A model generated the notes under the pieces. It saw nothing but the letters and a program-made list of their open reading frames with translations. It did not search any database and had not been told where the DNA came from. From Candidatus Bathyarchaeota archaeon (lineage in GTDB: Archaea; Thermoproteota; Bathyarchaeia; Bathyarchaeales; Bathycorpusculaceae): a stretch of DNA of 64,000 bases. The position numbers and the translations under genes are program-made. Below are positions 1 to 64,000 of the stretch, in pieces (positions within the stretch are counted from its first letter, which is position 1; each line of letters starts with the position of its first letter). The stretch is taken from contig CAWHDT010000003.1 of assembly GCA_963828195.1 (NCBI GenBank), positions 288,001-352,000 on the forward strand. The letters run 5' to 3'.

Positions 1-128
1 TCTACTCTTTCTTCTATAAAATGGCTTACGAATTGGAACTTAAAATTAAGAATAGTTATGTGAAAGATAGATTTGTGATTAACAACAAATAAGAATAATA
101 TTATGCATTTACTGAGCAGGTGTCTGGT

Positions 129-578
129 ATGGAAAATATTCTAGTGGTGGACGACGACCAAAAAATGCAGGAAATGCTCTCTGAAATTTTGACTGACAAA
201 GGCTACTCCGTCACATGTGTCGCAACCGGCAAGAAAGCTGTTGCTGAAAGCTTCAAACAACTCTACAATTTAGCTTTCATAGATATACTTTTACCAGACA
301 TGAACGGAACAGAATTGATAAGTAAGCTTCGAAAAACAGAGCCTGGTATGATTAAGATAATCATAACTGGAAACGCCACCTTAGACAATTCTATTGAAGC
401 GACAAATCACGGAATAGACGGTTACATCGTGAAACCGTTTGATCCCAAGAAACTACTAAATCTAGTAGAGGTTAAGTTGAAAGAACAGCAGAAGAAAATA
501 CAATTCGACGAGAAAAAAGTAGCCGAATACATTGAGCTAAGACATGAATGGATGGCAAACGCTAACCTCAAAAAATAA
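129..578 (+). CDS. Response regulator (receiver domain with short C-terminal helix)
   Basis: ILVVDDD, DILLPDMNG phosphoacceptor, IITG, YIVKPFD motifs; ATG at 129 (ORF track starts at GTG 120). Confidence 0.9.
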   Translation: MENILVVDDDQKMQEMLSEILTDKGYSVTCVATGKKAVAESFKQLYNLAFIDILLPDMNGTELISKLRKTEPGMIKIIITGNATLDNSIEATNHGIDGYIVKPFDPKKLLNLVEVKLKEQQKKIQFDEKKVAEYIELRHEWMANANLKK

Positions 579-579
579 T

Positions 580-600
580 AGGAAAAATTTTGTTTTCCTA
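580..600 (+). terminator. Short hairpin after response regulator, followed by A/T tracts
   Basis: taggaaaa...ttttccta inverted repeat directly after the stop codon. Confidence 0.4.
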
Positions 601-846
601 ATAATTCAAGTTTAAAATAAAAAATTTATTTTTTATATTTCGGACGCCGCTTTGTCCCTAAATTATGTGTTGAAGTAAGTTGGTGATACTGCCTTTTCAT
701 ATCTGCCGATCCTCTCAGCGTGCGCGGGAAAAACTCACTCCAACAATGCCATGCCAGAATAGCGTAATGCTAGCGCGTTGCCTCCATTTTTTCTAGCGCT
801 GACTTGCGGTGGTCATTGCGCGATTACCGTGCTACAGTCAAGCTTC

Positions 847-1443
847 TCATTCTTTGTTGGATGAAGATAGGAAGTTTACGCCTATGGCTATCATCCAAAT
901 AAGTTGTGGATAAATTATCATTCTTTCCATACCGCCCACGCCAATTCCCAGGTAGCTTGGACGTGTACCAAAATAAAGCACGAGAGCGACAAGCGATGCA
1001 ACACCTAATATTACGGAAAAATACTTGAAAGGACCCCTGATTATTTTGTACGAGGCAATTGCGGCTATGCTCCAAAAGACAAAAACCATGAACGCGCCGA
1101 TGGTGTGAATGATTGGGGTTCCATGAACAATAAATGTGTTTTCAGGAAAAATACCCGCTAAAAGGTAGCCTAAACTTGCCAGAAAAATGGAAGCTGTGAT
1201 TGCCCGATTCTTGAATTCACGGTGAATAAAATATACGCTTATTAGAGCCAATAAGCTTAGCAAGATTGTCGATGGGTCCTCAATTATGGCAGAGGGTTTA
1301 CCCCATACGCCTAGGTCGCTTATGTAGTTCAAAGATGTGCTGTAATTTGGATAAACTGCTTGTGCGAGTAAAATTGCTATGGTATGCTGTGCAGCGGCAA
1401 CAAAAAGTAAGGCTCCAGCCAGTGTCTTGTTGCTATAATTCAT
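847..1443 (-). CDS. DUF998-family membrane protein
   Basis: YPNYS...NYISDLG, GIFPE, IHTIGA, GGMER motifs; about 5-6 TM segments. Confidence 0.8.
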   Translation of the reverse strand: MNYSNKTLAGALLFVAAAQHTIAILLAQAVYPNYSTSLNYISDLGVWGKPSAIIEDPSTILLSLLALISVYFIHREFKNRAITASIFLASLGYLLAGIFPENTFIVHGTPIIHTIGAFMVFVFWSIAAIASYKIIRGPFKYFSVILGVASLVALVLYFGTRPSYLGIGVGGMERMIIYPQLIWMIAIGVNFLSSSNKE

Positions 1444-1513
1444 AACGCGATGGTAAACTGCTTAATATTTAAACCTTGATAATGATTAAAAAGCGGCGCG
1501 CCATTGCCTGTCA

Positions 1514-1981
1514 TCAGTAACCTCGCCACTCATTTGGGTTTTGATATTTGGTGATGGGAGTTGCTTCTTTGGCGTCTTCAACACTCTTGATCATCTGGAC
1601 ATATTCGTTTGTCTTATCTGAGAGGATTTTTTTGAGCATCTCCAGCATTTCCGCTATATTCACAGGCTTCAATAAGTAGCCGTCGGCTTTCTCATTCACT
1701 GACTTCACAGCGTTTTCAATCGAGGGATGACCCGTAACAATTATCTTTACCATCTTGGGCTGAAGCTGCCTCAGTACTTTGAGGAGTTCAACACCTTTAA
1801 TGTCAGGTAACTCGATATCAATTAGGGCAATATCAAACGGTCCGTTTTTACATGCTTTAACAGCTGATTTACCGTTTTCTGCAGTTTCAACTAAATATCC
1901 TGCATCAGTCAAAACAGTAGAAAACAAGTTTCTTGTTCCTTCATCATCATCAATAACCAAAACATTAGATAACATAGACAT
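1514..1981 (-). CDS. Response regulator (receiver domain)
   Basis: VLVIDDD, DIELPD, IVTG, YLLKP motifs; paralogous to 129..578. Confidence 0.9.
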   Translation of the reverse strand: MSMLSNVLVIDDDEGTRNLFSTVLTDAGYLVETAENGKSAVKACKNGPFDIALIDIELPDIKGVELLKVLRQLQPKMVKIIVTGHPSIENAVKSVNEKADGYLLKPVNIAEMLEMLKKILSDKTNEYVQMIKSVEDAKEATPITKYQNPNEWRGY

Positions 1982-2329
1982 CGCCCCTACCTTTTCCAAT
2001 CATGTCTTACACACTGAAGATATGAATAATAAAAATTATGAAGCCTAAAACTGAATCCGCACACCATATTATCAATCAACTTCAATGTGCATTTCCCGAA
2101 AATTTTTCAGACCAGCCACAGCTACAGCAATGTTTGCCCGCTGACTGTTCGGCAAGTGAAGACAGCGCGCAAATCGCCGCCGCTTCAATCTAGTTCTTTT
2201 ACAAAGACCCTATTGATGCTAAAAAACAAAAAAGACAGATAACGAAATGGGGAACCCATTGACAGAAAACGGCTTTGTTAGAAAGCATTTATGAAAGTTA
2301 AGCGTTAAAAATACTTTGAAGGAACCCCG

Positions 2330-2908
2330 ATGTCAGAACAAATAAGAAGCTTCATCGCTTTTGACATGCAAAACGAGCAGGTGCTAAGCCGACTTGCTGA
2401 GGCACAGAAACTTCTGGTTGAATCAGGCGCAGACCTCAGACCGGTAGCGCCGCAAAACATCCATATAACCACCAGATTTTTGGGCGACATCAGCCCCGCC
2501 ATGGTTGACAAAGTTTTCGAGGCGATGAAAAACGTCAAGTTTACCCCTTTCAACATCAAACTCTGCGGACTTGGCGTTTTTCCCAGCCTCAGTTATCCCC
2601 GCGTCGTTTGGGCAGGAATGACCGACGGCGTGGACCAACTTAAAAGCATTTTCACTCAGCTGGAACCTCAGATTCGGGCTTTAGGGTTTGCGGCGGATGC
2701 ATACGGGTTCAGCCCCCACTTAACCATCGCGCGGGTAAGGTCTGGCAGAAACAAGGATGCCCTAGCTGAGTTGGTGACAAAAAAAGCTGATTACGAGTTT
2801 GGCATCATCAAAGCGGACTGCCTTCGGCTGAAAAGAAGCCAGTTGTCTCCTAAAGGTCCAACTTACTCAACGCTAAGAGAAGTCTGCCCGCCAATGGAGC
2901 AGAAATGA
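2330..2908 (+). CDS. thpR: RNA 2',3'-cyclic phosphodiesterase (2H family, 2'-5' RNA ligase)
   Basis: RSFIAF, HITTRF and PHLTIAR 2H motifs; adjacent to cca as is usual in archaea. Confidence 0.92.
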   Translation: MSEQIRSFIAFDMQNEQVLSRLAEAQKLLVESGADLRPVAPQNIHITTRFLGDISPAMVDKVFEAMKNVKFTPFNIKLCGLGVFPSLSYPRVVWAGMTDGVDQLKSIFTQLEPQIRALGFAADAYGFSPHLTIARVRSGRNKDALAELVTKKADYEFGIIKADCLRLKRSQLSPKGPTYSTLREVCPPMEQK

Positions 2909-4326
2909 TAGCTATGCAGGAAATTAGAGAGCAGGTTCTCCAGAAAATTACGCCCAGCAAAGAGGACCGCGAAAAAGTTGAGGCTATAACCCGCGAGCTG
3001 GAGAAGAAAGTATCGTTGGCTTGCAAACAAGAAGGCGTTTCCGCAATTGTGCGTGTTGAAGGCTCAGTTGCCAAAGACACTTGGCTTAGGGAAAACCCAG
3101 ACATCGACATTTTCATGCGGCTCCCAACCTCGATTCCGAGAAAAAACCTCGGCGACATCGGTTTAAAAATCGCCAAGAAAGCAGGCGGTGCATACGAGCA
3201 GGTTGAGCGTTTCGCTGAGCACCCTTACCTTGAAGTATTCGTTGAAGGCTACCGAGTGGACATTGTCCCATGTTACGACGCTAAGCCTGGCGAGTGGCAA
3301 AGCGCCACAGATAGAACACCCTATCACACAGACTACATCAAAAAACGCTTGAGCGTGGAGATGCTGGGGGAGGTTCGGCTGCTGAAGAGGTTCATGCAGG
3401 GTACAGGCGTTTATGGGGCTGAAATAAAGGTCGGCGGATTCAGCGGGTACCTCTGTGAACTGCTGATAATGAAGTACCGTTCCTTTGCCCAAACACTGCA
3501 GGCTTTTGCTCTGTACAATAAGCGTGTCGTAATAGACATCGAAAACTTCTATGCTGACAGACAAAACGAGCTTCCCCTGCTTTTCCCAGAATCGTTAGTG
3601 ATTGTTGACCCAGTGGATAGGGGGAGAAACGTTGCTTCAGCCGTGCAGCCTGAGAAGCTTTACGTTTTTGTAGGCGCCGCCAGAGCCTTCCTTGAAAGAC
3701 CCGATGCAGCCTTCTTTTACCCGCCAAAAACTCAAGCGCTGCCTGTTAAAAACTTAAAGAGCCAGCTTGAAAAGCGCGGTTCAGCCACTGTATTTCTGGC
3801 TATAGACCAAGTGAGCGCTGTTCCCGACGTGCTTTGGGGGCAACTATATAGAACAAAACGTTCGCTGCATAAACTATTAGAATTAGCCGATTACAAAGTC
3901 CTGCGGGACACCGTTTGGAGCAACGAAAAAAACCTCAGCATCTTCGTCTTTGAACTTGAAGGGCAATTTTTGCCAAACATCAAAAAACACCTCGGACCGC
4001 CTCTTGAACGAGAAGAAGAAAGCGAGAATTTCCTAGCTAAATACGCTGACAACCCCCAAGTATTAGCTGGACCCTACATCGAGGCTGGACGCTGGATCGT
4101 CGAGGTGCAACGCAAAAACACTGATTCAGTTGCACTTTTACGGGAAAAACTTGCAGGCGGAGGCAAAAACGCAGGCGTACCTGAACTGATTGCTAAATCA
4201 ATTCTTAAAAAACATAAAATTCTGGTTCACGACGAAATTGTCGGGTTGTACGTTGAGAACGACGATTTCGCCGTGTTCTTAACGGATTTTCTTGAGGGGA
4301 AACCGTTTTGGCTAAAAGCCAAATAA
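2905..4326 (+). CDS. cca: Archaeal class I CCA-adding enzyme
   Basis: GSVAKDTWL, DIDIF, AEHPY, DRTPYH, GGFSGYLCELL, DPVD..RNVA motifs. Confidence 0.96.
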   Translation: MIAMQEIREQVLQKITPSKEDREKVEAITRELEKKVSLACKQEGVSAIVRVEGSVAKDTWLRENPDIDIFMRLPTSIPRKNLGDIGLKIAKKAGGAYEQVERFAEHPYLEVFVEGYRVDIVPCYDAKPGEWQSATDRTPYHTDYIKKRLSVEMLGEVRLLKRFMQGTGVYGAEIKVGGFSGYLCELLIMKYRSFAQTLQAFALYNKRVVIDIENFYADRQNELPLLFPESLVIVDPVDRGRNVASAVQPEKLYVFVGAARAFLERPDAAFFYPPKTQALPVKNLKSQLEKRGSATVFLAIDQVSAVPDVLWGQLYRTKRSLHKLLELADYKVLRDTVWSNEKNLSIFVFELEGQFLPNIKKHLGPPLEREEESENFLAKYADNPQVLAGPYIEAGRWIVEVQRKNTDSVALLREKLAGGGKNAGVPELIAKSILKKHKILVHDEIVGLYVENDDFAVFLTDFLEGKPFWLKAK

Positions 4327-4424
4327 CCCATCTGTGACGACTGCACCTAATTACAGATGAAAAGCAGAAACTTGGCAACGGAGTTGCTGCGAAAGAAATA
4401 AGAATTACCAATACTAGTTGAAAT

Positions 4425-5201
4425 ATGGTAATTTTTATGGAAAATTATAAGCAGCAAGCAGTGGAATTATTTAAAAGTGGGGAAACTGGGGATAATGGAC
4501 CGCTTTCTCACATCAACCCAGATAAATTTGTTCAGCACAACCTTACATTGAAAGACGGCCTTCAAGGACTAATGGAGCGCAGGGCAATTAATCAAAAAAT
4601 CTCGTTTAAAGCCAATCCAGTACGTGCCTTCCAAGATGGAAATTTCGTATTATTGCACTCAGAATTCAACGTGCCAAACGTTTCTTTGATCGGCTTTGAC
4701 ATCTACCGATTTGAAGATGGAAAGATTGTGGAGCACTGGGATAACTTTCAGCCTAAAGCTGAGAAACCGAGTCCGAGCGGGCACACCATGACCGATGGAC
4801 CTACATTTGCCTGGGGGCTTGATAAGACGGAAGCGAATAAAGAGCTTATGCGAACTTACATGGATGACCTGCTTAATGACCGCAAAGAAAAGTTCGCAGG
4901 CTATTTTGACGGCGATAACTATATTCAACATAATCCTTTGGTTGCGGATAATCTAACGGGGCTGTTTGCTGGATTGCAGGCTTTAGCGGCAAAGGGGCTA
5001 GCTGTGAAGTACACCAAGGTCCACATGATTTTAGGAGAAGGAAACTTTGTACTCGTCGTTTCGGAGGGCAACTTCGGCGACAAGCCTTCAGCCTATTACG
5101 ACCTGTACAGAGTCAAAAATGGAAAAATCGCTGAACACTGGGACACCATTCAAGCAATACCTCCGCGTGAAGAATGGAAAAATTCAAACGGCAAGTTTTA
5201 A
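4425..5201 (+). CDS. Tandem SnoaL/NTF2-like domain protein
   Basis: Duplicated FVQHN/YIQHNP and KIVEHWD/KIAEHWD motifs. Confidence 0.85.
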   Translation: MVIFMENYKQQAVELFKSGETGDNGPLSHINPDKFVQHNLTLKDGLQGLMERRAINQKISFKANPVRAFQDGNFVLLHSEFNVPNVSLIGFDIYRFEDGKIVEHWDNFQPKAEKPSPSGHTMTDGPTFAWGLDKTEANKELMRTYMDDLLNDRKEKFAGYFDGDNYIQHNPLVADNLTGLFAGLQALAAKGLAVKYTKVHMILGEGNFVLVVSEGNFGDKPSAYYDLYRVKNGKIAEHWDTIQAIPPREEWKNSNGKF

Positions 5202-5254
5202 CGGGCATCTTTAACATTTTTACCGCATATAGGAATAGCGCCTTACCGAATTGT

Positions 5255-5677
5255 TCATTTCACTCTTTTCCATATCAGGACTCCGGTTTGCTGCTTACCG
5301 CCAAAAATCATCGGCGCCGTGGTCAGCATCAGTTTATCTTCTTCGAACTTGTAGAAGCGTTCCAGTTTTTCGCCTACCCAATTCGGAATTAAGCTCACTT
5401 CTACAAGATGTATCACCTTATCTTCAGTGACTTCATACTTACCGCAATATGAGATGTAGGCCCTTGCCGCGGCTATCATTTCTTCTGCTGGGATGCTCAT
5501 CGGGTCTGGAGACGAAAATCTTCGTCTCTTTGAAGCCATAATTGCTACTGCCATGAATCCATCACGGTTGTACATGATATAGCCTACGGGGTCATTTCCG
5601 AAGGGGTAGGTCACTTGGTCGCCTGACCGATTTTCGTAGGACACGAGCTTCCATGTTCCTATAAATTTTTCAGACAT
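5255..5677 (-). CDS. Lipocalin-like domain protein
   Basis: FIGTWKLVSY, GYIMY..DG, YISYCGKY, PNWVG, LIWKR. Confidence 0.85.
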   Translation of the reverse strand: MSEKFIGTWKLVSYENRSGDQVTYPFGNDPVGYIMYNRDGFMAVAIMASKRRRFSSPDPMSIPAEEMIAAARAYISYCGKYEVTEDKVIHLVEVSLIPNWVGEKLERFYKFEEDKLMLTTAPMIFGGKQQTGVLIWKRVK

Positions 5678-5915
5678 AAATCCCACTTGCTCAAAAGAAG
5701 CCCTTTCTTTCTGAAAAATCTTGTGTTGATATGCTTTTTACTTATTCACACTATTCCAGAGTTTTGTTAAGATTATGATGAAACAGCTAGATGGAAAAAT
5801 AGCAAAATTGCGACCTGAATTCTCTGTCAACTCCTAGTTCCTTCAGGAATCAATCTAAATCTTAGAACTAACATGTTATATTTTGAATGAATTAGGTGAT
5901 AATTGGAGCCTAGCC

Positions 5916-6518
5916 ATGTCAAATAATGATTATTGGGAAAGCGCTTATACAAGCGGGGAATACAAGCATTGGGAGTTCAGTTACCCCTCGCCTGAGCTTA
6001 TCGCCCTTGCAGCCGCCAACGTGCCAAAGAGAAATGCGCGGGTTCTCGACGTTGGATCGGGCGGTGGAACCGATGCGGTCTTTATGGCTCAACGCGGATT
6101 CAGAGTCACAGGTATAGATATCAGTGCAGTTGCGCTTAAAATCGCGGGGAAAAGAGCAAAAAAAGCTCGTGTTAAAGTGGATTGGCTCAGAGGGAGCGTT
6201 TTTGAGCTGCCGATTGCAGCTGAATCAGTAGATTTCTTGATTGACCGTGGTCTATTCCACCTCATAGAAGACGTTGATCGACCCAGATACGCCTCCGAAC
6301 TTTTTCGGGTATTAAAAAACGATGGGCAAGCCCTGATAAGAGGCGCCAGCGGCGAATCACCTCACGACCAATTCAACCCCGTAACCGAAGAAGCCATCGA
6401 CAGATACTTTTCCAAATCAAAATTCAAAAGAGGTCCAGTGCTGCCGATTCCGCTCTTCTCAGTTGAGGGCGCAATGGGTGCTAGGATTGTAATGCTCCAG
6501 AAAATGGGGAAAGCTTAA
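5916..6518 (+). CDS. Class I SAM-dependent methyltransferase
   Basis: VLDVGSGGG, VTGIDIS, DRGLFH motifs. Confidence 0.9.
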   Translation: MSNNDYWESAYTSGEYKHWEFSYPSPELIALAAANVPKRNARVLDVGSGGGTDAVFMAQRGFRVTGIDISAVALKIAGKRAKKARVKVDWLRGSVFELPIAAESVDFLIDRGLFHLIEDVDRPRYASELFRVLKNDGQALIRGASGESPHDQFNPVTEEAIDRYFSKSKFKRGPVLPIPLFSVEGAMGARIVMLQKMGKA

Positions 6519-6522
6519 CCAC

Positions 6523-7683
6523 TTATTGTGTTACTGAGTGGTACCAGCTGATTATGTATTCGGGCAGGTTCAGCCCTCTTTGTCCCAGGCGTTCAGCCAG
6601 CTTTACTGGGATTGGGCTAAGCACGTAGGCTGCTCGGGTGTAGAAGCGTCTTGGCGTTTGTGGCTTGGCTTCTTCGGGGAGTATGATTTTTAGGTCTGCT
6701 TTTTTTGCCAGAGTTGAGTCGGGAGAGGTTGTTATTGCAAATACTGTTCCAGCGAACTTTTTGATTACGTCAGCCCATATAATGACGGGTCTGGTTTCGC
6801 CCGAGTACGATAAGAGAATTTCAAGGTCGCCAGCTCTTGGATGCGGAGTATTAACGCCTCTAGTTATGTAGACGTTGTCGCCCAAGAAGCTTTTGATGTG
6901 GAAAAGTCTTACGCCCGTCATCTTCGCAATCTCGTTGCCAGTGCCTTTTCCGCCCAAAAACACGTTTGTTCGTTTTTCAAGCAAGTCAACAAGCCGCGTA
7001 TAAGTTTCAGAGCTAACGTTTGAATCTATCATTTCGCCGATTTTCTCGAATTCTTCAACGCAAAACCGAAAAACATCGTCAACCTCAAGGTTACGGAAAA
7101 CCGCCTCCACCATGCTGTTCATAAGCTCAAGAGTACCTAACTCGAAAATGTCGCCCATCATACCCGTTTCGCTGTACTCAGTTCCCGGCTTAGATTTCCC
7201 GCGCCCCTTAAGCTCAACCACGTTCCCGTACTTGCCAACTACATCAGCCAAAGGCGACTCAGTAGCGGAGGTGAAAAGCCCCATGGTGAACTTGTTTGAT
7301 TTTTTTTCTTCAATGTACTTGGCTAGGTCCTGAGCCATAACTAGCGGGTCGTCGGAGTAGCCGCTGCCTGAATTTATCAAAAGCAACGTTTTTTTGTAGC
7401 GCCTTCCAAGGTCGGCAGCCGCATCATACATGCTTTTGCCTGGGAAACCTGGGTCATCAGGAGTTAAAACCACCTTGTTTCTCCAACCTGCTTGGCTCAA
7501 CGCAATCTGGCTTAAAGCAGCATTTAAAGAGTAAAGAGATCTGCCTGATCCTCCGCAGATTACGCAGTCAGCCGCTTTCAATTCATCAAATAACGGGGAG
7601 AGTTCTTTTCGCTTGATGCTTAAAATGTTCTCTTGGATTTTGTTGACGTATCCGATGCTGCTGATTTTGCTTTTGATTCCAAC
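6523..7683 (-). CDS. Tandem SIS-domain sugar-phosphate isomerase-like protein (6-phospho-3-hexuloisomerase-like)
   Basis: GSGRS, INSGSG and LSYSGET SIS motifs in two halves; the frame stays open about 34 codons upstream of the ORF-track start (IGYVNKIQENILSI), so the true start is uncertain. Confidence 0.75.
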   Translation of the reverse strand, partial: VGIKSKISSIGYVNKIQENILSIKRKELSPLFDELKAADCVICGGSGRSLYSLNAALSQIALSQAGWRNKVVLTPDDPGFPGKSMYDAAADLGRRYKKTLLLINSGSGYSDDPLVMAQDLAKYIEEKKSNKFTMGLFTSATESPLADVVGKYGNVVELKGRGKSKPGTEYSETGMMGDIFELGTLELMNSMVEAVFRNLEVDDVFRFCVEEFEKIGEMIDSNVSSETYTRLVDLLEKRTNVFLGGKGTGNEIAKMTGVRLFHIKSFLGDNVYITRGVNTPHPRAGDLEILLSYSGETRPVIIWADVIKKFAGTVFAITTSPDSTLAKKADLKIILPEEAKPQTPRRFYTRAAYVLSPIPVKLAERLGQRGLNLPEYIISWYHSVTQ

Positions 7684-7820
7684 CGCACCTTCAGTGTCAA
7701 GATGATTTACTGAATCTCTATATTATCCTTGCGCTTGCCAGCAAGCAAAAACGCCAACGCTCAATCAACTCCGTTAACTGCTCCGGCACTTTTACACAGG
7801 TTCCTGCGAGGCTACGCTAA

Positions 7821-8504
7821 ATGTTTATATCAAAAGAAACCCTCACGCAAGAAGCCAGTGTGAAAAATATGCCCTCCCCAAGTGAAGCAGAAAAATACCA
7901 GTTTCTAGTAAAGCTTGCGTTGGATAACGGTGCCGCCGACGCCAAAATTATCTCAGCAGACAAAGTGGTTGTTGAAGACCGCGTGGTTCTTAAATGCAAA
8001 GTCGGCTGCAACCATTACGGCAAAACGTTGGCTTGTCCCCCCTACACCCCGTCAGCTGAAGAGTTTAGAAAAATAGTTCGCGAATACCGCTATGCCATGT
8101 TTATGAAGTTCAAGTCCAAAGCCCAAGCTGACCCCGAAGTGTATAAGCAGCTTTCAGTGGCCGAAACAGACCCCGCCGTCCCAAAGGAAATCAAGGAAAA
8201 AGCAGCGCAGTTTTGGGCAGACTGGAAAGACGACAAGAAAAAAATGCTCCAATCCGTCGTAGACTTGGAAAAAGCAGCCATGAGCAAAGGCTACTCCCTC
8301 GCCATATCGTTTGTTTCAGGAACCTGCCAGCTGTGCGAAAAATGCAATACAGAAACAAAAATTTGCGTCCACCCCAATCTGGCGCGCTGGTCAGAGGACG
8401 CCGTCGGAGTAAACGTGAGAAAAACCGCGGCAAACGCTGGAATCGAGGTTATCTTTCCGTTTGCGAAAAACCCCGAATCGTTCGCATTGCTCCTCATAGA
8501 TTAA
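7821..8504 (+). CDS. DUF2284-family Cys-rich metal-binding protein
   Basis: KCKVGCNHYGKTLACPPY, LEK, GTCQLCEKC, CVHP..AR.S..AVGVNV. Confidence 0.85.
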   Translation: MFISKETLTQEASVKNMPSPSEAEKYQFLVKLALDNGAADAKIISADKVVVEDRVVLKCKVGCNHYGKTLACPPYTPSAEEFRKIVREYRYAMFMKFKSKAQADPEVYKQLSVAETDPAVPKEIKEKAAQFWADWKDDKKKMLQSVVDLEKAAMSKGYSLAISFVSGTCQLCEKCNTETKICVHPNLARWSEDAVGVNVRKTAANAGIEVIFPFAKNPESFALLLID

Positions 8505-8517
8505 CCCCTCGTCATGG

Positions 8518-8553
8518 GGAAGAAACTAAAAAACGCCTTGCCCAGCCTTCATG
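8518..8553 (+). repeat. Partial copy (5' part) of a dispersed intergenic repeat
   Basis: 27/36 identical to 13695..13730 (ggaagaRacYaaaaaacgcc...gcYttcatg). Confidence 0.6.
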
Positions 8554-8715
8554 TGTGTCTGCGCGGGGGAAAATGTTGCTGAAGTAGGAGATCTTCACTT
8601 TGAAGGCTTCCATAAGGCCTTATTGCGATTCATGAGCCGACTGACTGCAGCAAACGCCGAAATTCCTAGTGAGCTAACAAACAATAAATGCTGATTACGT
8701 TAAACTACGCCGAGG

Positions 8716-9195
8716 CTATACTGCCGCTTTTGGGGTTTTTGGTTTTCTTGGTCGCCATGTTAAAGCACTATAGATCGTAAACGCTAAGAGAGCCACAAAC
8801 ACTGCTGCTTTGATGGCTGTGAAGTCTACGATGGCTGAGTAAAGGGCGAATGCTGCGGGGAATCCTCCGATGTATACTGAGAAAAATATTGCTGTGGGCA
8901 GTTTGTAGTTGTATTTGTAGTCTTTGAATATGCGTCTGCCAAAGTACAAGGCTGCCAAGCGCCCCATGCCATGAGTGCATTTTATGCAATTGTAGCATGG
9001 ACGTAGGCAACCCAGAATGTGAAGTACACCATAAACCAAGATAAGGGTTAGAATAAAAAACACAATACCTGCTACCAAATCATATAGCAGAAAAGCCACT
9101 GAATCAAGAACAATCCACAGGAAAAGCGCTAGGTTACCAAAGAGAACCAGATTTTCTGGGAAGAAAATTGGTCAACCGTTTTTTGGTTCCGTCAT
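8716..9195 (-). CDS. Cys-rich membrane protein with an in-frame TGA at codon 8
   Basis: ATG at 9195 after gagg: MTEPKNG*PIFFPENLVLFGNL..., in frame with ORF 8716..9099; CLRPCYNCIKC motif; about 4 TM. Confidence 0.65.
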
Positions 9196-9214
9196 GACAG
9201 CCTCTTCGCGCGCC

Positions 9215-9631
9215 TTACTCTTCTTTGCTTTCGAATTCAACTGTTACGGGCGTCGGATTCTTGAAGATTAAGAGTACCGGGCAGTTTGCTTCGGTTCGTC
9301 TCCATGCTGCTTCCACGAGTGCTTTCCGTGCTTTTGAAACTACGTTGACCTTCATAGTTAAGTTTGATACATTAGGACCGTCAGGAGCTTTGTCTGCTTC
9401 AACTGTTATCTCCACTTTGCTTGGTTGGATGTTACTCTTTTTGCAAACATCGGCGAAAATTGTGACTCCGCAATCTGCCAGAGCCATCATGCTGAGCTCA
9501 AGTGCTGATGGACCACTATCCGTTCCGCCGGCAGCAGTTCCCATATCGCAGACTACGCTGTGGGTTCGTTGGTTGTCCACTATTGTGCGAACATTTTCAA
9601 CCCAAGTCGCTTTAGCTTTGATTTTTGCCAT
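9215..9631 (-). CDS. OsmC-family protein
   Basis: GGTDSGPSALELSMMALADC and ANCPV motifs. Confidence 0.88.
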   Translation of the reverse strand: MAKIKAKATWVENVRTIVDNQRTHSVVCDMGTAAGGTDSGPSALELSMMALADCGVTIFADVCKKSNIQPSKVEITVEADKAPDGPNVSNLTMKVNVVSKARKALVEAAWRRTEANCPVLLIFKNPTPVTVEFESKEE

Positions 9632-9651
9632 TTGTTTCACCTCTTGTTTGG

Positions 9652-10038
9652 TTAATGCGAATGTTCATGGTGGTGCGCGTGTTCGCATCCACTGGCGAGT
9701 TCGGTAAGTTTGCCTGCTTTAAAGGAATCAATCGTTGCCTTGACCGTAGCGTCCTGTGCCTTGAGTACTGTTACCCCTGCATTTTGGAAGCTTTGTAATG
9801 CTCCTGGGCCCATTGCAAAGGCAACGATAACATCAGGCTTCAATGAAAGAATTGTTTCATGCGGGTGACCAGCTCCTCCGACATGTTCTCCTGTATTAGG
9901 CTCAGTTTTGACCGTTTGAATTTGACCCTTTTCGTCAATATCCACGATTGCAAAGTAGGGTGCTCTTCCGAAATGTTGCGCTACCGCAGCATTCAAATCT
10001 GCCTCATCTTCTACAGGTACAACCAATCTTTTCGTCAT
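9652..10038 (-). CDS. NifB/NifX-family (FeMo-cofactor biosynthesis-like) protein with His-rich tail
   Basis: HFGRAPYF, MGPGA, C-terminal CEHAHHHEHSH. Confidence 0.88.
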   Translation of the reverse strand: MTKRLVVPVEDEADLNAAVAQHFGRAPYFAIVDIDEKGQIQTVKTEPNTGEHVGGAGHPHETILSLKPDVIVAFAMGPGALQSFQNAGVTVLKAQDATVKATIDSFKAGKLTELASGCEHAHHHEHSH

Positions 10039-10130
10039 TTTTTTCAACCTTAATCAATTATCTGATAGAGTTTAATAGATAAATAATATTAATAACTATC
10101 GTTTATAAAATAAACTCGGTTGAGAGCACT

Positions 10131-10700
10131 ATGGATGACGTTGATAGGAAAATAATGGCAAAACTGCAGGTGGACGGAAGAGCACCATTAAACGAAATTT
10201 CAAAAGACATTGGTTATACAAGCATGGGGACAAAGAAAAGATTGGAAAAAATGCTTAAAAAGGGAACAATCAAGGTATCTGCCCTTCTAAACCCAGATGC
10301 ACTTGGCTTGCATCCAGCCATAGTGATGCTTGAAATGGACAGTGCAGAAGCTATGCAGAACTTGCTCGATCGCTTCAAAGATTGCCCGCGTGTGGTTCAA
10401 ATCTTCAAAACCGTAGGTGGATTCAACCTCATAGCCTTAGTTTATGCAGAAAATAATGAAACGCTTGAAAGCATATCGATGGAAAAATGCTCAATGCGGA
10501 GCGCCCCTGGAATCCGCAGATCAGAGTTCTACCCCATTAGCGATACTTTCTTCTCACCTTACTTGCAGATTAGAGAAACGTTGGCACACAAAGGAACAAC
10601 GGTTGCTCCGTGCAGTGTTAATTGTGATCCTTGTGTGCGATACAAAGCTGGAAAATGCGTCGGTTGCCCAGCAACTAACAAATACAAAGGAACAGTGTAA
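10131..10700 (+). CDS. Lrp/AsnC-family regulator with C-terminal Cys cluster
   Basis: DDVDRKIMAKLQVDGR HTH; C-terminal CSVNCDPC..KCVGCP. Confidence 0.88.
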   Translation: MDDVDRKIMAKLQVDGRAPLNEISKDIGYTSMGTKKRLEKMLKKGTIKVSALLNPDALGLHPAIVMLEMDSAEAMQNLLDRFKDCPRVVQIFKTVGGFNLIALVYAENNETLESISMEKCSMRSAPGIRRSEFYPISDTFFSPYLQIRETLAHKGTTVAPCSVNCDPCVRYKAGKCVGCPATNKYKGTV

Positions 10701-10840
10701 ACAGGAATATTGAAAAGCAAACTATGCCTAACAGACCTTGTTTATTTCTTAGTAAACCCTTCAAACCAATCTTGATGGATTTCGCATAAGCAATTGAGAG
10801 TAAGTCAATGCAAAATCATAACGAACGCGCCAGGTTCACC

Positions 10841-10877
10841 GCCGTCTGCATGGCTCAACGTTGAAAGTTGCAAGGTG
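10841..10877 (+). repeat. Direct repeat, left copy, flanking the antiporter pair
   Basis: gccgtctgcatggct-caacgttgaaagttgcaaggtg; 34/38 identical to 13762..13799. Confidence 0.8.
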
Positions 10878-10914
10878 AGATCTGAAGATAACATAGATCG
10901 AGAATTAATGTTAT

Positions 10915-12147
10915 TTAAGCGTTGTTTATTGCTACAGGGTTCTTTGGGTTCATTTTCCATTGCCTCATATTTAGTACCGAGCCGACTGCTGTCACTATGT
11001 TAGTAAGAATTATTACGTAGGTTACAATGTTCAGGAAGGTGTTTGCATGTGGCAACTGTAGACCTACAGCGAGAACAGCAAGTGTGGCAGGCGTCAGACC
11101 CATAGCACATGTGAGCAAAATCTGGCTTCTTTCTTTGTTCAGTTCAGATTTGAAAGTTGAGATTTTCACGGCTACAAACCGAGTTGCAAGAAGCATCACA
11201 AGAATCAGAAGACCTATTGACAAGTTGCTGACGATTAGAGATGGAGTAATCACGAAAATCAAGCCTAGAAAAAAAGCGAACATAGCGTTGAGCAGAAATG
11301 AAATCTCTTCTTGAAAGCTTTTAAGTTGTTTCTCGAGAAAATCCATGCTTATCTGTCTTCTGAAAAATTTGCTAACGAGATGATAGTTGCCAAGAATTAT
11401 GCCGAAGACGAGTACGGCAAGAATGCCATTGCCACCAAGCACAGTGGTCAAGGAGTATGTAATCAGCACAAAACCTAAGGTCAAAACGTAAGTGAACCTT
11501 TGCGTCTGAAAACGATATAACACGAAAACCCATGCTAAACTCAGAATAACCCCCAGCACTATTCCAATGGAAAACTGAGCGGTAATATTGGAAGCGATGG
11601 AAAGCCAACCGGTTCCGCCGTTAGTGTAGATGCCAACGAAAGCAAAGAAAAACACGACAGAAAAAATGGAGTTCATCGCAGATTCTAGCGTAAGAAATGT
11701 TACAGTTCCATCTGAAAGCCTCATCATTCTAGACAGAGGCACAACTACTGCAGCCGTGGTTTCTCCCCCTATAATGGACGCAAATATGAATGATGACAGT
11801 ACGTTCCATTTCAAGATGAAAATTCCAATAAGCCCAAGAAACACCATGCTCGAACTCACGTAGATTATTGTCTGAATGAAAGCTCGACCGCCGTTTGCAA
11901 GAACTGAGCCAAAATTTAAGTCCAATCCTCCATAAAAGAGAACCATAAGCAAGGTTAATTCTGCGAAAATAGCTAGAACAGGAATTAGCAACTGGCTTGA
12001 GAAGACGTTTAGAACGGGTCCAAGAATGATACCTGCAAGTATGAGAAAAATGAAAAGGGGTATTCCGGTTTTCTTGAAAAATAATTGTCCTACAAAACCA
12101 ATAACAATGATTCCGGCAACCAAGGTAAAAACAGCGGATGCTTCCAT
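10915..12147 (-). CDS. Cation/proton antiporter (CPA1/NhaP-like)
   Basis: KKTGIP, LFYGG, TTAAVVVP, LESAMN, GNGILAV, QEEISF motifs; about 12-13 TM. Confidence 0.88.
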   Translation of the reverse strand: MEASAVFTLVAGIIVIGFVGQLFFKKTGIPLFIFLILAGIILGPVLNVFSSQLLIPVLAIFAELTLLMVLFYGGLDLNFGSVLANGGRAFIQTIIYVSSSMVFLGLIGIFILKWNVLSSFIFASIIGGETTAAVVVPLSRMMRLSDGTVTFLTLESAMNSIFSVVFFFAFVGIYTNGGTGWLSIASNITAQFSIGIVLGVILSLAWVFVLYRFQTQRFTYVLTLGFVLITYSLTTVLGGNGILAVLVFGIILGNYHLVSKFFRRQISMDFLEKQLKSFQEEISFLLNAMFAFFLGLIFVITPSLIVSNLSIGLLILVMLLATRFVAVKISTFKSELNKERSQILLTCAMGLTPATLAVLAVGLQLPHANTFLNIVTYVIILTNIVTAVGSVLNMRQWKMNPKNPVAINNA

Positions 12148-12151
12148 CAGT

Positions 12152-13396
12152 TTACATCTTCTTTTTTCTTTCCCAAAAGAATAAACTGTTTACATCCAGT
12201 CCCTTCTCGATTAAAATTGCTCCCGCTGTTGTGACTATGTTGGTTAGAATGATTACGTAGGTTACGATGTTTACGAAAGTGTTTGCATGCGGCAATTGGA
12301 GGCTTACGGCGAGAATGGCGAGTGTTGCTGGGGTAAGTCCTTGAGCGCACATGAGAAGTATCTTCCTTTTCTCGTTCGCGAACTGTGAATTATAAGTTGA
12401 GGTTCGTGTAGCTACAAATCTGGTTGCAAGAAGCAACAAAAGAATCACGATGGCAATTGATAAGTTAGTTGGAATACGTGACGGGGTAATTGCGAAAGTC
12501 AAACCTAAAGAGACGAATAAAAGAGTTGTGAGTAGAAATGAAATTTCCTGTTGAAAGGCTCCAAGCTGACTTTGAAGGGAATCCAGGTTCATTTGTGTTC
12601 TGAAAAGTTTATTCACGAGGTAATAGTTTCCAAAGACGATGCCGAAGACAAGCACAGCCAGTATGCCGTTGCCCCCAAGCTCGGTTGTCAAGGAGTATGT
12701 GATTAGGATTAGCCCTAAAGTCAGGACGTAGGTGAATTTTTGTTTTTGAAGACGGTAAAGTGTATAGATCCATGCCAGACTCAAGATGGCGCCTAGCACT
12801 ATTCCAACGGAAAATTGTGATGCGACACTAGAAAAGGCTGCGAACAAATTAATTCCCGGGGTAGTGTAGACTCCGACGAAAGCATAGAACAGGACGATGA
12901 GAAAAATAGAGTTTATTTCAGCTTCTATTGTCAGGAAAGATGATGTGGCTTCTGACATTTTCATCCATCTTGAGACTGGTAAAAGTAATGCGGCGGTGGT
13001 TTCGCCAGATACCATGGATGCGAAGATGAAGGATGGCAACACGCCCCATTTCATTACGTAAATGCCTATCGCTCCAATCAGGATAGCGCTTAACCCAACG
13101 TAAATGGCCGCTTGAACAAATGCTCTTTCGCCTCCCGCTATTATCGCAGTGGACTTCAAGCCTAATCCATTGTAAAATAGAACCATAAGAAGTGTCAGCA
13201 CTGCCAATGGTCCAAGCACCGAAATTATCGACTGTCTTGGAAAGATGTTTAGAAGTGGCCCTAGAATGATGCCTGTGATTATAAGAAATATGAAGATGGG
13301 TATGCCTGTTTTCTTGAAGAACAATTCACCTGCAAAACCGATAAAGATAATTCCTGCAACAACTGCAAAAATAACAGTGGCATCCATTTTATCCAC
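12152..13396 (-). CDS. Cation/proton antiporter (CPA1/NhaP-like), tandem paralog
   Basis: Colinear with 10915..12147 (GLTPATLA..LQLPHANTF.NIVTYVIILTNIVT shared). Confidence 0.88.
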   Translation of the reverse strand: MDKMDATVIFAVVAGIIFIGFAGELFFKKTGIPIFIFLIITGIILGPLLNIFPRQSIISVLGPLAVLTLLMVLFYNGLGLKSTAIIAGGERAFVQAAIYVGLSAILIGAIGIYVMKWGVLPSFIFASMVSGETTAALLLPVSRWMKMSEATSSFLTIEAEINSIFLIVLFYAFVGVYTTPGINLFAAFSSVASQFSVGIVLGAILSLAWIYTLYRLQKQKFTYVLTLGLILITYSLTTELGGNGILAVLVFGIVFGNYYLVNKLFRTQMNLDSLQSQLGAFQQEISFLLTTLLFVSLGLTFAITPSRIPTNLSIAIVILLLLLATRFVATRTSTYNSQFANEKRKILLMCAQGLTPATLAILAVSLQLPHANTFVNIVTYVIILTNIVTTAGAILIEKGLDVNSLFFWERKKKM

Positions 13397-13694
13397 TACT
13401 TTTTAATAACTCGTTTTAAGTATTTTTGCTTTTGCTACTTGGCAAAAAAATGTTCTGCTCAGGTCGAAATATTATTAGGGCCAAATGTGGTTTGGTTCGG
13501 AAAGAGCAAAGGTCAAGTGGATTTTTTGCCCTACTTGTTGAACGTTGTTTATCATTCCGGTAACCTGCACTTGGAAGACACGGGGTTTTGCCTCAAAAGA
13601 GAAAAGAATGTAGGCTACTTGGGTACGCTGCTCATTCAGCGTCAACTAAGGGAGATGTTGCATCCGTAAACCCGTTTTTGTCCTGCCGATGAGC

Positions 13695-13915
13695 GGAAGA
13701 GACCAAAAAACGCCCGCGGCTGCTTTCATGCATTAGCTCCAACCCGCCCATAACCGACAGTGCCGTCTGCATGGCTTCAATGTTGAAAGTCGCAGGGTGC
13801 CCATCTCAAAGTCGCAACCCGCAAACGCCTCCTAGCCCCAAACAACCCAAGCACCCCAAAACGCAGAGACCCACAGCGGAAAGTCGCAACTTACGCCCGG
13901 GCGAAGTCGCAACTT
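13695..13915 (+). repeat. Composite intergenic repeat element with four AAGTCGCA motifs
   Basis: Contains matches to 8518..8553 and 10841..10877; aagtcgca at about 13787, 13809, 13881 and 13904. Confidence 0.7.
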
Positions 13916-13977
13916 GAAAAAACAGCAAAAAACAAAAGCTCAAATAAGCTCTATGCGAAAGAAGATGAGCGATTCAA

Positions 13978-14247
13978 ATGAAGATTCTGCTTGATGAAAT
14001 GTATGCTGGTTTGAAAGAGTATTTTGAGGCTTTAGGTTACGAGGTTCTGACGGCTCAGGAATCAGGTTTGAAGAGCGCCAAAGATCGGGACATCGTAGAG
14101 TATGCGGGCAAAAACAATTTGATTCTTGTAACACAGGACCAAAAAGCCGCGGAGCTGGCTGAACTTCTCGGGGTCAAATGCGTCTTTATTTCCAATTTAA
14201 TGATTGCAAAGTTGGTTGATGAAAAAATCAAGCAGCTGACACGTTAA
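13978..14247 (+). CDS. DUF5615/Mut7-C-type PIN-like protein
   Basis: MKILLDEM, LGYEV, D.DIVEYA, ILVTQD. Confidence 0.85.
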   Translation: MKILLDEMYAGLKEYFEALGYEVLTAQESGLKSAKDRDIVEYAGKNNLILVTQDQKAAELAELLGVKCVFISNLMIAKLVDEKIKQLTR

Positions 14248-14786
14248 ATCCAGATGTGCCTTAGGTACTTATTCCACAGATAAGCTGATGCGTAACCCGC
14301 CACAATGCCCGTTGCTGGTCCCATGAACAATACAAGCGCATCAAGCATGGGGCTTCTTTGAATAAATAAGCCGGCGCCTGCACCTGCAAACTGGGGAACC
14401 ATCGAGAACGCAGAGTAACTAATTACTCCAATCAACATCGTGCTTATAGCCATCGCAACAATCAATCTGTTGCGGTTTACTCCTTCACGCGTACCCTTTA
14501 CTCTAAAAATAAACAAAAACGCATCCACTAAAACCCCGAAGAGAAAAGTGAAGAGAAAAGTAAAGGGACCCAAAGCTGGGCTTCCCAGCGCCGTCAGTAA
14601 CCCTCCAACCGCGCCTACGTAGGTGGCGCCGAATTTTTTGATGAAGAGGCTGCTTATGGAAAGAAGAACAGCTTCAACAACGATCAGGACGTAGTTTAGG
14701 GGGGCTGGTAGAAAGACGTTGACGACAAAAATGATTGAGCCGAATAGAGCGATTAGGAATAATTGGCTTAGTCTCTGCGTTTTATG
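14244..14786 (-). CDS. Membrane protein resembling an ECF transporter S-component; no canonical start codon visible
   Basis: Frame open from about 14786 (HKTQRLSQLFLIALFGSIIF...FGATYVGAVGGLL) through ORF 14244..14573; aaggggg RBS-like tract upstream. Confidence 0.65.
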   Translation of the reverse strand, partial: HKTQRLSQLFLIALFGSIIFVVNVFLPAPLNYVLIVVEAVLLSISSLFIKKFGATYVGAVGGLLTALGSPALGPFTFLFTFLFGVLVDAFLFIFRVKGTREGVNRNRLIVAMAISTMLIGVISYSAFSMVPQFAGAGAGLFIQRSPMLDALVLFMGPATGIVAGYASAYLWNKYLRHIWI

Positions 14787-14971
14787 CCCCCTTTATGTAG
14801 CTGTTTACGTTGCTGTCTAAAAAGTTTAATGTAAACGTTGTGGTTTTGTAAGATTTATGCGGTTTTGATGGGTGTTGATTATTTTAAACAGAAAAGAATA
14901 AATCTGCAAGATACAATAATAAATAAACAACATATATTTGACTTATAAGTGTGAAAGGGGATACAGTAAAA

Positions 14972-15724
14972 ATGAGCACTCACGCAGAAGATTTAAAACT
15001 TCGCCTAATGACCATCGAGCTGTTAAGAACAGCGAAATACAAGCGAAACATCACCTATCGGGAATTAGCTTCAAAAACCGATTTGCCAGTCACTGTGCTG
15101 AGCCGCTACGCAAAAGGGCATGTGCTGCCAAACACGACAAGAGCCAAACAGCTTTGGCGAGTTCTAAACAAGATCGTCGGTTTAGAAGCTGAGTTGCGCA
15201 GCAGAATTAAATTTGACGATGCAGGCTACTTCGATAACACTGAAATCGTAGGTGACTACAACATTTTGCAGCAAGCCGCAAACCATGCACTCGCAAATTT
15301 CGCTGGTAAACGAGTTACAAAAGTTTTGACAGCAGCTGTTGACGGCATACCCTTAGCCACTATGGTTGCCAACGCTTTAGGAGTTAATCTTATCGTTGCA
15401 AAACGCAACAAGGAAGTCGGCGTCAAAGCATTCATAGATGAAACATACATTTTAGGGCGAGATTCAGGCGTAACCGTGACGCTCTACATCCCCAAAGAAG
15501 CAATCAAAAAACGCGACAGCGTCCTCATCGTTGACGACATGATAAAGAGCGGCGAAACACAAGAAGCGCTCGTAACCCTCGTGAAGAAGTCCAAAGCTGA
15601 AGTTTCAGGCATATTCTCGCTCATCTCAGTCGGAGAAGAATGGAAAAAACGGTTAAAATCAGGCGAAGACTCCCCAGTGGAAGTTGTCACAGCCCTAAAA
15701 TCGCCCTTTGACCATTCAGCTTAA
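14972..15724 (+). CDS. HTH-fused purine phosphoribosyltransferase-family protein
   Basis: TYRELASKTDLPVTVLSRY HTH; VLIVDDMIKSGET PRPP-binding loop. Confidence 0.88.
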   Translation: MSTHAEDLKLRLMTIELLRTAKYKRNITYRELASKTDLPVTVLSRYAKGHVLPNTTRAKQLWRVLNKIVGLEAELRSRIKFDDAGYFDNTEIVGDYNILQQAANHALANFAGKRVTKVLTAAVDGIPLATMVANALGVNLIVAKRNKEVGVKAFIDETYILGRDSGVTVTLYIPKEAIKKRDSVLIVDDMIKSGETQEALVTLVKKSKAEVSGIFSLISVGEEWKKRLKSGEDSPVEVVTALKSPFDHSA

Positions 15725-15791
15725 ACTCAATCAAGCTTAAGCAAACATTTTTCTTTCCGTTTTTCCAATTTGCCGTTAGGAGTAAACTTAA

Positions 15792-16180
15792 ATGAAGATA
15801 GACCACATCACAATTCTCGTCAAAGACCAGGATGAAGCAGCAAAATTTTACGTTGAAAAGCTTGGATTCAAAAAACAACAAGACACTGTTTTTTGGGGAG
15901 ACATGCGCTGGATCACTGTTTCAGCTCAGAGACCAACCGGACCTCGAGTTAACCCTTGTTAAGGCAGACACGGAAGACAAGCTTAAAGCGGTGGGGAAGC
16001 AGGCGGGAGACCACGTGTTTCTAACTTTGGAGACTGACGATTGCCAAAGAGACTACCATGCGATGAAGGCGAAAGGTGTCAAGTTTTATGGGGAACCAAC
16101 AGAGCAGCTACGGTGTAGAAGTTGTTTTTGAAGATCTCTACGGTAACCTAATTGACCTGATTCAACGAAGCAAACATTGA
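15792..16180 (+). pseudogene. VOC/glyoxalase-family gene with two frameshifts (or assembly errors)
   Basis: MKIDHITILVKDQDEAAKFYVEKLGF...RWITV / DQPDLELTL...GVKFYGEP / YGVEVVFEDLYGNLIDLIQ in successive frames. Confidence 0.85.
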
Positions 16181-16189
16181 TTTTTATTA

Positions 16190-16430
16190 TTTTTTATATT
16201 TTTGGGAAGACTCGCGCGGGATAATATATTCTGAATATTGCTCCACTACTATGATTGGTATTATGTAGATGACCCATTAGAGTAGTGCCGTAAGTATTGC
16301 TTGAAGCCAACCTGTTTGGAAAATAGCTTTGAAAACCTTGATGAAAGCTATTAGCGCTAGTATGTAGCCATACTGCATTGAGAAAGAACCCCACCGGAAA
16401 CGAAACTGTGAAATAAACGTTTGGCCTAGC
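16190..16430 (-). pseudogene. Remnant of a small archaeal membrane protein
   Basis: A frame other than the ORF-track call reads YILALIAFIKVFKAIFQTGWLQAILTALL*WVIYII, with an internal TAA. Confidence 0.5.
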
Positions 16431-16556
16431 CAAAGTTGCAATCAGTACATTTCAAAAAGTCCCTCAATTAATTTTGCTAAAGGTTTAAAGTTTCCTAATC
16501 AACAATTTAGAAAACGTTTAATTAATTCATTTGATAAAGATTGATTAGTGTTTTTT

Positions 16557-16787
16557 ATGGTTAAATATAAAGTTGAAGTTGATTTGAAAACGTGTGTTTC
16601 AACTGCGGCATGTTACGCGACTGATAGAATGCATTTTAAAGCGGGTAAAAATCAGCAGTCCAACGTGGTTGGCGGTCAAACAGATGAAACAAAATCCACC
16701 AATGTATTCGACGATGATAAAATAGGTGATGCTCAAGACGCGGCTAAAGCATGCCCAGTATCCGCCATAACTGTAACACAACAATGA
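16557..16787 (+). CDS. Single-cluster ferredoxin
   Basis: YKVEVD..TCVSTAAC and ACPVSAI; Thr in place of the second Cys suggests a 3Fe-4S type. Confidence 0.85.
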   Translation: MVKYKVEVDLKTCVSTAACYATDRMHFKAGKNQQSNVVGGQTDETKSTNVFDDDKIGDAQDAAKACPVSAITVTQQ

Positions 16788-16850
16788 GCTGCTGATTTCA
16801 TTTAGGTTGAGGCTTTGAAGCTAATCTGTAAAGTAATTTCGCTTTTAATT

Positions 16851-17015
16851 TCAGCTTGGGTTTTTCCGCCAAGTTGAGTAACAAATGGCTGTTATTTGTT
16901 CATTGGAGCGCTTCTCTGCTTCAGATTTGCTGTTGTTTTCTTCATGCATGAATTTTTCGCATCTGGAAATAAAATCTCTTTCAGATTCATTTGCTTTAGG
17001 TTTTGGTGCTGGCAT
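16851..17015 (-). CDS. 54-aa protein resembling the MPxPKP..E...FISRC...AICYS.W domain of viral head/prohead-protease modules
   Basis: Manual translation MPAPKPKANESERDFISRCEKFMHEENNSKSEAEKRSNEQITAICYSTWRKNPS; below the ORF-track cutoff. Confidence 0.7.
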   Translation of the reverse strand: MPAPKPKANESERDFISRCEKFMHEENNSKSEAEKRSNEQITAICYSTWRKNPS

Positions 17016-17127
17016 AAAAAATCACAAATAAAATCCTCTCAAAAACACATTTAACGTTTCGGCTTTATCTGGAAGTTCAACCGAAGAATTTTGCGGAAGC
17101 ATCTGATTCAATTTACAGTTTTGTTTT

Positions 17128-18357
17128 TTAAAGTTGTGCGAATATTCTGAGGTAGTCTTTTAAGTCGTTGATTATTAAAAAGTTGCTTTTCACGTGTTCC
17201 TTCCCGCTAATTCCCATTTGTGTGGCTTCTTCTTTGTGGTTTAAAAGGTAAAGGGTTTTTTCGGCTGCTTCTTCGACGCTTTCTACAAGATAACCATTTG
17301 ATCCATTGATGACTTGAAGTGGGATTCCACCAACGTTTCTTCCAATCACTGGTATGCCTTTCCAGAGAGCTTCGGTTACGCTTAGACCAAACCCTTCACG
17401 CGTTGACATTTGAAGGATAACTTGTGAAGCCCTTTGAAACGCGTTAACCTCAAGGTCTCTCACGCCTTTAAAATCTGTTAAGAAATGGATGTCACCGTCA
17501 TCATCTGCGTGCCGGGCGGTCTTCTCAAAATAAATCCATCCTTCAGGGTCATCAGTCGCCATGCCCGCTATGAGAAGCAATTGGACCTGAGGAACTTCTT
17601 TCTTTACAAGTCTGTAGACGTCGATTACGCCTAATGGATCCTTCCAAGGATCAAAACGCCCGACTTGCGTGATGATTGGTTTTTCAGGATTTACTCCATA
17701 TTTTTTCAAAACCTCAGAAATCTCGTCTGCCGAAATTTCCTTGTTTTTGTCGCTTAAAGGGTCGATTGATGGTGGTCTTATGAATATTTTCGGACCGTTG
17801 AGGCTCGGCATTACATATTTTTGAGAAGTGAAAACTGCGGCGTCGTATCGACTTACATAGGGCTCAAGAAAATTCCAAACGGCAAGATTGGGCGTGGATA
17901 AGTCTATGTGGCATCGCCATATCCACCTGTCGTTCTTTGCGGGAAGAAACTGAATCATGGCGGCGGGTTGATTATCGTGAATGATGACAAAATCAGTGTT
18001 TAAAATTGTCGATTCACTGTTCATCCTATTATACTCCAAGTAAGTTCGCACATCCTCGTCTGAGAGATCCAAACTCATTCCTTGAAGAGCATTATGTATT
18101 TTTTTAGTTACATTGAAGAAATCTACCGAGCCCTTGATAACTTCCCAATGAACATCTAGCCCTACATCCTTCATTATCGGCACCAAATTCTCAAGCAACT
18201 CTGCTACCCCCCCTCCGAAAGATGTAGAATTGACGTGAGTGACCGATTTGCCTTTTAATTGCTCGGCTAAAGCTTTAACCGAATCGACTTCTTCCTGTCC
18301 AACGATCGGAACGTAATCGTCAATTTTGATTTTTCTCAACTGCTCCACCCGCAACAT
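17128..18357 (-). CDS. treT: Trehalose glycosyl-transferring synthase (GT4)
   Basis: HVNSTSFGGGVAE, TKKIHNALQG, WRCHIDLS, RFDPWKD, EGFGLSVTEALWK. Confidence 0.92.
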   Translation of the reverse strand: MLRVEQLRKIKIDDYVPIVGQEEVDSVKALAEQLKGKSVTHVNSTSFGGGVAELLENLVPIMKDVGLDVHWEVIKGSVDFFNVTKKIHNALQGMSLDLSDEDVRTYLEYNRMNSESTILNTDFVIIHDNQPAAMIQFLPAKNDRWIWRCHIDLSTPNLAVWNFLEPYVSRYDAAVFTSQKYVMPSLNGPKIFIRPPSIDPLSDKNKEISADEISEVLKKYGVNPEKPIITQVGRFDPWKDPLGVIDVYRLVKKEVPQVQLLLIAGMATDDPEGWIYFEKTARHADDDGDIHFLTDFKGVRDLEVNAFQRASQVILQMSTREGFGLSVTEALWKGIPVIGRNVGGIPLQVINGSNGYLVESVEEAAEKTLYLLNHKEEATQMGISGKEHVKSNFLIINDLKDYLRIFAQL

Positions 18358-18570
18358 AAAATCACCTTCAAAAATGGCTCGACAAACTAATGCGACAAAT
18401 TAATATTCGTGCCAGAGAATAATAATGTTTGTCCAGCTTTTAGAATCAGCGACCGAAAAATCATTATTTGTTTCAAACTAAGTTTAATTGATTAGCTTCT
18501 CATGCATTGCTTCGGCTTAAGTTGAACGGCGATGATGCAGGCAGGATTATTAAGCAATTTGTGAACGAAA

Positions 18571-20400
18571 ATGAGAATTGGAGCAAGTTATTCTAAAGAT
18601 AGTAGCGAATTTGTAGTTTGGGCTCCGGATCAAAATGATGTCTCGCTGGTTTTGCCTCAACGAAATCGAATTCAAAAAATGGAGCGATTAGACGATGGCT
18701 ATTGGCGATTAGAGGCTGAGGGAATAAAACCTGGCACCCTTTATCGGTTTCGTCTTAATGATAAAATAGACCGGCCTGACCCAGCTTCTCATTTTCAACC
18801 CGAAGGCGTTTTTGGTCCATCAGCTGTAGTGGATCATTCTTCTTTCGCTTGGAAAGACCACGAGTGGAAAGGAGTAAACTTGAGAGACATGATTATGTAT
18901 GAATTGCATGTTGGAACGTTCAGTCGGGAAGGCACTTTTGATGGGGCAAAGAGCAAAGCTTTGGAGCTCTCGCGAATAGGAATTAACGCGGTTGAGCTTA
19001 TGCCGGTTTCGCAATTCTCGGGTGCAAGAAACTGGGGTTACGACGCGGTTTTTCCTTTCGCAGTGCAAAACACTTACGGTGGACCGGATGAGTTAAAAAA
19101 GTTGGTTGAAGAGTTCCATGCCAATGGAATCGCCGTGATTCTTGACGTTATCTATAATCATCTGGGTCCAGAAGGCAATTTTCTGAAGGATTATGGACCG
19201 TATTTTCTTTTCAACCGTAAGACTCCGTGGGGCGCAGCAATAAACTTTGACGGCGACTTTAGCGGTCATGTGAGAAATTTTTTTCTTGAAAACGCTCTTT
19301 CCTGGTTCAAAAACTATCACGTTGACGGTTTAAGGTTAGATGCTGTTTTTACGATAATTGATAGTAGCCCCAAACATTTTTTGAAAGAGTTATCGGAAAC
19401 TATCGAAATTTTTTCGAAAACAGTTCCCAGAAAACTTTTTCTTATTGCGGAAAATGACCGGGTTGACCCTAAAATAATACAATCCAGAAAAACAGGAGGA
19501 TATGGGCTGGATGCACTTTGGCACGACAACTTGCATCATTCACTGCATGCGCTTTTGACGGGAGAACGAAACTGGTATTACTCCTCATTCGGATCCTTAG
19601 GGAAAGTCGTGCAAGCTTTAGATCAAAGTATTACTGATCAAACATTAACTTCAAGTAAAGGAACTTCGGGAAATTCAGCGACAAACATTAAACCAAGCAA
19701 ACTTGTAGTTTTCTCCCAAAATCACGACCAAGTCGGAAACAGACCCTTAGGCGAACGGCTAATAACAATTGCGGGTCTTGAAGCAGCAAAACTTGCAGCG
19801 GGAATCATTATACTGTCTCCATTCACTCCACTACTGTTTATGGGGGAAGAGCACGGGGAAAACGCGCCTTTTCTATTCTTCACAGACTACACAGATGAAG
19901 CTTTGAGAAAAAAAGTTCAGCTGGGAAGAAAATTAGAGCTTAAGAAAAACGGCTGGAAAAATCAGCCGCCAGACCCTCAAAACGCTGAAACATTTTTGCG
20001 TTCAAAGGTAGATTGGCAGCAAAGGTCTGCTGAAAACGGGTGTAGAATCTTGGATTATTATAGGAAACTCGTGAGTCTCAGAAAAGTCCTCTGCAACAGC
20101 AACTTTGATAAGCGCCAGGTCACAAAGTTTTTTGTGTTCGAGGATCAGTCGCTTTTGATAATTCAAAAACGTTTCTCAGGCTCTTTTATGGTTACTGTTG
20201 CCAATTTTGGCAAACTAAAAGGTAGTTATCAGTTCCCCTGCAACGGAAAAACCTGCCTGAAAGTGCTGGATTCTGCAGATAAGGTTTGGGGTGGTCCTGG
20301 ATCTGCCCTGCCAGGCACAGCAAAACTCGGAGATCGACTTGATATCAGTCCGTTGAGCATGGCAGTTTATTTAAATTTAAAAGGCGAAAAAAATGACTGA
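18571..20400 (+). CDS. treZ: Malto-oligosyltrehalose trehalohydrolase (GH13)
   Basis: PDPASHFQPEGVFG, YELHVGTF, RNWGYD, GLRLDAV, QNHDQVGNR. Confidence 0.95.
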   Translation: MRIGASYSKDSSEFVVWAPDQNDVSLVLPQRNRIQKMERLDDGYWRLEAEGIKPGTLYRFRLNDKIDRPDPASHFQPEGVFGPSAVVDHSSFAWKDHEWKGVNLRDMIMYELHVGTFSREGTFDGAKSKALELSRIGINAVELMPVSQFSGARNWGYDAVFPFAVQNTYGGPDELKKLVEEFHANGIAVILDVIYNHLGPEGNFLKDYGPYFLFNRKTPWGAAINFDGDFSGHVRNFFLENALSWFKNYHVDGLRLDAVFTIIDSSPKHFLKELSETIEIFSKTVPRKLFLIAENDRVDPKIIQSRKTGGYGLDALWHDNLHHSLHALLTGERNWYYSSFGSLGKVVQALDQSITDQTLTSSKGTSGNSATNIKPSKLVVFSQNHDQVGNRPLGERLITIAGLEAAKLAAGIIILSPFTPLLFMGEEHGENAPFLFFTDYTDEALRKKVQLGRKLELKKNGWKNQPPDPQNAETFLRSKVDWQQRSAENGCRILDYYRKLVSLRKVLCNSNFDKRQVTKFFVFEDQSLLIIQKRFSGSFMVTVANFGKLKGSYQFPCNGKTCLKVLDSADKVWGGPGSALPGTAKLGDRLDISPLSMAVYLNLKGEKND

Positions 20401-22830
20401 AAAATATATTTGCATACACGGACATTTTTATCAGCCTCCACGGGAAAACCCATGGCTTGAAGAAGTCGAGTTTGAAGAGTCTGCTCAGCCATACCATGAT
20501 TGGAACGCTAGGATAACAGCTGAATGCTATGCCCCTAATTCTGTTGCTCGAATAATGGATTCTCAGTGGCGCATAATCGGCAAGGTCAACAACTATTCAA
20601 AAATAAGCTTCAACTTCGGCCCACGCTTCTCTACTGGATTGCAAGTCATGAACCTAAGCTTTACGAGTCAATACTTGAATCTGACAAAGAAAGTGCTAAA
20701 AGCTATTCAGGACACGGTTCCGCGATTGCTCAGGTCTACAATCACATGATTATGCCGCTTGCGAACAAGAGAGACAAAGAGACGCAGGTCAAGTGGGGAA
20801 TAAGAGACTTTGAAACCCGATTTGGAAGGTACCCCGAAGGCATGTGGCTTCCCGAGACAGCCGTTGACATCGAAACCCTTGAAGCCTTAGCAGAAAACAA
20901 CATCAAATTCACCTTACTTGCCCCTCATCAGGCTCTTAGAACCCGCAAAATAGGCGAAAAAGATTGGACAGATGTGAGCGGAGCAAAAATTGATCCTAGA
21001 AGAGCTTATGTTTGCAAGTTGCCTTCGGGAAAAACCGTAAACCTGTTTTTCTTTGACAAACTAATAGCTTCGGGAACAGCTTTTGGAGAGTTGCTGTCAA
21101 GCGGCGAGGTCTTCGACAGCAAACTAATGGAGGGCTTCAAAGGCTCAGAAGAAATGGCAGATGCACTGGTGAACTTGGCTACTGATGGCGAAACCTACGG
21201 GCATCATCACCTTCACGGCGACATGACATTAGCCTACTGCCTCTACATCATAGAAACAAAGAAACAAGCAAAACTAGCAAACTACAGCGAATTCTTGGCG
21301 CAGCATCCCCCGGAATTTGAAGTAGAAATCCAAGAAAACACCTCATGGAGTTGTTCACACGGCATCGAAAGGTGGCGAAGCGACTGCGGCGACAAGACGG
21401 GCAGAGAAGATTGGAAGCAGGCATGGCGGAAACCGCTGCGGGAAGCCATGGATTGGTTGCGAGATGAACTTGCGCCAAAGTTCGAATCTGAAGCAGCCAA
21501 ATATCTTAAGGATCCTTGGAATGCAAGGAACAGCTACGTAAACGTCGTTCTTGACAGGTCAAGAGAAAACGTTGAGCGGTTTCTAGCTGAAGTAAGAAGC
21601 AGGGAACTCGGTGAAGATGAAAAGCGAAAGGTACTGAAGCTTCTTGAAATGCAGAGGCAAGCAATGCTGATGTTTACAAGTTGCGGCTGGTTCTTTGACG
21701 AAATTTCTGGAATCGAATCTGTGCAGGTCATGTTGTACGCGGCTAGAGTGATGCAGCTTGCTAAAGAAGTTCTGGGATTAGAACTTGAAAACAATTATAT
21801 CAAAATACTTGAAAATGCACCGAGCAATATTCCTGAATTTGGAAATGGAGCAAAAACCTACAACATCCTCGTTAAGCCAGAAGTCATCGATCTACAGAAA
21901 ATAAGCGCGCAAGGAATCATTCTTCAATTGTTCTCAAACGAAAAATCAGAGGCTTCCAAAGAAAAACAGCAGTATGGCTGCTGCTTCAACATAAATTATG
22001 AGGAACTGGAGAAACACGAAACTGGAAAATTCCGCCTTGTGTTCAGCCGCGCTGTTGTCCAATCGCAGATCACTTTGGATGAAGCGAAAATAGATTGCGC
22101 TGCAGTATGGCTTGGAGACCACAACGTCTCCTGCGGAGTCAAAATGGATACAGATGAGGAAATATTTGAGAAAATCAAAGGAGAAATCTTGGAGCTATTC
22201 AATAAGGGCGAAATAAACGAGACTATACTGCTTATGCCGAAATATTTTGGAAATCAAACTTATTCACTTAAAGACCTCTTCAAAGACGATCAAGTTCGCA
22301 TTCTAGACATTATTCTTCAGGAAGCCGTTAAAAAAGCAACAGATCTAAACGAGATCGTCTACAAAGACAACTCCGCCTTAATCAGTTTTATGAGGGAAAT
22401 CAACCTTACCCCACCGAAACCTTTCCAATATGCCACAGAGATCGTTTTGAACGCTGAAGTAAGAAAAGCCATAGTAGCTAAAGATGTAAACGTTGAATCA
22501 TTAAACAAACTAGTTTCAGACGCCAAAAAGTTGCCTGGCGATTTCGAATGGAGCAGCATATCGTTGGATGCAAACAAAAAAATCGTTAATGAACTGCTGA
22601 AAATAAGAGATTCGCCGCCTGACACAAAAAAGCTTGAAGACGAAGCAAAACTTGTTGCAGCACTGATTCAAATGCCGATTAAACTTGAACTTTGGCAGGC
22701 GCAAAACATAGCTTTTGAAATCGCCCAAAAAATCTATAACCCGATGAAGGAGAAAAACGATGAGTTCTCTAAATCGTGGGTTTCAGCTTTTCAGCAACTG
22801 TGCAAATCGATCGGAATAAGGTTGGATTAA
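20393..22830 (+). CDS. GH57/DUF3536 glycoside hydrolase, frameshifted near 20620
   Basis: YICIHGHFYQPPRENPW...SFNFGP joins PTLLYW...GMWLPETAVD...ATDGETYGHH...TSCGWFFDE in the next frame. Confidence 0.9.
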
Positions 22831-22833
22831 AAT

Positions 22834-25504
22834 CTGAAGCCAACATCAACCTACAGAGTTCAATTGAATAAACAGTTCGACTTCAACAAACTCAAAGCTA
22901 CTCTTCCCTATTTGTCTGAACTGGGCATATCGCACGTTTACGCTTCCCCAATTTTCACGGCTCGACCAGGAAGCACGCACGGCTATGACGCAACCGACAC
23001 CAACCAAATCAACGATGCACTGGGTGGATCCGGGGCTTTCGACGCTTTGCTTAGGGTGGCTGCCGACCTTGGACTTGAGTGGATTCAAGACATCGTTCCC
23101 AACCATATCGCTTACTGGCCGCAAAGCACCATGGTTTCAGACGTGATGAAGTTCGGCTCCAACTCTGCCTACCAGGGCTTCTTAGATGTTGATTGGAACC
23201 ATCCGTCTCCGAGGCTGCAGGGAAAAATTTTGGCTCCCTTCCTTGCGGAACCCTACGAAACATGCCTGCGGCAAAGGCAGATATGCCTAGCATATCATGA
23301 TGGCTTTCAAATAAGATATGGCGATCTTGAGTTTCCAGTCAGAATCAGTTCCTACCGAACGATTTTGTCCCAGTCAACCCATATTTTAGACCTTCCATTT
23401 CAAGACGAAAAAAACTTTGCTTCTAGCATCCAAAAGAATTACAGTTCAGATGAATTTTTGAGGTCTGAAATCGAAAAGGCTTTAAATCGTCACAACGGAG
23501 ACACTGATCTTCTTGACGCCTTGCTATCAGAGCAAGTTTATGCCCTTGCCTACTGGAAGACAGCCTTTGAAGAAATTAACTACCGCAGATTCTTCGACAT
23601 AATTGATTTAATTTGTCTGCGCATGGAAGAAAAAGACGCATTTGAAACCACTCACCAGCTGATACTGAAGCTTGTTTCCGAAGGAAAGGCAACGGGGCTC
23701 AGGGTTGACCACGTGGATGGTTTATTTGATCCAGAGCAATACCTCAAATGGCTAAGGGAAGCCGCGCCGCAAACATACATAATTGTTGAGAAGATTCTGT
23801 TCTGCGACGAAAAGCTGCCAGAGTCGTGGCCTGTGCAAGGGACCACCGGGTACGATTTTCTTAACGAACTAAACGGGCTTTTCGTAGAAAAAAAGAACAA
23901 AGCAACAATGAGCGCCGTCTACAGGGAATTTTCGGGAAACAAAAAATCATTCAGAGACCTCTTGATTGATTGCAAAAAGTCTGTAATCCGAAATTACTTC
24001 GGAGGCGACTTAGACAACTTAACTCGGCAGCTGCATCAAGTTCTCAAAAGTAGACCTTACGGCGAAAAATGCACTATGCAGAGCCTTCGCGAAGCTGTGA
24101 TTGAGATGCTTTCTGCTTTCTCCGTTTACAGAACATACATCAGCAACGACAATGTCGCTGACAAACAAAGGGCAGCTTTCAAATATTGTTTGCAGGCTGC
24201 AAAGAAACAAAACAGGAAAACCGCGTCAGACTTAGCGACAATCGAGACTTTGCTGGGTGACGCTACTTCGTCAGCGGATGCGTTGCAGTTTTTTATGCGG
24301 CTTCAACAATTCAGTGGCCCGATAATGGCTAAAGGGCTCGAAGGATACGGCGCTCTACATTTACACTCGCCTGCTGTCCCTCAATGAAGTCGGCGGCGAA
24401 CCTGAAAAATTCGGTGCGACCAAAAGCGATTTCGATTTCTTCCTGAAGCGTCGGCAGACAAGTTGGCACCTGTCTTTGAACGCCACCAGCACCCATGACA
24501 CGAAAAGAGGAGAAGACGCCCGGGCAAAAATAAACGTGTTAAGCGAGGTTCCCGCGGAATTTTACGCCGAAATTAAAAAATGGAGCAGGTTAAATCTCAG
24601 CAAAAAGAAAACGTTGGACGGCAACCTTGCGCCAAACGGAAACGAGGAATACTATATTTACCAAACCTTGCTTGGTTCTTTTCCCTTTGATCAAAATGAG
24701 TTGCCGGAGTTTACAGACAGGCTGACGATTCATGTAACGAAGGCTCTGCGAGAAGCCAAAGTGAACACCAACTGGGTCTCGCCTAACTTGCCGTATGAAG
24801 AAGCAGCAACTTCCTTCGTCAAGGCTCTTCTTGAGCAAAAAGAAACAAACGCCTTCTTGCAGGAGTTTACATCATTCCACAAAAAAATCGCTTTTTGCGG
24901 TTTCATCAATTCCCTCTCCCAAACATTAATCAAGATAACCAGCCCTGGAATCCCCGACTTCTATCAGGGCACGGAACTGTGGGACCTGAACCTTGTCGAC
25001 CCCGACAACCGGCGCCAAGTAGACTTTCAAAAGCGGCAAAGATACCTAGACGAGATAAAAAACTTGAAACCCAGCGGCGTTCAGGGGCTTCTAAGCAGTT
25101 TTGAAGATGGAAAAATAAAAATTTTTGAAATAACTAAGGCGCTGGAAGCTCGCAACAAAAACATTGACCTTTTCCAACAGGGAGACTACATTCCCTTAAG
25201 AGTTAAAGGCTCACTAAGTCGCCATATCATTGCGTTTTGCAGAAAAAAAGAAACAGCGTATGCCGTCGTCGTTGCGCCCCGTTTTCTGGTCAGCCTAACA
25301 GGGATGCAGCGTCTGCCTCTTGGCGATGTTTGGAAAGATACGTTGGTTTGTCTTCCAAAGGGGGCTTCTGTTCGGTGGAGAGAAATTTTCACGGAAGAAG
25401 CTGTCTTTTCAAAAAAGATCGGCAGTGATAAAGGCTTCTGCTTGTCGGAGTTGTTGCAGTGTTTCCCTGTTGCGCTGCTTTTATCAGAGGAGTCAGCCAC
25501 ATGA
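22834..25504 (+). CDS. treY: Malto-oligosyltrehalose synthase, frameshifted near 24343
   Basis: PTSTYRVQL, STHGYD, DIVPNH, INYRRFFD, GLRVDHVDG, MAKGLE/DTALY..LLSLNEVGG, TSTHDTKR, PDFYQG, LVDPDNRR. Confidence 0.93.
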
Positions 25505-27018
25505 AATTAACCCAAAGAGCAAGCGGGGTTCTCCTCCACGTAACTTCTCTGCCTTCAGATTTCGGCATCGGCGACTTGGGACCGTGGAGTTACCGTTTCG
25601 CAGATTTGCTTGCACGTGCCAACCAGCGTTACTGGAGCATCCTTCCCCTCACGCCGACAAGCGCCAGATATGGAAACTCCCCCTATCAAGCAGCCTCTGC
25701 ATTTGCAGGCAACACCTTGCTTTTAAGCCCAGAATTGCTCCAAAAAGACAGGCTGCTGACGGAAGAAAACGTCAAAGATCTAATGCTGCCGCCTGGGCCA
25801 GTGGATTTCAAAGCGGTAACAGCGAAAAAAAAGCTTATGGTAAAGAAAGCATACCGCAGCCTTACAAGAAACGGCAATAGAATGTTGAAACCTGGCAAAT
25901 GCGATTTTGAACAGTTCTGTTCAGATTGTGCAAACTGGCTTGACGACTATGCGCTTTACGTGGCAATTCAAGAGTCCACAAAAAAACCGTGGTACATGTG
26001 GCCGCCGCCTGAACGTGACAGAGAACCCCGCGCCGTCGCCAAAAGACAGATTGAGTTGAAAGAGTTTATTGAAGAGGAAAAGTTTGCGCAGTTCCTTTTT
26101 GCGAGGCAGTGGGATCTGCTGAAACAGTATTGCCGAGCCAAGCAGTTGTCTGTGATGGGCGATTTGCCTTTTTACATGAGCTATGACAGCGCAGATGTCT
26201 GGGCGCATCCAGAATTATTTAAGCTGGACGCCCAAAAACAGCCGATATTCGTAGGCGGTGTGCCCCCAGACTATTTCAGCGAAACAGGGCAGCTGTGGGG
26301 AAACCCAGTGTACAATTGGCGAGAAAATAAAAAGACCTGTTTCCAATGGTGGATGGATAGGCTGCGGTGCAATTTGAAGCTGTGCGATTATATGCGGCTG
26401 GACCATTTTCGGGGTTTCACGGCTTATTGGCAAATATCTGCATCGTCGAAAACGGCGAAAGTGGGCAAGTGGGTTAAGGCTCATTCAAAGAGTTTTTTTG
26501 ACGCCTTGAAAGGCTACTTTCCCAACTTGCCGTTTATAGCGGAGGATCTTGGGTTAATCACAAACAACGTAAGAAACAACCTGCAGCATCTTGGAATCCC
26601 TGGGATGCGAGTGCTGATTTTTGCTTTCGGCGGGTCAAAAGACAACCCCAACTTACCCTCAAATTACCCAGAAAACTCCGTAGTCTACACTGGAACACAC
26701 GACACCAACACGGCGAGGGGCTGGTTCACTGAGGAAGCAACCCCCAAAGAAAAAATGCAGCTTTTCAAGTGTCTGGGCAAAAAAGTTTCAGAGACACAGG
26801 TAAGCCGCGAATTCATAAAGTTAGCGCTAGAATCCAGGGCTGATCTAAATATAATTCCGCTGCAAGACGTTCTTGGTTTGAGTTCTGAAGCCCGAATGAA
26901 TCACCCTGCAGGGAAACTTCATAATTGGGAGTGGAGAGTAAAAAGTGAACAACTTTCAAGTGAAAACTTTGAGTGGCTTGCAGAATTGACAGCGTGTTCA
27001 GGCAGATGCAGTCTCTGA
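25501..27018 (+). CDS. malQ: 4-alpha-glucanotransferase (GH77)
   Basis: RASGVLLHVTSLP, GVPPDYFSETGQLWGNP, RLDHFRG, AEDLG, YTGTHDTNT. Confidence 0.96.
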   Translation: MKLTQRASGVLLHVTSLPSDFGIGDLGPWSYRFADLLARANQRYWSILPLTPTSARYGNSPYQAASAFAGNTLLLSPELLQKDRLLTEENVKDLMLPPGPVDFKAVTAKKKLMVKKAYRSLTRNGNRMLKPGKCDFEQFCSDCANWLDDYALYVAIQESTKKPWYMWPPPERDREPRAVAKRQIELKEFIEEEKFAQFLFARQWDLLKQYCRAKQLSVMGDLPFYMSYDSADVWAHPELFKLDAQKQPIFVGGVPPDYFSETGQLWGNPVYNWRENKKTCFQWWMDRLRCNLKLCDYMRLDHFRGFTAYWQISASSKTAKVGKWVKAHSKSFFDALKGYFPNLPFIAEDLGLITNNVRNNLQHLGIPGMRVLIFAFGGSKDNPNLPSNYPENSVVYTGTHDTNTARGWFTEEATPKEKMQLFKCLGKKVSETQVSREFIKLALESRADLNIIPLQDVLGLSSEARMNHPAGKLHNWEWRVKSEQLSSENFEWLAELTACSGRCSL

Positions 27019-27157
27019 CTTTTTGGTACAAGACAAATCCAAGCGCTGCAGCTACCAATCCAACTGTTAAGAAAATGATTGCCGCTATGACATAAATTTG
27101 GCATAGAATGTGGGAATACTGTTTGGAAATTAATTTGTTAAGACCTTGAACTGTTAT

Positions 27158-28552
27158 TTAAGCCGATTGCATCTTTTTGATTGGCAAATTTACTGTAAAT
27201 GTTGATCCCTTGCCGGGAATACTGTTGACGTCAATGATTCCACCATGTGCTTCCACAAAGCGTTTGCATATTGGCAGACCCAAACCCATTCCTTTTGCCT
27301 TCGTTGTGAAAAGCGGGGTCCAAAGTTTCTTCAAAGTATCCTCGCTCATTCCCTCACCTGTATCTGCAAAACTGAAGACTACACTGTTCTCGATGTTTTC
27401 ACTTTTGATTGTTAATGTTCCGCCTTTGGGCATGGCTTCGATGGCGTTTTTGATCAAGTTAACGAAAACTCTGTTTATCTTGTCTTTATCTACAGCGAAC
27501 TTCGGATCTTTTTTGGTTGTGTTCACAACGATGATGTTTTCGGGAACTGCAAGCAAAGTCAAGGTCTCTACCAAAAGCGAGTTTGGATCGGTTTCGCTCA
27601 GATTCAGATTTATTTCCTTGGAGTATTCAAGAAGGTCGCTTATTATTTTGTTTGAATTATTCACCGACTTCTCGATTGTTGCGATCATTTCTTTTTCTTT
27701 TTCGGTTAAGTCGGTTTTCTTTTTAAGATAATAGACGGCGCCAGCTATGCTAGTGAGCGGGTTCCTTAAATCATGTCCCACCATTCCTGCTAATTGCCCA
27801 ATGGTAGCCATTCTCTCTGATTTTCGCAGCTCCAGGGTCTTTTCCTCGACTGTCTTTTCTAAATTTTTCGAATGCTTCTCAAGTTCCTGTTGAAGTTCGA
27901 TGTTTTTTGTTAAGTCTTGAAAGCTTTTTCGGCGGTAGATCTGTAGTTGCCATGACCCTGATAAAGCAAGGACGTAGGCTAGAATTAAACCGAGGAATAC
28001 TGTGAAAATGATGGTTATGGAAGAAGGCTGCAGAACCCATATTACAATTGCGGCTTCACCTACCGCCGCGATTGATGCTAAGAAAATTTGGTTTATAAAC
28101 CGATTAGGAGTAACCATGCATACGACAAATAAGGCAATAATGGTTATTATGACCTGCGCAACAAAATTCTGCGGTCTCGTCGCATTTATGATTCCGCTAC
28201 AAATTAAAACGATCAGAGTATAAGCAGAAATTGATCTGTCGTACTTCCTAAAACTTGCCGTTTTCTCTATTTGGATAAACACCACAATAGTATATAATAA
28301 AACACCCAACCTGATTGCTACAAGGCCGTAGAATTCCTGGGATAATCCAAAAAACTGGTAATCATTAAAGGCAAAAGCAATCAAAGGAACCGTAAACAGC
28401 AATATGGCTATTCTAGCTTGCTTTATGTCTTTGCGAAGGTGAAATTCTCTATATTTATCCTCTTGGTCACCGGTCAACTCAAGCTGCGGTCTGCCGAACA
28501 TGTCTTGGATTTTCCCCAGCCCAGTCATATGTTCCTGCGCAATATTAATCAA
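27158..28552 (-). CDS. Membrane sensor histidine kinase
   Basis: About 6 N-terminal TM; GHDLRNPL H-box, NLIKNA, DTGEG, FTTK, GLGL boxes. Confidence 0.93.
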   Translation of the reverse strand: MINIAQEHMTGLGKIQDMFGRPQLELTGDQEDKYREFHLRKDIKQARIAILLFTVPLIAFAFNDYQFFGLSQEFYGLVAIRLGVLLYTIVVFIQIEKTASFRKYDRSISAYTLIVLICSGIINATRPQNFVAQVIITIIALFVVCMVTPNRFINQIFLASIAAVGEAAIVIWVLQPSSITIIFTVFLGLILAYVLALSGSWQLQIYRRKSFQDLTKNIELQQELEKHSKNLEKTVEEKTLELRKSERMATIGQLAGMVGHDLRNPLTSIAGAVYYLKKKTDLTEKEKEMIATIEKSVNNSNKIISDLLEYSKEINLNLSETDPNSLLVETLTLLAVPENIIVVNTTKKDPKFAVDKDKINRVFVNLIKNAIEAMPKGGTLTIKSENIENSVVFSFADTGEGMSEDTLKKLWTPLFTTKAKGMGLGLPICKRFVEAHGGIIDVNSIPGKGSTFTVNLPIKKMQSA

Positions 28553-28825
28553 TTACGTTAAAAAAATGCTTTACCTACATTGAATGCATTAATATTTCCA
28601 TTAAAACCGCACAGAAGAAAAAGAAATCTATAAAATCTATATAGTTGTTGATTTATTTTTTCGCTGTCCTTTAAGGTTTTTCTAGGTTAAATCTGAGCAG
28701 AATATGGGGTGCTAAATTTTAGGGATTTTCTTTCCAAACTTGCGGTGTTAATCGGAACTTTTTCCGAAATCTTAAACAGAATCGTTCCTGACTTAACATT
28801 ACAAATCAGTTCGAGGCATATTAGA

Positions 28826-29854
28826 ATGCGGATGATAAAGTGGTGCGACGGAACGGTCATTACAGTTGACCAGACCAAACTTCCCCTCCAAGAAGTCACT
28901 TTAGAAATCAAAACGGTTGAGCAGATGGCTGAAGCCATAAAAACCCTCCGCGTCAGAGGCGCCCCACTTTTGGGTGCAGCAGCCGCCTTCGGAGTTGCAT
29001 TAGCCGCTTACCACTCAAAAGCGCCGACCAAAGAAAAATTGCTATTTGAACTGGAGAACGCAGGCACGATAATTAAGCATCAGCGACCCACTGCGGTAAA
29101 CCTGTTTTGGGGCGTAGACCGGGTTCTGGATAGGGCACGTGGTTTTTCGGGAAATGTGGGCGAAATGAAAGTTTTGGTGGTTGAGGAGGCGCAGAAAATT
29201 GCGGATGAAGATGCATTGCAGAACCGCGCAATCGGCAAAAACGGCGCCGTGCTCATCGACGACGGCGACACCATTTTGACGCATTGCAACGCTGGCGAGT
29301 TGGCAACAGTCGAGTACGGCACTGCCTTGGGGGTTATCCGCGCCGCTTGGGAAGAGGGCAAAAAAGTCAAAGTTATCGCCGACGAAACTCGCCCGCTGCT
29401 TCAAGGTGCGAGGCTTACGGTTTATGAGCTGAAGCGCGATGGGATACCTGTCACTTTGATAACGGATAACATGGCGGGCTACGTCATGAGCAAGGGGCTT
29501 GTTGACAAGGTCATCGTAGGCGCCGACCGCATCGTCCAAGACGCCGTCGTTAACAAAATCGGCACTTACTCGGTAGCGGTGCTGGCACATGAGCACGGCA
29601 TACCGTTTTATGTTGCAGCGCCAAAATCCACCTTCGACCTGCAGCACAAAGCTTCTGACGTAATTATTGAGGAGCGCAGACCCGAAGAAGTCACCTGCAT
29701 CGGCTCAGTGCAAATTGCTCCTGAAGGCGTCAACGTTATGAACCCTGCCTTCGACATCACGCCGCTCAAATACGTGTCAGCAATCATATGTGAAACCCAA
29801 GTTTACTACAGCAAAGACTTCAGCAAATTCAAGAAAACGGCGTTAAATAAATAA
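28826..29854 (+). CDS. mtnA: S-methyl-5-thioribose-1-phosphate isomerase (eIF-2B family)
   Basis: DQTKLP, VRGAP, RPTAVNL, LTHCNAG, ETRPLLQGARL, GADRI, NKIGTY, NPAFDITP. Confidence 0.93.
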   Translation: MRMIKWCDGTVITVDQTKLPLQEVTLEIKTVEQMAEAIKTLRVRGAPLLGAAAAFGVALAAYHSKAPTKEKLLFELENAGTIIKHQRPTAVNLFWGVDRVLDRARGFSGNVGEMKVLVVEEAQKIADEDALQNRAIGKNGAVLIDDGDTILTHCNAGELATVEYGTALGVIRAAWEEGKKVKVIADETRPLLQGARLTVYELKRDGIPVTLITDNMAGYVMSKGLVDKVIVGADRIVQDAVVNKIGTYSVAVLAHEHGIPFYVAAPKSTFDLQHKASDVIIEERRPEEVTCIGSVQIAPEGVNVMNPAFDITPLKYVSAIICETQVYYSKDFSKFKKTALNK

Positions 29855-29898
29855 AACCAGAAAAACGTCAAAGTCCTCGCGATTCTCTTATTCCCATT

Positions 29899-31143
29899 TT
29901 AGTGTGTTTTGTACCTTAAGAGAGCGGCAAAACCGCTTAAAGCGGTAAGCTTTGCTTTTTCCTGTGACTCTGTAGATATGACTTCAACCAGCCCGTTTGT
30001 TTGCGCAGCCAAATCCTCTAAAACATCCACTATATCCTTCTCCTCCACCGAGTAATCAACGGCTTTGCATCTCTCGCATGGATGCGATATCATTTCTCGA
30101 ACAGCCTGAGCCTTCTCTTTCACATTTACTATGTTCGTCTTTGATAACTCGCATTTCTTGCACATTACAACGATTTCAATCATATCCGTTTTGTCTGTCA
30201 CCAAGGCAACTTCCACTTCGCCTTTTTCAAGTGCGTTCAAAACTGGATCTAACCCGTAAATAGCCAACCCATCAGGCTTGGCAGTTTCCGCCAAAAGACG
30301 CTGCACAACCAGCTTCTCCTCCGGCGCACACATATTGTTGATTGTTTCAGACGATTTAGCAAGCACCTCTCGTACGCCTTCTTTGCCCGCGGATTGGCTA
30401 TCAACTGTGCCTATTAGCGCATTTTTTAGTTCGCAATGGAGGTAATCGCCGCTTAAGAAATCCTCTTTGGTGTGGCCGGGTCCTCCAACTAGCAGCGCCG
30501 TGACTTTGTGGTTCTCAAGAAATTCTTTTGCTGCGTGCTCAGCAATCCTGTGGAAAAAGTATGTAACTTCCATGTCTCGTTCTCGCTCGTATCGTCTTTG
30601 GCTTGACCCGCCTTTTCCAGATTTTCCCGGAATCCCAGATGTAATGTTTTCAAGTAATTCAAGGCGTTCACCATTAAGTATCCCGAAGCTCGCCTCCTTT
30701 GAATCCAACGAGATAAGCCCCACAACATGCTGATTTCTCAGCATTTCCCTCAGCGGATCTAGATGGAAATGATTATCAACGTTGTAGAAGTAGGCGGTAA
30801 TCGGCTCTGGCGGAACAACTTCTTCAACGTGTAAAGCGTCGCTTTCCAACTCGTTCGCAGCGAAAGTTCCAGCAAATAAGGCAAGCCCGTTTCCCGGATT
30901 TTCCTTCTGCAGCTTTAGATGCTGGATCAGATTTTTGAGGCCTTCTTGTAGGCGGTTTTTCTCGCTTTCAGATTTCGCGGCGGCAGAGTCCGATTCACAC
31001 TTGAGAAATGCGGCCAGCTCATCCACTGATTTCTCCCGAGGAATATAGAGCGAGATGAACTCCATTCCCCGTCCCTCCTTATCAGACAGATACGCAATAA
31101 GCTTTCTGAGTTTATGCTGCTTCACTGAATTGCTGGTCGCCAT
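29899..31143 (-). CDS. aRF1/eRF1-family paralog with degenerate stop-recognition motifs
   Basis: Full N-M-C architecture (ISLYIP, PPEPI, GGPG.TK, YG, CxxC...CxxC ribbon, AALLRY); GME, AAKS, YNVDNHF and GGSSQRRY where GTE, NIKS, YxCxxxF and GGQS are expected. Confidence 0.88.
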   Translation of the reverse strand: MATSNSVKQHKLRKLIAYLSDKEGRGMEFISLYIPREKSVDELAAFLKCESDSAAAKSESEKNRLQEGLKNLIQHLKLQKENPGNGLALFAGTFAANELESDALHVEEVVPPEPITAYFYNVDNHFHLDPLREMLRNQHVVGLISLDSKEASFGILNGERLELLENITSGIPGKSGKGGSSQRRYERERDMEVTYFFHRIAEHAAKEFLENHKVTALLVGGPGHTKEDFLSGDYLHCELKNALIGTVDSQSAGKEGVREVLAKSSETINNMCAPEEKLVVQRLLAETAKPDGLAIYGLDPVLNALEKGEVEVALVTDKTDMIEIVVMCKKCELSKTNIVNVKEKAQAVREMISHPCERCKAVDYSVEEKDIVDVLEDLAAQTNGLVEVISTESQEKAKLTALSGFAALLRYKTH

Positions 31144-31282
31144 CTGGCACCCGTGAAAATGCGCTAACTTTTCTGAAACCAAACTCTACACCTAATTATT
31201 AAACTACGTAGATACAAATTTATCAGTTTCTCAGAATTATAGCCAACCCGTATTGGTATCACGATGCGTTGGGACGAGCTGT

Positions 31283-31837
31283 TTACGTTCTTTGCATCAT
31301 TGGAAATTTGTAATTCGTTTTTTTGCCAATAAAGTAGCCAATGAAACCGCCTGTTATCCAAGAAAGAATAAGGGTGATTCCAGCAAAATAATCGGCAGTT
31401 AAGTCTGTCATCCCCCACCTAAACCCGCTTGCATTTGAAATCAACATAATTATAGCCCAAAAAGCAAAACCAAGTAGAGATGCTCCAACAATCACGTAAA
31501 TTTCTTTGCCAAGCTTAACTCCGCTTTTCCCAAACTTCTGTCTGTAGCTGTCTAATTCAAGTTCTGGGAAAGCAATCATTTCATCTAAAACAAAATGACC
31601 CTTATCCGTAAGTGAAAATTGTGAATCTGCTTGTTCAGATATTAAATGCTCTTCATCAATTGTTAATTTTTCAAGAGTGTTTAATTGATATGTAAGCTCT
31701 TGAGCGTCGTCAATCTTTAAATTAGTCATTAAATCGTCAAAAGTTAAATGTCCATGTTCGCCAAGTTGCAGTAATATTTTTTGGCGCAGAGGCTCTTTTA
31801 AAATTTCATGCAACTGAACAAGCTTTTCATCGTTCAT
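31283..31837 (-). CDS. Winged-HTH protein with two C-terminal TM helices
   Basis: LHEILKEPLRQKIL, LTFDDLM, FSLTDKG; hydrophobic C-terminus. Confidence 0.75.
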   Translation of the reverse strand: MNDEKLVQLHEILKEPLRQKILLQLGEHGHLTFDDLMTNLKIDDAQELTYQLNTLEKLTIDEEHLISEQADSQFSLTDKGHFVLDEMIAFPELELDSYRQKFGKSGVKLGKEIYVIVGASLLGFAFWAIIMLISNASGFRWGMTDLTADYFAGITLILSWITGGFIGYFIGKKTNYKFPMMQRT

Positions 31838-32068
31838 GCAATCTGCTTCAATTTATAGCAATATTAGCTTTTCCGAGAAGCTATCTATCATCAATACTGG
31901 TAGCTCGAGTTGAATATTGGTCGAACTCATTTGGTTTTTGGGAGACATGACGCATAAAGCCGAACTCAAAGAGAGCGGAGCAAATCAGAACCCAAGAATT
32001 TGTTTTTGTTTAAGCATAATGTTAAAGAGTTAACAAAACCAAAAGAAGCCTATTACGGTTGATTACTG

Positions 32069-32620
32069 ATGAGCGAGACCAAAAAAACGCAGACTCCCGA
32101 ATTCAGAACCTGCGGCACGTTGGCGAAAAAAGGCGTTGTGGTAGCTGAGCAAAGCAGTATAGACGCGTTGACCTCACGCGGCTACGGCACATTAGAGGAT
32201 AAGGTTTTCACGCTTACATTTTTTGAGGCCCTGTATCTATTGGATAAGGGCATGTTGGAAGTTAAAGGCGAAGAGGGCAAAGCTGCGGATTTCCAAACGC
32301 TACTGCACTGCTACGAAACCCAAAACGAGAACGGGTGGGTCAGCTATCTTGTTTACCGCGACCTGAGAAGCCGCGGCTATGTGGCGCGGGAAGGATTCGG
32401 CGCTGGAATTGACTTTCGCATCTATGAGCGGGGCGCATACGGCAAGGATACGGCGCCTTACTTGGTTTTGAGCACTCAAGAGGGGAAACCGTTGGGTATA
32501 GACGAGTTAGCAGATGCCCTGCAGCAGTGCCAGAGCCAAAAGAAAGAAATGATTTTGGCAGTTATGAACCGCCGAGGCGAAATAGTCTACTACTCAGTCT
32601 CACAGTTAACGTTCAAATAA
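32069..32620 (+). CDS. endA: tRNA splicing endonuclease subunit, probably structural (non-catalytic)
   Basis: LTFFEALYL, YLVYRDLRSRGY, DFRIYERG, IVYY; catalytic Tyr and His positions appear substituted (GFGAG, KDTAPY). Confidence 0.85.
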   Translation: MSETKKTQTPEFRTCGTLAKKGVVVAEQSSIDALTSRGYGTLEDKVFTLTFFEALYLLDKGMLEVKGEEGKAADFQTLLHCYETQNENGWVSYLVYRDLRSRGYVAREGFGAGIDFRIYERGAYGKDTAPYLVLSTQEGKPLGIDELADALQQCQSQKKEMILAVMNRRGEIVYYSVSQLTFK

Positions 32621-32634
32621 GCCCGTGGAAAAAC

Positions 32635-33435
32635 ATGGCAAACCCAAGTTATAACTGGAACGCGGCGGACTACGCAAAAAACAGCCAAAACCAGCAACAG
32701 TGGGCACGGGAGCTTATTCCCAAACTAAAACTGCGCGGAAACGAGGCTTTGCTGGACATCGGCTGCGGCGACGGAAAAATCACGGCAGAACTTGCACGGC
32801 ACCTGCCTGAGGGCTGGGCAGTGGGAGTTGACAGTTCAGAAAAAATGATAAATCTGGCACAAAACTCTTTTCCGCAAAAAGATTACCCGAACCTGACTTT
32901 CCAAGTTATGGATGCAAGGAAACTGGCTTTCCAATCGCAATTCGACATAGCATTTTCTAACGCGGCGCTGCACTGGATTGTTGACCAAAAATCCGTTCTT
33001 GCGGGCGTGCAAAGAAGCCTTAAGCCAGGCGGCAGACTGCTGTTTCAGATGGCGGGCAAAGGCAACGCCAAAGACGTACTCAGCATCATATACGAGTTGG
33101 CGGATGAAGACCCTTGGACACAGTATTTCCACAAAATGGCGTTCCCCTATGGCTTCTATGACCCTGAAGAATACAGAGGTTTCCTTAAACAGGCAGGTTT
33201 GGCGGCTGAGCGGGTTGAGCTTTTTCCCAGAGACATGAAATTTAACGGCGCAGAGGGCTTAGCAGGATGGATAAGAACCACGTGGCTGCCCTTCACAGAC
33301 AAGCTACCCGCAGAGCTTAGACAGAAATTCGTTGAGCAAATCGTCAACCGCTACCTCAAAAATCACCCCTCAGACGCTGAGGGCACGGTTCACGTTTGCA
33401 TGATACGCATAGAAGCAGAAGCTTACAAATCGTAA
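32635..33435 (+). CDS. Class I SAM methyltransferase (trans-aconitate methyltransferase-like)
   Basis: WNAADY, LLDIGCGDGKIT, FSNAALHW, LKPGG. Confidence 0.9.
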   Translation: MANPSYNWNAADYAKNSQNQQQWARELIPKLKLRGNEALLDIGCGDGKITAELARHLPEGWAVGVDSSEKMINLAQNSFPQKDYPNLTFQVMDARKLAFQSQFDIAFSNAALHWIVDQKSVLAGVQRSLKPGGRLLFQMAGKGNAKDVLSIIYELADEDPWTQYFHKMAFPYGFYDPEEYRGFLKQAGLAAERVELFPRDMKFNGAEGLAGWIRTTWLPFTDKLPAELRQKFVEQIVNRYLKNHPSDAEGTVHVCMIRIEAEAYKS

Positions 33436-33451
33436 AGAATATTAATGGACC

Positions 33452-33664
33452 TTAGATAACCCCCGCTTTTTCTCTGCGATTAATCTGAGCAACCTTAAGA
33501 ATAGAAGCAAAATAATCCAAGTCCTCGTCTGGAACCTGCCAACGATTCTTGTTAACCGATGAATCAATCGCTTGGCCCTCTATGATGCCTGTTTGTCTTA
33601 GGTCATCAAGACTAGCTTTTACATCGACGTCATATATCAATTCCAAAGTCTGATTCGCCTCCAT
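33452..33664 (-). pseudogene. Truncated N-terminal fragment resembling an archaeal provirus prohead protease/scaffold gene
   Basis: IEGQAIDSSVNKNRWQVPDEDLDYF..L..AQ; ggagg RBS; ends abruptly; assignment from recalled resemblance. Confidence 0.55.
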
Positions 33665-33756
33665 TAGCACTTTTACGAAAAGCCAACGTGGAAAAAAAAT
33701 CAAGTTAGACCTTTCCGATGCGTGGGTGTACTCTCCCAGTCTTCAATCTCTTCCTC

Positions 33757-33784
33757 GTTCTAATTTTTAGAACAATTGTTCTAA
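33757..33784. promoter_or_regulatory. Triple alternating half-site palindrome (putative operator)
   Basis: GTTCTAA-ttt-TTAGAAC-aatt-GTTCTAA, about 47 bp upstream of 33831. Confidence 0.5.
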
Positions 33785-33830
33785 GAAGAAGGCATAAGAG
33801 CGATTGCAATAAGTCATTCTATGGATAACC

Positions 33831-34469
33831 ATGAAGAAAATACTCTTGGTCACAGTTGCAGTTATACTTACAATAATTCTTGCTCTTAGTTATTTTATCA
33901 TTATCACGCCAGTTGAGAAAGCTGAAAAGCCTGATGCAAGTGATGCTTCACATATTCCTGCTAGTGACCCTGTTCCAAATCTCGTTTTCACAGTGAGCTC
34001 GGAAGTGCTTAACAGCCCAATGATTGACAATAAGCTTGCTTTGCCACCACCAAATTATTACACTAATGTTACTCAGGGAAGTGACCTAAAAATCAATGTA
34101 ACAATTACGTCAACCGGACTTGAAGAAGTAGTCAACGTTACGAGCGTTGATGTATGGTGGTATAATCCCCAAGTTAATTTGTACACATGGTATGAGCCAC
34201 CTAACACAGGTAATGAAAGCAGTGTAATTCAGGCAAGTGCTTTTAACTATTCTTCAAGCCCTAACCCTGTCAGCCTACAACCATCCACGTCCAATTCCAC
34301 CATTATCACACTTAACATAGCAAAAGATGCACCTACGGGTCAATATTCGATGTACATAAATCTGGAGGCTGAACTCAAGCAATCAAATGAAAATGAAACC
34401 TCAGAATTTAACGTACTGGAACAGGCATATTGGTTTTCGATGATAATAAATCCTGGTCCAACTGCTTAA
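33831..34469 (+). CDS. Membrane-anchored secreted protein with Ig-like beta-sandwich
   Basis: N-terminal TM; IAKDAPTGQY motif; many N-x-S/T sequons. Confidence 0.7.
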   Translation: MKKILLVTVAVILTIILALSYFIIITPVEKAEKPDASDASHIPASDPVPNLVFTVSSEVLNSPMIDNKLALPPPNYYTNVTQGSDLKINVTITSTGLEEVVNVTSVDVWWYNPQVNLYTWYEPPNTGNESSVIQASAFNYSSSPNPVSLQPSTSNSTIITLNIAKDAPTGQYSMYINLEAELKQSNENETSEFNVLEQAYWFSMIINPGPTA

Positions 34470-34551
34470 CACAATAGCATGCGCAGTTCGGGTGTACGTT
34501 GCAGGCGAAGGTATCATCGGCGACAAATTCACCGTAGGGAAAGAGAGAGCG
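34408..34551 (-). pseudogene. C-terminal fragment of a MuF/SPP1 gp7-like head morphogenesis gene (copy 1)
   Basis: RSLFPYGEFVADDTFACNVHPNCACYCVKQ preceded by an in-frame TAG; 34461..34542 is 70/82 identical to 35312..35393. Confidence 0.75.
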
Positions 34552-34775
34552 CTAAGCCATCATTTCAGTATGTATCGTAGCAGTTGGAATAACCTGCCTA
34601 TTGCCCGTAATATTTACCCCACAAATTTCTGGGCGTCGATTTGCATATAATTGGACCTCCTTGCGAATAAGCAAATTTTAAATAAAGGCGCAGTTTAAGA
34701 AGATAGATAGATAAACCTGAAAATCGGGTAGAAAAAATTTTCTAAACAAAATTGTATCCCATTGAAGGTTAACCC

Positions 34776-35210
34776 ATGGTCTCAAAGATTTCCAAAGGAA
34801 CAGGAACAAAATTCTCCAGATATGCCATTATACTTGCCATAGTGATGATTGTGAACGTCGTGATAATCATCCTTTTGACTCCAATTGGCTTTGAGACCCG
34901 CCCGACATCCGCCTTGAAGACGCTCGGCTACATTGCGATTACTACTATTTTTGTCGGTCTCGCACTGGACTTGACGTCAATTGTCCTTCTGTTGAAGAGA
35001 ATCAGAGTCAGATTAGCTTCGAGTCTTGTGATCATCAGCTCGGTCGCATTCCTCTTGGTCATTTTGGTAGATCGAACCGGGTCCTTCTTCTCGGTACCAA
35101 CCCCTCCTGCAATTAACCACCTCGAATACATCTTCGCCGCCGTATTGATCGTGACCCTCATTATTGCGTCATTGGTCTACAGAGAGAGTAAGCACACTTC
35201 AAGCCATTGA
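34776..35210 (+). CDS. Uncharacterised 4-TM membrane protein
   Basis: Four hydrophobic segments; TPIGFETRP motif. Confidence 0.75.
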   Translation: MVSKISKGTGTKFSRYAIILAIVMIVNVVIIILLTPIGFETRPTSALKTLGYIAITTIFVGLALDLTSIVLLLKRIRVRLASSLVIISSVAFLLVILVDRTGSFFSVPTPPAINHLEYIFAAVLIVTLIIASLVYRESKHTSSH

Positions 35211-35291
35211 CTTCTGTCGAACTCCAGACACAGAATCCGGAAAGCTTTCGACAGTTGTTGCATTATTTCCAGCTTTCACACTCATGCAACT

Positions 35292-35612
35292 TCAAGCATT
35301 TTGAAAATCTGACTGCTTAACACAGGAGCATGCGCAGTTCGGGTGAACGTTGCAAGCAAAGGTTTCATCGGCTACGAATTCGCCCCACGGAAAAATATCC
35401 TTCAGATCGTCAGGGTCATCCAGCTCGTACTCGCCGCCGTCGTAATCTGCGCATTTTGCGAATGTGTTAGGGTTTTTGGAGTTGTAGAAGCGCCAGGTAG
35501 AGAATTTTATGTTAGGATCCACAACAGCAGCTTCAAAGCTTTTGACAGCGATAACGGCGATGACCGCCTCCTGATATATCTCCAGCACAAGGCTTCCTCT
35601 TTTTCCGTTCAT
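35292..35612 (-). CDS. Small MuF/SPP1 gp7-like head morphogenesis protein (copy 2)
   Basis: T(F)AKC..YDG and HPNCAC correspond to the CxxC..DG and HPNCRC motifs of this family. Confidence 0.65.
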   Translation of the reverse strand: MNGKRGSLVLEIYQEAVIAVIAVKSFEAAVVDPNIKFSTWRFYNSKNPNTFAKCADYDGGEYELDDPDDLKDIFPWGEFVADETFACNVHPNCACSCVKQSDFQNA

Positions 35613-35733
35613 TGATGCTTAGTTAAGAAACTTTGACATAACAACGAAATTCTACCTCAAGAAAGTTTGACGAATAACCTTTTATCGGTCTTGCTGCCCA
35701 ACAACTTATTGAAACCAAGAGGGTGAATAACAA

Positions 35734-36273
35734 TTGCCTGACATGAGAGCTCCCTCAAGAAGAAAAGTTATACTGTTGGGTTTGTTAGCTATTCTTATAA
35801 TATTCATGGGCTATGTCATTTATGTAGACGTTGATAATGCGATAAAAAGTTCTAATCCATCGCCTACAACTAAGCCCGTGATTGAACAGCTAATTCCCCC
35901 TGCCTACCCAAATAATCCTTCTAATTACTCGCTTGTGAGTAACTACTCAATAACTATCCCCGAAATATACACTGGTGGCGACATTCCAGTGTATTACGTT
36001 TCTATGAAATTTATAGCGCCATTATCTAGTCTTCAAAGCGAAGAAAATTGGACTATTACAAATTACACCGTCCTTAGGGTGCCATTTCCTTTTACCACTT
36101 GGGCAAGCAACACAAGCACGTCTTCAAGCCCGTACTCAATTGCCCAAATTCTTCCAGCAGTCTTTAACGGAACAACAATAGCAGTTAAAGTTGATGTATA
36201 TGGATACAACGGCTTTGGTGTCCAGTTTGAAACTTCCAAAGAATGGAATGTAACGGAATATGTTTACAGTTAG
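35734..36273 (+). CDS. Membrane-anchored secreted protein
   Basis: RRK followed by TM; S/T/N-rich extracellular domain; agggtga RBS. Confidence 0.7.
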   Translation: MPDMRAPSRRKVILLGLLAILIIFMGYVIYVDVDNAIKSSNPSPTTKPVIEQLIPPAYPNNPSNYSLVSNYSITIPEIYTGGDIPVYYVSMKFIAPLSSLQSEENWTITNYTVLRVPFPFTTWASNTSTSSSPYSIAQILPAVFNGTTIAVKVDVYGYNGFGVQFETSKEWNVTEYVYS

Positions 36274-36633
36274 TGCACCACATCTTTTCTCCAAACAGGT
36301 GTAAACGGTAACTCTTAAGTCGAGAAACTACTTGCGGTATCTATATCCTTTGCAGTTATGGTGTCAAAGCAGTCAAGGCAAGGCTCGCACAAGATACGCA
36401 GCCCCATTACCCGCCTTAACCGACTTCGCAGGCAACTTACTATGAACCTTTCTCGATTAACTTGAACTTTCAGAGTGCTGTTCTTCTGGCTGTCCGAACG
36501 TCTCTGGTTGCATTGTTGCTGCGGCTTCAAATCACCCCTATTTGCCTCTAGCATTCCAAGTTCGGCAAAGGCTTCTTTTCACTAAAATGTGTCAATCACT
36601 TTAAGCCGTATTCTTCGGCAAAACTTTTTATCT

Positions 36634-36859
36634 TTATAAATTTGCCGCGTCTACAAGTTTCTCAATTTCTTTGACGAACTCTGGCTTTAGTTCGTGACCA
36701 TTTACTTCGGTGGTATCTAGATAAACTTGAATGACTTCGTTGATTCCATTCATCACTTCATCAAGAGTTTTTCCCTGAATGTGACAGCCTGGTAAACTCA
36801 GGAACAGAAGCTACATAATATCCATCCTTATCCTTTTCAACGACTATACCCAATTTCAC
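36634..36859 (-). pseudogene. hicB: HicB-family antitoxin, frameshifted, with no hicA partner seen
   Basis: MKLGIVVEKDKDGYYVASVPE / PGCHIQGKTLDEVMNGINEVIQVYL with one extra base near 36795. Confidence 0.8.
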
Positions 36860-37017
36860 TTTATCACTAGGCATTACACTGAAATGAGATAACCATTACT
36901 AAAGCCTTTTTTCAATGCTAACTTGCGTGTTTAGCGGATTTTGAGTCGGATAGATTCAAACTCTGTGCGAGAGTTTAAAAGAATAATTGCTGCATCTTAA
37001 GCAAAGGAGAAAACGCT

Positions 37018-38292
37018 ATGCCAACGTTCCAAACTGTCCGCGGAATGCGGGATTTACTCGGTGAAGAAGCGCAGACCTTCACACACATAATCGCCAAAGC
37101 CCGAGAGACCGCTGCGCTCTACGGCTACAAAGAAGCTATAACGCCAGTGGTTGAGCCGCTTGAGCTACTCAGCGCGAAGTCCGGTGAAGAAATCCGCCAG
37201 CGCATGTTCATATTCAAGGATTTGGGCGAGCGTCAAGTGGCGCTACGTCCAGAATTCACCGCTTCAATCGCGCGGCTAGCCACAACAGCCCTCAAAAACG
37301 AACCCAAACCCCTTCGGCTTTTCTCAGTGGGCAGCGTTTACCGTTATGATGAGCCGCAGCGTGGGCGGTATCGGGAGTTTTGGCAGTCAAACTTCGAACT
37401 CATGGGCTCAGGCAGACCTGAGGCAGACGCCGAAATCGTCTTGCTGACAAACAGCTTGATGATGGGGTTGGGTTTGCATGGTTACGCCTTCAAAATCGGC
37501 CATATCGGCGTGATACGGGGGATACTCAGCCAAGAGGGCGTGGAAGAAAAGACCCAGAACGCAATTCTGCAGCGCATGGATAAGAAAGAATACGAGGAAG
37601 CGTTCAAGCTGGCGCCCACGGAGAAGTGCCGCGTTATGCTTGAAGGGCTGCTCGAGTTGAAGGGAGGCGACTGTTTTGAAACGGTCGAAAAAATCAAGAG
37701 CTATGTGGCTGGCTGCGATAAAGCTAAGGCTGCAGCAGAAAACCTGTGCGAAATCCTCAAGCTCATTGTTGAGAGCGGCTGTCCAATTCAAACAGTTGAG
37801 CCCGCGTTCGCAAGGGGCTTGGAGTATTACACGGGCATGATTTTTGAAATCTATATTCCCGAACTGGACATTGCATTGGGCGGCGGAGGCAGATATGACA
37901 GACTTATCGAATTATTCGGCGGGGAACCCACGCCAGCGGTTGGCTGCGCTCACGGGATTGACAGGGTCGCGCTTGCGTTGCAAACCCAGAAAGCAACAGT
38001 TGCAGGCAAAGCTGGACCCCGCGTGCTTGTTCTCGCCGTGAACGAGGCGCTCAAGGCTGAAGCATTAAAAATTGCGCAGATGCTTCGAGGCTTGGGGGTT
38101 GTTGTGGAGTTTGAAATTATGGGCAGGAAGATGGGGAAGGCTTTGGAGGATGCGGATAAGCGGAAAGCTGATTTCGCGGTGATTGTCGGTGAACGTGAAC
38201 TCAAGGACGGCGCTGTAATGCTTAGGAATCTATCTAGGCGGGAGCAAACGACTGTTCAAATTAAAGAGTTGGCTGAAAAAATCAGAAGCTAA
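37018..38292 (+). CDS. hisS: Histidine--tRNA ligase
   Basis: VRGMRD, LRPEFT, YRYDEPQRGRYREF, RGLEYYTG, GGGRYD. Confidence 0.97.
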   Translation: MPTFQTVRGMRDLLGEEAQTFTHIIAKARETAALYGYKEAITPVVEPLELLSAKSGEEIRQRMFIFKDLGERQVALRPEFTASIARLATTALKNEPKPLRLFSVGSVYRYDEPQRGRYREFWQSNFELMGSGRPEADAEIVLLTNSLMMGLGLHGYAFKIGHIGVIRGILSQEGVEEKTQNAILQRMDKKEYEEAFKLAPTEKCRVMLEGLLELKGGDCFETVEKIKSYVAGCDKAKAAAENLCEILKLIVESGCPIQTVEPAFARGLEYYTGMIFEIYIPELDIALGGGGRYDRLIELFGGEPTPAVGCAHGIDRVALALQTQKATVAGKAGPRVLVLAVNEALKAEALKIAQMLRGLGVVVEFEIMGRKMGKALEDADKRKADFAVIVGERELKDGAVMLRNLSRREQTTVQIKELAEKIRS

Positions 38293-38697
38293 ACTTCAAC
38301 ACCCTTTCTATGTTAAAATGCACTTTTCTGCGTGCAAAGTGCGCGGCTTTCACTCGTTGCACGCCTATGTTGAATCATGTTTTGAGCCTAATTGACGCAT
38401 TCATACGACTAGAGAGTAGCCCACACAAAAGCGCTCTGCCTAAGAGGATACCTACTATTTGCGCCAAAAAACCGCCACAAATATGGAAGGCGGAAGAAGA
38501 AGAAAAATTGTTTTCACCAGCTTCTTCTTCTTTAAAAATTTTGCCAAGAAGAAGAACAACAGTTGCTCTTCAGGTGTTGTTGTTCTTTCAAAAATTAAAA
38601 TTCTACCAAAATCCAGCCACAAAAAATGGAGAATAACAAGCGAGCTCACGTTGAAATTAAAAAATTCAGCAGCGGAAAACTGTATGCTACTTTATGG

Positions 38698-39585
38698 CTA
38701 AAGAAGCGGCAGAATAACCAGACCCATGATTAATCCGCCCGCTAACCCCAGCATGATTGGGAAAGGCAAACCTGGAAAGATCCCTTTCTTTTCAAGTATG
38801 AAAAAAGTTATGATTGAACCCGCCATGATGCCCACGATTGAAACTAAGCATGGAAGTATTCCTAAGGGATAGCTGACTGAGTTGATGTAGGTGAAGAACA
38901 TGGAGCCGGTTAACATGGAGTAGAATACTAAGTCGCCGAGCCCCATCTGAATGTCTTTAAAGGAGAAGCTTAAGCCTTGAAGCTGATCCATTCCTCCTGA
39001 CGACTGAGCAATTTTTCCTACGGGACCACGATAAACCGCAAATACATCGTACACTGCCAGAAACGCTAGAATTAACACTGCACTCCACAGCGGGATTGCC
39101 CATCCGAAGAAAATGCCCAAGGCGCCGCCGATGCCTACAACAGCTACGTTGCGCGGTATGTTGCCCAGTCGGAAGATGGCGAGGTCAAACAGCACCATAA
39201 TAACAACGGACACCGCGATGAGCAAATACAGGTTTTCAAGGATTGGGAAATCGGCGAAAAGTGCATTGAGGTAAACAAGGGCTAAGAGCAGAGAAGCGGC
39301 GGACATGGCAACGACGATTAAGCCTTTGATGATATTTTTGCTTCGTCGTTTAAGCAGGAGATAAAATATGGTTGCGCTGATTGCGATGAGGACAACGAAG
39401 TATAATGCGTTGCCAAAGGGGGCTGAAGCGCTGTTGCCGCTTATAGGCGTAATAGGTGGAGCTGTTGACTGAGGCTGAGGCTTGAGCAAGTAAGCGCAGC
39501 CTAAACCGAAAACGAGGCTTGCCAGTATCGGAAGCAAATAGACAGTTTGAAACTTGAATTTGTCCAGCTTATCTTGTTCGGTCAC
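38698..39585 (-). CDS. Presenilin/SPP-like GxGD intramembrane aspartyl protease
   Basis: LAVYDVFAV, MGLGDLVFY, FPGLP; about 9 TM. Confidence 0.9.
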   Translation of the reverse strand: MTEQDKLDKFKFQTVYLLPILASLVFGLGCAYLLKPQPQSTAPPITPISGNSASAPFGNALYFVVLIAISATIFYLLLKRRSKNIIKGLIVVAMSAASLLLALVYLNALFADFPILENLYLLIAVSVVIMVLFDLAIFRLGNIPRNVAVVGIGGALGIFFGWAIPLWSAVLILAFLAVYDVFAVYRGPVGKIAQSSGGMDQLQGLSFSFKDIQMGLGDLVFYSMLTGSMFFTYINSVSYPLGILPCLVSIVGIMAGSIITFFILEKKGIFPGLPFPIMLGLAGGLIMGLVILPLL

Positions 39586-39590
39586 GTTGC

Positions 39591-40142
39591 TTACCCTAAA
39601 TTGCTAATAGCTAATGCCGCTTGCAAATAACACTGGTCACACAATAAGCTTTGCTTTTTATCCGTATCAAAAATAGAGTTGGAAAAATGCATAACGCATA
39701 AACTTCGAGGGCAATGCTGCAGACCCAACGTGTGACCTAATTCGTGAATTGACTCCTTTAAGACTCGCGATGCAAAAACGGTTGAGCCAGCGTTTTCTCC
39801 ATAAAACTGGGACTTAAGCCGCCACAGTGAAATCAAAGCGGCTCGTCCAGGAGTGTATGCTTCACCAAACACATAGTTCAACTCGGGCACAAAAATGTCA
39901 ACATCAACAACGCCCAAAACCCTGTGAAACGTCTCGTTTTTGGATCCAAAAGCTTTTACCTCATTAAGAATCACGCTTGAATTGTATTGGTTGCGTTTTT
40001 TATCAAAAGCCAACTTGGAAACAGGCAGGGCTTTCTTAATAATCGTGCAGGCTACGTCAGGAAAAGTTTTCACTAAACCCTGCTCAATCCCGGTTAGCAC
40101 ATCAGGGGATACTTCGCCAATAGCCAAAATACCTATCTTCAT
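39591..40142 (-). CDS. amzA: Archaemetzincin Zn protease
   Basis: HELGHTLGLQHC...CVMHFS...LCDQC. Confidence 0.93.
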   Translation of the reverse strand: MKIGILAIGEVSPDVLTGIEQGLVKTFPDVACTIIKKALPVSKLAFDKKRNQYNSSVILNEVKAFGSKNETFHRVLGVVDVDIFVPELNYVFGEAYTPGRAALISLWRLKSQFYGENAGSTVFASRVLKESIHELGHTLGLQHCPRSLCVMHFSNSIFDTDKKQSLLCDQCYLQAALAISNLG

Positions 40143-40151
40143 AATAACAGC

Positions 40152-41417
40152 CTATATCTCGTAGGTTTCTCCAGTCCTCGGCGCCACAGCATCCAACCCT
40201 AACTCGGCCTTCGCCCAATTCGCCAAAAGCTCGCAGTTGCCTTCGGCGCCGTGGACACAGAAAACTTTGGGTTTGCCGCCAAGCCGACGCAGCCCCTCTT
40301 TGAGCTGACTAGCGCCGCAGTGGGAGGAGAAATCAAAATGGCGGTACTGTGCCTTAACCTTGCTTACTTTTCCATCTATCGTGGTGACACCCTTGTCCAT
40401 CAGTTGTTTTCCAGGTGTTCCAGGAATCTGGTAACTGACCAGAAAAATAGAATTCGTTGCTTTCTTTGCTATTTTGGAGAGATAAAACTGTGATGGACCA
40501 CCTTTCAGCATGCCTGCAGGCGAGATAACTAGCCCCGGGTCCTTCGCGGCTCTTCGCCGATCACGCCATCCATCAACCCAATCCAGCGAGTGTATTGCAT
40601 TCACAAAAAGCCTTGGATCCCTAAGGAACTCTTTGTGATCCATGATTATTCGGCTAGCTTCCCGAGCCATCCCATCTAAAACAACAGGAAACTCAAAGTG
40701 ATTTGCTGCTAAAACGCAGGCGATTTCCTGAGCGCGCCCCACACCGAACGCGGGCACCAGAACTGTTCCGCCTCGCTCAACCACTTCAGTCGCCGCCTCA
40801 ACAAAATTCTTCTCAAGCTCAGGGCGCGGGGTATGATCCTCACTTGCATAGGTGCTTTCGGTGACAACGGCATCTAAATCTCCATAATCCATCGTTGCGC
40901 CTTTAAGCAGTTTGCTGTCTTCCATATTGTAGTCGCCAGTGAAAAGAATCTTCTTTCCGTCCGCTTCAACAAGCACCTGGGCGCTACCGGGCGTATGACC
41001 TGCATCAAACAGTTTAATCTTCATGTCGCCGATGGTTTCTTCAACCCCAAAATCCAAATGCCTGTTGTTATGCATCATGGCGTCAAGCTCAAGATATTCA
41101 AAAGGCAAATAGTAACCGGACAAATGAATAAAATCCTGAATAAGAACCTGCGTTAACTCTAAATTAAGCCTATTCGTGTACAGCGGCTTCTTATCGTTAA
41201 TATAAAACATCGGCACAGCGCCCGAGTGGTCAAGATGGCTGTGAGTTAAAACCACTGCGTTAACTTCTTTTGGCGGAACATGCATTGGGAAACCCGGTTC
41301 ATGATCAAGCATGACGCCGTAATCTAACACAACTTTACTTTTCTCTGACTTAACAGTTATACCGATTCTGCCAACTTCTCTTGCGCCGCCCAAAAATCCA
41401 ACTTGCAAGCAAACCAA
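40152..41417 (-). CDS. Metallo-beta-lactamase beta-CASP ribonuclease (lacks KH domains, aCPSF2-like)
   Basis: GGAREVGR, THSHLDH, AGHTPGS, FTGD, ESTY, GRAQE, FSSH, VHG. Confidence 0.92.
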   Translation of the reverse strand: MVCLQVGFLGGAREVGRIGITVKSEKSKVVLDYGVMLDHEPGFPMHVPPKEVNAVVLTHSHLDHSGAVPMFYINDKKPLYTNRLNLELTQVLIQDFIHLSGYYLPFEYLELDAMMHNNRHLDFGVEETIGDMKIKLFDAGHTPGSAQVLVEADGKKILFTGDYNMEDSKLLKGATMDYGDLDAVVTESTYASEDHTPRPELEKNFVEAATEVVERGGTVLVPAFGVGRAQEIACVLAANHFEFPVVLDGMAREASRIIMDHKEFLRDPRLFVNAIHSLDWVDGWRDRRRAAKDPGLVISPAGMLKGGPSQFYLSKIAKKATNSIFLVSYQIPGTPGKQLMDKGVTTIDGKVSKVKAQYRHFDFSSHCGASQLKEGLRRLGGKPKVFCVHGAEGNCELLANWAKAELGLDAVAPRTGETYEI

Positions 41418-41463
41418 TCCTTGTCGTAAATTCGTTTAATGTTTAAAAAGGAACTGTGCTGTT

Positions 41464-42069
41464 TTAAATATGTATTGACCCTCTTGATGCCTGAGCTGAT
41501 ACGGAACCCTTCTTGATTGCCTTCAAAACGGCGTCAACATCAAACGAAGCCTCAATTTTTGTGCAGACACTGAACAGCTCTGACAGTTGATGCGCGTCGC
41601 TGCCCGCTGTTCCAGGCAAACCCATACTCTTAGCAAGCTCCTTCGCCTCGCTGTTCGCCGCAGCCGTGGACCCGCCATTTAAAACTTCAATAGCGTCAAC
41701 TTTGTAGTTTCTCGCTGAATCGCCCATGCCGTACTGGCGAAAAGGATGCGCCACAATCGAAACCGCACCGATGCTTTTGGCGTAGTCAACCACAGCTTCA
41801 GGTGTCCATGGTCTAGGCGGCAACTCCTCGGTGCCCAAAACCAGCATATCCCCATTTTGAGTGCTGATTTCAACGCCGGGAATAATTAAGATGTCAGGAT
41901 AAGCCGAAGCCAACTCAACTGTAGCTCGGCAGCCTCTTACGCTGTCGTGGTCTGTTACGGCTGCAACCTTAATGAAGCTGTGAGCTGCAAGCTGGTCAAC
42001 CAAAGTTTTGGGTTGAATCAGAGAATCACTGGAATAAACTGTGTGAATATGCAAATCAGCTTGAATCAA
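41464..42069 (-). CDS. PHP-domain phosphoesterase
   Basis: DLHIHT, VTDHD, PGVEIS, AHPF, GSDAH. Confidence 0.92.
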   Translation of the reverse strand: MIQADLHIHTVYSSDSLIQPKTLVDQLAAHSFIKVAAVTDHDSVRGCRATVELASAYPDILIIPGVEISTQNGDMLVLGTEELPPRPWTPEAVVDYAKSIGAVSIVAHPFRQYGMGDSARNYKVDAIEVLNGGSTAAANSEAKELAKSMGLPGTAGSDAHQLSELFSVCTKIEASFDVDAVLKAIKKGSVSAQASRGSIHI

Positions 42070-43697
42070 GGTTGTTCGCTCAGCTGTCTGCGCAGAATGT
42101 TCTCTAAACGAACTAAAATCTCTTTGCTTCCTGCCACTTCGGCATCAACAGAATCAAACGCGAGCCCCTTTGCTTTGCATGTTGACTTGCAGGCTTTTTT
42201 AACGGTGTCTTTCCAAAGTTTCGGGTCGTTGAGCAAAACAACACCCATGTACGATGTGCGTTTGATGTATTCGCTGGTTTGATTTGCAACGTAGCTTATG
42301 GTTTCTAGGTCAAGGGGCAAAGCAGCTTCATGTTGGCTGAGCGGGTAAACCTCGTCAAGCTCCAGCGGAACCACCCCAAACGGCGCAGAGTAGACGCAAA
42401 TGTGAATTTTCGAAGCCAATTCGTCGCCTAAGACGCGGAGAAGGTGCCTAATCTTCTTAAACTCAGGCGCGCTATGGAAGGGTTTATTCCTTGTTTGCGG
42501 CACCAGAAAAAGAACCTTCGCGGCAGCGGGCGGGTCATATTGGGCGTTTAATCGTTTGCGGTAATGGGTTATTTCGGGACGCACAAGACCCACTGAATCA
42601 AAGTAGAAGAAGCCGTTGCCTTTCACGGTTGGACTGTACTTTTCAAGAAAATCGTCATGTCCCCGCAATCTTTTAAGAGCTGAAAGCAACGCTGGATGTC
42701 CATGAACCCGCATTTCCGTATGCTCCCAAAGCCTGCCGTTTCGTATCGCTTGCTTGATGCGTTTAAGCTCGGCTTGGCAAACGTAGAGGTTATGTTCAGC
42801 TAGGAAAACTTCTTTTTCGCCCTTCGATTTTTTCTCCAGTTCCTTCGGGGTATCCGCGGCGCATCTGGGGCAGCAGCATGGAAAATAATCCATTTCTTCA
42901 AGGCGCCACGTGCCATTCTCAGTCATGTAGCGGTTTTCCCTTGCATACAATGCGTAAGCTGCTGAATCAAATAGGTCACATCCTAACGCCGTCGCCAACG
43001 AGAACATGGCTGGGTGCCCAGCGCCAAACAGGTGCAGGGGGCGCTCAATCGGTAAGCCTTTTTTAGCCGTTAAAATCATGTCGGCTAAAACATCGTAGCG
43101 GTAGCTCTGCATGACTTCCGTTGGGCTTCCCAGCGCGTGGATTTGGAACGGTAGCTTTCCCATTTCAAGCGCTGATTTTGCCACAAGGTCCAAGTGCCTG
43201 CCGCCCTGAATCGGTCCAACCCATAAAATGTCGTCTCGTCTTTTGGTTTCGAAAAAAGCTTTTGCTCTATGCAAGGTTTCAGCTACAGTTCCTTCTGCTT
43301 GCTCTTTAGTTATTTTCCAGCCTGTGGGGATGTCAAGCATGGTGGCGATGTCGCTGCCGATGCCTTCTTGGTAAGCAACGATTTCCGCTTGGCTGACATC
43401 TACTTCCCCGTAAACGAGGATTTGGTAGGCTCCTGAATCCGTCATTACTGCGCCGTCGAAGTCCAGAAATTTATGCAAGCCTTCATGAACGGGTTTTTCG
43501 TCGTACCGTTTTTTGAGTATGTATGCGTTGGTTATGATTGCTTCAAAACCGAAGGTTTCCTTCAGCTTCTTTGGCGGAACCAGCTGGATGCTGGGGTTGA
43601 TTACTGGGAATAAGAGGGGTGTTTCCACTGTTCCACTTTTAGTTTTTAGTTTGCCGATTCTGCCAAGCAAATCTTTTTCTTTTATTTCGAAACTCAA
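42066..43697 (-). CDS. tgtA: Archaeosine tRNA-guanine(15) transglycosylase
   Basis: ETPLLFPVINP, MTDSGAYQ, HLFGAGHP, GCDLFDSAAY, Zn-binding CCCPRC...HN. Confidence 0.96.
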   Translation of the reverse strand: MSFEIKEKDLLGRIGKLKTKSGTVETPLLFPVINPSIQLVPPKKLKETFGFEAIITNAYILKKRYDEKPVHEGLHKFLDFDGAVMTDSGAYQILVYGEVDVSQAEIVAYQEGIGSDIATMLDIPTGWKITKEQAEGTVAETLHRAKAFFETKRRDDILWVGPIQGGRHLDLVAKSALEMGKLPFQIHALGSPTEVMQSYRYDVLADMILTAKKGLPIERPLHLFGAGHPAMFSLATALGCDLFDSAAYALYARENRYMTENGTWRLEEMDYFPCCCPRCAADTPKELEKKSKGEKEVFLAEHNLYVCQAELKRIKQAIRNGRLWEHTEMRVHGHPALLSALKRLRGHDDFLEKYSPTVKGNGFFYFDSVGLVRPEITHYRKRLNAQYDPPAAAKVLFLVPQTRNKPFHSAPEFKKIRHLLRVLGDELASKIHICVYSAPFGVVPLELDEVYPLSQHEAALPLDLETISYVANQTSEYIKRTSYMGVVLLNDPKLWKDTVKKACKSTCKAKGLAFDSVDAEVAGSKEILVRLENILRRQLSEQP

Positions 43698-43848
43698 CGC
43701 TGAAGCCTAAACAAGAATCACAGGTCAATTATAAAAAACACTAGCCTGCAAAATCGCTTAACGGCAACGACGGATTGATGCTGCACCTTTAATTCGGCAA
43801 CCTTATATCGTATTGATTTGTCTAATAGCGACAACGGAGATGCCACTC

Positions 43849-44601
43849 ATGGTTTGCTCAATAGACATAAGTGAAAGACCCCAACTGAACAATCCGATTC
43901 TAATTGAAGGGTTGCCTGGAATAGGATTTGTAGCAAACATTGCAGCACTACATTTAATTCGGGAGCTGAAAGCTAAACGGTTCGTCCAGATTTTTTCCTC
44001 CTCATTTCAAGATTTTGCGGTAACAACCGAAGAGGGCGGCGCACTTTCACCTATAAATGAGCTCTATTACGTGAAGCGGGAAGACAGCGGACGAGACTTA
44101 ATTATCTGGTATGGAAACACGCAGGCACTGACCACCGTTGGGCAATACGAGCTTGTCGGCAAAGTGCTCGATTTAGCTCAGGAGTTTGGCTGCCGATTTG
44201 TAATATCCGTCGGAGGATTCAAGAAAGATGAGGTGCAGCCGATACCCGCGATTTACAGTACAGCCACGGATTTGGATACGATGCAGGAAGCGCTTGATTT
44301 AGGCACTAAAGTGATGGTTGGGCACGTCTTCGGCATCGCCGGCTTATCCGTTGGTTTAGCAGGGATTAAAGACATGAAGGGTTTCTCTTTGTTGGTTGAT
44401 ACGCCGGGAATGGACCCCGACGTGAACGCTGCAAAGTACGCTTTGACTACGCTTGGTAAATACCTGAAGCTTAACGTTGACTTATTCAAGCTTGAAGAAA
44501 GCGGCTGCGAAATAAAGAAAGTTTTAGAGTCCTTTGGTATTGTCAGAACGATTACAGAAGAAAAGAAGAAAGAGGAAGAGCAACTGCGCTGGTTTATTTA
44601 G
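43849..44601 (+). CDS. PAC2-family proteasome assembly chaperone-like protein
   Basis: LIEGLPGIGFVANIAA, GNTQ, ISVGG, PDVNAA. Confidence 0.9.
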   Translation: MVCSIDISERPQLNNPILIEGLPGIGFVANIAALHLIRELKAKRFVQIFSSSFQDFAVTTEEGGALSPINELYYVKREDSGRDLIIWYGNTQALTTVGQYELVGKVLDLAQEFGCRFVISVGGFKKDEVQPIPAIYSTATDLDTMQEALDLGTKVMVGHVFGIAGLSVGLAGIKDMKGFSLLVDTPGMDPDVNAAKYALTTLGKYLKLNVDLFKLEESGCEIKKVLESFGIVRTITEEKKKEEEQLRWFI

Positions 44602-45021
44602 GCTTTGACTTCGCTCATGAATTGTTCGTATACTTTTTGCACTCGGTCAGCGGCTGGACCTGAACCTTCAACAACGCCTTTTTCGGTTAGTTTCACTTTG
44701 TCCATTACCCATATGAAGCCTTTGTCTTCGTACAGTTTAACCATGGTTGGGAAGACTTTTTCAAGTCTGTTCAGCTAGGGCTTTTAGGTCGAAGGGTTTT
44801 TCTGCGCTTGATATTTGAGCAACCACGTTTCCATTTAGGAAAACTCGGTGAAGCAAGGTTCCAATTTCGTCTTTTGCATCAGCGAGACATAGGCTCATGT
44901 TGTCCTGGTTGATGCCGATGAGTGTGCCGTTGAATATTTTTCCAGTAGTTGTCGCTACAGATATAGTTTTATCTGCTAAGGCTGCGACTTCGGTGAAATA
45001 CTTTCTTTGTGCTACAGACAA
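44598..45021 (-). CDS. Augmented Sm-like protein (SmAP3 type), frameshifted near 44770
   Basis: Sm fold (GKIFNGTLIGI..MSLCLADA, FLNGNVV); after one extra base continues RLEKVFPTMVKLYEDKGFIWVMDKVKLTEKGVVEGSGPAADRV. Confidence 0.88.
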
Positions 45022-45129
45022 GTTTATTTCTCCTTTAAAGCAACGATATTGCACTACCACTATTTATCTTTAAGCGCCTTCCCCGAAAACGACTATTAAA
45101 CCATGAGTCATTTTTGTAAGAAATTAATT

Positions 45130-45306
45130 TTACATTTTTCTATACGACAGAAAGAAAAAATAAGTGTTCATTGCAGCGAAGCCAAGTATCCATAGTGCTT
45201 TCGCATAAAGCATAAGGTCAAAGTAGGCAGGCACACAACCGAAGCCTAAAAGTATAAGACCACAAAAACCCACGGTTTCCTTTTTTAAGCCCAAACTTTT
45301 TGACAT
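45130..45306 (-). CDS. 58-aa two-TM small membrane protein
   Basis: Manual translation MSKSLGLKKETVGFCGLILLGFGCVPAYFDLMLYAKALWILGFAAMNTYFFFLSYRKM. Confidence 0.55.
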   Translation of the reverse strand: MSKSLGLKKETVGFCGLILLGFGCVPAYFDLMLYAKALWILGFAAMNTYFFFLSYRKM

Positions 45307-45479
45307 CAACAGCTTTCAAGCTCTACAATAATCTTTGCGGGATATAACGGAAATAAAGCTTATCGACCGAAAATATACATACTAAATAGATTGGCGGTTT
45401 TTCTATGTTGGTTGTCTACGAATTTGATAATCTGTGCGTTGATTTCTGACGTGCTTGTTAAAAGAGTCAAGTTTTGATT

Positions 45480-45794
45480 TTATTGTTTATCGCCGAAGAT
45501 TTCAAAGAAGCCCTGCATTTTCCAGTAAGTATCCAGGAATTCCAAGCCGCGTGGGGTGGCAAAATAGAGGGTTTGTTGGTCGGCTGTGAGTTTTCTCACT
45601 AAGCCGTAGTCTGACAGGGACTCAAGTATTTTTCGTAGGCGGTCGATGGGTGTTCCTACTCCATAGGAGATGCGGGTTATTTTTCCGCCTTCAGGGTAAC
45701 GAATAAGCACCTCCAAGACTTGAGCGTAGAGATCAGTTTTGGAACGCTTAACACTATGCTCTCTCATGGACGGTTCCCCAGGCAATTCCTTCAA
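45480..45794 (-). CDS. Archaeal winged-HTH transcriptional regulator
   Basis: RSKTDLYAQVL, ITRISY, YFATPRGLEFL. Confidence 0.85.
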   Translation of the reverse strand: MKELPGEPSMREHSVKRSKTDLYAQVLEVLIRYPEGGKITRISYGVGTPIDRLRKILESLSDYGLVRKLTADQQTLYFATPRGLEFLDTYWKMQGFFEIFGDKQ

Positions 45795-47086
45795 AGGAGC
45801 GGATTTGGCAACTCCTCAACTTTTTTTGCAGGTTCACTTACCGCTGCTCCAAAGTCAACTTTTAGTTCGTCGGTGTAGGTTATTTGTGTTGCAGCGGAAC
45901 CCTGTTCCAACGTTGCCTTGTGAGCAAAAACGTGGCCCGCTCTACACATTGCGCCGATCACCACTTCTGAAGCGTAAATATCCCCAACCATAGTTCCTGC
46001 TCCCGCCGCCGCCAAATTACTCCACCAACCACCAAAACTCAAATCAGCGTTTTTACCTATCTCAACGCGCTCACCAACTAAGAAGCCGTCTAATCGAGTT
46101 CCACTGCGTACGCTAACGACTTTAGCTTTCAGTCCCTGCTTAACATCTATTTTGCCGCTGATATCTGCCTCTTCCCGAACAACAATCTTGTTTGCAGAAA
46201 ATTTACCGCTCACTCGCAAGTGTTCGCTTTCAAAATCATGGGCTACTTCTGTTACGCCATTGCCCTCAAATCGGTCGGAGACCACGAGTGAGCCAGCCAC
46301 CCAAAGTCTTCCGACTAACTCAATTTTCTGCGCTTTGCAGTCGCCATGTATTTCGATGACGCCCCCCGCCTGAATATACTCGCAGGTTAGGTCTCCGTCA
46401 ACCTCAAGTTTGCCTAGAGTTGATATCTTGCGTCCTTTGCAGCCTGCGGGTAAATTGCCTTTGCCGTAGACCAGCAGTTCCCCAAATTCCAAAGGCTTGG
46501 TGCTTCTGAATTTTCCACCGACCCGAATGTTTCCCAGGATGGATCCTCCGCCTACGTCGGCTTCGCCCCCAACGTCAAGGTCACCTATTTTGACTACTCC
46601 GAGAGCAACTACTTTGCCGCCAACTCGAACACTTGACGCTTCAAAGGTACCTTGTATGTCTACGCGTCCACCTACTCGAATTCTGTCGCATTTGATGGCT
46701 CCAGCCTCTACTTTTCCGCCCACATCAATGTCTGATGCGTTGATTGCGCCGATGGCTTTCACTGAGTGACTTACACTGAGTTGCTTATGAACTGTCAAGT
46801 TGCCGTTTACCTCGAGCTTACCAACGTATCGGCCTGTCAAGTCAAGCCTTGCTCTTTGACCGCCCGCGCTAATTTCCCCATGTTTAGACAGGAATAGTCC
46901 AGATTCTATAGTGTCGCATTCAAGGTCACAGTTCACATAAGCTTTGCCTTCAAGGTAAACGCCGCCGGAGACGACGACGTTTTTGCCGTTGATAGCTTGG
47001 ATGGTTGCGTTGTTGCCGACTTTGAGGTCGCCCTCCACTTTATCAAGGGTCACGGTTTGTCCACGCGGTATATGTAAGTCTGACAT
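45791..47086 (-). CDS. Long bactofilin-like (polymer-forming) beta-helix protein
   Basis: Numerous (I/V)xVGG and V.G.L repeats along the whole length; no signal peptide. Confidence 0.7.
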   Translation of the reverse strand: MSDLHIPRGQTVTLDKVEGDLKVGNNATIQAINGKNVVVSGGVYLEGKAYVNCDLECDTIESGLFLSKHGEISAGGQRARLDLTGRYVGKLEVNGNLTVHKQLSVSHSVKAIGAINASDIDVGGKVEAGAIKCDRIRVGGRVDIQGTFEASSVRVGGKVVALGVVKIGDLDVGGEADVGGGSILGNIRVGGKFRSTKPLEFGELLVYGKGNLPAGCKGRKISTLGKLEVDGDLTCEYIQAGGVIEIHGDCKAQKIELVGRLWVAGSLVVSDRFEGNGVTEVAHDFESEHLRVSGKFSANKIVVREEADISGKIDVKQGLKAKVVSVRSGTRLDGFLVGERVEIGKNADLSFGGWWSNLAAAGAGTMVGDIYASEVVIGAMCRAGHVFAHKATLEQGSAATQITYTDELKVDFGAAVSEPAKKVEELPNPLL

Positions 47087-47160
47087 GATTTCTAGTTTAC
47101 CTCCAGCGCTTTTAAGGGTAATTCACTTTGTGTTATTCCAACCGTATAGTAAGTCTCCTT

Positions 47161-48021
47161 TTATTCTGCCTTTAAGGCATTTCGTGCGATCAAATATCCA
47201 ATTGCTGCAAGGACTACAGCGAAGACGGCTAGGTACAGCATGTTTCCAGCTAGAGTTGACAGTTGCCCTGAGGAGAGATTGCCGTTCACTATGAGCAGCC
47301 TGGCGGTTTCGCAAGCCGTTGTGATTGGGTTAACTTCAGCGATTCCTTTGAGCCATGATGGGAAGTTTCCCAAGGGAAATATGGCGCTGCTCATAAAAAC
47401 CAATGGAAAGGCCAGAAAATTAACTATCGCAACTAGCGAATCAACTTGCTTTACTGAGTAGGCAAGTGCGGTGAAGAGACAGCCGAATCCGAACGTCAAG
47501 AGTCCAAAAGCAACAAAAATGCCGATAAAGTTAAGCACTCCGAAACCCGTGCCAACTTGTAACCCGTTTGGAAGAAGAAACCCAACCACGAACGTCAGCA
47601 AAGCTATGAACATGGCTTTCACAAAGTTCTGCATTACGCCGGAAAAAAATATTGATGCTCTGGATATAGGTGCGCTCAGTAGAGAGTTAAGGTAGCCTAG
47701 TTGTCTATCAAGTACTAAGTCGATTCCGCCGTAGGCAGCATTGATTATAACTACAAATGAGATTACGCCCGCTGTGAGGAAAGTTATGTAGTTTGCTGTA
47801 CCGCCAAACACAGAAGCAATCGCAGCTCTAATCTGTACCACCAAAACAGGTGACAACGCGGTGCCCCCGATTTGTGTGGGAACAAGATTGGCGGGGTTAA
47901 ATGAACTTCCAAACAGCGCTAGCCAAAAGACAGCCATGAATAATCCAGGCATCATGGCGGCGGGGTTTCGTATCCATTTTTTTAGGAAACGATTTGTCAA
48001 AGCTATAGTGTCGCCGAACAT
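47161..48021 (-). CDS. ABC-2 type transporter permease
   Basis: DRQLGYL..LLSAPISR, FMSSAIFP..FPSWL..NPIT; 6 TM. Confidence 0.92.
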   Translation of the reverse strand: MFGDTIALTNRFLKKWIRNPAAMMPGLFMAVFWLALFGSSFNPANLVPTQIGGTALSPVLVVQIRAAIASVFGGTANYITFLTAGVISFVVIINAAYGGIDLVLDRQLGYLNSLLSAPISRASIFFSGVMQNFVKAMFIALLTFVVGFLLPNGLQVGTGFGVLNFIGIFVAFGLLTFGFGCLFTALAYSVKQVDSLVAIVNFLAFPLVFMSSAIFPLGNFPSWLKGIAEVNPITTACETARLLIVNGNLSSGQLSTLAGNMLYLAVFAVVLAAIGYLIARNALKAE

Positions 48022-48022
48022 T

Positions 48023-49018
48023 TTACTTCATCCTCTCAATTAAAACGCGTTGTCCATACGAGTCGCCGTTTGCTGCACCATCTCGCATTGTGTTGCCTGT
48101 GATTTGCAGGAAAACTTGGTCCAGTGTGGGCTTAGCTAAAGTGATGTCTGAAATTTTGAGCCCTTTCTTATTCACGGTTTCAACTATGTTTGGGAGAGCG
48201 GTTTCGGTTCTTGTGAGCTTGATTTTGTATGTGTCGCCTTCTTTAGTTACGTCGGTAACGTCGTCTACTCCTTTGAGCAGGGTGGATATGTCAGCAGTGC
48301 CTGTTAATTGCAGAGTCAGAATAGTGCCGCCAAGTTTAGCTTTTAACTCCGAAGGCGAACCCGACAGCTTAATTACTCCGCCATCTATGATTGCGATTCT
48401 ATCGCATAGGGAGTCGGCTTCCTCCAAGTAATGAGTAGTCATAAACACAGTGATGCCTTTTTTGCGGTTAAGGTCTCGAATGTAGGTCCACATGTTCTGT
48501 CTTGTTTGGATATCCAACCCCAATGTTGGCTCATCTAGAAACAGGATTTTAGGTTCGTGAATAAGTCCCATCGCAAGTTGCAGACGCCTCCGCATACCGC
48601 CCGAATAAGTTTTAACTTGCCTTTGCGCAGCGCCTTCAAGCTCCAAAAGCTCAAACAACTCCTTCGCCTTTCTACGCGCTTGGTCATTTGTAACGTGGTG
48701 GAGCTTTGCCGAGAGCAACAGGTTTTCTGAGCCTTTCAATTCGTCGTCTGCCGTTAGTTCTTGAGGTACAACCCCAATGATTTTTCGGATTGCATCAGGG
48801 TTTTTGGCTACGTCGTAGCCTCCTACTGAAGCCTTGCCTTCGGTTACAGAAGCCAAGGTTGTGAGCATTTTGATTGTGGTGGTTTTTCCTGCCCCATTGG
48901 GTCCTATAAAACCGAATAGTTCGCCTTCTTCCACAGAAAAAGAAATGTGGTCAACGGCTTTGACGGTTTTTTTGTAAGTTTTAGCGAGGTTTATAGCCTC
49001 AATTATGTTGTTTTTCAT
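48023..49018 (-). CDS. ABC transporter ATP-binding protein (DrrA-like)
   Basis: GPNGAGKTT, YSGGM, LFLDEPT, TTHY. Confidence 0.95.
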   Translation of the reverse strand: MKNNIIEAINLAKTYKKTVKAVDHISFSVEEGELFGFIGPNGAGKTTTIKMLTTLASVTEGKASVGGYDVAKNPDAIRKIIGVVPQELTADDELKGSENLLLSAKLHHVTNDQARRKAKELFELLELEGAAQRQVKTYSGGMRRRLQLAMGLIHEPKILFLDEPTLGLDIQTRQNMWTYIRDLNRKKGITVFMTTHYLEEADSLCDRIAIIDGGVIKLSGSPSELKAKLGGTILTLQLTGTADISTLLKGVDDVTDVTKEGDTYKIKLTRTETALPNIVETVNKKGLKISDITLAKPTLDQVFLQITGNTMRDGAANGDSYGQRVLIERMK

Positions 49019-49278
49019 GTTTATCCCGTTCCTTAATTTGGACGTTGCCTGCGGACGATAAATAGTCAGTTCACTTTGGGTAATCACAAAAAGTCATCAC
49101 AATAAGATACTAAATGAAATTCACACAAACACTAAATCTTGTAAATCAAAACTTTAACCGCTTCTGATACTGGAAAAGAAAAATGGGTTGGCAAACCGTT
49201 AATAAAATAATTTAGGTTAAAAGTTAAAACAAAAAATATATTAAGTTAACTGTTTTATGGTTGTTTGCCCGTGAATTC

Positions 49279-49749
49279 ATGAAAACACTAGTCATCTGTT
49301 TTTCTTATCATCATAAAAACACTGCGAAAATAGCGCTGGCGATTGCAGGTCCCCTTAACGCAGAAATCAAAACACCATCAGAAGTTGACCCAAATGGCCT
49401 CTCAGAATATGACCTTGTCGGCTTCGGGTCCGGAGTCTATTATGGAAAACTCGATAAGTCCCTGCTTGAACTTACCGACAAGCTGCCTCAGGTAACTGAC
49501 AAGAAAGCATTCATATTCTCAACAAGCGGCCGAACTGGAAATGCACCTAAATTTCATAAGCAACTCAGAGAAAAACTTCAAGCAAAAGGATTCAACATTG
49601 TCAACGAGTTTAACTGCGCAGGGTTTGACACTTTTGGGCCTCTGAAATTAGTTGGAGGCACAAATAAGGAACGACCCAACCCAGACGATATCAAGCAAGC
49701 AGAAGCCTTCGCCCAAAGCCTAAACCAACCAGCGTCAGTGAAAAGCTAA
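49279..49749 (+). CDS. Flavodoxin-family protein
   Basis: SYHHKNTAKIA, GFGSGVY, FIFSTSG, FNCAGFD. Confidence 0.9.
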   Translation: MKTLVICFSYHHKNTAKIALAIAGPLNAEIKTPSEVDPNGLSEYDLVGFGSGVYYGKLDKSLLELTDKLPQVTDKKAFIFSTSGRTGNAPKFHKQLREKLQAKGFNIVNEFNCAGFDTFGPLKLVGGTNKERPNPDDIKQAEAFAQSLNQPASVKS

Positions 49750-49922
49750 GTTTATGCATTTTAAGTGTCTTCAGCGCTGCGCGCGATTAATGTGCTTCGA
49801 TTTGTTAGCATTTCGCGTGCTTGCTTGTCCATTAGGGATCCTATAGATGCACTTATTTGGATCATATAGTAAACCGGAAGGCTAATCCTGAAACGCCAAC
49901 TTCTAACGGACCTGCTTGTGTT

Positions 49923-51026
49923 TTATTCCGTTTTTTTGGCTAGTGACTCTACCCATTCGCGTTTTTCCCAAAGGGCGCAGCCTTGTATTTCTTTGAGTTC
50001 TGCGTGGTTTTCACGTATAGTTTTGAGCATTTTGGATTGCAGGGCTTCTCTTAGGGGGATGTTTTTGAGGTTGGTGTCTGAGTAGGCGATGAAGGGGCAT
50101 GGTTCAACGTTTCCTTCCGAGCTGACATGGATGAATCCGCGTCCCGCAGAGAGGCATCCGCCGATTTCCTCCTCATCCCAGGGCAAGGCAATGAACATCG
50201 CTGGAAATTTTTTGCGGAAACCATTTCGGATCGCTATGACTTTTGATTTCTGCTCTGCTGAGAGGACCCAATCTTCCGTTCCAGCGATTACGGGAGTGTA
50301 TTCAACCATCATGAAGAGTTTGCATCCCGAATCGACCAGTTGCTTGATGAAGGCTTCGTCTGTGACTTCTGAAAAGTTAGTTCTTGTCAGGGTCAAGGTT
50401 GTTCCCCAAAAGAGACCTTTGTTTTTTAGCTTGTCAATTGATTTGAGCAGTTGATCGTATACTCCTGTGCCTCGTCTGCCGTCTGTGTCAATTTGGTATC
50501 CTTCGAGGCTTAGAAGCGGAACAATATTTTTGGCTGATGCTATTTGCTTAAGCACTTGTTCGTTTAGCAGCAGCCCGTTTGTGAACATCAAAAACATTAT
50601 TTCAGGCGTCTGCTTAGAGATGTCTAATATGTTTGGGCGCATGAGGGGTTCTCCGCCTGCGAGCACAATAAAAGAGATACCACGTTCTTTTGCTTCGTCC
50701 ACGAGGCGCTCGATACGCTCATCACTCATTTCAGCATCGGGTTTGTTTCTTAATGCTTGATGATAGCAACCCGCACAATGCAGGTTACATTTGCTGGTGA
50801 CGCTTATGACTAAGATGGGCGGAACATGCAGTCCCTCTAGTTCCAGCTTCTGCCTTGTCTTAGCCGCTCTATTTTGCCACCGATACGTGCGCAAAAAGAA
50901 AACCGACTGCGAAGGACTGGTGAGGGCAATTCTCACGGCATCTTTAAAGAAGACTCGCAGCGCATCGTTAACTATTTTGTTAATGTTCAAGTTTAGATTG
51001 TCGTCTGGGCGGGATGTTTGGCTCAT
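49923..51026 (-). CDS. Radical SAM protein with SPASM/twitch domain
   Basis: CNLHCAGC, GGEPL, FTNG, GCLSAGRG..EPCPF. Confidence 0.93.
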   Translation of the reverse strand: MSQTSRPDDNLNLNINKIVNDALRVFFKDAVRIALTSPSQSVFFLRTYRWQNRAAKTRQKLELEGLHVPPILVISVTSKCNLHCAGCYHQALRNKPDAEMSDERIERLVDEAKERGISFIVLAGGEPLMRPNILDISKQTPEIMFLMFTNGLLLNEQVLKQIASAKNIVPLLSLEGYQIDTDGRRGTGVYDQLLKSIDKLKNKGLFWGTTLTLTRTNFSEVTDEAFIKQLVDSGCKLFMMVEYTPVIAGTEDWVLSAEQKSKVIAIRNGFRKKFPAMFIALPWDEEEIGGCLSAGRGFIHVSSEGNVEPCPFIAYSDTNLKNIPLREALQSKMLKTIRENHAELKEIQGCALWEKREWVESLAKKTE

Positions 51027-51132
51027 TTATACCACTTTGAGGAGCACGCAAGAATCTATTATACTTATGCATTTTATGCTATTTAGAAAAAAATAGGAAT
51101 ATTTATATTTCTTGAATCAAAAAGGGAAAAGG

Positions 51133-51828
51133 CTATTCGAGTATTATTCTGGCGTCAACTGTTTTTGCGCCTTTCTCGTAAGCCATCACGGGGTTAAGGT
51201 CAAGCTCTTTGATTTCTGGGTTATCCATGACGAGGCGTGAAGTGGCAAACAATATGTTCACTAAGGCTTCGATGTCTGCGGGCGGCGAATTTCTGTACCC
51301 TTTCAGGAGCGGGTAAGCTTTAAGTTCTGTAATCATATCCCTTGCATCATCCATGGTTAGGGGCGCTATTTTGAAGTTTACGTCTTTGAGGATTTCAACA
51401 AAAATTCCGCCTAAACCAAACATCAATGTTTGACCGAACTGGGGGTCTTTGATGGCTCCCACAATAACTTCTGTTGACTGCGGCGCCATTTCCTGCACTA
51501 AAAGCCCCACGATTTTTGCGTTGGCATTGTATTTTTTTACGTTTTCCAAAATTTTCCTGTAAGCTGCCTTGACTTCATCCGCGGTTCTCAAGTTAACCAT
51601 AACGCCGCCAGCATCAGACTTATGAATTACATCAGGCGAAACAATCTTCAAAACAACTGGGTACCCAATTTCATCAGCAAAATCCGCCGCCTCATCTTCA
51701 TTTAACGCAACTTTAAATTTAGTAACAGGAATACCGTACTCCAAACAAACGACTTTGGCTTCCGGTTCAAGAAGCGCCTTTCTGCCCTCTTTTTTAGCTT
51801 GACTAATAATTTTCGAAGTCTGATTCAT
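51133..51828 (-). CDS. ADP-forming acetyl-CoA synthetase beta subunit
   Basis: GYPVVLKIVSPDVIHKSDAGGV, DPQFG, GLGGIFVE, ELDLNP, VDAR. Confidence 0.93.
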   Translation of the reverse strand: MNQTSKIISQAKKEGRKALLEPEAKVVCLEYGIPVTKFKVALNEDEAADFADEIGYPVVLKIVSPDVIHKSDAGGVMVNLRTADEVKAAYRKILENVKKYNANAKIVGLLVQEMAPQSTEVIVGAIKDPQFGQTLMFGLGGIFVEILKDVNFKIAPLTMDDARDMITELKAYPLLKGYRNSPPADIEALVNILFATSRLVMDNPEIKELDLNPVMAYEKGAKTVDARIILE

Positions 51829-51942
51829 CTTAAGCAACTCCCATAGACATTTGAGCTTATGACATACACTATTGCTTTAAAATTCTTTTGATAGGCTGAA
51901 AGCATTTGGATGATGCTGCTTGCTTGGTGTAGATGTGTTCAA

Positions 51943-51994
51943 CACCCCAACATTACAATATATTGAGACATAAGACTTAATAAGTGTTGGGGTG
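51943..51994. promoter_or_regulatory. Inverted-repeat-flanked promoter segment upstream of the pilus operon
   Basis: caccccaaca (51943-52) and tgttggggtg (51985-94) form a perfect 10-bp IR around caatatattg and TATA-like cttaataa. Confidence 0.55.
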
Positions 51995-52013
51995 AACCTA
52001 AATACGATTAACA

Positions 52014-53747
52014 ATGCAAAAGCCAAGCCTCAAACAAAAACTCAAAGAATCAACCTCCAAGCTACTGCACCCCAAAAACAAAAACAAATCACCCAACAAA
52101 AAAACTGCTGAAACCAAAGCTTCCACAGAAAGCAAACCAAACACCAACAAAAGATTCAAGCTCCCGAAAATCAATTTCGCCTCAAAAAAGAAAAAACCGG
52201 AACCAGAACTGCCTTCAGTAGCCAAATCGCTACCGAAAGGGATCAAAATTGCCGACAAATACCCATTGTACGAGCCGTTCTCGCAGGTTGTAATAGTTCA
52301 GGACCCTAAAACGGGAGAGTTCAAGTACGTTCTTGATGAGTTGCAGCTTGATCCAATGGAACGGGGAATATATAATCGCATCTTAGAAATGTTGCTTGCC
52401 GAAATTGAGTCGCCAAAAGGGCAAATAAAGGATCCCAGAAAATTTTTTGCTCAAGAAGCAAAAAAGATAGTGGACAAATACCGCATCAGCCTCGGCTGGT
52501 TGCCAGATGTTTCATGGTACAAAATCATCTATCATGCAGAACGTGACCTTGTCGGTTTCGGCTTAATCGATTCATTAATGCGTGACCCAAACATAGAAGA
52601 CATTTCATGCGACGGAGTAAACAGGCCAGTTTACATTTGGCACCGCGTCTTCGAAAGCATAGAAACCAACGTTCAATTTGAAAGCGACGAAGTCCTCGAT
52701 AACATGGTGGTTAAACTTGTTCACATGGCTGGAAAACACGTCAGCTCCGCTTTCCCAATAGTTGATGCTTCTCTCCCAGGAAAACACAGATTGGCAGTGT
52801 GTTACAGAAGAGAAATCACGCCTTTTGGAACAGCTTTCACGATCCGAAAGTTCCGAGATGATCCATATTCAATAATCGATTTAATCAACATAGGTACATT
52901 CACGGAAGAACTTGCAGCTTACCTGTGGATTTGTTTAGAAAACCGTGCTTCCATCATGATTCTGGGCGGAACAGCTGCTGGCAAAACCACCGCGTTAAAC
53001 GCAATGGCATGCCTGATTAAGCCTGGAAGCAAAATCATCACGATAGAAGAAACTGCTGAGTTAAACTTATCTGCTGAAAACTGGGTTTCATTGATTTCTC
53101 GTCAAAGCTACGGTTTAGGCGGAAGCAGCGTTGGCGAAGTACCGCTCTTTGACCTAGTAAAAGCTTCAATGCGTCACCGCCCCGACATGTTAATTGTAGG
53201 AGAAATTAGAGGTCAAGAAGCATACGTTCTATTTCAAGCCTTAGCTACCGGCCACGGCGGCATGGCAACAATGCACGCTGAAAATGTGGATACAGCAGTT
53301 AAACGGTTAACGCAGAAACCCATGGAAATTTCTCCAGCTTATATCCCATTAATGAACGTAATCATATCCGTTCAGCGTGTGCACCTCGTCAAGAACGGCG
53401 TAAAAAAGGCTTACAGGCGTATACTTGCCACTAGTGAAATTGTCGGCTTTGAAAATTATCTAAAAATCTTCCAATGGGATCCAAACGCTGACGTGCAAAA
53501 TCCGTATTTTGAAAACAGCGAGTTATTATCGTCGATAGCAAAACGTTCGGGTATAACAAGGGAAGAGTTGCTTGAAGAAATGAAAAGACGCAGTAATGTT
53601 CTGCGTTGGATGCGGCAACAAAAAATCAGAAGCTACAAGGAAGTAGCATCAATAATCGCAGAATACTACGCAAGACCGAAAGAATTTTACCAAAAAATCC
53701 ACGTAAACGAGGAGGTAAAACCAGTTGCCGTTTCTAGAGAAATTTGA
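52014..53747 (+). CDS. Type II/IV secretion (archaeal pilus assembly) ATPase
   Basis: DPNIEDISCDG, FTIRKF, GGTAAGKTT, IEETAEL, RHRPD..VGEIRG, TGHGG; Lys-rich N-terminal extension. Confidence 0.95.
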   Translation: MQKPSLKQKLKESTSKLLHPKNKNKSPNKKTAETKASTESKPNTNKRFKLPKINFASKKKKPEPELPSVAKSLPKGIKIADKYPLYEPFSQVVIVQDPKTGEFKYVLDELQLDPMERGIYNRILEMLLAEIESPKGQIKDPRKFFAQEAKKIVDKYRISLGWLPDVSWYKIIYHAERDLVGFGLIDSLMRDPNIEDISCDGVNRPVYIWHRVFESIETNVQFESDEVLDNMVVKLVHMAGKHVSSAFPIVDASLPGKHRLAVCYRREITPFGTAFTIRKFRDDPYSIIDLINIGTFTEELAAYLWICLENRASIMILGGTAAGKTTALNAMACLIKPGSKIITIEETAELNLSAENWVSLISRQSYGLGGSSVGEVPLFDLVKASMRHRPDMLIVGEIRGQEAYVLFQALATGHGGMATMHAENVDTAVKRLTQKPMEISPAYIPLMNVIISVQRVHLVKNGVKKAYRRILATSEIVGFENYLKIFQWDPNADVQNPYFENSELLSSIAKRSGITREELLEEMKRRSNVLRWMRQQKIRSYKEVASIIAEYYARPKEFYQKIHVNEEVKPVAVSREI

Positions 53748-55452
53748 GGCCCTTTCTTACCGCCTTTTCGGTCGTTTCACACCGTACTTTTTGACAAATG
53801 TTTTTCCAACTGTTAAAGGTTCTTTGGAGAAGGGACGGGTAAAAATTTACCCTCAAACTTACATTTCTATGATGTTCTTCATAGCTATTTTGACTCTTCC
53901 TGTCTCAGTGTTGGGTGTATTTCTTGTTTTGATTACTCGGTTTTTACCGCTCCTTGCTTTGGTACCGCTCCCGCTTTTTGTAATCGGCGGGTTCTTGCTT
54001 GTTCCCTCAAATAATGCCAGCGACCGAGCGACAAACTTGGAGCGTGAAATACCGTTTGCGGCAGCATATATCAGCGTCATGGCATCAGGCGGCATTGCAC
54101 CCTACACCAGCTTCAAACGTCTATCAGAAGTTGATCTTATGCCAGCTATGCGTAAAGAAGCACAGGATTTAATGAAAGACGTCGAAGTTTTTGGCGTTGA
54201 CCCACTATCGGCCCTGGAGCAAGCTGCAAAAAAAGTCCCGCTGGACATATTCAAAGATTTTCTGAGCGGTTACGCTTCAACAGTTATTATCGGCGGCGAC
54301 ATAGGACATTTCCTTGAACGCAAAGCAGAAGACATATTCAAAACCCGTGCGCTGCGCGTTAAAGCCGCTGCTGAACGTCTTGGAATGCTACTTGAAACCT
54401 TCATTATTGTTATGGTTATGATGTCACTTTGTTTCTACATACTCTTCGCTGTCCAGCAAATTCAGACAGGGACCAACACAGCAACCAACTTGTCCACGTT
54501 CTCAGGCATACTGATGTACACTTACCTTTTCTCGCCACTGCTCGCAGTAGTATTCGTTTATCTAGCTCACAGTATGCAGCCCAAAACGCCGATAGTAGAA
54601 ATGCGTCCCTACAAAATTTTTGGAATATGCAGCGTAATAGGCATATTTGTATTCTTGCTGCTCACAAACTTCATGGGAGCAACTCAACTTCCTCTCTTCA
54701 CCAACCTGATAGCCATGGGTCTTGATTTGCCTATAGCTCTAACGGTAGCCTTGTTTATCACTGCTGCTCCGGCAGCCTTAGTTCACATAAAATTGGCCAA
54801 AGCTAAAGAAAGCATGGAAGCGGGAATCACGAGTTTTCTCAGAGACCTCACGGAAGTGAGGAAAACAGGTCTGTCTCCAGAAAAATGCATCGAAAGCCTA
54901 TCCACCCGAGACTATGGCTCTTTCAGCAAGGAACTTCGTAAAATCAGCGCCGACATTTCCTGGGGGATCCCGCTCAAAAAGGTCATGATGGATTTCCTTC
55001 GCCGCACGCGCAGTTGGATGGTGCAGATAGTCATGTTTCTGCTAGTTGAAACTATAGATGTTGGCGGCGGCACCATCGCCATGATTGAATCCTTGGCACG
55101 CTTTAACAGTTTGACAGCCGAAGTGGATAAAGAAAAGAAAATGTCCGTTCGCCCCTACGTGATGATGCCCTATTTGGCGTCAATCTTGCTTGTCGCAACC
55201 ACCGTCATGATGATGAGCTTTACCACAGGCTTTGGCGCAACAACTACAACCGTCACCGCGGCATCTGCAGCAAGCAAAAGCCTGATGCAAACGATATTCA
55301 TGACCGCGGTTATCTTCAACAGTTATGTCATCGGAATAGTTGCTGGAAAAATAAGTGAAGAATCAATCTCAGCTGGATTCAAACATGCTGCAATCCTTGT
55401 TATAATCGCCTGTTTAGCTGCAAAACTCATACCCATGTTCGTGAAAATCTAG
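53725..55452 (+). CDS. Pilus membrane platform protein (TadC/T2SS F family, two domains)
   Basis: MASGG, FGVDPLSAL, FLRDLTEVRKTG, ISWG, IDVGGG, GIVAGKISE. Confidence 0.93.
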   Translation: MPFLEKFEALSYRLFGRFTPYFLTNVFPTVKGSLEKGRVKIYPQTYISMMFFIAILTLPVSVLGVFLVLITRFLPLLALVPLPLFVIGGFLLVPSNNASDRATNLEREIPFAAAYISVMASGGIAPYTSFKRLSEVDLMPAMRKEAQDLMKDVEVFGVDPLSALEQAAKKVPLDIFKDFLSGYASTVIIGGDIGHFLERKAEDIFKTRALRVKAAAERLGMLLETFIIVMVMMSLCFYILFAVQQIQTGTNTATNLSTFSGILMYTYLFSPLLAVVFVYLAHSMQPKTPIVEMRPYKIFGICSVIGIFVFLLLTNFMGATQLPLFTNLIAMGLDLPIALTVALFITAAPAALVHIKLAKAKESMEAGITSFLRDLTEVRKTGLSPEKCIESLSTRDYGSFSKELRKISADISWGIPLKKVMMDFLRRTRSWMVQIVMFLLVETIDVGGGTIAMIESLARFNSLTAEVDKEKKMSVRPYVMMPYLASILLVATTVMMMSFTTGFGATTTTVTAASAASKSLMQTIFMTAVIFNSYVIGIVAGKISEESISAGFKHAAILVIIACLAAKLIPMFVKI

Positions 55453-55467
55453 AAAGGAACAAAAAAC

Positions 55468-56361
55468 ATGTTGTCTACTAAAGCCCCAAAAAACATGCGA
55501 AGAAATGAACAGGCAATAAGCCCAGCTATTTCTACCGTTATCATGACAGCGGCTCTTGTGGTTCTAGTTTTCGTGGCTTTGAGCTTTGCAGACACCAGCC
55601 TAAACACTCAGCTGGCTGGAGACGAGTTTAATGCAAACAAGCAGTTCATGCAATCCACTGGCCAGCAGATAGATGACGTGGCATGGACAATTGGGAGAAC
55701 CGAAACAGTTGATTATACAGCCAAATACGGGCAAGTGGCATTTGAACCTAACGTTATTAACTATACTATTGAAATTAACACAGGAAGTTTAGGGCAGCCT
55801 CATTGGCAGACCATTTACAACTTTACAACCGGCATGGTCGTGTTCAACATGCCAGTAAGTGACTACAGTTTAGGCAACAATTACTTTACCCGAATAATAC
55901 CTTCCGACAACGGTTCATTTTTGCAATGGAACGCTTCTGCGCCAGTTTGCCAAGTATTTGCTAGGCAAGTGGCACCCATGCAGGATGGAAGTTACGCGAG
56001 AATAGTTGCAGTTCCCACAGTTAGAGCATTAAATTCGACCCTGAATACAGGGAACGGGAACTTGAATTGCTATACGTTTTACTTGCCACAGCTTTTCAGC
56101 ACCTCAAATCCATATCTTTCGCAATCTGTCACGTTAACTGGAGTAGGTTTGACTAGCTTAACTCCAAGTGGTACTATTTCTCAAGTTCGCATAAACGGAA
56201 CGGCCTTGGCAGCGCCGTCAACTCCCCCAGGGTTCAATACTGCGTTCTTCAACTTTGACCACACTTCAGAAACTGTTTCAATTACTTCTTCGGGGTCTCT
56301 TTCCTCATTAATTGAATTTTACATAGGCTCAGTAGAAGTCTCGATAGGGATGGCATCTTAA
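55468..56361 (+). CDS. Pilin-like protein with class III signal peptide
   Basis: RRNEQA|ISPAISTVIMTAALVVLV; located in the pilus operon. Confidence 0.82.
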   Translation: MLSTKAPKNMRRNEQAISPAISTVIMTAALVVLVFVALSFADTSLNTQLAGDEFNANKQFMQSTGQQIDDVAWTIGRTETVDYTAKYGQVAFEPNVINYTIEINTGSLGQPHWQTIYNFTTGMVVFNMPVSDYSLGNNYFTRIIPSDNGSFLQWNASAPVCQVFARQVAPMQDGSYARIVAVPTVRALNSTLNTGNGNLNCYTFYLPQLFSTSNPYLSQSVTLTGVGLTSLTPSGTISQVRINGTALAAPSTPPGFNTAFFNFDHTSETVSITSSGSLSSLIEFYIGSVEVSIGMAS

Positions 56362-56380
56362 TGCTGAAGAGGTGTGAAAT

Positions 56381-56857
56381 GTGGCAAATATAACCATTGA
56401 GTACATGATTTTGATTCCAATTTTAATCTTACAAATATTCCTGTTGCCATACGCTACGGGCATTTTCATGAGTTACTGGACAACATCAAGCGACACGCTT
56501 GCCCTCAACAACGCTTGCACTCATATAAGTGCCTCAATAGGGCAACTCTACTTGTTCTTAAACAACCCTTCTGTTTCATCTGGAACAGTAACGAACAATC
56601 TTGGCATTTCTACATACATCGGAAACTATGCTTACAGTGGAAACGCGACTTTGAACTCCTCTTCTGGCTCTGGCTCGGGGGCAGTCTTAGAATTAACCCT
56701 GACTTTGATAGGGAGTTCAATTTCGACTACCGCGCCAGTTACTTTGGGGAACAATGTTCAATGGGTGAACTCTACTCTTGTGAGTAACTCAAATCTCAAT
56801 TGCGTTATTGGACAAAAAGAAAGCAACAACACAATTTTGCTATCTTTTGGGACTTAG
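56381..56857 (+). CDS. Minor pilin-like protein
   Basis: MANITIEYMILIPILILQ (TIEY motif); gaggtg RBS. Confidence 0.75.
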   Translation: MANITIEYMILIPILILQIFLLPYATGIFMSYWTTSSDTLALNNACTHISASIGQLYLFLNNPSVSSGTVTNNLGISTYIGNYAYSGNATLNSSSGSGSGAVLELTLTLIGSSISTTAPVTLGNNVQWVNSTLVSNSNLNCVIGQKESNNTILLSFGT

Positions 56858-56868
56858 GAGGAAATGAA

Positions 56869-58083
56869 GTGTCAGGTGTAACTATTGATCATCTCGTTTC
56901 AGTTGTGGTGCTTGTAGCTGCCGTGCTGCTTTTTATTGCTCTCTTTAATAACACACTTTCTGTCGCGGTGGATTATCAGCGCAATACTTCAACCGCAGGA
57001 GAGTGTAGTGATCTCTTAGATTCAATATTGCTGACGCCGGGAATTCCAACAATTGGCACCCCGGTGGAGTTTGGGCTACAAGATCCATCGTTGACACAAT
57101 ATCAACTTAATGCCTTTGCGTTGATGCGTCTAGATTCATCATCTGGGACAGCTGTAAGCTATCAGAAAACAAGCCTTACCTATAGCAATATTACTAGCCC
57201 TAACAGTTATTTGCTTTATCCATACAGCGACATGGTTAATTATTCTACGGCATTGTCGTTGCTTGGAATAAACGGCACTTACGGATTTCAGCTGTCTTTG
57301 ACCCCAACAGTGGCTGTATCTATAACTCCAACCAGCACCATCAACAATCCTTTGAACTTAACGATAAACGTGAGAGGAACCGGTTTTCCACTCGGCTACG
57401 CTGACATTAACTACATTCTGGTTCCGGTGTCTCTTGCCAGCACTTACCCAATTTTTGAAACTCTAAGCGATCAAGCTGGAACGGTAGAAACTAATAGCTT
57501 AGGCTCGGCTTCTGTGACATTTTCCGATTTCTCGCCGAACCCAAATTTGACTTACGCGTTTGTAGCTTATGCCTACCTTGACGGAGTCACAGGCGTAGGA
57601 TACTATGTGCCTGCTCCATTGGGAGATCAAAGCATTGTTCCATTCATTAATCCGCTTTCTACTGAAAGTGTAACTTTGGCAAATAGCGCTGACGTTCCCG
57701 ACACCTCCAATACTGCAAGTGCTTTGAATTACAATGCAACTTTCATTTTAGAAGGCGAAAACTACGCCATTCAAGAGACTTCGCTTGGAAGTTCTAATCC
57801 ATCTGGCTCGGTAACCTCGGGCTCAGGATATCCATCTATTACCCTCTCAATGGGTTCTTACAGTCCTGGCATTCTTGTAATAGCATACAGTAACTCTGAC
57901 AACAGCGGCGTCACTCTTGTGCCCTGGGGATTTGGTTCTTTAGGTTTTCCCATGACGTTTGGAGGAAGCCCGATAAATCAAGGGTGGGTTGCAACGGACT
58001 TGCGTCAAGTGCAAATCAGCGGGATTTCTTACCAGGCCAAGCTTTCCATTTGGAGCGAACAAAGCTATTCGGAGGCAGGCTAA
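56869..58083 (+). CDS. Minor pilin-like protein
   Basis: GTG start after ggagg; MSGVTIDHLVSVVVLV; LLTPG.P..FGL motif. Confidence 0.75.
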   Translation: MSGVTIDHLVSVVVLVAAVLLFIALFNNTLSVAVDYQRNTSTAGECSDLLDSILLTPGIPTIGTPVEFGLQDPSLTQYQLNAFALMRLDSSSGTAVSYQKTSLTYSNITSPNSYLLYPYSDMVNYSTALSLLGINGTYGFQLSLTPTVAVSITPTSTINNPLNLTINVRGTGFPLGYADINYILVPVSLASTYPIFETLSDQAGTVETNSLGSASVTFSDFSPNPNLTYAFVAYAYLDGVTGVGYYVPAPLGDQSIVPFINPLSTESVTLANSADVPDTSNTASALNYNATFILEGENYAIQETSLGSSNPSGSVTSGSGYPSITLSMGSYSPGILVIAYSNSDNSGVTLVPWGFGSLGFPMTFGGSPINQGWVATDLRQVQISGISYQAKLSIWSEQSYSEAG

Positions 58084-58085
58084 TT

Positions 58086-59426
58086 ATGATGCGAACAGTT
58101 GAAGTTGTGCTGGTCATATTGCTTTTGGGCGGGGCATATGTAGCTGTCTCAAGCTATATTACGCTTCCATCTCCAAGCAGTGTTTCTCCAGTCAACTTGA
58201 ATCAGCTTGCTTACACTACTCTGCAAGAATTGGACTCACGTTATGATTTGAGCTCAGTTGCCTTCCAAAATAGTAGTAGTCCTCAATGGGGTCTGCTTCA
58301 AATTGCGCTTCAGGCATCGTTGCCGCCAAACATGGTTTACAACCTTACGGTATACAACGTAAACACCGCCTCAAACGGAGCACCCTTATACTCAAGCATA
58401 TCTTCAATTTCCGACGCGGCCAATCTGCCAACTTCAGATTCGGTTTCATCACTAGAAGCCTCCTCCAATGTAACCTACATATCAACACCGCAACAAATTT
58501 CTGCAGATGGCGCTCCAGTAACGCTTTACATTTTAGATTGCAGCGACACAAACGGCTGGTGGATCACCGGCTATACTCCTCAAAGCCTAGCTCAAACAGT
58601 CTACAGCCTTCTTTCCCCTTACTTTAAAAACACTATCATGGTTCAAAATACGAATCAATTAAATCAGTTACTAAGTGGACAGTCGCTTCAAGGAGAAACC
58701 GTCAACAACGCTATTGTCATCAATACTTGCGGTGAAGCTGTACCAATTCCTACGAGTTTTAGCAGTCCTACTGGTCTCAATTATACCCAAGGCTACAACT
58801 CTACCGAAAATTCGTTTGCACCATACGATTACACTTTAGGTAAAGTTACAGAGGACTACAATTGGACTTGGGTTAGCATAGTGGGCTGGCCCTTCTATTA
58901 CGTCACCAATACAGGTTCCCTAAGCAGTTCTCAAAACACTTGGGGTATATACGGAATGAACATGGTCGGTTCAGAGGGACTAAGCGCTTTTCTTGAAGGA
59001 TTGGATAACCAACCCTACTCCTACACCGCCTCTTCCGTAGGTCAACCCGGAGTCGTGTCTTTATCAAGCCAGACTCAAAGCTTATGTAACTATTATGGGC
59101 TTTACCCCTCTGTTAATCAGACTTCGACACGCGCATTATCTAGCTCAATAACAACGCAATACAATTTGACAGTCACAACCTCTCTATTCAGTCCTGTCAG
59201 TAACTGTAATCCTGGTGCTGTCTACGAACACCATTGGACTACCAATGGCGTTACGAACTATCAGGGTGGCTTTTTTGCGCTAGGAATGACTAGGATTCCC
59301 GATATTAGACTGACTGCTTTAGGTATCCTATGTGATTATCAGCCAACTAGGTATGGTTCTTTGTATACGGCTGCAGGAAGCAACCGACTTGTGGTGCTTC
59401 AATTGGGAACTGTTGGGGGCGGATAA
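58086..59426 (+). CDS. Minor pilin-like protein with inserted domain
   Basis: MMRTVEVVLVILLL, LQASLPPNMVYNLTV, C-terminal RLVVLQL. Confidence 0.75.
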   Translation: MMRTVEVVLVILLLGGAYVAVSSYITLPSPSSVSPVNLNQLAYTTLQELDSRYDLSSVAFQNSSSPQWGLLQIALQASLPPNMVYNLTVYNVNTASNGAPLYSSISSISDAANLPTSDSVSSLEASSNVTYISTPQQISADGAPVTLYILDCSDTNGWWITGYTPQSLAQTVYSLLSPYFKNTIMVQNTNQLNQLLSGQSLQGETVNNAIVINTCGEAVPIPTSFSSPTGLNYTQGYNSTENSFAPYDYTLGKVTEDYNWTWVSIVGWPFYYVTNTGSLSSSQNTWGIYGMNMVGSEGLSAFLEGLDNQPYSYTASSVGQPGVVSLSSQTQSLCNYYGLYPSVNQTSTRALSSSITTQYNLTVTTSLFSPVSNCNPGAVYEHHWTTNGVTNYQGGFFALGMTRIPDIRLTALGILCDYQPTRYGSLYTAAGSNRLVVLQLGTVGGG

Positions 59427-62400
59427 ATGGACAATAAGGGACAGTTCACTATTATTGCGGCTTTACTTGTGGCGATAGTTCTTGCGGGTACATTGATAGC
59501 GGTGTATGCGACAATCCGCTATGATTCAAGTCAAAGTCAAACGCCTCAGACACTAACATCGACCGATGAAACAAACTCAGCAATCCTGAAAGCCTTAGGC
59601 TTTACCGTAGGCTATTACGGCTCAATTCTTCAGGTAACAGGCAATCAAACGTATGCTCTTGGTCAATCGAAGACTTACATGGAAAGCGCTTTGCAATACA
59701 TAGAAAACATGAACCCATCATTGGGCGAATCGATAAACATGACAAGCCTCAACCTTGGCACAACTTGGTTTTCAAACCCAAGCATCAGCACAGGTACGCT
59801 TTCAGTTGTTTATAACTTAGCTGACCTCGGCATCTACGGCGTAAATTACACGACTTCTTGCAGTTTAGGCGTTCAAATATTTAATTCACCAAACAGCAAT
59901 CAAGTATGCCTAAATGTGACCCAGGACTTAAATGAACCTTTAACCAGTTTAGGGCAACAGAACTTTGATTTCTACTTTTACAATTACACAGCTAGCGATT
60001 GGCAGCTAATAAATTCAAATTCAAATCCAACGATTTTCACTAATGGCACATATTTAATCAACATTCCTTCAGAGGTAACATCTTCTTCATTTATGGTTCA
60101 AGTGACTGATTCACGGGGAATAATGGTTGAGGCATCTTCATTCAACAGTTACAACATAAACTTCGGGTTTTCTTCTCAAAGCTCCTCAGCACCCACCTTA
60201 GTTGAGTTATTGCAGAACGGCACTATGCTGTGGTCTGGGCAAGACCTATTAAATACAACTCAAGCCCAACCAATCCCGCCGGTTCCAGTAATGGCCCTTA
60301 ATTTATGTCAAAACGGCGCGACTTCAGATATTCCATTTCAAGTGGAAGATTGGGCATCAGGATATATGATTCCGTTAGGTCTAAGTAGCAATTATACTAT
60401 CTTTAGCAGCGACCAAATGCTCGTTTTTGAAGTAAGTCCCTCAATGTCACAATTGACGTTATGGTGGAACGGAAGTGACACAGCAGTGCAGTCCTCTGCA
60501 GCCTATGTAGACACTTGTTTCACTGTTGGCAGCTCAACAATTCCCTCCCTTTCAAATGGAAACATGACGCTACAATTCAGCTATCCAGAAGACAGTGCAG
60601 GAGACAGCATCTTTCAGGTAACATCGAATGTAAACGGTGTGACTAGCACCACAAATTTCATGCGCATCAACAGGGACAATAGCACGTATGGATCGGGTTC
60701 GCCTGCCTTCATAATAGAATATGGCGTAGTTAGAGATATTGTTCAGGAAGAAGGCGAATGGGGCAACGAGGGGCCTACTAACTGCTCGGATGTTTACTCG
60801 CAAATCGCGCTTACATTTCCAGCGAATGCAACATACTTTACATATCAGCTTAGACTAATTTTCGTAAACGCTTCTACGGCGCCTACGGCCAGCAATATCA
60901 GCGATATCAGTCTAATTCGGCTGACGACTTCAGCAACTCAGCCCCAACAAGCTATAACTGAGAATGGAATTACAAACGGGATTCTAAATGTCACACTCGG
61001 CCCCGGAATCTTTAACGACAGCACAGGGAATAGCCATGATTGGAGTGAACTAATTAATAGCGCATCGCAAGGAGCGGGGATAATGTTCACAGATAGCGAG
61101 AATCAACAGCTCTATGCTTTTGATAATCTGGCTAATAATGAGCCTACAGGGGCAATTAACATAACTGGTTCTATTATTGAACTTGATCCTGTTACTTGTT
61201 TCGCTCCAGTTTTAAATTTCAATTCAGCTTTGGACTTAACTTGGTACGGGGACGTGGCTACTTTTAACGGCGTAAACCCCATTTATAACAGCAGCGGAAA
61301 CTCTGGTATCTGGCCTCTTGTGGCGCAACCGCCCTCGGTGACCATTAATCCGCAATCTGCAGCTTCGACGTCGATAACCATTTCTCCTTCGATTGGTTCA
61401 GGAAATAACAATGTTGTAGTATCAGGCGGCGGATTCATACCTGACTCTCAGATAACAATTACGGTCAACGGGAACACAACTACCACGATAAAGGCAACTG
61501 CTTACGGCGAAATTCCGTTAGGAACCACCGTTTTCATTTCAGCTACTGCGCCGGGGGGCTACACAATCGCTGCTACTGACACAAGTTCTGATTCAGCTTC
61601 AGCAAACTACATAATACCGCCAGTTGAAACCATTAATTTCCAAGTCAGCGGAATCGGCAGTGACGCAGGTTCCTCGACAATTCTAACAATCGATTCAGTG
61701 AATTATACGTACTCCACTCTTCCAGCCCAGTTCAGCTGGCCAGCAGAATCGACGCATACTATAACTGCGTCCGGAGTCGTTGCTGCAGGAGCTGGCAAGC
61801 AATACGTATGGGCATCATGGATTGATGGCGGAGCCCAAACACACACCTACATTGTTCCCAGCGCTAACACTACTGTTACAGCCAGCTTTGGGACTCAGTG
61901 GCAGGTTACCTTTAGCTCGCCTGGTTTAGATGCTTCAACGGCTTCAGGGACAGTTTTGACGGTTAACGGCACTAACGTTGCATATTCAGGTTTGCCATAC
62001 AATGTTTGGGTGAATAACGATGACGGGCTAGTTTACACTTACAATGCCTCTGTTTCAAGCACGACGGCAGGCAAACAATTTATTTTGGGGAGTGTGAGTC
62101 CCGTTTCTCCTTTAGTTGGAATCACTAGTGCGCTGGCAGTTACGGGCAGCTACACAACACAATACCAATTAACCCTGACTAGCAACTTTGGTACAACGAT
62201 CCCTGCTGGAGGAAGCACTTGGTACAATGCCGGCTCCACCGTAACAATTTCAGCAACTGCACCAAATGCAGGGGCTGGTGAGCAGTACAGCTGGAACGGT
62301 TGGGCGGGAACGGGCTCAGGAAGCTACACGGGCACAAATAATCCCGCCGCAAACGCAGTCACCATGAATGCAGCCGTTACTGAAGCTGCCTCGTGGATTC

Positions 62401-64000
62401 ATCAGTACCAAGTTACCGTGACAGCTAGCCCCAGCGGAGCAATCGGTGGAACATTTTTGGTTACCTATACAATGAGTGGAACCACACATACAAACGAGCA
62501 ACATACTACGCCTTGGACTCAATGGATAGATGCTTCTAAAACGGTTACTTTAAGCAGTCCTCAAAGTTCCTTCAGCGGCTACACATTCGGCAGTTACACA
62601 AGTAACCCAGTTACGGTTAACTCGGCTCAAACAATAAGCTTGATGTATTATGGACCTTTAGATCACTTCGCCTTTAACACTATCACCACTCCTCAAACTG
62701 CCGGTACAACTTTCAGCATAACGATTACAGCTATGGACGCCTATGGCAACGTCGTTGCGAATTATGCTGGATCCAACTCTTTGAGTGTTTCAACAGGAAC
62801 TATTAACCCAACTACCACTGGCACCTTTTCGAGTGGTGTTTGGACTGGTTCCGTTACGGTGACTGGAGCAGGTTCAGGAGTCACGATCTCAACGTCTGGT
62901 TCCAGCAAGTCAGGAACAAGCGGCAGCTTCACAGTCAATCCTGGAGCTCTTGACCACTTCGCATTCACAAGCATCAGCAGTCCCCAAACCGCCGGCACAG
63001 CAATCACAGGCATCACAATTACAGCAATGGACGCAAATAACAACATCGTCACAAGCTACGCAAGCTCAACAAGCATAACTGAAACTAACGGCGGTTCAGG
63101 AGGAACTGTTAGCCCCGCCTCGGTGACCTTCAGCGGCGGTCAGTGGTCTGGCTCTTTAACGTTAACTGCATCCGGTACGGGCGCAACAATAACTGCTTCA
63201 GGTGGCGGCAAAACTGGAACAAGCAGCTCTTTCACGGTTAACTCTGGTCCACTTGACCACTTTATCTTCAACACCATAGCTAGCCCCCAGACGGTCAATT
63301 CAGCCTTCAGCATAACCATAAAGGCGGTTGACGTAAACTTAAACACAGTCACAAGCTACACAAGCACCAACACTCTATCTGCCTCCGTTGGAACCATTAG
63401 CCCGGCCACTACGACGGCTTTCGCAGCGGGCGTCTGGACAGGTTCAGTAACTCTTAACACCGTAGGCAGCAGCGTTTCCATAAGCACATCTGACGGCACC
63501 CAAACTGGAACAAGCAACACTTTCACAGTAAGCACTGCACCGCCGGCATTAGATGGCGAGGCATCAACAAACACTATAAGTAGTGGTATTATGACAATAA
63601 GTCTCAAAACCACCAAAGCTAATGATGTGTTATACCTCTCGTTCGTTGGAGGCGGCAGCACAGACATAAACTACATCAATTCCACTGGCACTTCAGCGTG
63701 GACTCAAAGAGGATACGTACAAACTGAAGACTCAACCCATCACTTATCCACATGGTATGCGACATGGACCTCAAGCGGAACAATAACAATCACAATCACC
63801 CTGAAAGGAACCAACACTCATTGTGCGGCAGTTGTATTTGGAATTAACGGAGCCAACATGACTGCCCCGTTTGATGGCAATGCAACAACAAATTACGGCA
63901 ACTCTGCAACAGCCAGCGTCGGCATAACTACGACCCACTCAAATGACCTTATCATCGGGTCTTTAGGAATTGGTATAACAACAGCACCTACAAACGGGAG
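59427..64000 (+). CDS. Giant pilin-anchored adhesin/surface protein (>1524 aa, partial, runs off the window)
   Basis: MDNKG|QFTIIAALLVAIVL class III signal; frame consistent at 62652, 62943 and 63246; absent from the ORF track, consistent with no stop codon; S/T/G-rich Ig-like repeats. Confidence 0.88.
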   Translation, partial: MDNKGQFTIIAALLVAIVLAGTLIAVYATIRYDSSQSQTPQTLTSTDETNSAILKALGFTVGYYGSILQVTGNQTYALGQSKTYMESALQYIENMNPSLGESINMTSLNLGTTWFSNPSISTGTLSVVYNLADLGIYGVNYTTSCSLGVQIFNSPNSNQVCLNVTQDLNEPLTSLGQQNFDFYFYNYTASDWQLINSNSNPTIFTNGTYLINIPSEVTSSSFMVQVTDSRGIMVEASSFNSYNINFGFSSQSSSAPTLVELLQNGTMLWSGQDLLNTTQAQPIPPVPVMALNLCQNGATSDIPFQVEDWASGYMIPLGLSSNYTIFSSDQMLVFEVSPSMSQLTLWWNGSDTAVQSSAAYVDTCFTVGSSTIPSLSNGNMTLQFSYPEDSAGDSIFQVTSNVNGVTSTTNFMRINRDNSTYGSGSPAFIIEYGVVRDIVQEEGEWGNEGPTNCSDVYSQIALTFPANATYFTYQLRLIFVNASTAPTASNISDISLIRLTTSATQPQQAITENGITNGILNVTLGPGIFNDSTGNSHDWSELINSASQGAGIMFTDSENQQLYAFDNLANNEPTGAINITGSIIELDPVTCFAPVLNFNSALDLTWYGDVATFNGVNPIYNSSGNSGIWPLVAQPPSVTINPQSAASTSITISPSIGSGNNNVVVSGGGFIPDSQITITVNGNTTTTIKATAYGEIPLGTTVFISATAPGGYTIAATDTSSDSASANYIIPPVETINFQVSGIGSDAGSSTILTIDSVNYTYSTLPAQFSWPAESTHTITASGVVAAGAGKQYVWASWIDGGAQTHTYIVPSANTTVTASFGTQWQVTFSSPGLDASTASGTVLTVNGTNVAYSGLPYNVWVNNDDGLVYTYNASVSSTTAGKQFILGSVSPVSPLVGITSALAVTGSYTTQYQLTLTSNFGTTIPAGGSTWYNAGSTVTISATAPNAGAGEQYSWNGWAGTGSGSYTGTNNPAANAVTMNAAVTEAASWIHQYQVTVTASPSGAIGGTFLVTYTMSGTTHTNEQHTTPWTQWIDASKTVTLSSPQSSFSGYTFGSYTSNPVTVNSAQTISLMYYGPLDHFAFNTITTPQTAGTTFSITITAMDAYGNVVANYAGSNSLSVSTGTINPTTTGTFSSGVWTGSVTVTGAGSGVTISTSGSSKSGTSGSFTVNPGALDHFAFTSISSPQTAGTAITGITITAMDANNNIVTSYASSTSITETNGGSGGTVSPASVTFSGGQWSGSLTLTASGTGATITASGGGKTGTSSSFTVNSGPLDHFIFNTIASPQTVNSAFSITIKAVDVNLNTVTSYTSTNTLSASVGTISPATTTAFAAGVWTGSVTLNTVGSSVSISTSDGTQTGTSNTFTVSTAPPALDGEASTNTISSGIMTISLKTTKANDVLYLSFVGGGSTDINYINSTGTSAWTQRGYVQTEDSTHHLSTWYATWTSSGTITITITLKGTNTHCAAVVFGINGANMTAPFDGNATTNYGNSATASVGITTTHSNDLIIGSLGIGITTAPTNG
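62652..63530 (+). repeat. Three tandem ~100-aa Ig-like repeats within the adhesin
   Basis: G.LDHF.F..I..PQT...ITI.A.D...N.V..Y...G.W.GS.T...GTS..FTV starting at 62652, 62943 and 63246. Confidence 0.9.

Follow-up and report, generated by a model that had tools for sequence, protein, structure and literature searches.

What is a second archaeal release factor doing in a genome when the motifs that read stop codons are missing from it, and where did it come from? The question is raised by one gene in the window, i.e., the whole stretch of 64,000 nucleotides of a Candidatus Bathyarchaeota genome analysed here. Automated annotation names its product 'peptide chain release factor aRF-1', while an earlier note, made from the sequence alone, described an aRF1 paralogue and candidate codon-independent ribosome rescue factor. 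The reading frame given there, 29899-31143 on the minus strand, does translate to 414 aa, but it extends further upstream, to a TTG codon at 31182. The gene, called a xenologue for the origin set out below, and its control region are as follows.

29899..31182, minus strand: coding sequence of the aRF1 xenologue, 427 aa from TTG 31182 or 414 aa (P0001) from ATG 31143 (ORF list and translation)
31189..31231, minus strand: 5' control region, recognised in the sequence and conserved across 20 loci
31189-31193, minus strand: Shine-Dalgarno sequence AGGTG, within the control region
about 31216-31231, minus strand: TATA-like A/T-rich box within the control region, a predicted promoter

The TTG codon is probably the true start, since AGGTG lies 6 nt 5' of it and the start codons of orthologues point the same way: ATG 31143 is replaced by ATA, ACG or GTG at three orthologous loci, and the position of the TTG is occupied by ATG at two further ones. 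The 5' block is kept despite unrelated flanks, and we infer that it acts as a promoter.

The earlier description of a full three-domain aRF1 with a Zn ribbon proved accurate, all three domains being found by Pfam with scores above cut-off (eRF1_1 with 40.2 bits, the other two as listed).

30337..30723, minus strand: M domain (eRF1_2, residues 141-269), Pfam 117 bits
29908..30321, minus strand: C domain (eRF1_3, residues 275-412), Pfam 60.6 bits
30067-30162, minus strand: CxxC...CxxC Zn ribbon, inside the C domain

The NCBIfam model TIGR03676 (aRF1_eRF1) matched with 361.7 bits against a cut-off of 234.7. The eRF1_2 score is on par with those of canonical aRF1s (105-118 bits), while for eRF1_1 the 40 bits of the xenologue compare with 72-86 bits. 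The four ribbon cysteines (C328, C331, C356 and C359) are invariant in the xenologue clade, the C-terminal GG(F/I)AALLRY region is kept, and 48 positions are identically conserved in xenologue and canonical rows of the alignment. The AF2 model (pLDDT 82.8) has aRF1 4af1 as its top PDB fold match (E 1.7e-36), and its N domain superposes on that of human eRF1 with a TM of 0.84 and an rmsd of 2.3 A. Among the features of classical aeRF-1, the architecture, the TIGR03676 score and placement inside the classical aRF1 clade were thus found in the xenologue, while the NIKS, YxCxxxF and GT(S) motifs and the universal GGQ were not. The motif sites are located as follows.

31060..31068, minus strand: G26-M27-E28, replacing GT(S/E) (translation)
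30970..30996, minus strand: E50-S-D-S-A-A-A-K-S58, equivalent of the NIKS loop (alignment)
30766..30786, minus strand: Y120-N-V-D-N-H-F126, replacing YxCxxxF (translation and alignment)
30598..30612, minus strand: G178-G179-S180-S181-Q182, catalytic loop in GGxSQ form, codons ggc ggg tca agc caa (translation)

The motif strings reported previously are exact in the translation (G-M-E at 26-28, SAAAKS at 53-58, YNVDNHF at 120-126 and GKGGSSQRRY at 176-185). The Thr of the GT(S) site is present in 98% of 44 canonical rows, while 71% of 90 xenologue rows have Met; likewise, the Cys of YxCxxxF is found in 100% of canonical rows and is Val in 97% of those of the xenologue. The NIKS-equivalent loop is acidic, shorter by one residue and variable in its middle. 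Throughout the clade T27, I56 and C122 of canonical aRF1 are substituted, E50, K57, Y120 and F126 are kept, and the new N-domain residues F29, V122 and E-S-D-S are themselves conserved. The three replaced invariants are residues that we take to contact the stop codon in eRF1. Since the losses are clade-wide, while NIKS, YxCxxxF and GGQ are intact in 20 of 20 aligned canonical aRF1s of the same order, they are not due to chance. The degeneration of the N domain, expected earlier to hold whichever way the catalytic loop was read, is real, with relaxed constraint at the NIKS loop only; the xenologue has lost stop-codon-reading residues.

The gene is indeed the second aRF1 of its genome, in addition to a canonical copy. 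The genome of the window (G000) encodes the latter at C5:660750-661991, with TASNIKS, YRCDSRF and GGQS, and the xenologue is 33% identical to it; Pelota is also encoded (L003 1318-2409). An intact canonical aRF1 is present in 11 of the 13 xenologue-bearing genomes of the order sample; the canonical copies in G126 are frameshifted, and none was found in G112 (94% complete). The absence in G112, if real, would imply residual termination activity of the xenologue. Neither PylS above cut-off nor PylD was found in G000 (96% complete), and a link to pyrrolysine was rejected for that reason.

The name paralogue did not survive phylogenetic analysis. The xenologue clade is sister to the aRF1 of Nitrososphaerales, with a support of 96 in a quick tree rooted with Pelota and of 99/97 in a careful tree, and its grouping with the aRF1 of the host order was rejected by an AU test (p 2.8e-5) whose constrained group was defined with the first tree already in view. 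Local duplication is ruled out by the two trees and this test. Identity to the Nitrososphaerales / Ca. Gagatemarchaeaceae aRF1, a label based on 13 of 13 hits with organism names, is 45-46%. The stem branch of the clade is long (0.69-0.71), and its members, down to 52% identical, have the same architecture. According to these trees, the gene derives from an aRF1 of Nitrososphaerales type and is a horizontally acquired, still mobile xenologue. A relative on a contig of 2.6 kb belongs to a MAG titled as an acidobacterium, and a protein carries the name Zixibacteria; misbinning probably explains both.

The insertion itself can be seen in the window.

28709..29854, plus strand: left flank, IF-2B family gene (MtnA/eIF-2B-like), Pfam PF01008, 306 bits
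29836..32068: segment of 2233 bp missing from the orthologous site in five genomes of the same genus (DNA search)
31283-31837, minus strand: ORF of 184 aa, inside the 2233-bp segment with the xenologue unit
32069..32620, plus strand: right flank, tRNA-splicing endonuclease (EndA), Pfam PF01974 and PF02778

At the empty site of these genomes (G027, G052, G064, G068 and G132), homology ends at query position 1136 and restarts at 3370. In G027 the flanking pair shares an ATGA overlap, and the X1 contig departs from the window at 29835 into empty-site sequence. Here the xenologue has been inserted into an otherwise adjacent IF-2B-family/EndA pair. Misbinning of the window contig was considered and rejected, since the flanks are syntenic with the five same-genus genomes.

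Elsewhere the surroundings differ, the neighbours seen in the window being common to only 3 of 36 xenologue loci. The xenologue forms a promoter-gene-terminator unit of roughly 1.5 kb, with ragged ends and chromosomal contexts unrelated between loci. Neither terminal inverted repeats nor a target-site duplication were seen by eye in the boundary alignments, and no neighbour cluster occurred in more than six loci, antisense frames of the xenologue aside, so that no conserved operon partner was found. The carriers, at least 13 of the 151 genomes of the order and 6 of 13 in the genus of the window, are soil and peat Bathyarchaeia with their own canonical aRF1 and Pelota. Near-identical copies (dN 0.027, dS 0.12) are found in hosts with 51% identity between their own aRF1s.

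This patchy presence, the self-contained unit in unrelated contexts, the insertion into an adjacent gene pair and the near-identical copies in distant hosts would all fit a conflict-related or selfish cargo that spreads by manipulating translation, for instance by serving as decoy or backup when an effector attacks aRF1 or the Gln of GGQ, or as an abortive-infection-like terminator. We consider such a role distinctly unlikely: the PADLOC defence families gave no match, neither a single-protein nor an alignment scan found a relative on IMG/VR viral contigs, a conserved partner gene is absent, and only 1 of the 20 ORFs flanking xenologue loci is transposase-like. Carriage by a virus was rejected on the basis of the IMG/VR scans.

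The relaxed selection typical of a decaying duplicate, envisaged in the earlier note, was not seen. Pairwise NG86 estimates gave a median dN/dS of 0.21 (range 0.11-0.44) over the 297 pairs with 0.05 < dS < 1.5, of 378 with a value, the broken or partial copies L021, L022, L026, L036, L040 and L041 being omitted; by domain, with L029 (identical to L013) omitted as well, the values were 0.16 for M, 0.19 for C and 0.22 for N. Residues 45-66, comprising the NIKS loop, gave 0.70 against 0.10 in canonical copies. The xenologue has a dN/dS 2-5 times as high as the canonical copies, whose pairs are mostly saturated (3 of 16 usable overall, 4-45 per domain). The xenologue is under purifying selection, with the NIKS loop near neutral.

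The elevated dN/dS could also be that of a functionless passenger, a transferred aRF1 heading to decay and short-lived in each genome, as could the patchy presence and the broken copies, with frameshifts or truncations at L021, L022, L026 and L040 and an in-frame deletion at L041 among about 37 loci. However, dN/dS stays within its range across all informative pairs, the catalytic loop and Zn ribbon are invariant, the promoter and Shine-Dalgarno sequence are conserved, and the clade is deep with its architecture kept; moreover, errors of long-read assembly may account for a part of the frameshifts, those in the canonical copies of G126 being a parallel. We therefore give this explanation little credence.

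The same selection data bear on whether the xenologue is still a codon-directed release factor of altered specificity, with a remodelled N domain that reads a subset of stop codons or a new signal. The N-domain fold is kept under overall purifying selection (dN/dS 0.22), the kept and newly conserved residues listed above could serve such reading, a canonical aRF1 was not found in G112, and PrfH was initially proposed to read atypical signals, according to the available part of PMC1586002. Nevertheless, other residues stand in place of the three invariants presumed to contact the stop codon, the shortened NIKS loop evolves almost neutrally in its middle, and nothing in the host points to recoding, with the Pyl genes not found as stated and the motifs of its canonical aRF1 intact. 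Altered specificity thus appears very unlikely.

The catalytic loop is of particular interest. The earlier note cautioned that a pair of homopolymer indels could have hidden a true GGQS, but GGS occurs in 63 of 150 clade members, and Logan contigs of runs X2 and X3, from two further studies, are identical over 30598-30612 with no gaps (these are DNA contigs with partial coverage of the gene). A sequencing artefact at GGSSQ is thereby excluded. Residue 180 in the 150 members is S in 63, Q in 59, E in 15, M in 6, W in 5 and A in 2; these counts omit L021, L022, L026, L029, L036 and L040, and P-id and locus-derived proteins among them may overlap. At least 20 parsimony changes were counted at this site and none at K177, G178, G179, S181, Q182, R183 and R184 in the same 150 sequences. 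A single radically variable site within an invariant loop is what the selfish-cargo explanation would predict as the record of an arms race; however, with 20 changes, site 180 is not a rate outlier in a protein with a median of 8 and a maximum of 52 changes per site.

Nor was the catalytic Gln simply lost, since basal clade members retain GGQSQ and the Gln at +2 is invariant. Position 182 is Ala in the sister Nitrososphaerales type, and Q182 is a synapomorphy of the xenologue clade. The loop is as long as in canonical aRF1, with 13 residues between the G-K and R-R-Y anchors and no gap. Among other aRF1 representatives, a +2 Gln is found in 7 of 10 without the GGQ Gln versus 23 of 86 with GGQ, a comparison that ignores phylogeny; its presence in the 23 GGQ-bearing representatives means that it need not be catalytic.

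The resemblance of the loop to VLRF1 was noted correctly: Burroughs and Aravind 2019 (PMC6514570), in the part available, give GGxSQ for aVLRF-1 and acVLRF-1, predicted specialised release factors beside the main one, and predict these families to be active, while inactive families are said to lose constraint on loop length. Membership of the VLRF1-like group did not hold. As described in the same part of PMC6514570, the Pelota-type C domain is missing from aVLRF-1, which carries a coiled coil at its N terminus, the codon-binding domain is missing from acVLRF-1, and VLRF-1 loops are longer than those of classical aeRF-1, while the xenologue has all three classical domains with the Zn ribbon and a loop of classical length, and nests within classical aRF1. 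Its score against the acVLRF1 model PF18859 (35.6 bits) is below that of three canonical aRF1s (37.4-41.2 bits), and NF041024 gave 30.5 bits against a cut-off of 125. Since architecture and phylogeny exclude VLRF-1 membership, the shared GGxSQ is a convergence.

Taken together, the xenologue could be a codon-independent, still catalytic A-site factor, a proposal that we favour with somewhat less than even confidence. As aRF1 does, it would enter the A site of the ribosome, probably with aEF1-alpha-GTP as its carrier, leave the A-site codon undecoded and place the K-G-G-x-S-Q-R-R loop into the peptidyl-transferase centre. Peptidyl-tRNA would then be hydrolysed via the invariant +2 Gln, the GGxSQ solution proposed for aVLRF-1/acVLRF-1. 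Such a protein would be a one-step release and rescue factor for ribosomes beyond the reach of the canonical factor, and would do in archaea what ArfB or PrfH does in bacteria. Its targets may include stalled ribosomes or split 50S subunits, as the earlier note supposed. Several points weigh against it. A hydrolase blind to codons would be expected to be toxic unless restricted, and the analysis identified no feature that would sense an A site left empty or damaged; Pelota, which is present, already provides a means of rescue; and the only tested archaeal second aRF1, aRF1-2 of Methanosarcina barkeri, is inactive in stop-codon-dependent release and of unknown function, as cited in the available parts of PMC2943090 and PMC12626013.

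That inactivity is also compatible with a non-hydrolytic A-site occupant, which would assist ABCE1 subunit splitting in the manner of Pelota, or park and protect idle ribosomes in the manner of Balon. The canonical Gln is dispensable, with Q, S, E, M, W and A at site 180, and stop-codon motifs are likewise absent from Pelota and from Balon, a bacterial aeRF1 homologue (PMC10901736, available in part). There are weak cross-matches to the Balon/Rv2629 and Pelota models, and Balon chains appear in the fold search at E 4e-19. However, those matches are far below cut-off (NF052289, 29.6 vs 320 bits; TIGR00111, 72.8 vs 177.65 bits), and the model has a TM of 0.33-0.36 to Balon and Pelota chains versus 0.59-0.64 to aRF1/eRF1. 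A loop of invariant length, with a single variable site and an invariant Gln, is, moreover, the pattern of an active family by the criteria in the available part of PMC6514570. A non-hydrolytic role is therefore unlikely in our estimation.

Several known systems can be compared with the xenologue. Like it, the canonical aRF1 of Nitrososphaerales has three domains, a Zn ribbon and the same loop length, but it carries TAGNIKS, YMCDDHF and GGQSA, where the xenologue lacks the decoding motifs and has the +2 Gln; it often contains inteins at GGQ|S and Yx|C and its host presumably has no other terminator, while the xenologue accompanies a canonical copy. PrfH and ArfB, which have ribosome rescue roles, are relatives of class-I release factors with the catalytic loop kept and codon recognition lost or absent; their fold is that of bacterial release factors, unrelated to that of the xenologue. 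PrfH has a patchy distribution (PMC1586002, in the part available) and an operon partner gene, while the xenologue stands alone. Pelota/Dom34 and Balon are A-site factors of the aeRF-1 superfamily that do not read stop codons, but they lack the conserved catalytic loop and its Gln (PMC10901736 and PMC6514570, available in part), in contrast to the nearly invariant loop of the xenologue. The N domain of Pelota is Sm-like, while that of the xenologue superposes on the eRF1 N domain, and Balon has motifs of its own (PMC10901736, same part); an HP motif, lasso loop and beta-hairpin like those of Balon are not evident in the xenologue.

Methanosarcina aRF1-2, compared here by description only, is likewise a second archaeal aRF1. 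It is ascribed to a lineage-specific duplication in a Pyl-using genus (PMC12626013, available part), unlike the xenologue, whose host lacks Pyl; orthology of the two is unlikely, since the xenologue clade is sister to Nitrososphaerales aRF1. Table S9 of PMC12626013 includes 81 genomes with two aRF1 copies, among which may be xenologue hosts. A literature search, with supplementary tables outside its scope, found no paper on a Bathyarchaeia aRF1 paralogue or on GGx variants of aRF1.

For archaeal genomics, the gene indicates that a core translation-factor gene can act as a mobile accessory gene between lineages whose own aRF1s are about 50% identical. In surveys of aRF1 number, its annotated name can mask the real terminator or inflate copy counts. 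The clade also offers what appears to be a natural experiment on the Gln of GGQ, six residues being tolerated there provided that Gln is present at +2. Archaeal ribosome rescue is ascribed to Pelota, which is non-hydrolysing, and to our knowledge no archaeal factor releases the peptide from the ribosome without a stop codon; a codon-blind catalytic aRF1, if true, would fill this gap. One could go further and suppose that archaea possess a peptidyl-tRNA hydrolase with the aRF1 fold that works independently of the codon, is encoded by a single gene and moves horizontally, and in which the catalytic Gln has moved from GGQ to GGxSQ, a shift repeated in other aRF1 lineages (GGW/F/A/M-SQ with NIKS kept) and made independently in VLRF-1. 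This wider proposal is possible but rather doubtful; if it is true, GGxSQ would serve generally as an alternative active loop, and the universal Gln of GGQ would be replaceable in cis.

The divergent aRF1 gene (hereafter the xenologue) lies in a reading frame running from TTG 31182 to 29899 on the minus strand of the window, and its product, P0001, has 414 residues when read from ATG 31143. TTG 31182 is probably the true start, because AGGTG lies six bases upstream, ATG 31143 is replaced by ATA, ACG and GTG at three related loci (L010, L022 and L007), and the upstream start codon is ATG at two others (L016 and L018). The motifs reported in the earlier note recur exactly in P0001: G-M-E at residues 26–28, SAAAKS at 53–58, YNVDNHF at 120–126 and GKGGSSQRRY at 176–185. 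All three eRF1 domains are present (Pfam scores of 40.2, 117 and 60.6 bits for domains 1, 2 and 3), the NCBIfam aRF1_eRF1 equivalog model gave 361.7 bits (cut-off 234.7), and the nearest solved relatives by sequence were aRF1 4af1 (E 1e-52) and eRF1. The same 4af1 was the top fold match of an AlphaFold2 model built from 60 sequences (mean pLDDT 82.8), and the N domain of the model matched that of human eRF1 with a TM of 0.84 and an rmsd of 2.3 Å. Comparison of the model with Balon and Pelota chains gave TM values of 0.33–0.36, and it seems unlikely that the protein is a non-hydrolytic occupant of the Pelota or Balon type.

The window's own genome, G000 (2.83 Mb, 96% complete), encodes Pelota and also the second, canonical aRF1 that the earlier note had proposed to look for (C5:660750–661991), with TASNIKS, YRCDSRF and GGQS. 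Adjoining this canonical gene, L002 (2843–3934, minus strand) resembles by eye formylmethanofuran:tetrahydromethanopterin formyltransferase. In the xenologue, the codons at 30612–30598 read ggc ggg tca agc caa, and a pair of compensating homopolymer indels had been feared to hide GGQS here. Such a sequencing artefact is excluded, because S follows GG in 63 of 150 clade members (against 59 with Q, 15 with E, 6 with M, 5 with W and 2 with A), the frame is constant (codons TCG/TCA, CAG/CAA, GAG, ATG and GCG), and independently assembled contigs of runs X2 and X3, from two further studies, are identical over 30598–30612, with no gap.

Although the gene had been described as a paralogue, it is not a local duplicate, since two trees and an AU test separate it from the host aRF1. 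A Pelota-rooted tree of 86 rows placed the 22 xenologue rows in a single clade (support 100, stem 0.71) whose sister group (96) consists of three intein-bearing proteins that have the canonical motifs, and it placed the 20 aRF1s of the order itself in a separate clade (99). A careful tree of 52 rows joined the xenologue to seven Nitrososphaerales-type proteins (99/97) within a 100/100 clade that does not include the order's own aRF1. Forcing the xenologue and host aRF1 together made the tree 78.3 log-likelihood units worse (AU p 2.8e-5, for a group chosen after the first tree was known). Local duplication is also at odds with raw identity, which is 45–46% to the Nitrososphaerales type, 40% to the protein P0125 and 33% to the canonical copy of G000. 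The naming of the sister type rests on all 13 organism-named proteins among the 120 matches listed: Nitrososphaerales (8), Thaumarchaeota (3), Nitrososphaerota (1) and Ca. Gagatemarchaeaceae (1).

Relatives with 66–79% identity were found at 24 loci in species-representative genomes, labelled as Candidatus Bathyarchaeota or Bathyarchaeia (20), Nitrososphaeria or Nitrososphaerota (3) and an acidobacterium (1, on a short contig). In an even sample of the window's order, 13 of 151 genomes carried a copy that was at least 53% identical: 8/36 in family f1, 1/25 in f6, 4/35 in f7 and 0/55 in nine other families. The window's own genus accounted for copies in 6 of 13 genomes, and in a class-wide sample 9 of 301 genomes matched at E <= 1e-95, every one in f1. 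An intact canonical aRF1 was listed in 11 of the 13 carriers. One genome, G126, has an intact xenologue and two canonical-type copies, L052 (C2:6248–8387) and L072 (C5:531700–533500), respectively 77% and 69% identical to the G000 canonical copy over the read-through match; both are frameshifted and no more than a few kb from the end of a contig, and assembly error or a contig-end repeat is the likely cause. A canonical aRF1 was looked for in G112 (94% complete) and none was found. Two xenologue copies from different subclades occur on different contigs of one MAG (L006 and L010) and of G086 (L032 and L036), which fits repeated acquisition.

The window's neighbours recur at only 3 of 36 related loci, and the 36 have no neighbour family in common. 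Many locus pairs have 88–94% DNA identity over about 1.45–1.53 kb and are unrelated outside (612 pairs have a median total aligned length of 1,297 bp). Conservation per alignment column climbs from about 0.5 to 0.85 or more at ~110–170 bp upstream of the ATG and drops again 60–150 bp past the stop; the common block, with ragged ends, comprises an A/T-rich TATA-like box, a Shine-Dalgarno sequence, the gene and T-rich 3' sequence. Among 20 flanking ORFs at ten loci, 17 belong to ordinary chromosomal families, including transporters, enolase, aldolase and methyltransferase, two could be assigned to no family, and the remaining one is a fragment of a DDE transposase. No relatives of the xenologue were found on IMG/VR viral contigs. 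The window itself shows an insertion, since an IF-2B-family gene and the tRNA-splicing endonuclease gene EndA, directly adjacent in five same-genus genomes, are here 2,233 bp apart:

29836–32068: inserted segment of 2,233 bp between those two genes, with the release-factor unit and a 184-aa ORF
31283–31837, minus strand: the 184-aa ORF, hydrophobic at its C terminus, whose N terminus weakly resembles a winged helix (DUF7347, 20 bits, below cut-off)

In G027, which bears its own xenologue copy at another place, the two flanking genes overlap by ATGA, and a relative's contig from run X1 departs from the window at 29835 into empty-site sequence. The insertion replaced the final codons of the IF-2B-family gene (29836–29854, compared with L062, G027 C1); in the window this gene has another short tail, ...KKTALNK and a stop, read from inserted DNA. 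No counterpart of the 184-aa ORF was found beside the release-factor gene in related loci, including L005, which has the same insertion site; the ORF looks like a second, separate insertion.

Divergence of the xenologue is decoupled from that of its hosts. Between G104 and G111 (families f1 and f7) the xenologues have a dN of 0.135 and a dS of 0.48, while the canonical copies have a dN of 0.304 and a saturated dS; between G000 and G092, of one genus, the dN is 0.369 for the xenologue versus 0.125 for the canonical copy. The copies of G379, a MAG labelled Nitrososphaeria, and G111 (Bathyarchaeia) differ by a dN of 0.027 and a dS of 0.12, and the hosts' own aRF1s are 51% identical. Judged from these genome comparisons, the xenologue is an accessory gene that is still moving. 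Such mobility suggests a conflict-related or selfish function, which we nonetheless regard as improbable.

The gene is under purifying selection, with a median NG86 dN/dS of 0.21 (range 0.11–0.44, 297 informative pairs); values for the canonical gene, from few unsaturated pairs, were 0.03–0.09.

dN/dS by region (xenologue; canonical copy)
N domain: 0.22; 0.06
M domain: 0.16; 0.14
C domain: 0.19; 0.15
Residues 45–66 (NIKS-equivalent loop): 0.70; 0.10

Four loci are frameshifted or truncated and one has an in-frame deletion, some of which may be assembly errors; that the gene is a decaying passenger seems very unlikely. Fifteen positions conserved at 85% or more in 44 canonical rows, including T27, I56, T61, C122, Y251, G396 and F402, are replaced in 90 xenologue rows, and 48 positions are identically conserved in both sets, among them the four cysteines of the Zn ribbon and the motif G-G...A...L-R of the C terminus. 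The N-domain Pfam score is 40 bits, versus 72–86 for canonical copies, and that of the M domain is unchanged (117 versus 105–118). An altered codon specificity would be a highly doubtful reading of this N domain.

The catalytic loop has 13 residues between its G-K and R-R-Y anchors, equal to canonical aRF1, and K177, G178, G179, S181, Q182, R183 and R184 show zero changes among 150 sequences. At site 180, where canonical aRF1 has its Gln, the tree requires 20 or more changes (per-site median 8, maximum 52). The divergent members, which appear to be basal, read GGQSQ throughout, and residues other than Gln at site 180 occur only within the subclade containing the window. Since the sister type reads GGQSA, the clade has Gln at +2 as a synapomorphy. 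From the basal GGQSQ and the sister GGQSA, the reconstructed order of events was transfer and decoding-motif loss, then gain of Gln at +2, and then the freeing of the original Gln from constraint. The commonest residues at site 180 (Q CAG, E GAG, S TCG and W TGG) are each one base from TAG (window 30604–30606); Q to S or Q to W takes two changes, via TAG or via Pro/Arg codons, and no stop at codon 180 was found among the copies seen.

Of the nearest representatives at 50% identity, 149 in number, 96 have a recognisable loop. Ten of these 96, all outside the clade, have W, F, A, M, E or S in place of the GGQ Gln (P0139, P0154, P0155, P0173, P0212, P0230, P0234, P0243, P0246 and P0248), and most keep NIKS and YxCxxxF. 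As a raw count not corrected for phylogeny, Gln at +2 occurs in 7/10 non-GGQ versus 23/86 GGQ representatives. Many Nitrososphaeria-type and other archaeal aRF1s of about 540–1450 aa (P0122, P0123, P0124, P0128, P0130, P0132, P0143, P0149 and P0152) bear inteins at the junction of GGQ and the following Ser (...KGGQ/C...HN/SARRY) or before the Cys of YxCxxxF (...YLYx/C...HN/CDDHF), with both sites occupied in some proteins. The canonical residues lost from the xenologue, Q180 and C122, adjoin these points, a coincidence that may reflect a mere preference of inteins for conserved sites.

The earlier note had likened the loop to VLRF1 and was right on the motif, since GGxSQ is that of aVLRF-1 and acVLRF-1 in excerpts of Burroughs and Aravind (PMC6514570). 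Membership in VLRF-1 is ruled out by domain architecture, loop length and Pfam score: according to these excerpts, aVLRF-1 is without the C domain, whereas the xenologue has eRF1 domains 1–3, acVLRF-1 is without the N domain, which the xenologue keeps, and VLRF-1 loops are longer than the 13 residues found here; the acVLRF1 Pfam model gave the xenologue 35.6 bits, below three canonical aRF1s (37.4–41.2). The likeness in GGxSQ is convergent. The same excerpts describe families with a conserved Gln as having a narrow loop-length range and being predicted active, while inactive families have lost both the Gln and the loop-length range; by these criteria the xenologue looks active.

Two aRF1 copies occur in 4.3% of sampled archaeal genomes and were ascribed to duplication with genome expansion (excerpts of PMC12626013), and aRF1-2 of M. 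barkeri is reported to be inactive in vitro (excerpts of PMC2943090). A literature search, confined to main texts, found no paper on the Bathyarchaeia copy, its foreign origin or mobility, or GGx variation in aRF1. We tentatively propose, as a real possibility, that the xenologue, which has lost the residues for decoding, is a codon-blind A-site factor. It would reach the A site in the manner of aRF1, probably with aEF1-alpha-GTP, the known partner of aRF1 and Pelota (excerpts of PMC3467058), would ignore the codon there, and would hydrolyse peptidyl-tRNA through its GGxSQ loop. By descent and fold the xenologue belongs to the classical aRF1s; if this proposal holds, it would work like ArfB, PrfH or VLRF-1.

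Follow-up and report, generated by a model that had tools for sequence, protein, structure and literature searches.

Fragments of viral head genes lie between, and antisense to, intact membrane and secreted-protein genes on a Bathyarchaeia chromosome, which raises the question of whether the interval between endA and hisS records repeated moron capture with flanking viral scars or an archive of viral fragments kept for defence, the two readings offered in the original prediction. We analyzed this interval within a window of 64,000 nucleotides, meaning the whole stretch of DNA under study, and found that positions 33446-36576 (~3.1 kb) are a head-module piece of a Bathyarchaeia tailed virus, in viral gene order on the minus strand. 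This scar runs from a portal 3' end through a MuF-like gene and a second MuF 3' end to a prohead-protease 5' end, and three intact membrane or secreted cargo genes (sec1, mem and sec3) interleave with these pieces in antisense. Our results suggest an integrase-free route of gene uptake rather than an antiviral archive, and the locus is probably a moron islet whose viral scars act as a recombination landing pad. G000 denotes the genome holding the window, G016 a sister species, and other G and L labels relative genomes and virus or provirus loci.

32635-33435, plus strand: host class I SAM methyltransferase gene (MTase), left flank (Pfam Methyltransf_31, E = 6.9e-24)
33446-33665, minus strand: prohead-protease 5' fragment, ~70 of 360 codons (85% nt identity to IMG/VR contig L040)
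33831-34469, plus strand: cargo sec1, 212 aa, predicted membrane-anchored surface protein
34457-34544, minus strand: duplicate of the MuF-like 3' end (82-nt repeat, 85%)
34559-34629, plus strand: fourth-cargo remnant, 71 nt, signal-anchor region (84.5% nt to L048, 80% to L039)
34776-35210, plus strand: cargo mem, 144 aa, four-TM, moron of the MuF-protease slot
35292-35612, minus strand: whole MuF-like head-morphogenesis ORF, 106 aa, slot-type new start (from homologues and tree)
35616-35688, plus strand: two-box upstream element and TATA-like tract, start mark of the sec3 cassette
35734-36273, plus strand: cargo sec3, 179 aa, membrane-anchored surface protein (its homologue is the C9 provirus moron)
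36332-36411, minus strand: old MuF start and conserved slot-flank spacer (88% to the G016 scar)
36372-36576, minus strand: viral portal 3' end, frameshifted (79% nt to L040 portal positions 1248-1452)
36596-36874, minus strand: HicB-like antitoxin gene, frameshifted, non-viral, in a host variable site (Pfam HicB_lk_antitox, E = 2.9e-5)
37018-38292, plus strand: host hisS, right flank (Pfam tRNA-synt_His, E = 1e-60)

The predicted layout held, in that plus-strand genes alternate with minus-strand viral pieces, each tail-to-tail behind a plus-strand gene. Terminase and capsid genes are absent from the locus as claimed, and so is integrase from the window, with five matches in the genome and the nearest 68 kb ahead of the window start. 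The first reading had missed the portal 3' end with the old MuF start (36576-36332, 79% nt to L040), the 71-nt remnant and the two-box element. Contigs from four public runs showed 0 differences over several joints (e.g. 36180-36784, 35066-35328 and 33530-33802), where the best-matching run may itself be the source sample of the assembly, and the MTase/protease joint and 34457-34660 were unbridged among the 32 of 95 run pieces listed. The 82-nt MuF duplicate was the only long repeat found in the locus, with no attC-like site per cassette.

Searches for viral homologues of the fragments returned close ones (IMG/VR contigs L034, L039 and L040), and a reversed-library control gave 0 hits, indicating that the matches are not due to chance. 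A full-length homologue of the protease has a T4 gp21-type fold (Foldseek to 5jbl, E = 1.3e-5, prob 1.00), of which the window stub holds the first 70 residues; the catalytic-His position is altered and the Ser region missing, an assignment that we take from HK97-type protease motifs. A Fisher test (P = 2e-5) was based on rough hand counts. Compared by eye with L043, the stub shows 2 differences in its first 52 residues and ~11 in its last 18. The larger MuF-like piece is a viral gene, as predicted, though here a whole ORF (78% aa to L034) in which the first Cys of a CxxC motif is altered, a residue retained in 11/11 other rows. Its assignment to MuF is weaker, as Pfam PF04233 matches (E = 0.0024 and 0.00032) both fell below the cut-off, 4 of 85 homologues carry PF04233 and no fold was matched at E ≤ 0.001, while its position between portal and protease fits MuF. 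The portal family matched the PHROG 9232 portal (E = 5.5e-15); PHROGs returned nothing for the window pieces or the protease alignment, and PDB sequence searches gave no match. The portal-MuF-protease order agrees with that of intact viruses L034-L043 and the C9 provirus, and dN/dS of the viral pieces against viruses was low (0.05-0.23). The second MuF 3' end (85% nt to L039/L040, 95% to provirus L055) derives, by sequence, from a different viral lineage to that of the whole copy, with 10 of the 12 differences between the two copies of the repeat at codon position 3. The whole ORF shows a crossover to an L055-type allele within its last ~60 nt, and the old MuF start and spacer at 36371-36332 are 90% identical to provirus L047.

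The methyltransferase had been counted as part of the mosaic and proved to be a host gene, with endA, MTase and hisS contiguous at 8 of 29 relative loci. The hicB gene is frameshifted as described, but belongs to a host variable site rather than to a virus, given an intact orthologue directly between MTase and hisS in G083 (75% nt over 36594-37013). That orthologue also led us to reject a HicB/DUF2683 chimera. The MTase-hisS site is a general insertion hotspot, at which 15 of 20 relatives carry 72-3607 nt. No tRNA or integrase was found at the site, where host spacer is joined straight to mid-gene viral DNA, and ~28 non-viral nt separate MTase from hicB here versus 35-38 in empty relatives. 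An integron and an IS6 cargo transposon were rejected as well, as we found no recombinase and no terminal repeats.

In intact viruses the corresponding slots are variably occupied. Among 19 virus or provirus loci, both slots flanking MuF are empty in L037, L040, L041 and L043, while one is filled in L034, L038, L039, L047, L052, L053, L055 and C9, such that the slot genes would count as morons, being extra DNA between conserved structural genes and absent in related viruses. All eight cargo genes in these slots (8/8) are antisense, and the antisense layout of the locus is inherited from viruses; within whole viral structural modules, inserted genes were antisense versus sense at 21:18. Duplicated viral 3' ends also occur beside morons within proviruses L051, L056 and L133.

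The cargo genes are intact, with dN/dS of 0.25-0.30, whereas the viral stubs have decayed, so that core genes were lost and accessory genes kept. mem shares 94% aa and 95% nt identity with the moron at the same slot in provirus L055, and has four predicted TM segments and 378 homologues, none with a named function; the ESM Atlas returned hypothetical clusters only for mem and sec3. sec3 is 61.5% identical (aa) to the C9 provirus moron, with homology from the promoter box to the stop and dN/dS of 0.25. sec1 has one N-terminal TM, seven predicted N-glycosylation sequons and a homologue in G064 (65% aa, dN/dS 0.26), and its stop falls within the MuF 3' fragment; no viral contig carrying sec1 was found and none was returned for sec3. 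The fourth cargo gene survives whole in the G016 scar and in virus L039. For the cargo as a whole, the likeliest role would be surface variation or superinfection exclusion. A candidate promoter, the two-box element, comprises a GTCAAGAAAnTTTGAC-like box occurring twice and the TATA-like tract, and precedes sec3 and viral slot genes but neither sec1 nor mem. It occurs at 13 genome sites at E ≤ 0.0015, seven of them training sites, and also precedes viral slot morons. We rejected it as a recombination site, since many chromosomal secreted-protein genes also have it upstream and two of three cargo genes lack it, and a regulatory role appears more likely. T-runs follow the stops of sec3 (11 nt), mem (88 nt) and MTase (31 nt, contributed by the protease stub), with none of at least 4 in the 110 nt after sec1. 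A hairpin 3' of mem was not significant (z = -1.39), and a bacterial promoter and terminator scan was at chance level (10 vs 7.6 and 5 vs 3.0), the sigma-70 model not being applicable here.

Comparison of the endA-hisS interval across relatives supported the predicted repeated moron capture with viral scars, through different cargo behind the same junction in G016, a donor-like provirus in L055 and discordant MuF ancestry. Among 120 genus genomes, the match continues across the MTase/protease junction in G016 alone, where the scar shares the breakpoint and the derived bases beside it, with other cargo in both slots. The window MuF copy falls in a 100/99-supported clade with L034, L037, L038, L053, L055 and L056, and the G016 copy outside it (AU P = 0.026). 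Within the MuF body, identity to L055 is 77-90%; starting at ~35320 and continuing through mem as far as 34762, it rises stepwise to 87-100%, a homology trace at the mosaic border. Because cargo differs between the two scars, MuF ancestry is discordant and the L055-like cargo coincides with an identity step, use of the scar as a recombination landing pad is the most likely account. Between G000 and G016, 49-57% of synonymous sites in host genes differ while the scars are 71-88% identical, more alike than neutral decay after the species split would leave them. Against a landing pad, orthologous scars with swapped cargo were found as one pair only, and the C5 605 kb islet shows no such swap, its scar and cargo both recurring in G016. 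The order of events within 34457-34760 is ambiguous, as a unit assembled in a virus could have been exchanged in as a single step. The AU test did not reject a monophyletic origin of the two protease scars (P = 0.29). Toward hisS the G016 islet carries another gene, and its portal stub is shorter, so the islet may have moved between species; similarity to the G016 MTase is uniform over the gene bar one 93% stretch, a result that is neutral on co-transfer. Decay affects the whole of the G016 protease stub. G016 is frameshifted even in hisS, and its frameshifts may thus be assembly errors.

Tailed viruses of this Bathyarchaeia genus bear putatively self-promoted surface and membrane-protein morons in slots between structural genes, those flanking MuF holding antisense genes. 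We propose that a linear virus piece, broken within portal and protease, then joined into the MTase-hicB spacer in an ancestor of G000 and G016, independently of integrase and probably by microhomology-type end joining. The retained stubs, 70-90% identical to circulating viruses, would have become homology arms, where MuF crossovers and one-sided homologous or illegitimate events may have replaced MuF and cargo and left the duplicate MuF end and the 71-nt stump of a displaced gene as traces. Selection would retain the cargo while stubs decay, the antisense stubs presumably being tolerated because no truncated virion protein is made and U-runs are available for termination.

The mosaic could instead have been built wholly in viruses, the block then entering the two chromosomes separately or moving between species, with no landing pad; we consider this unlikely. 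The same moron-plus-duplicated-end pattern occurs in family viruses L051 and L056, the duplicate MuF end and mem are both L055-like, and the hotspot nature of the site and the excess similarity of the scars agree with such an origin. However, an identical protease breakpoint with adjacent shared derived bases is unlikely to arise twice, and block transfer alone cannot yield both different cargo and different MuF lineages. Quite unlikely, too, is decay in place of one integrated provirus, in which deletions left three morons and intervening stubs with no later exchange. The locus is colinear with one viral head module and its stubs are decaying; moron retention is general in degenerate proviruses as far as described in PMC13626063, and a decaying provirus at secY-cmk common to G000, G031 and G129 shows that ordinary provirus decay occurs in the genus. 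Yet the locus is a mosaic of several viruses rather than one, its cargo is unlike that of the orthologous scar, and the lack of att, tRNA and integrase at the site, the short non-viral spacer and clean empty sites at two other islets all speak against decay; the MuF tree and L055 identity step largely refute the part without later exchange.

In G000 we identified 14 scar segments at eight loci. Compared with empty sites, the scars at two of these loci both start and stop inside viral sequence, with 3-4 nt of microhomology, and no tRNA, att site or target duplication was found there; no match to Ku was found in G000. Similar scar-cargo islets occur in G016, G087, G023, G019 and others. The genus-wide head-module search scored only two candidates per genome and cannot count scars.

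Parts of several known systems resemble this arrangement. Phage morons of the HK97 gp15 type are described as self-promoted extras between conserved structural genes, variable among relatives and often membrane proteins (Cumby et al. 2012, PMC3594210), and by that description the locus shares extra, variable membrane-protein genes between structural genes, although it is archaeal and chromosomal, with viral stubs of just 70-320 nt and putative terminators and expression. Defective or 'grounded' prophages, in the accounts cited, exchange DNA with live phages over 80%-like homology and leave an identity step (De Paepe 2014, PMC3945230; Ramisetty 2019, PMC6379469; Zhang 2026, PMC13626063). As in those described prophages, core genes were lost, morons kept and an identity step left here; they are, however, integrase-derived and many kb long, whereas the islets span 0.1-6 kb, lack att and integrase, start and stop inside viral genes and show flow from virus to chromosome, and the locus bears no mark of an origin by site-specific integration. 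Vibrio T6SS effector-immunity and Rhs arrays are reported to arise by homology-facilitated illegitimate recombination (Kirchberger 2017, PMC5361080), with one homologous anchor, an illegitimate far end, a displaced resident gene and orphan stubs. Our locus would fit that pattern, with MuF as anchor, an abrupt end past the mem upstream region and cargo 4 mostly lost, except that a dead viral gene, not a functional gene of the host, provides the anchor and there is no toxin-immunity array; the process is not demonstrated in archaea in the cited part of that account. The Bathy-6 siphovirus-like provirus is described as frequent among Bathyarchaeia, its widespread genes being mixed with foreign ones (Nesbø 2024, PMC11697101); likened here by description, the cited parts of this and another account of Bathyarchaeia viruses (Duan 2024, PMC10848311) make no mention of moron slots, scar islets or cargo swapping. 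Bathy-6-like genomes have large secreted-protein sets attributed to transfer and duplication, the mechanism not being given in the part of PMC11697101 cited. The locus offers a plausible mechanism for such gain, in which viruses gather surface-protein morons, broken pieces lodge without integrase and leftover stubs would let later viruses overwrite the cargo; islets of 1-6 kb would escape provirus callers relying on att sites or hallmark genes. Integron cassette arrays stack several promoter-bearing accessory genes at one site. Accessory genes are stacked here too, but there is no adjacent tyrosine recombinase or repeated attC-like site, and the upstream region of each cargo gene is its own.

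That the stubs are an antisense-RNA archive, in which read-through RNA would block mRNA from the structural genes of infecting viruses, we regard as improbable. Orientation is not random genome-wide, since neighbours in G000 read into scars antisense at 11:1 (7:1 outside the window), a count of non-independent rows that leaves out the full terminase row on C6 (12:2 with it). In other genomes the ratio was 15:7 at 18 loci selected for having scars, four of them in near-whole proviruses and L128 wrongly scored as 'away'. Both ratios exceed that in whole viral structural modules, three host genes (MTase, pdxT and the C8 hydrolase) likewise read in antisense, no T-run stands close behind sec1, and scars are conserved beyond the neutral expectation. 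However, MuF-slot orientation pre-exists in intact viruses, purging of sense insertions gives the same bias, the T-runs of MTase and sec3 lie within 31 nt of the stop, and exact scar matches are short, the longest being 11-14 nt for resident proviruses and 22-34 nt when all fetched viruses are considered. The host also carries whole proviruses of the same family, and no Piwi/Argonaute (PF02171) match was found in G000 (96% complete), though plain antisense pairing needs no effector. The defence archive of the original prediction is thus unsupported. A simple CRISPR finder gave 15 spacers, 0 of which matched loci or scars, an uninformative result. An acquired non-CRISPR antiviral memory, in which scattered viral fragments are captured, kept antisense behind active genes and refreshed by recombination with current viruses so that read-through RNA suppresses virion genes, seems similarly doubtful; if true, it would be a prokaryotic parallel of endogenous-viral-element immunity, and the orientation bias poses a testable question of tolerated silence versus antisense defence.

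Dominant-negative peptides, also suggested originally, are highly improbable, since poisoning of capsid assembly by the MuF-like ORF and the protease stub would accord with a whole ORF, the loss of conserved residues (Cys and His) and low dN/dS against viruses, but needs sense transcription, which the scars avoid, while the portal stub is frameshifted and startless, the G016 protease stub has decayed and low dN/dS reflects viral ancestry. GC content in 1-kb bins of the locus was 0.40-0.44, compared with 0.485 and 0.534 in flanking host genes, and was within the range of the window.

A 3.13-kb insert, ~870 nt of it viral, separates the end of a host methyltransferase gene (MTase; 33435) from hicB, a frameshifted host gene at 36596-36874. 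Read in minus-strand order, leftover pieces of viral structural genes (scars) alternate with cargo genes antisense to them:

36576-36372, minus: portal 3' end
36411-36332, minus: old MuF start and spacer
35734-36273, plus: cargo sec3
35612-35292, minus: whole MuF-like ORF
34776-35210, plus: cargo mem
34559-34629: 71-nt remnant of a fourth cargo (cargo 4)
34544-34457, minus: second MuF 3' end
33831-34469, plus: cargo sec1
33665-33446, minus: protease 5' end

Intact viruses carry, in this order, terminase, portal, MuF, protease, decoration and capsid genes. Fold confirms the protease, while weak profile matches and position suggest MuF. Close MuF relatives were encoded at 13 IMG/VR loci and 15 genome loci, where titled genome records were all Bathyarchaeia except one probable misbin. 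One contig titled as a bacterium (L049) joins a head module of this archaeal virus family (1-4600) to bacterial genes (4443-10083), a probable chimera or misbin.

Comparison of the endA-hisS interval across relatives, as originally proposed, revealed a variable site. At 8 of 29 relative loci, endA, MTase and hisS stand directly next to one another. Among 20 nearer genomes, hisS was in reach in 15, whose MTase-hisS gaps measured 72-3607 nt. Across these 20 (L062-L081), the gap was filled mainly by toxin-antitoxin and other small genes, with viral structural pieces only in the sister species, G016. G083 has MTase, intact hicB and hisS in succession, which gives the pre-insertion state. These arrangements indicate a general hotspot throughout the genus, in which MTase and hicB, counted in the viral/cargo mosaic by the original prediction, are both host genes. 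An ArsR-like HTH and membrane protein in the window (31283-31837, minus) belongs to a type found repeatedly among the morons of these Bathyarchaeia viruses.

The scar has most likely been overwritten. Among 120 genus genomes, only G016 matched across the MTase/protease joint, and its scar has the same skeleton, breakpoint and adjacent derived bases. The gaps flanking MuF (slots 1 and 2) are filled differently: in G016, slot 1 is occupied by an Ig-like gene (251 aa) and slot 2 by cargo 4, intact at 155 aa, a gene of which the window retains only the stump. The two MuF copies fell into different viral clades (100/99; AU p = 0.026; all 18 rows in the tree), while the protease stubs were inseparable (p = 0.29). 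Identity to L055, a provirus with a mem-like moron, rose from 77-90% in MuF to 87-100% over the MuF tail and mem and fell after 34762, similar to the homology trace that De Paepe et al. report in phage mosaics (PMC3945230). Swapped cargo, clade conflict and identity step support the first option of the original prediction, repeated moron capture with viral scars. At 12 of its 82 nt, the duplicate MuF end departs from the whole copy, and 10 of these differences fall at third positions. With its 95% identity to L055, this points to another virus as the source and not to local duplication. About half of synonymous sites differ between host genes of the window's genome (G000) and G016, while the scars are 71-88% identical, indicating that they were refreshed, transferred later or kept by selection. 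The pattern of an anchor on one side and a displaced resident gene resembles the arrays described by Kirchberger et al. (PMC5361080). Three loci within proviruses (L056 3501-6377; L051 8001-9663; L133 2-2726) also show a moron and, after it, a second copy of the 3' end of the viral gene upstream, an arrangement that may keep the following gene translated.

Outside three proviruses and with one full terminase dropped, G000 contained 14 scar segments from structural genes, spread over 8 loci (reversed-library control, 0 matches). Scar-cargo islets also occurred in G016, G087, G023, G019, G110 and G131, and the islet at 605 kb on contig C5 has its scar and its cargo in common with G016. The site of the 1.3-kb pdxT islet is empty in G016, and the 5.8-kb islet on C8 was absent from 5/5 genomes checked, with clean junctions in the three read. 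Both inserts begin and end within viral sequence, with 3-4 nt of microhomology (by eye), host loss up to ~10 nt and no target duplication seen against the empty sites. Integrase-like genes were present at provirus ends and absent from the scar islets examined. Broken viral DNA may be captured directly into the chromosome; since the host flanks have lost almost nothing, we prefer this to double deletion of an integrated provirus. For Haloferax, joining by microhomology has been reported (PMC7521656). Ku had no match in G000. In another species, candidate Ku- and LigD-like genes (L060 80-1794) lie 6 kb from a MuF scar.

The phenomenon is real, and known processes largely account for it, here in a form that is new and lineage-wide. 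Morons, their retention and phage-remnant recombination are already known, and for Bathy-6 a siphovirus-like provirus in which foreign genes are interspersed has been published (PMC11697101). Main texts of mainly open-access literature yielded no account of archaeal moron islets that lack an integrase and carry viral stubs, nor of archaeal cargo being exchanged at such a stub.

The antisense layout is already present in viruses. Among 19 virus or provirus loci, genes in MuF-flanking slots were antisense in 8/8 cases, compared with 21 antisense and 18 sense inserted ORFs across whole structural modules, some of the latter probably being core genes absent from the reference set. The sec3 homologue is an antisense slot moron in the C9 provirus of the same genome, as is mem in L055. 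Joints in public-run contigs bypass cargo slots exactly (33646-35302, 35534-36373, 33646-34762), matching the expectation for viruses in which both slots are empty or just one is filled. The original prediction also offered an antiviral archive, with stubs kept antisense so that read-through RNA acts on virus genes. Orientation is indeed non-random: neighbors read into scars antisense rather than sense at 11:1 in G000, or 7:1 with the window left out, and at 15:7 in 18 selected loci of other genomes, with three host genes among those reading antisense. However, the layout is inherited from viral slots, and purging of sense read-through into truncated virion genes predicts the same bias. In viral genes the antisense strand is 1.7 times richer in T-runs, and read-through from MTase would reach one 31 nt into the scar; exact scar matches to resident proviruses are ≤14 nt and Piwi was not found in G000, leaving this defense at low odds. 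Dominant-negative peptides fit worst, since they require sense expression.

sec1, mem and sec3 are all intact and under purifying selection. sec1 and sec3 are predicted glycoprotein-like surface proteins with a single anchor, and mem has four predicted TM helices; Pfam and ESM Atlas searches and homologue annotations gave no named family. Exclusion of superinfecting viruses is a plausible role by analogy with HK97 gp15 (PMC3594210). Two palindromic boxes precede a TATA-like tract at 35616-35688 and at 12 more G000 sites (such as C5 246457, C7 148470, C8 145082 and C4 392). Of these 13, 12 lie 22-48 nt upstream of genes with signal-peptide-like starts, and the element is found on viral morons too. 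The sites probably form a surface-protein regulon shared by host and virus, under a putative regulatory factor.

G000 carries several proviruses of this family (C9 159400-181818, C2 72500-75000, C6 54300-58612, C7 1-20600), three beginning directly after tRNA genes, with morons between most structural genes. A provirus between secY and cmk (C5 554900-577500) has head and tail genes, while rep, integrase and the large terminase subunit had no match there. Elements in G031, again beside cmk, and in G129 have a portal of 79-83% identity to that of this provirus, a defective element passed on vertically. None of the 15 spacers that a simple CRISPR finder gave for G000 matched the loci compared. 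Contig C3 carries an array with one duplicated spacer pair (403196-403996) and an ARAGORN-predicted tRNA-SeC (tca; 100933-101016).
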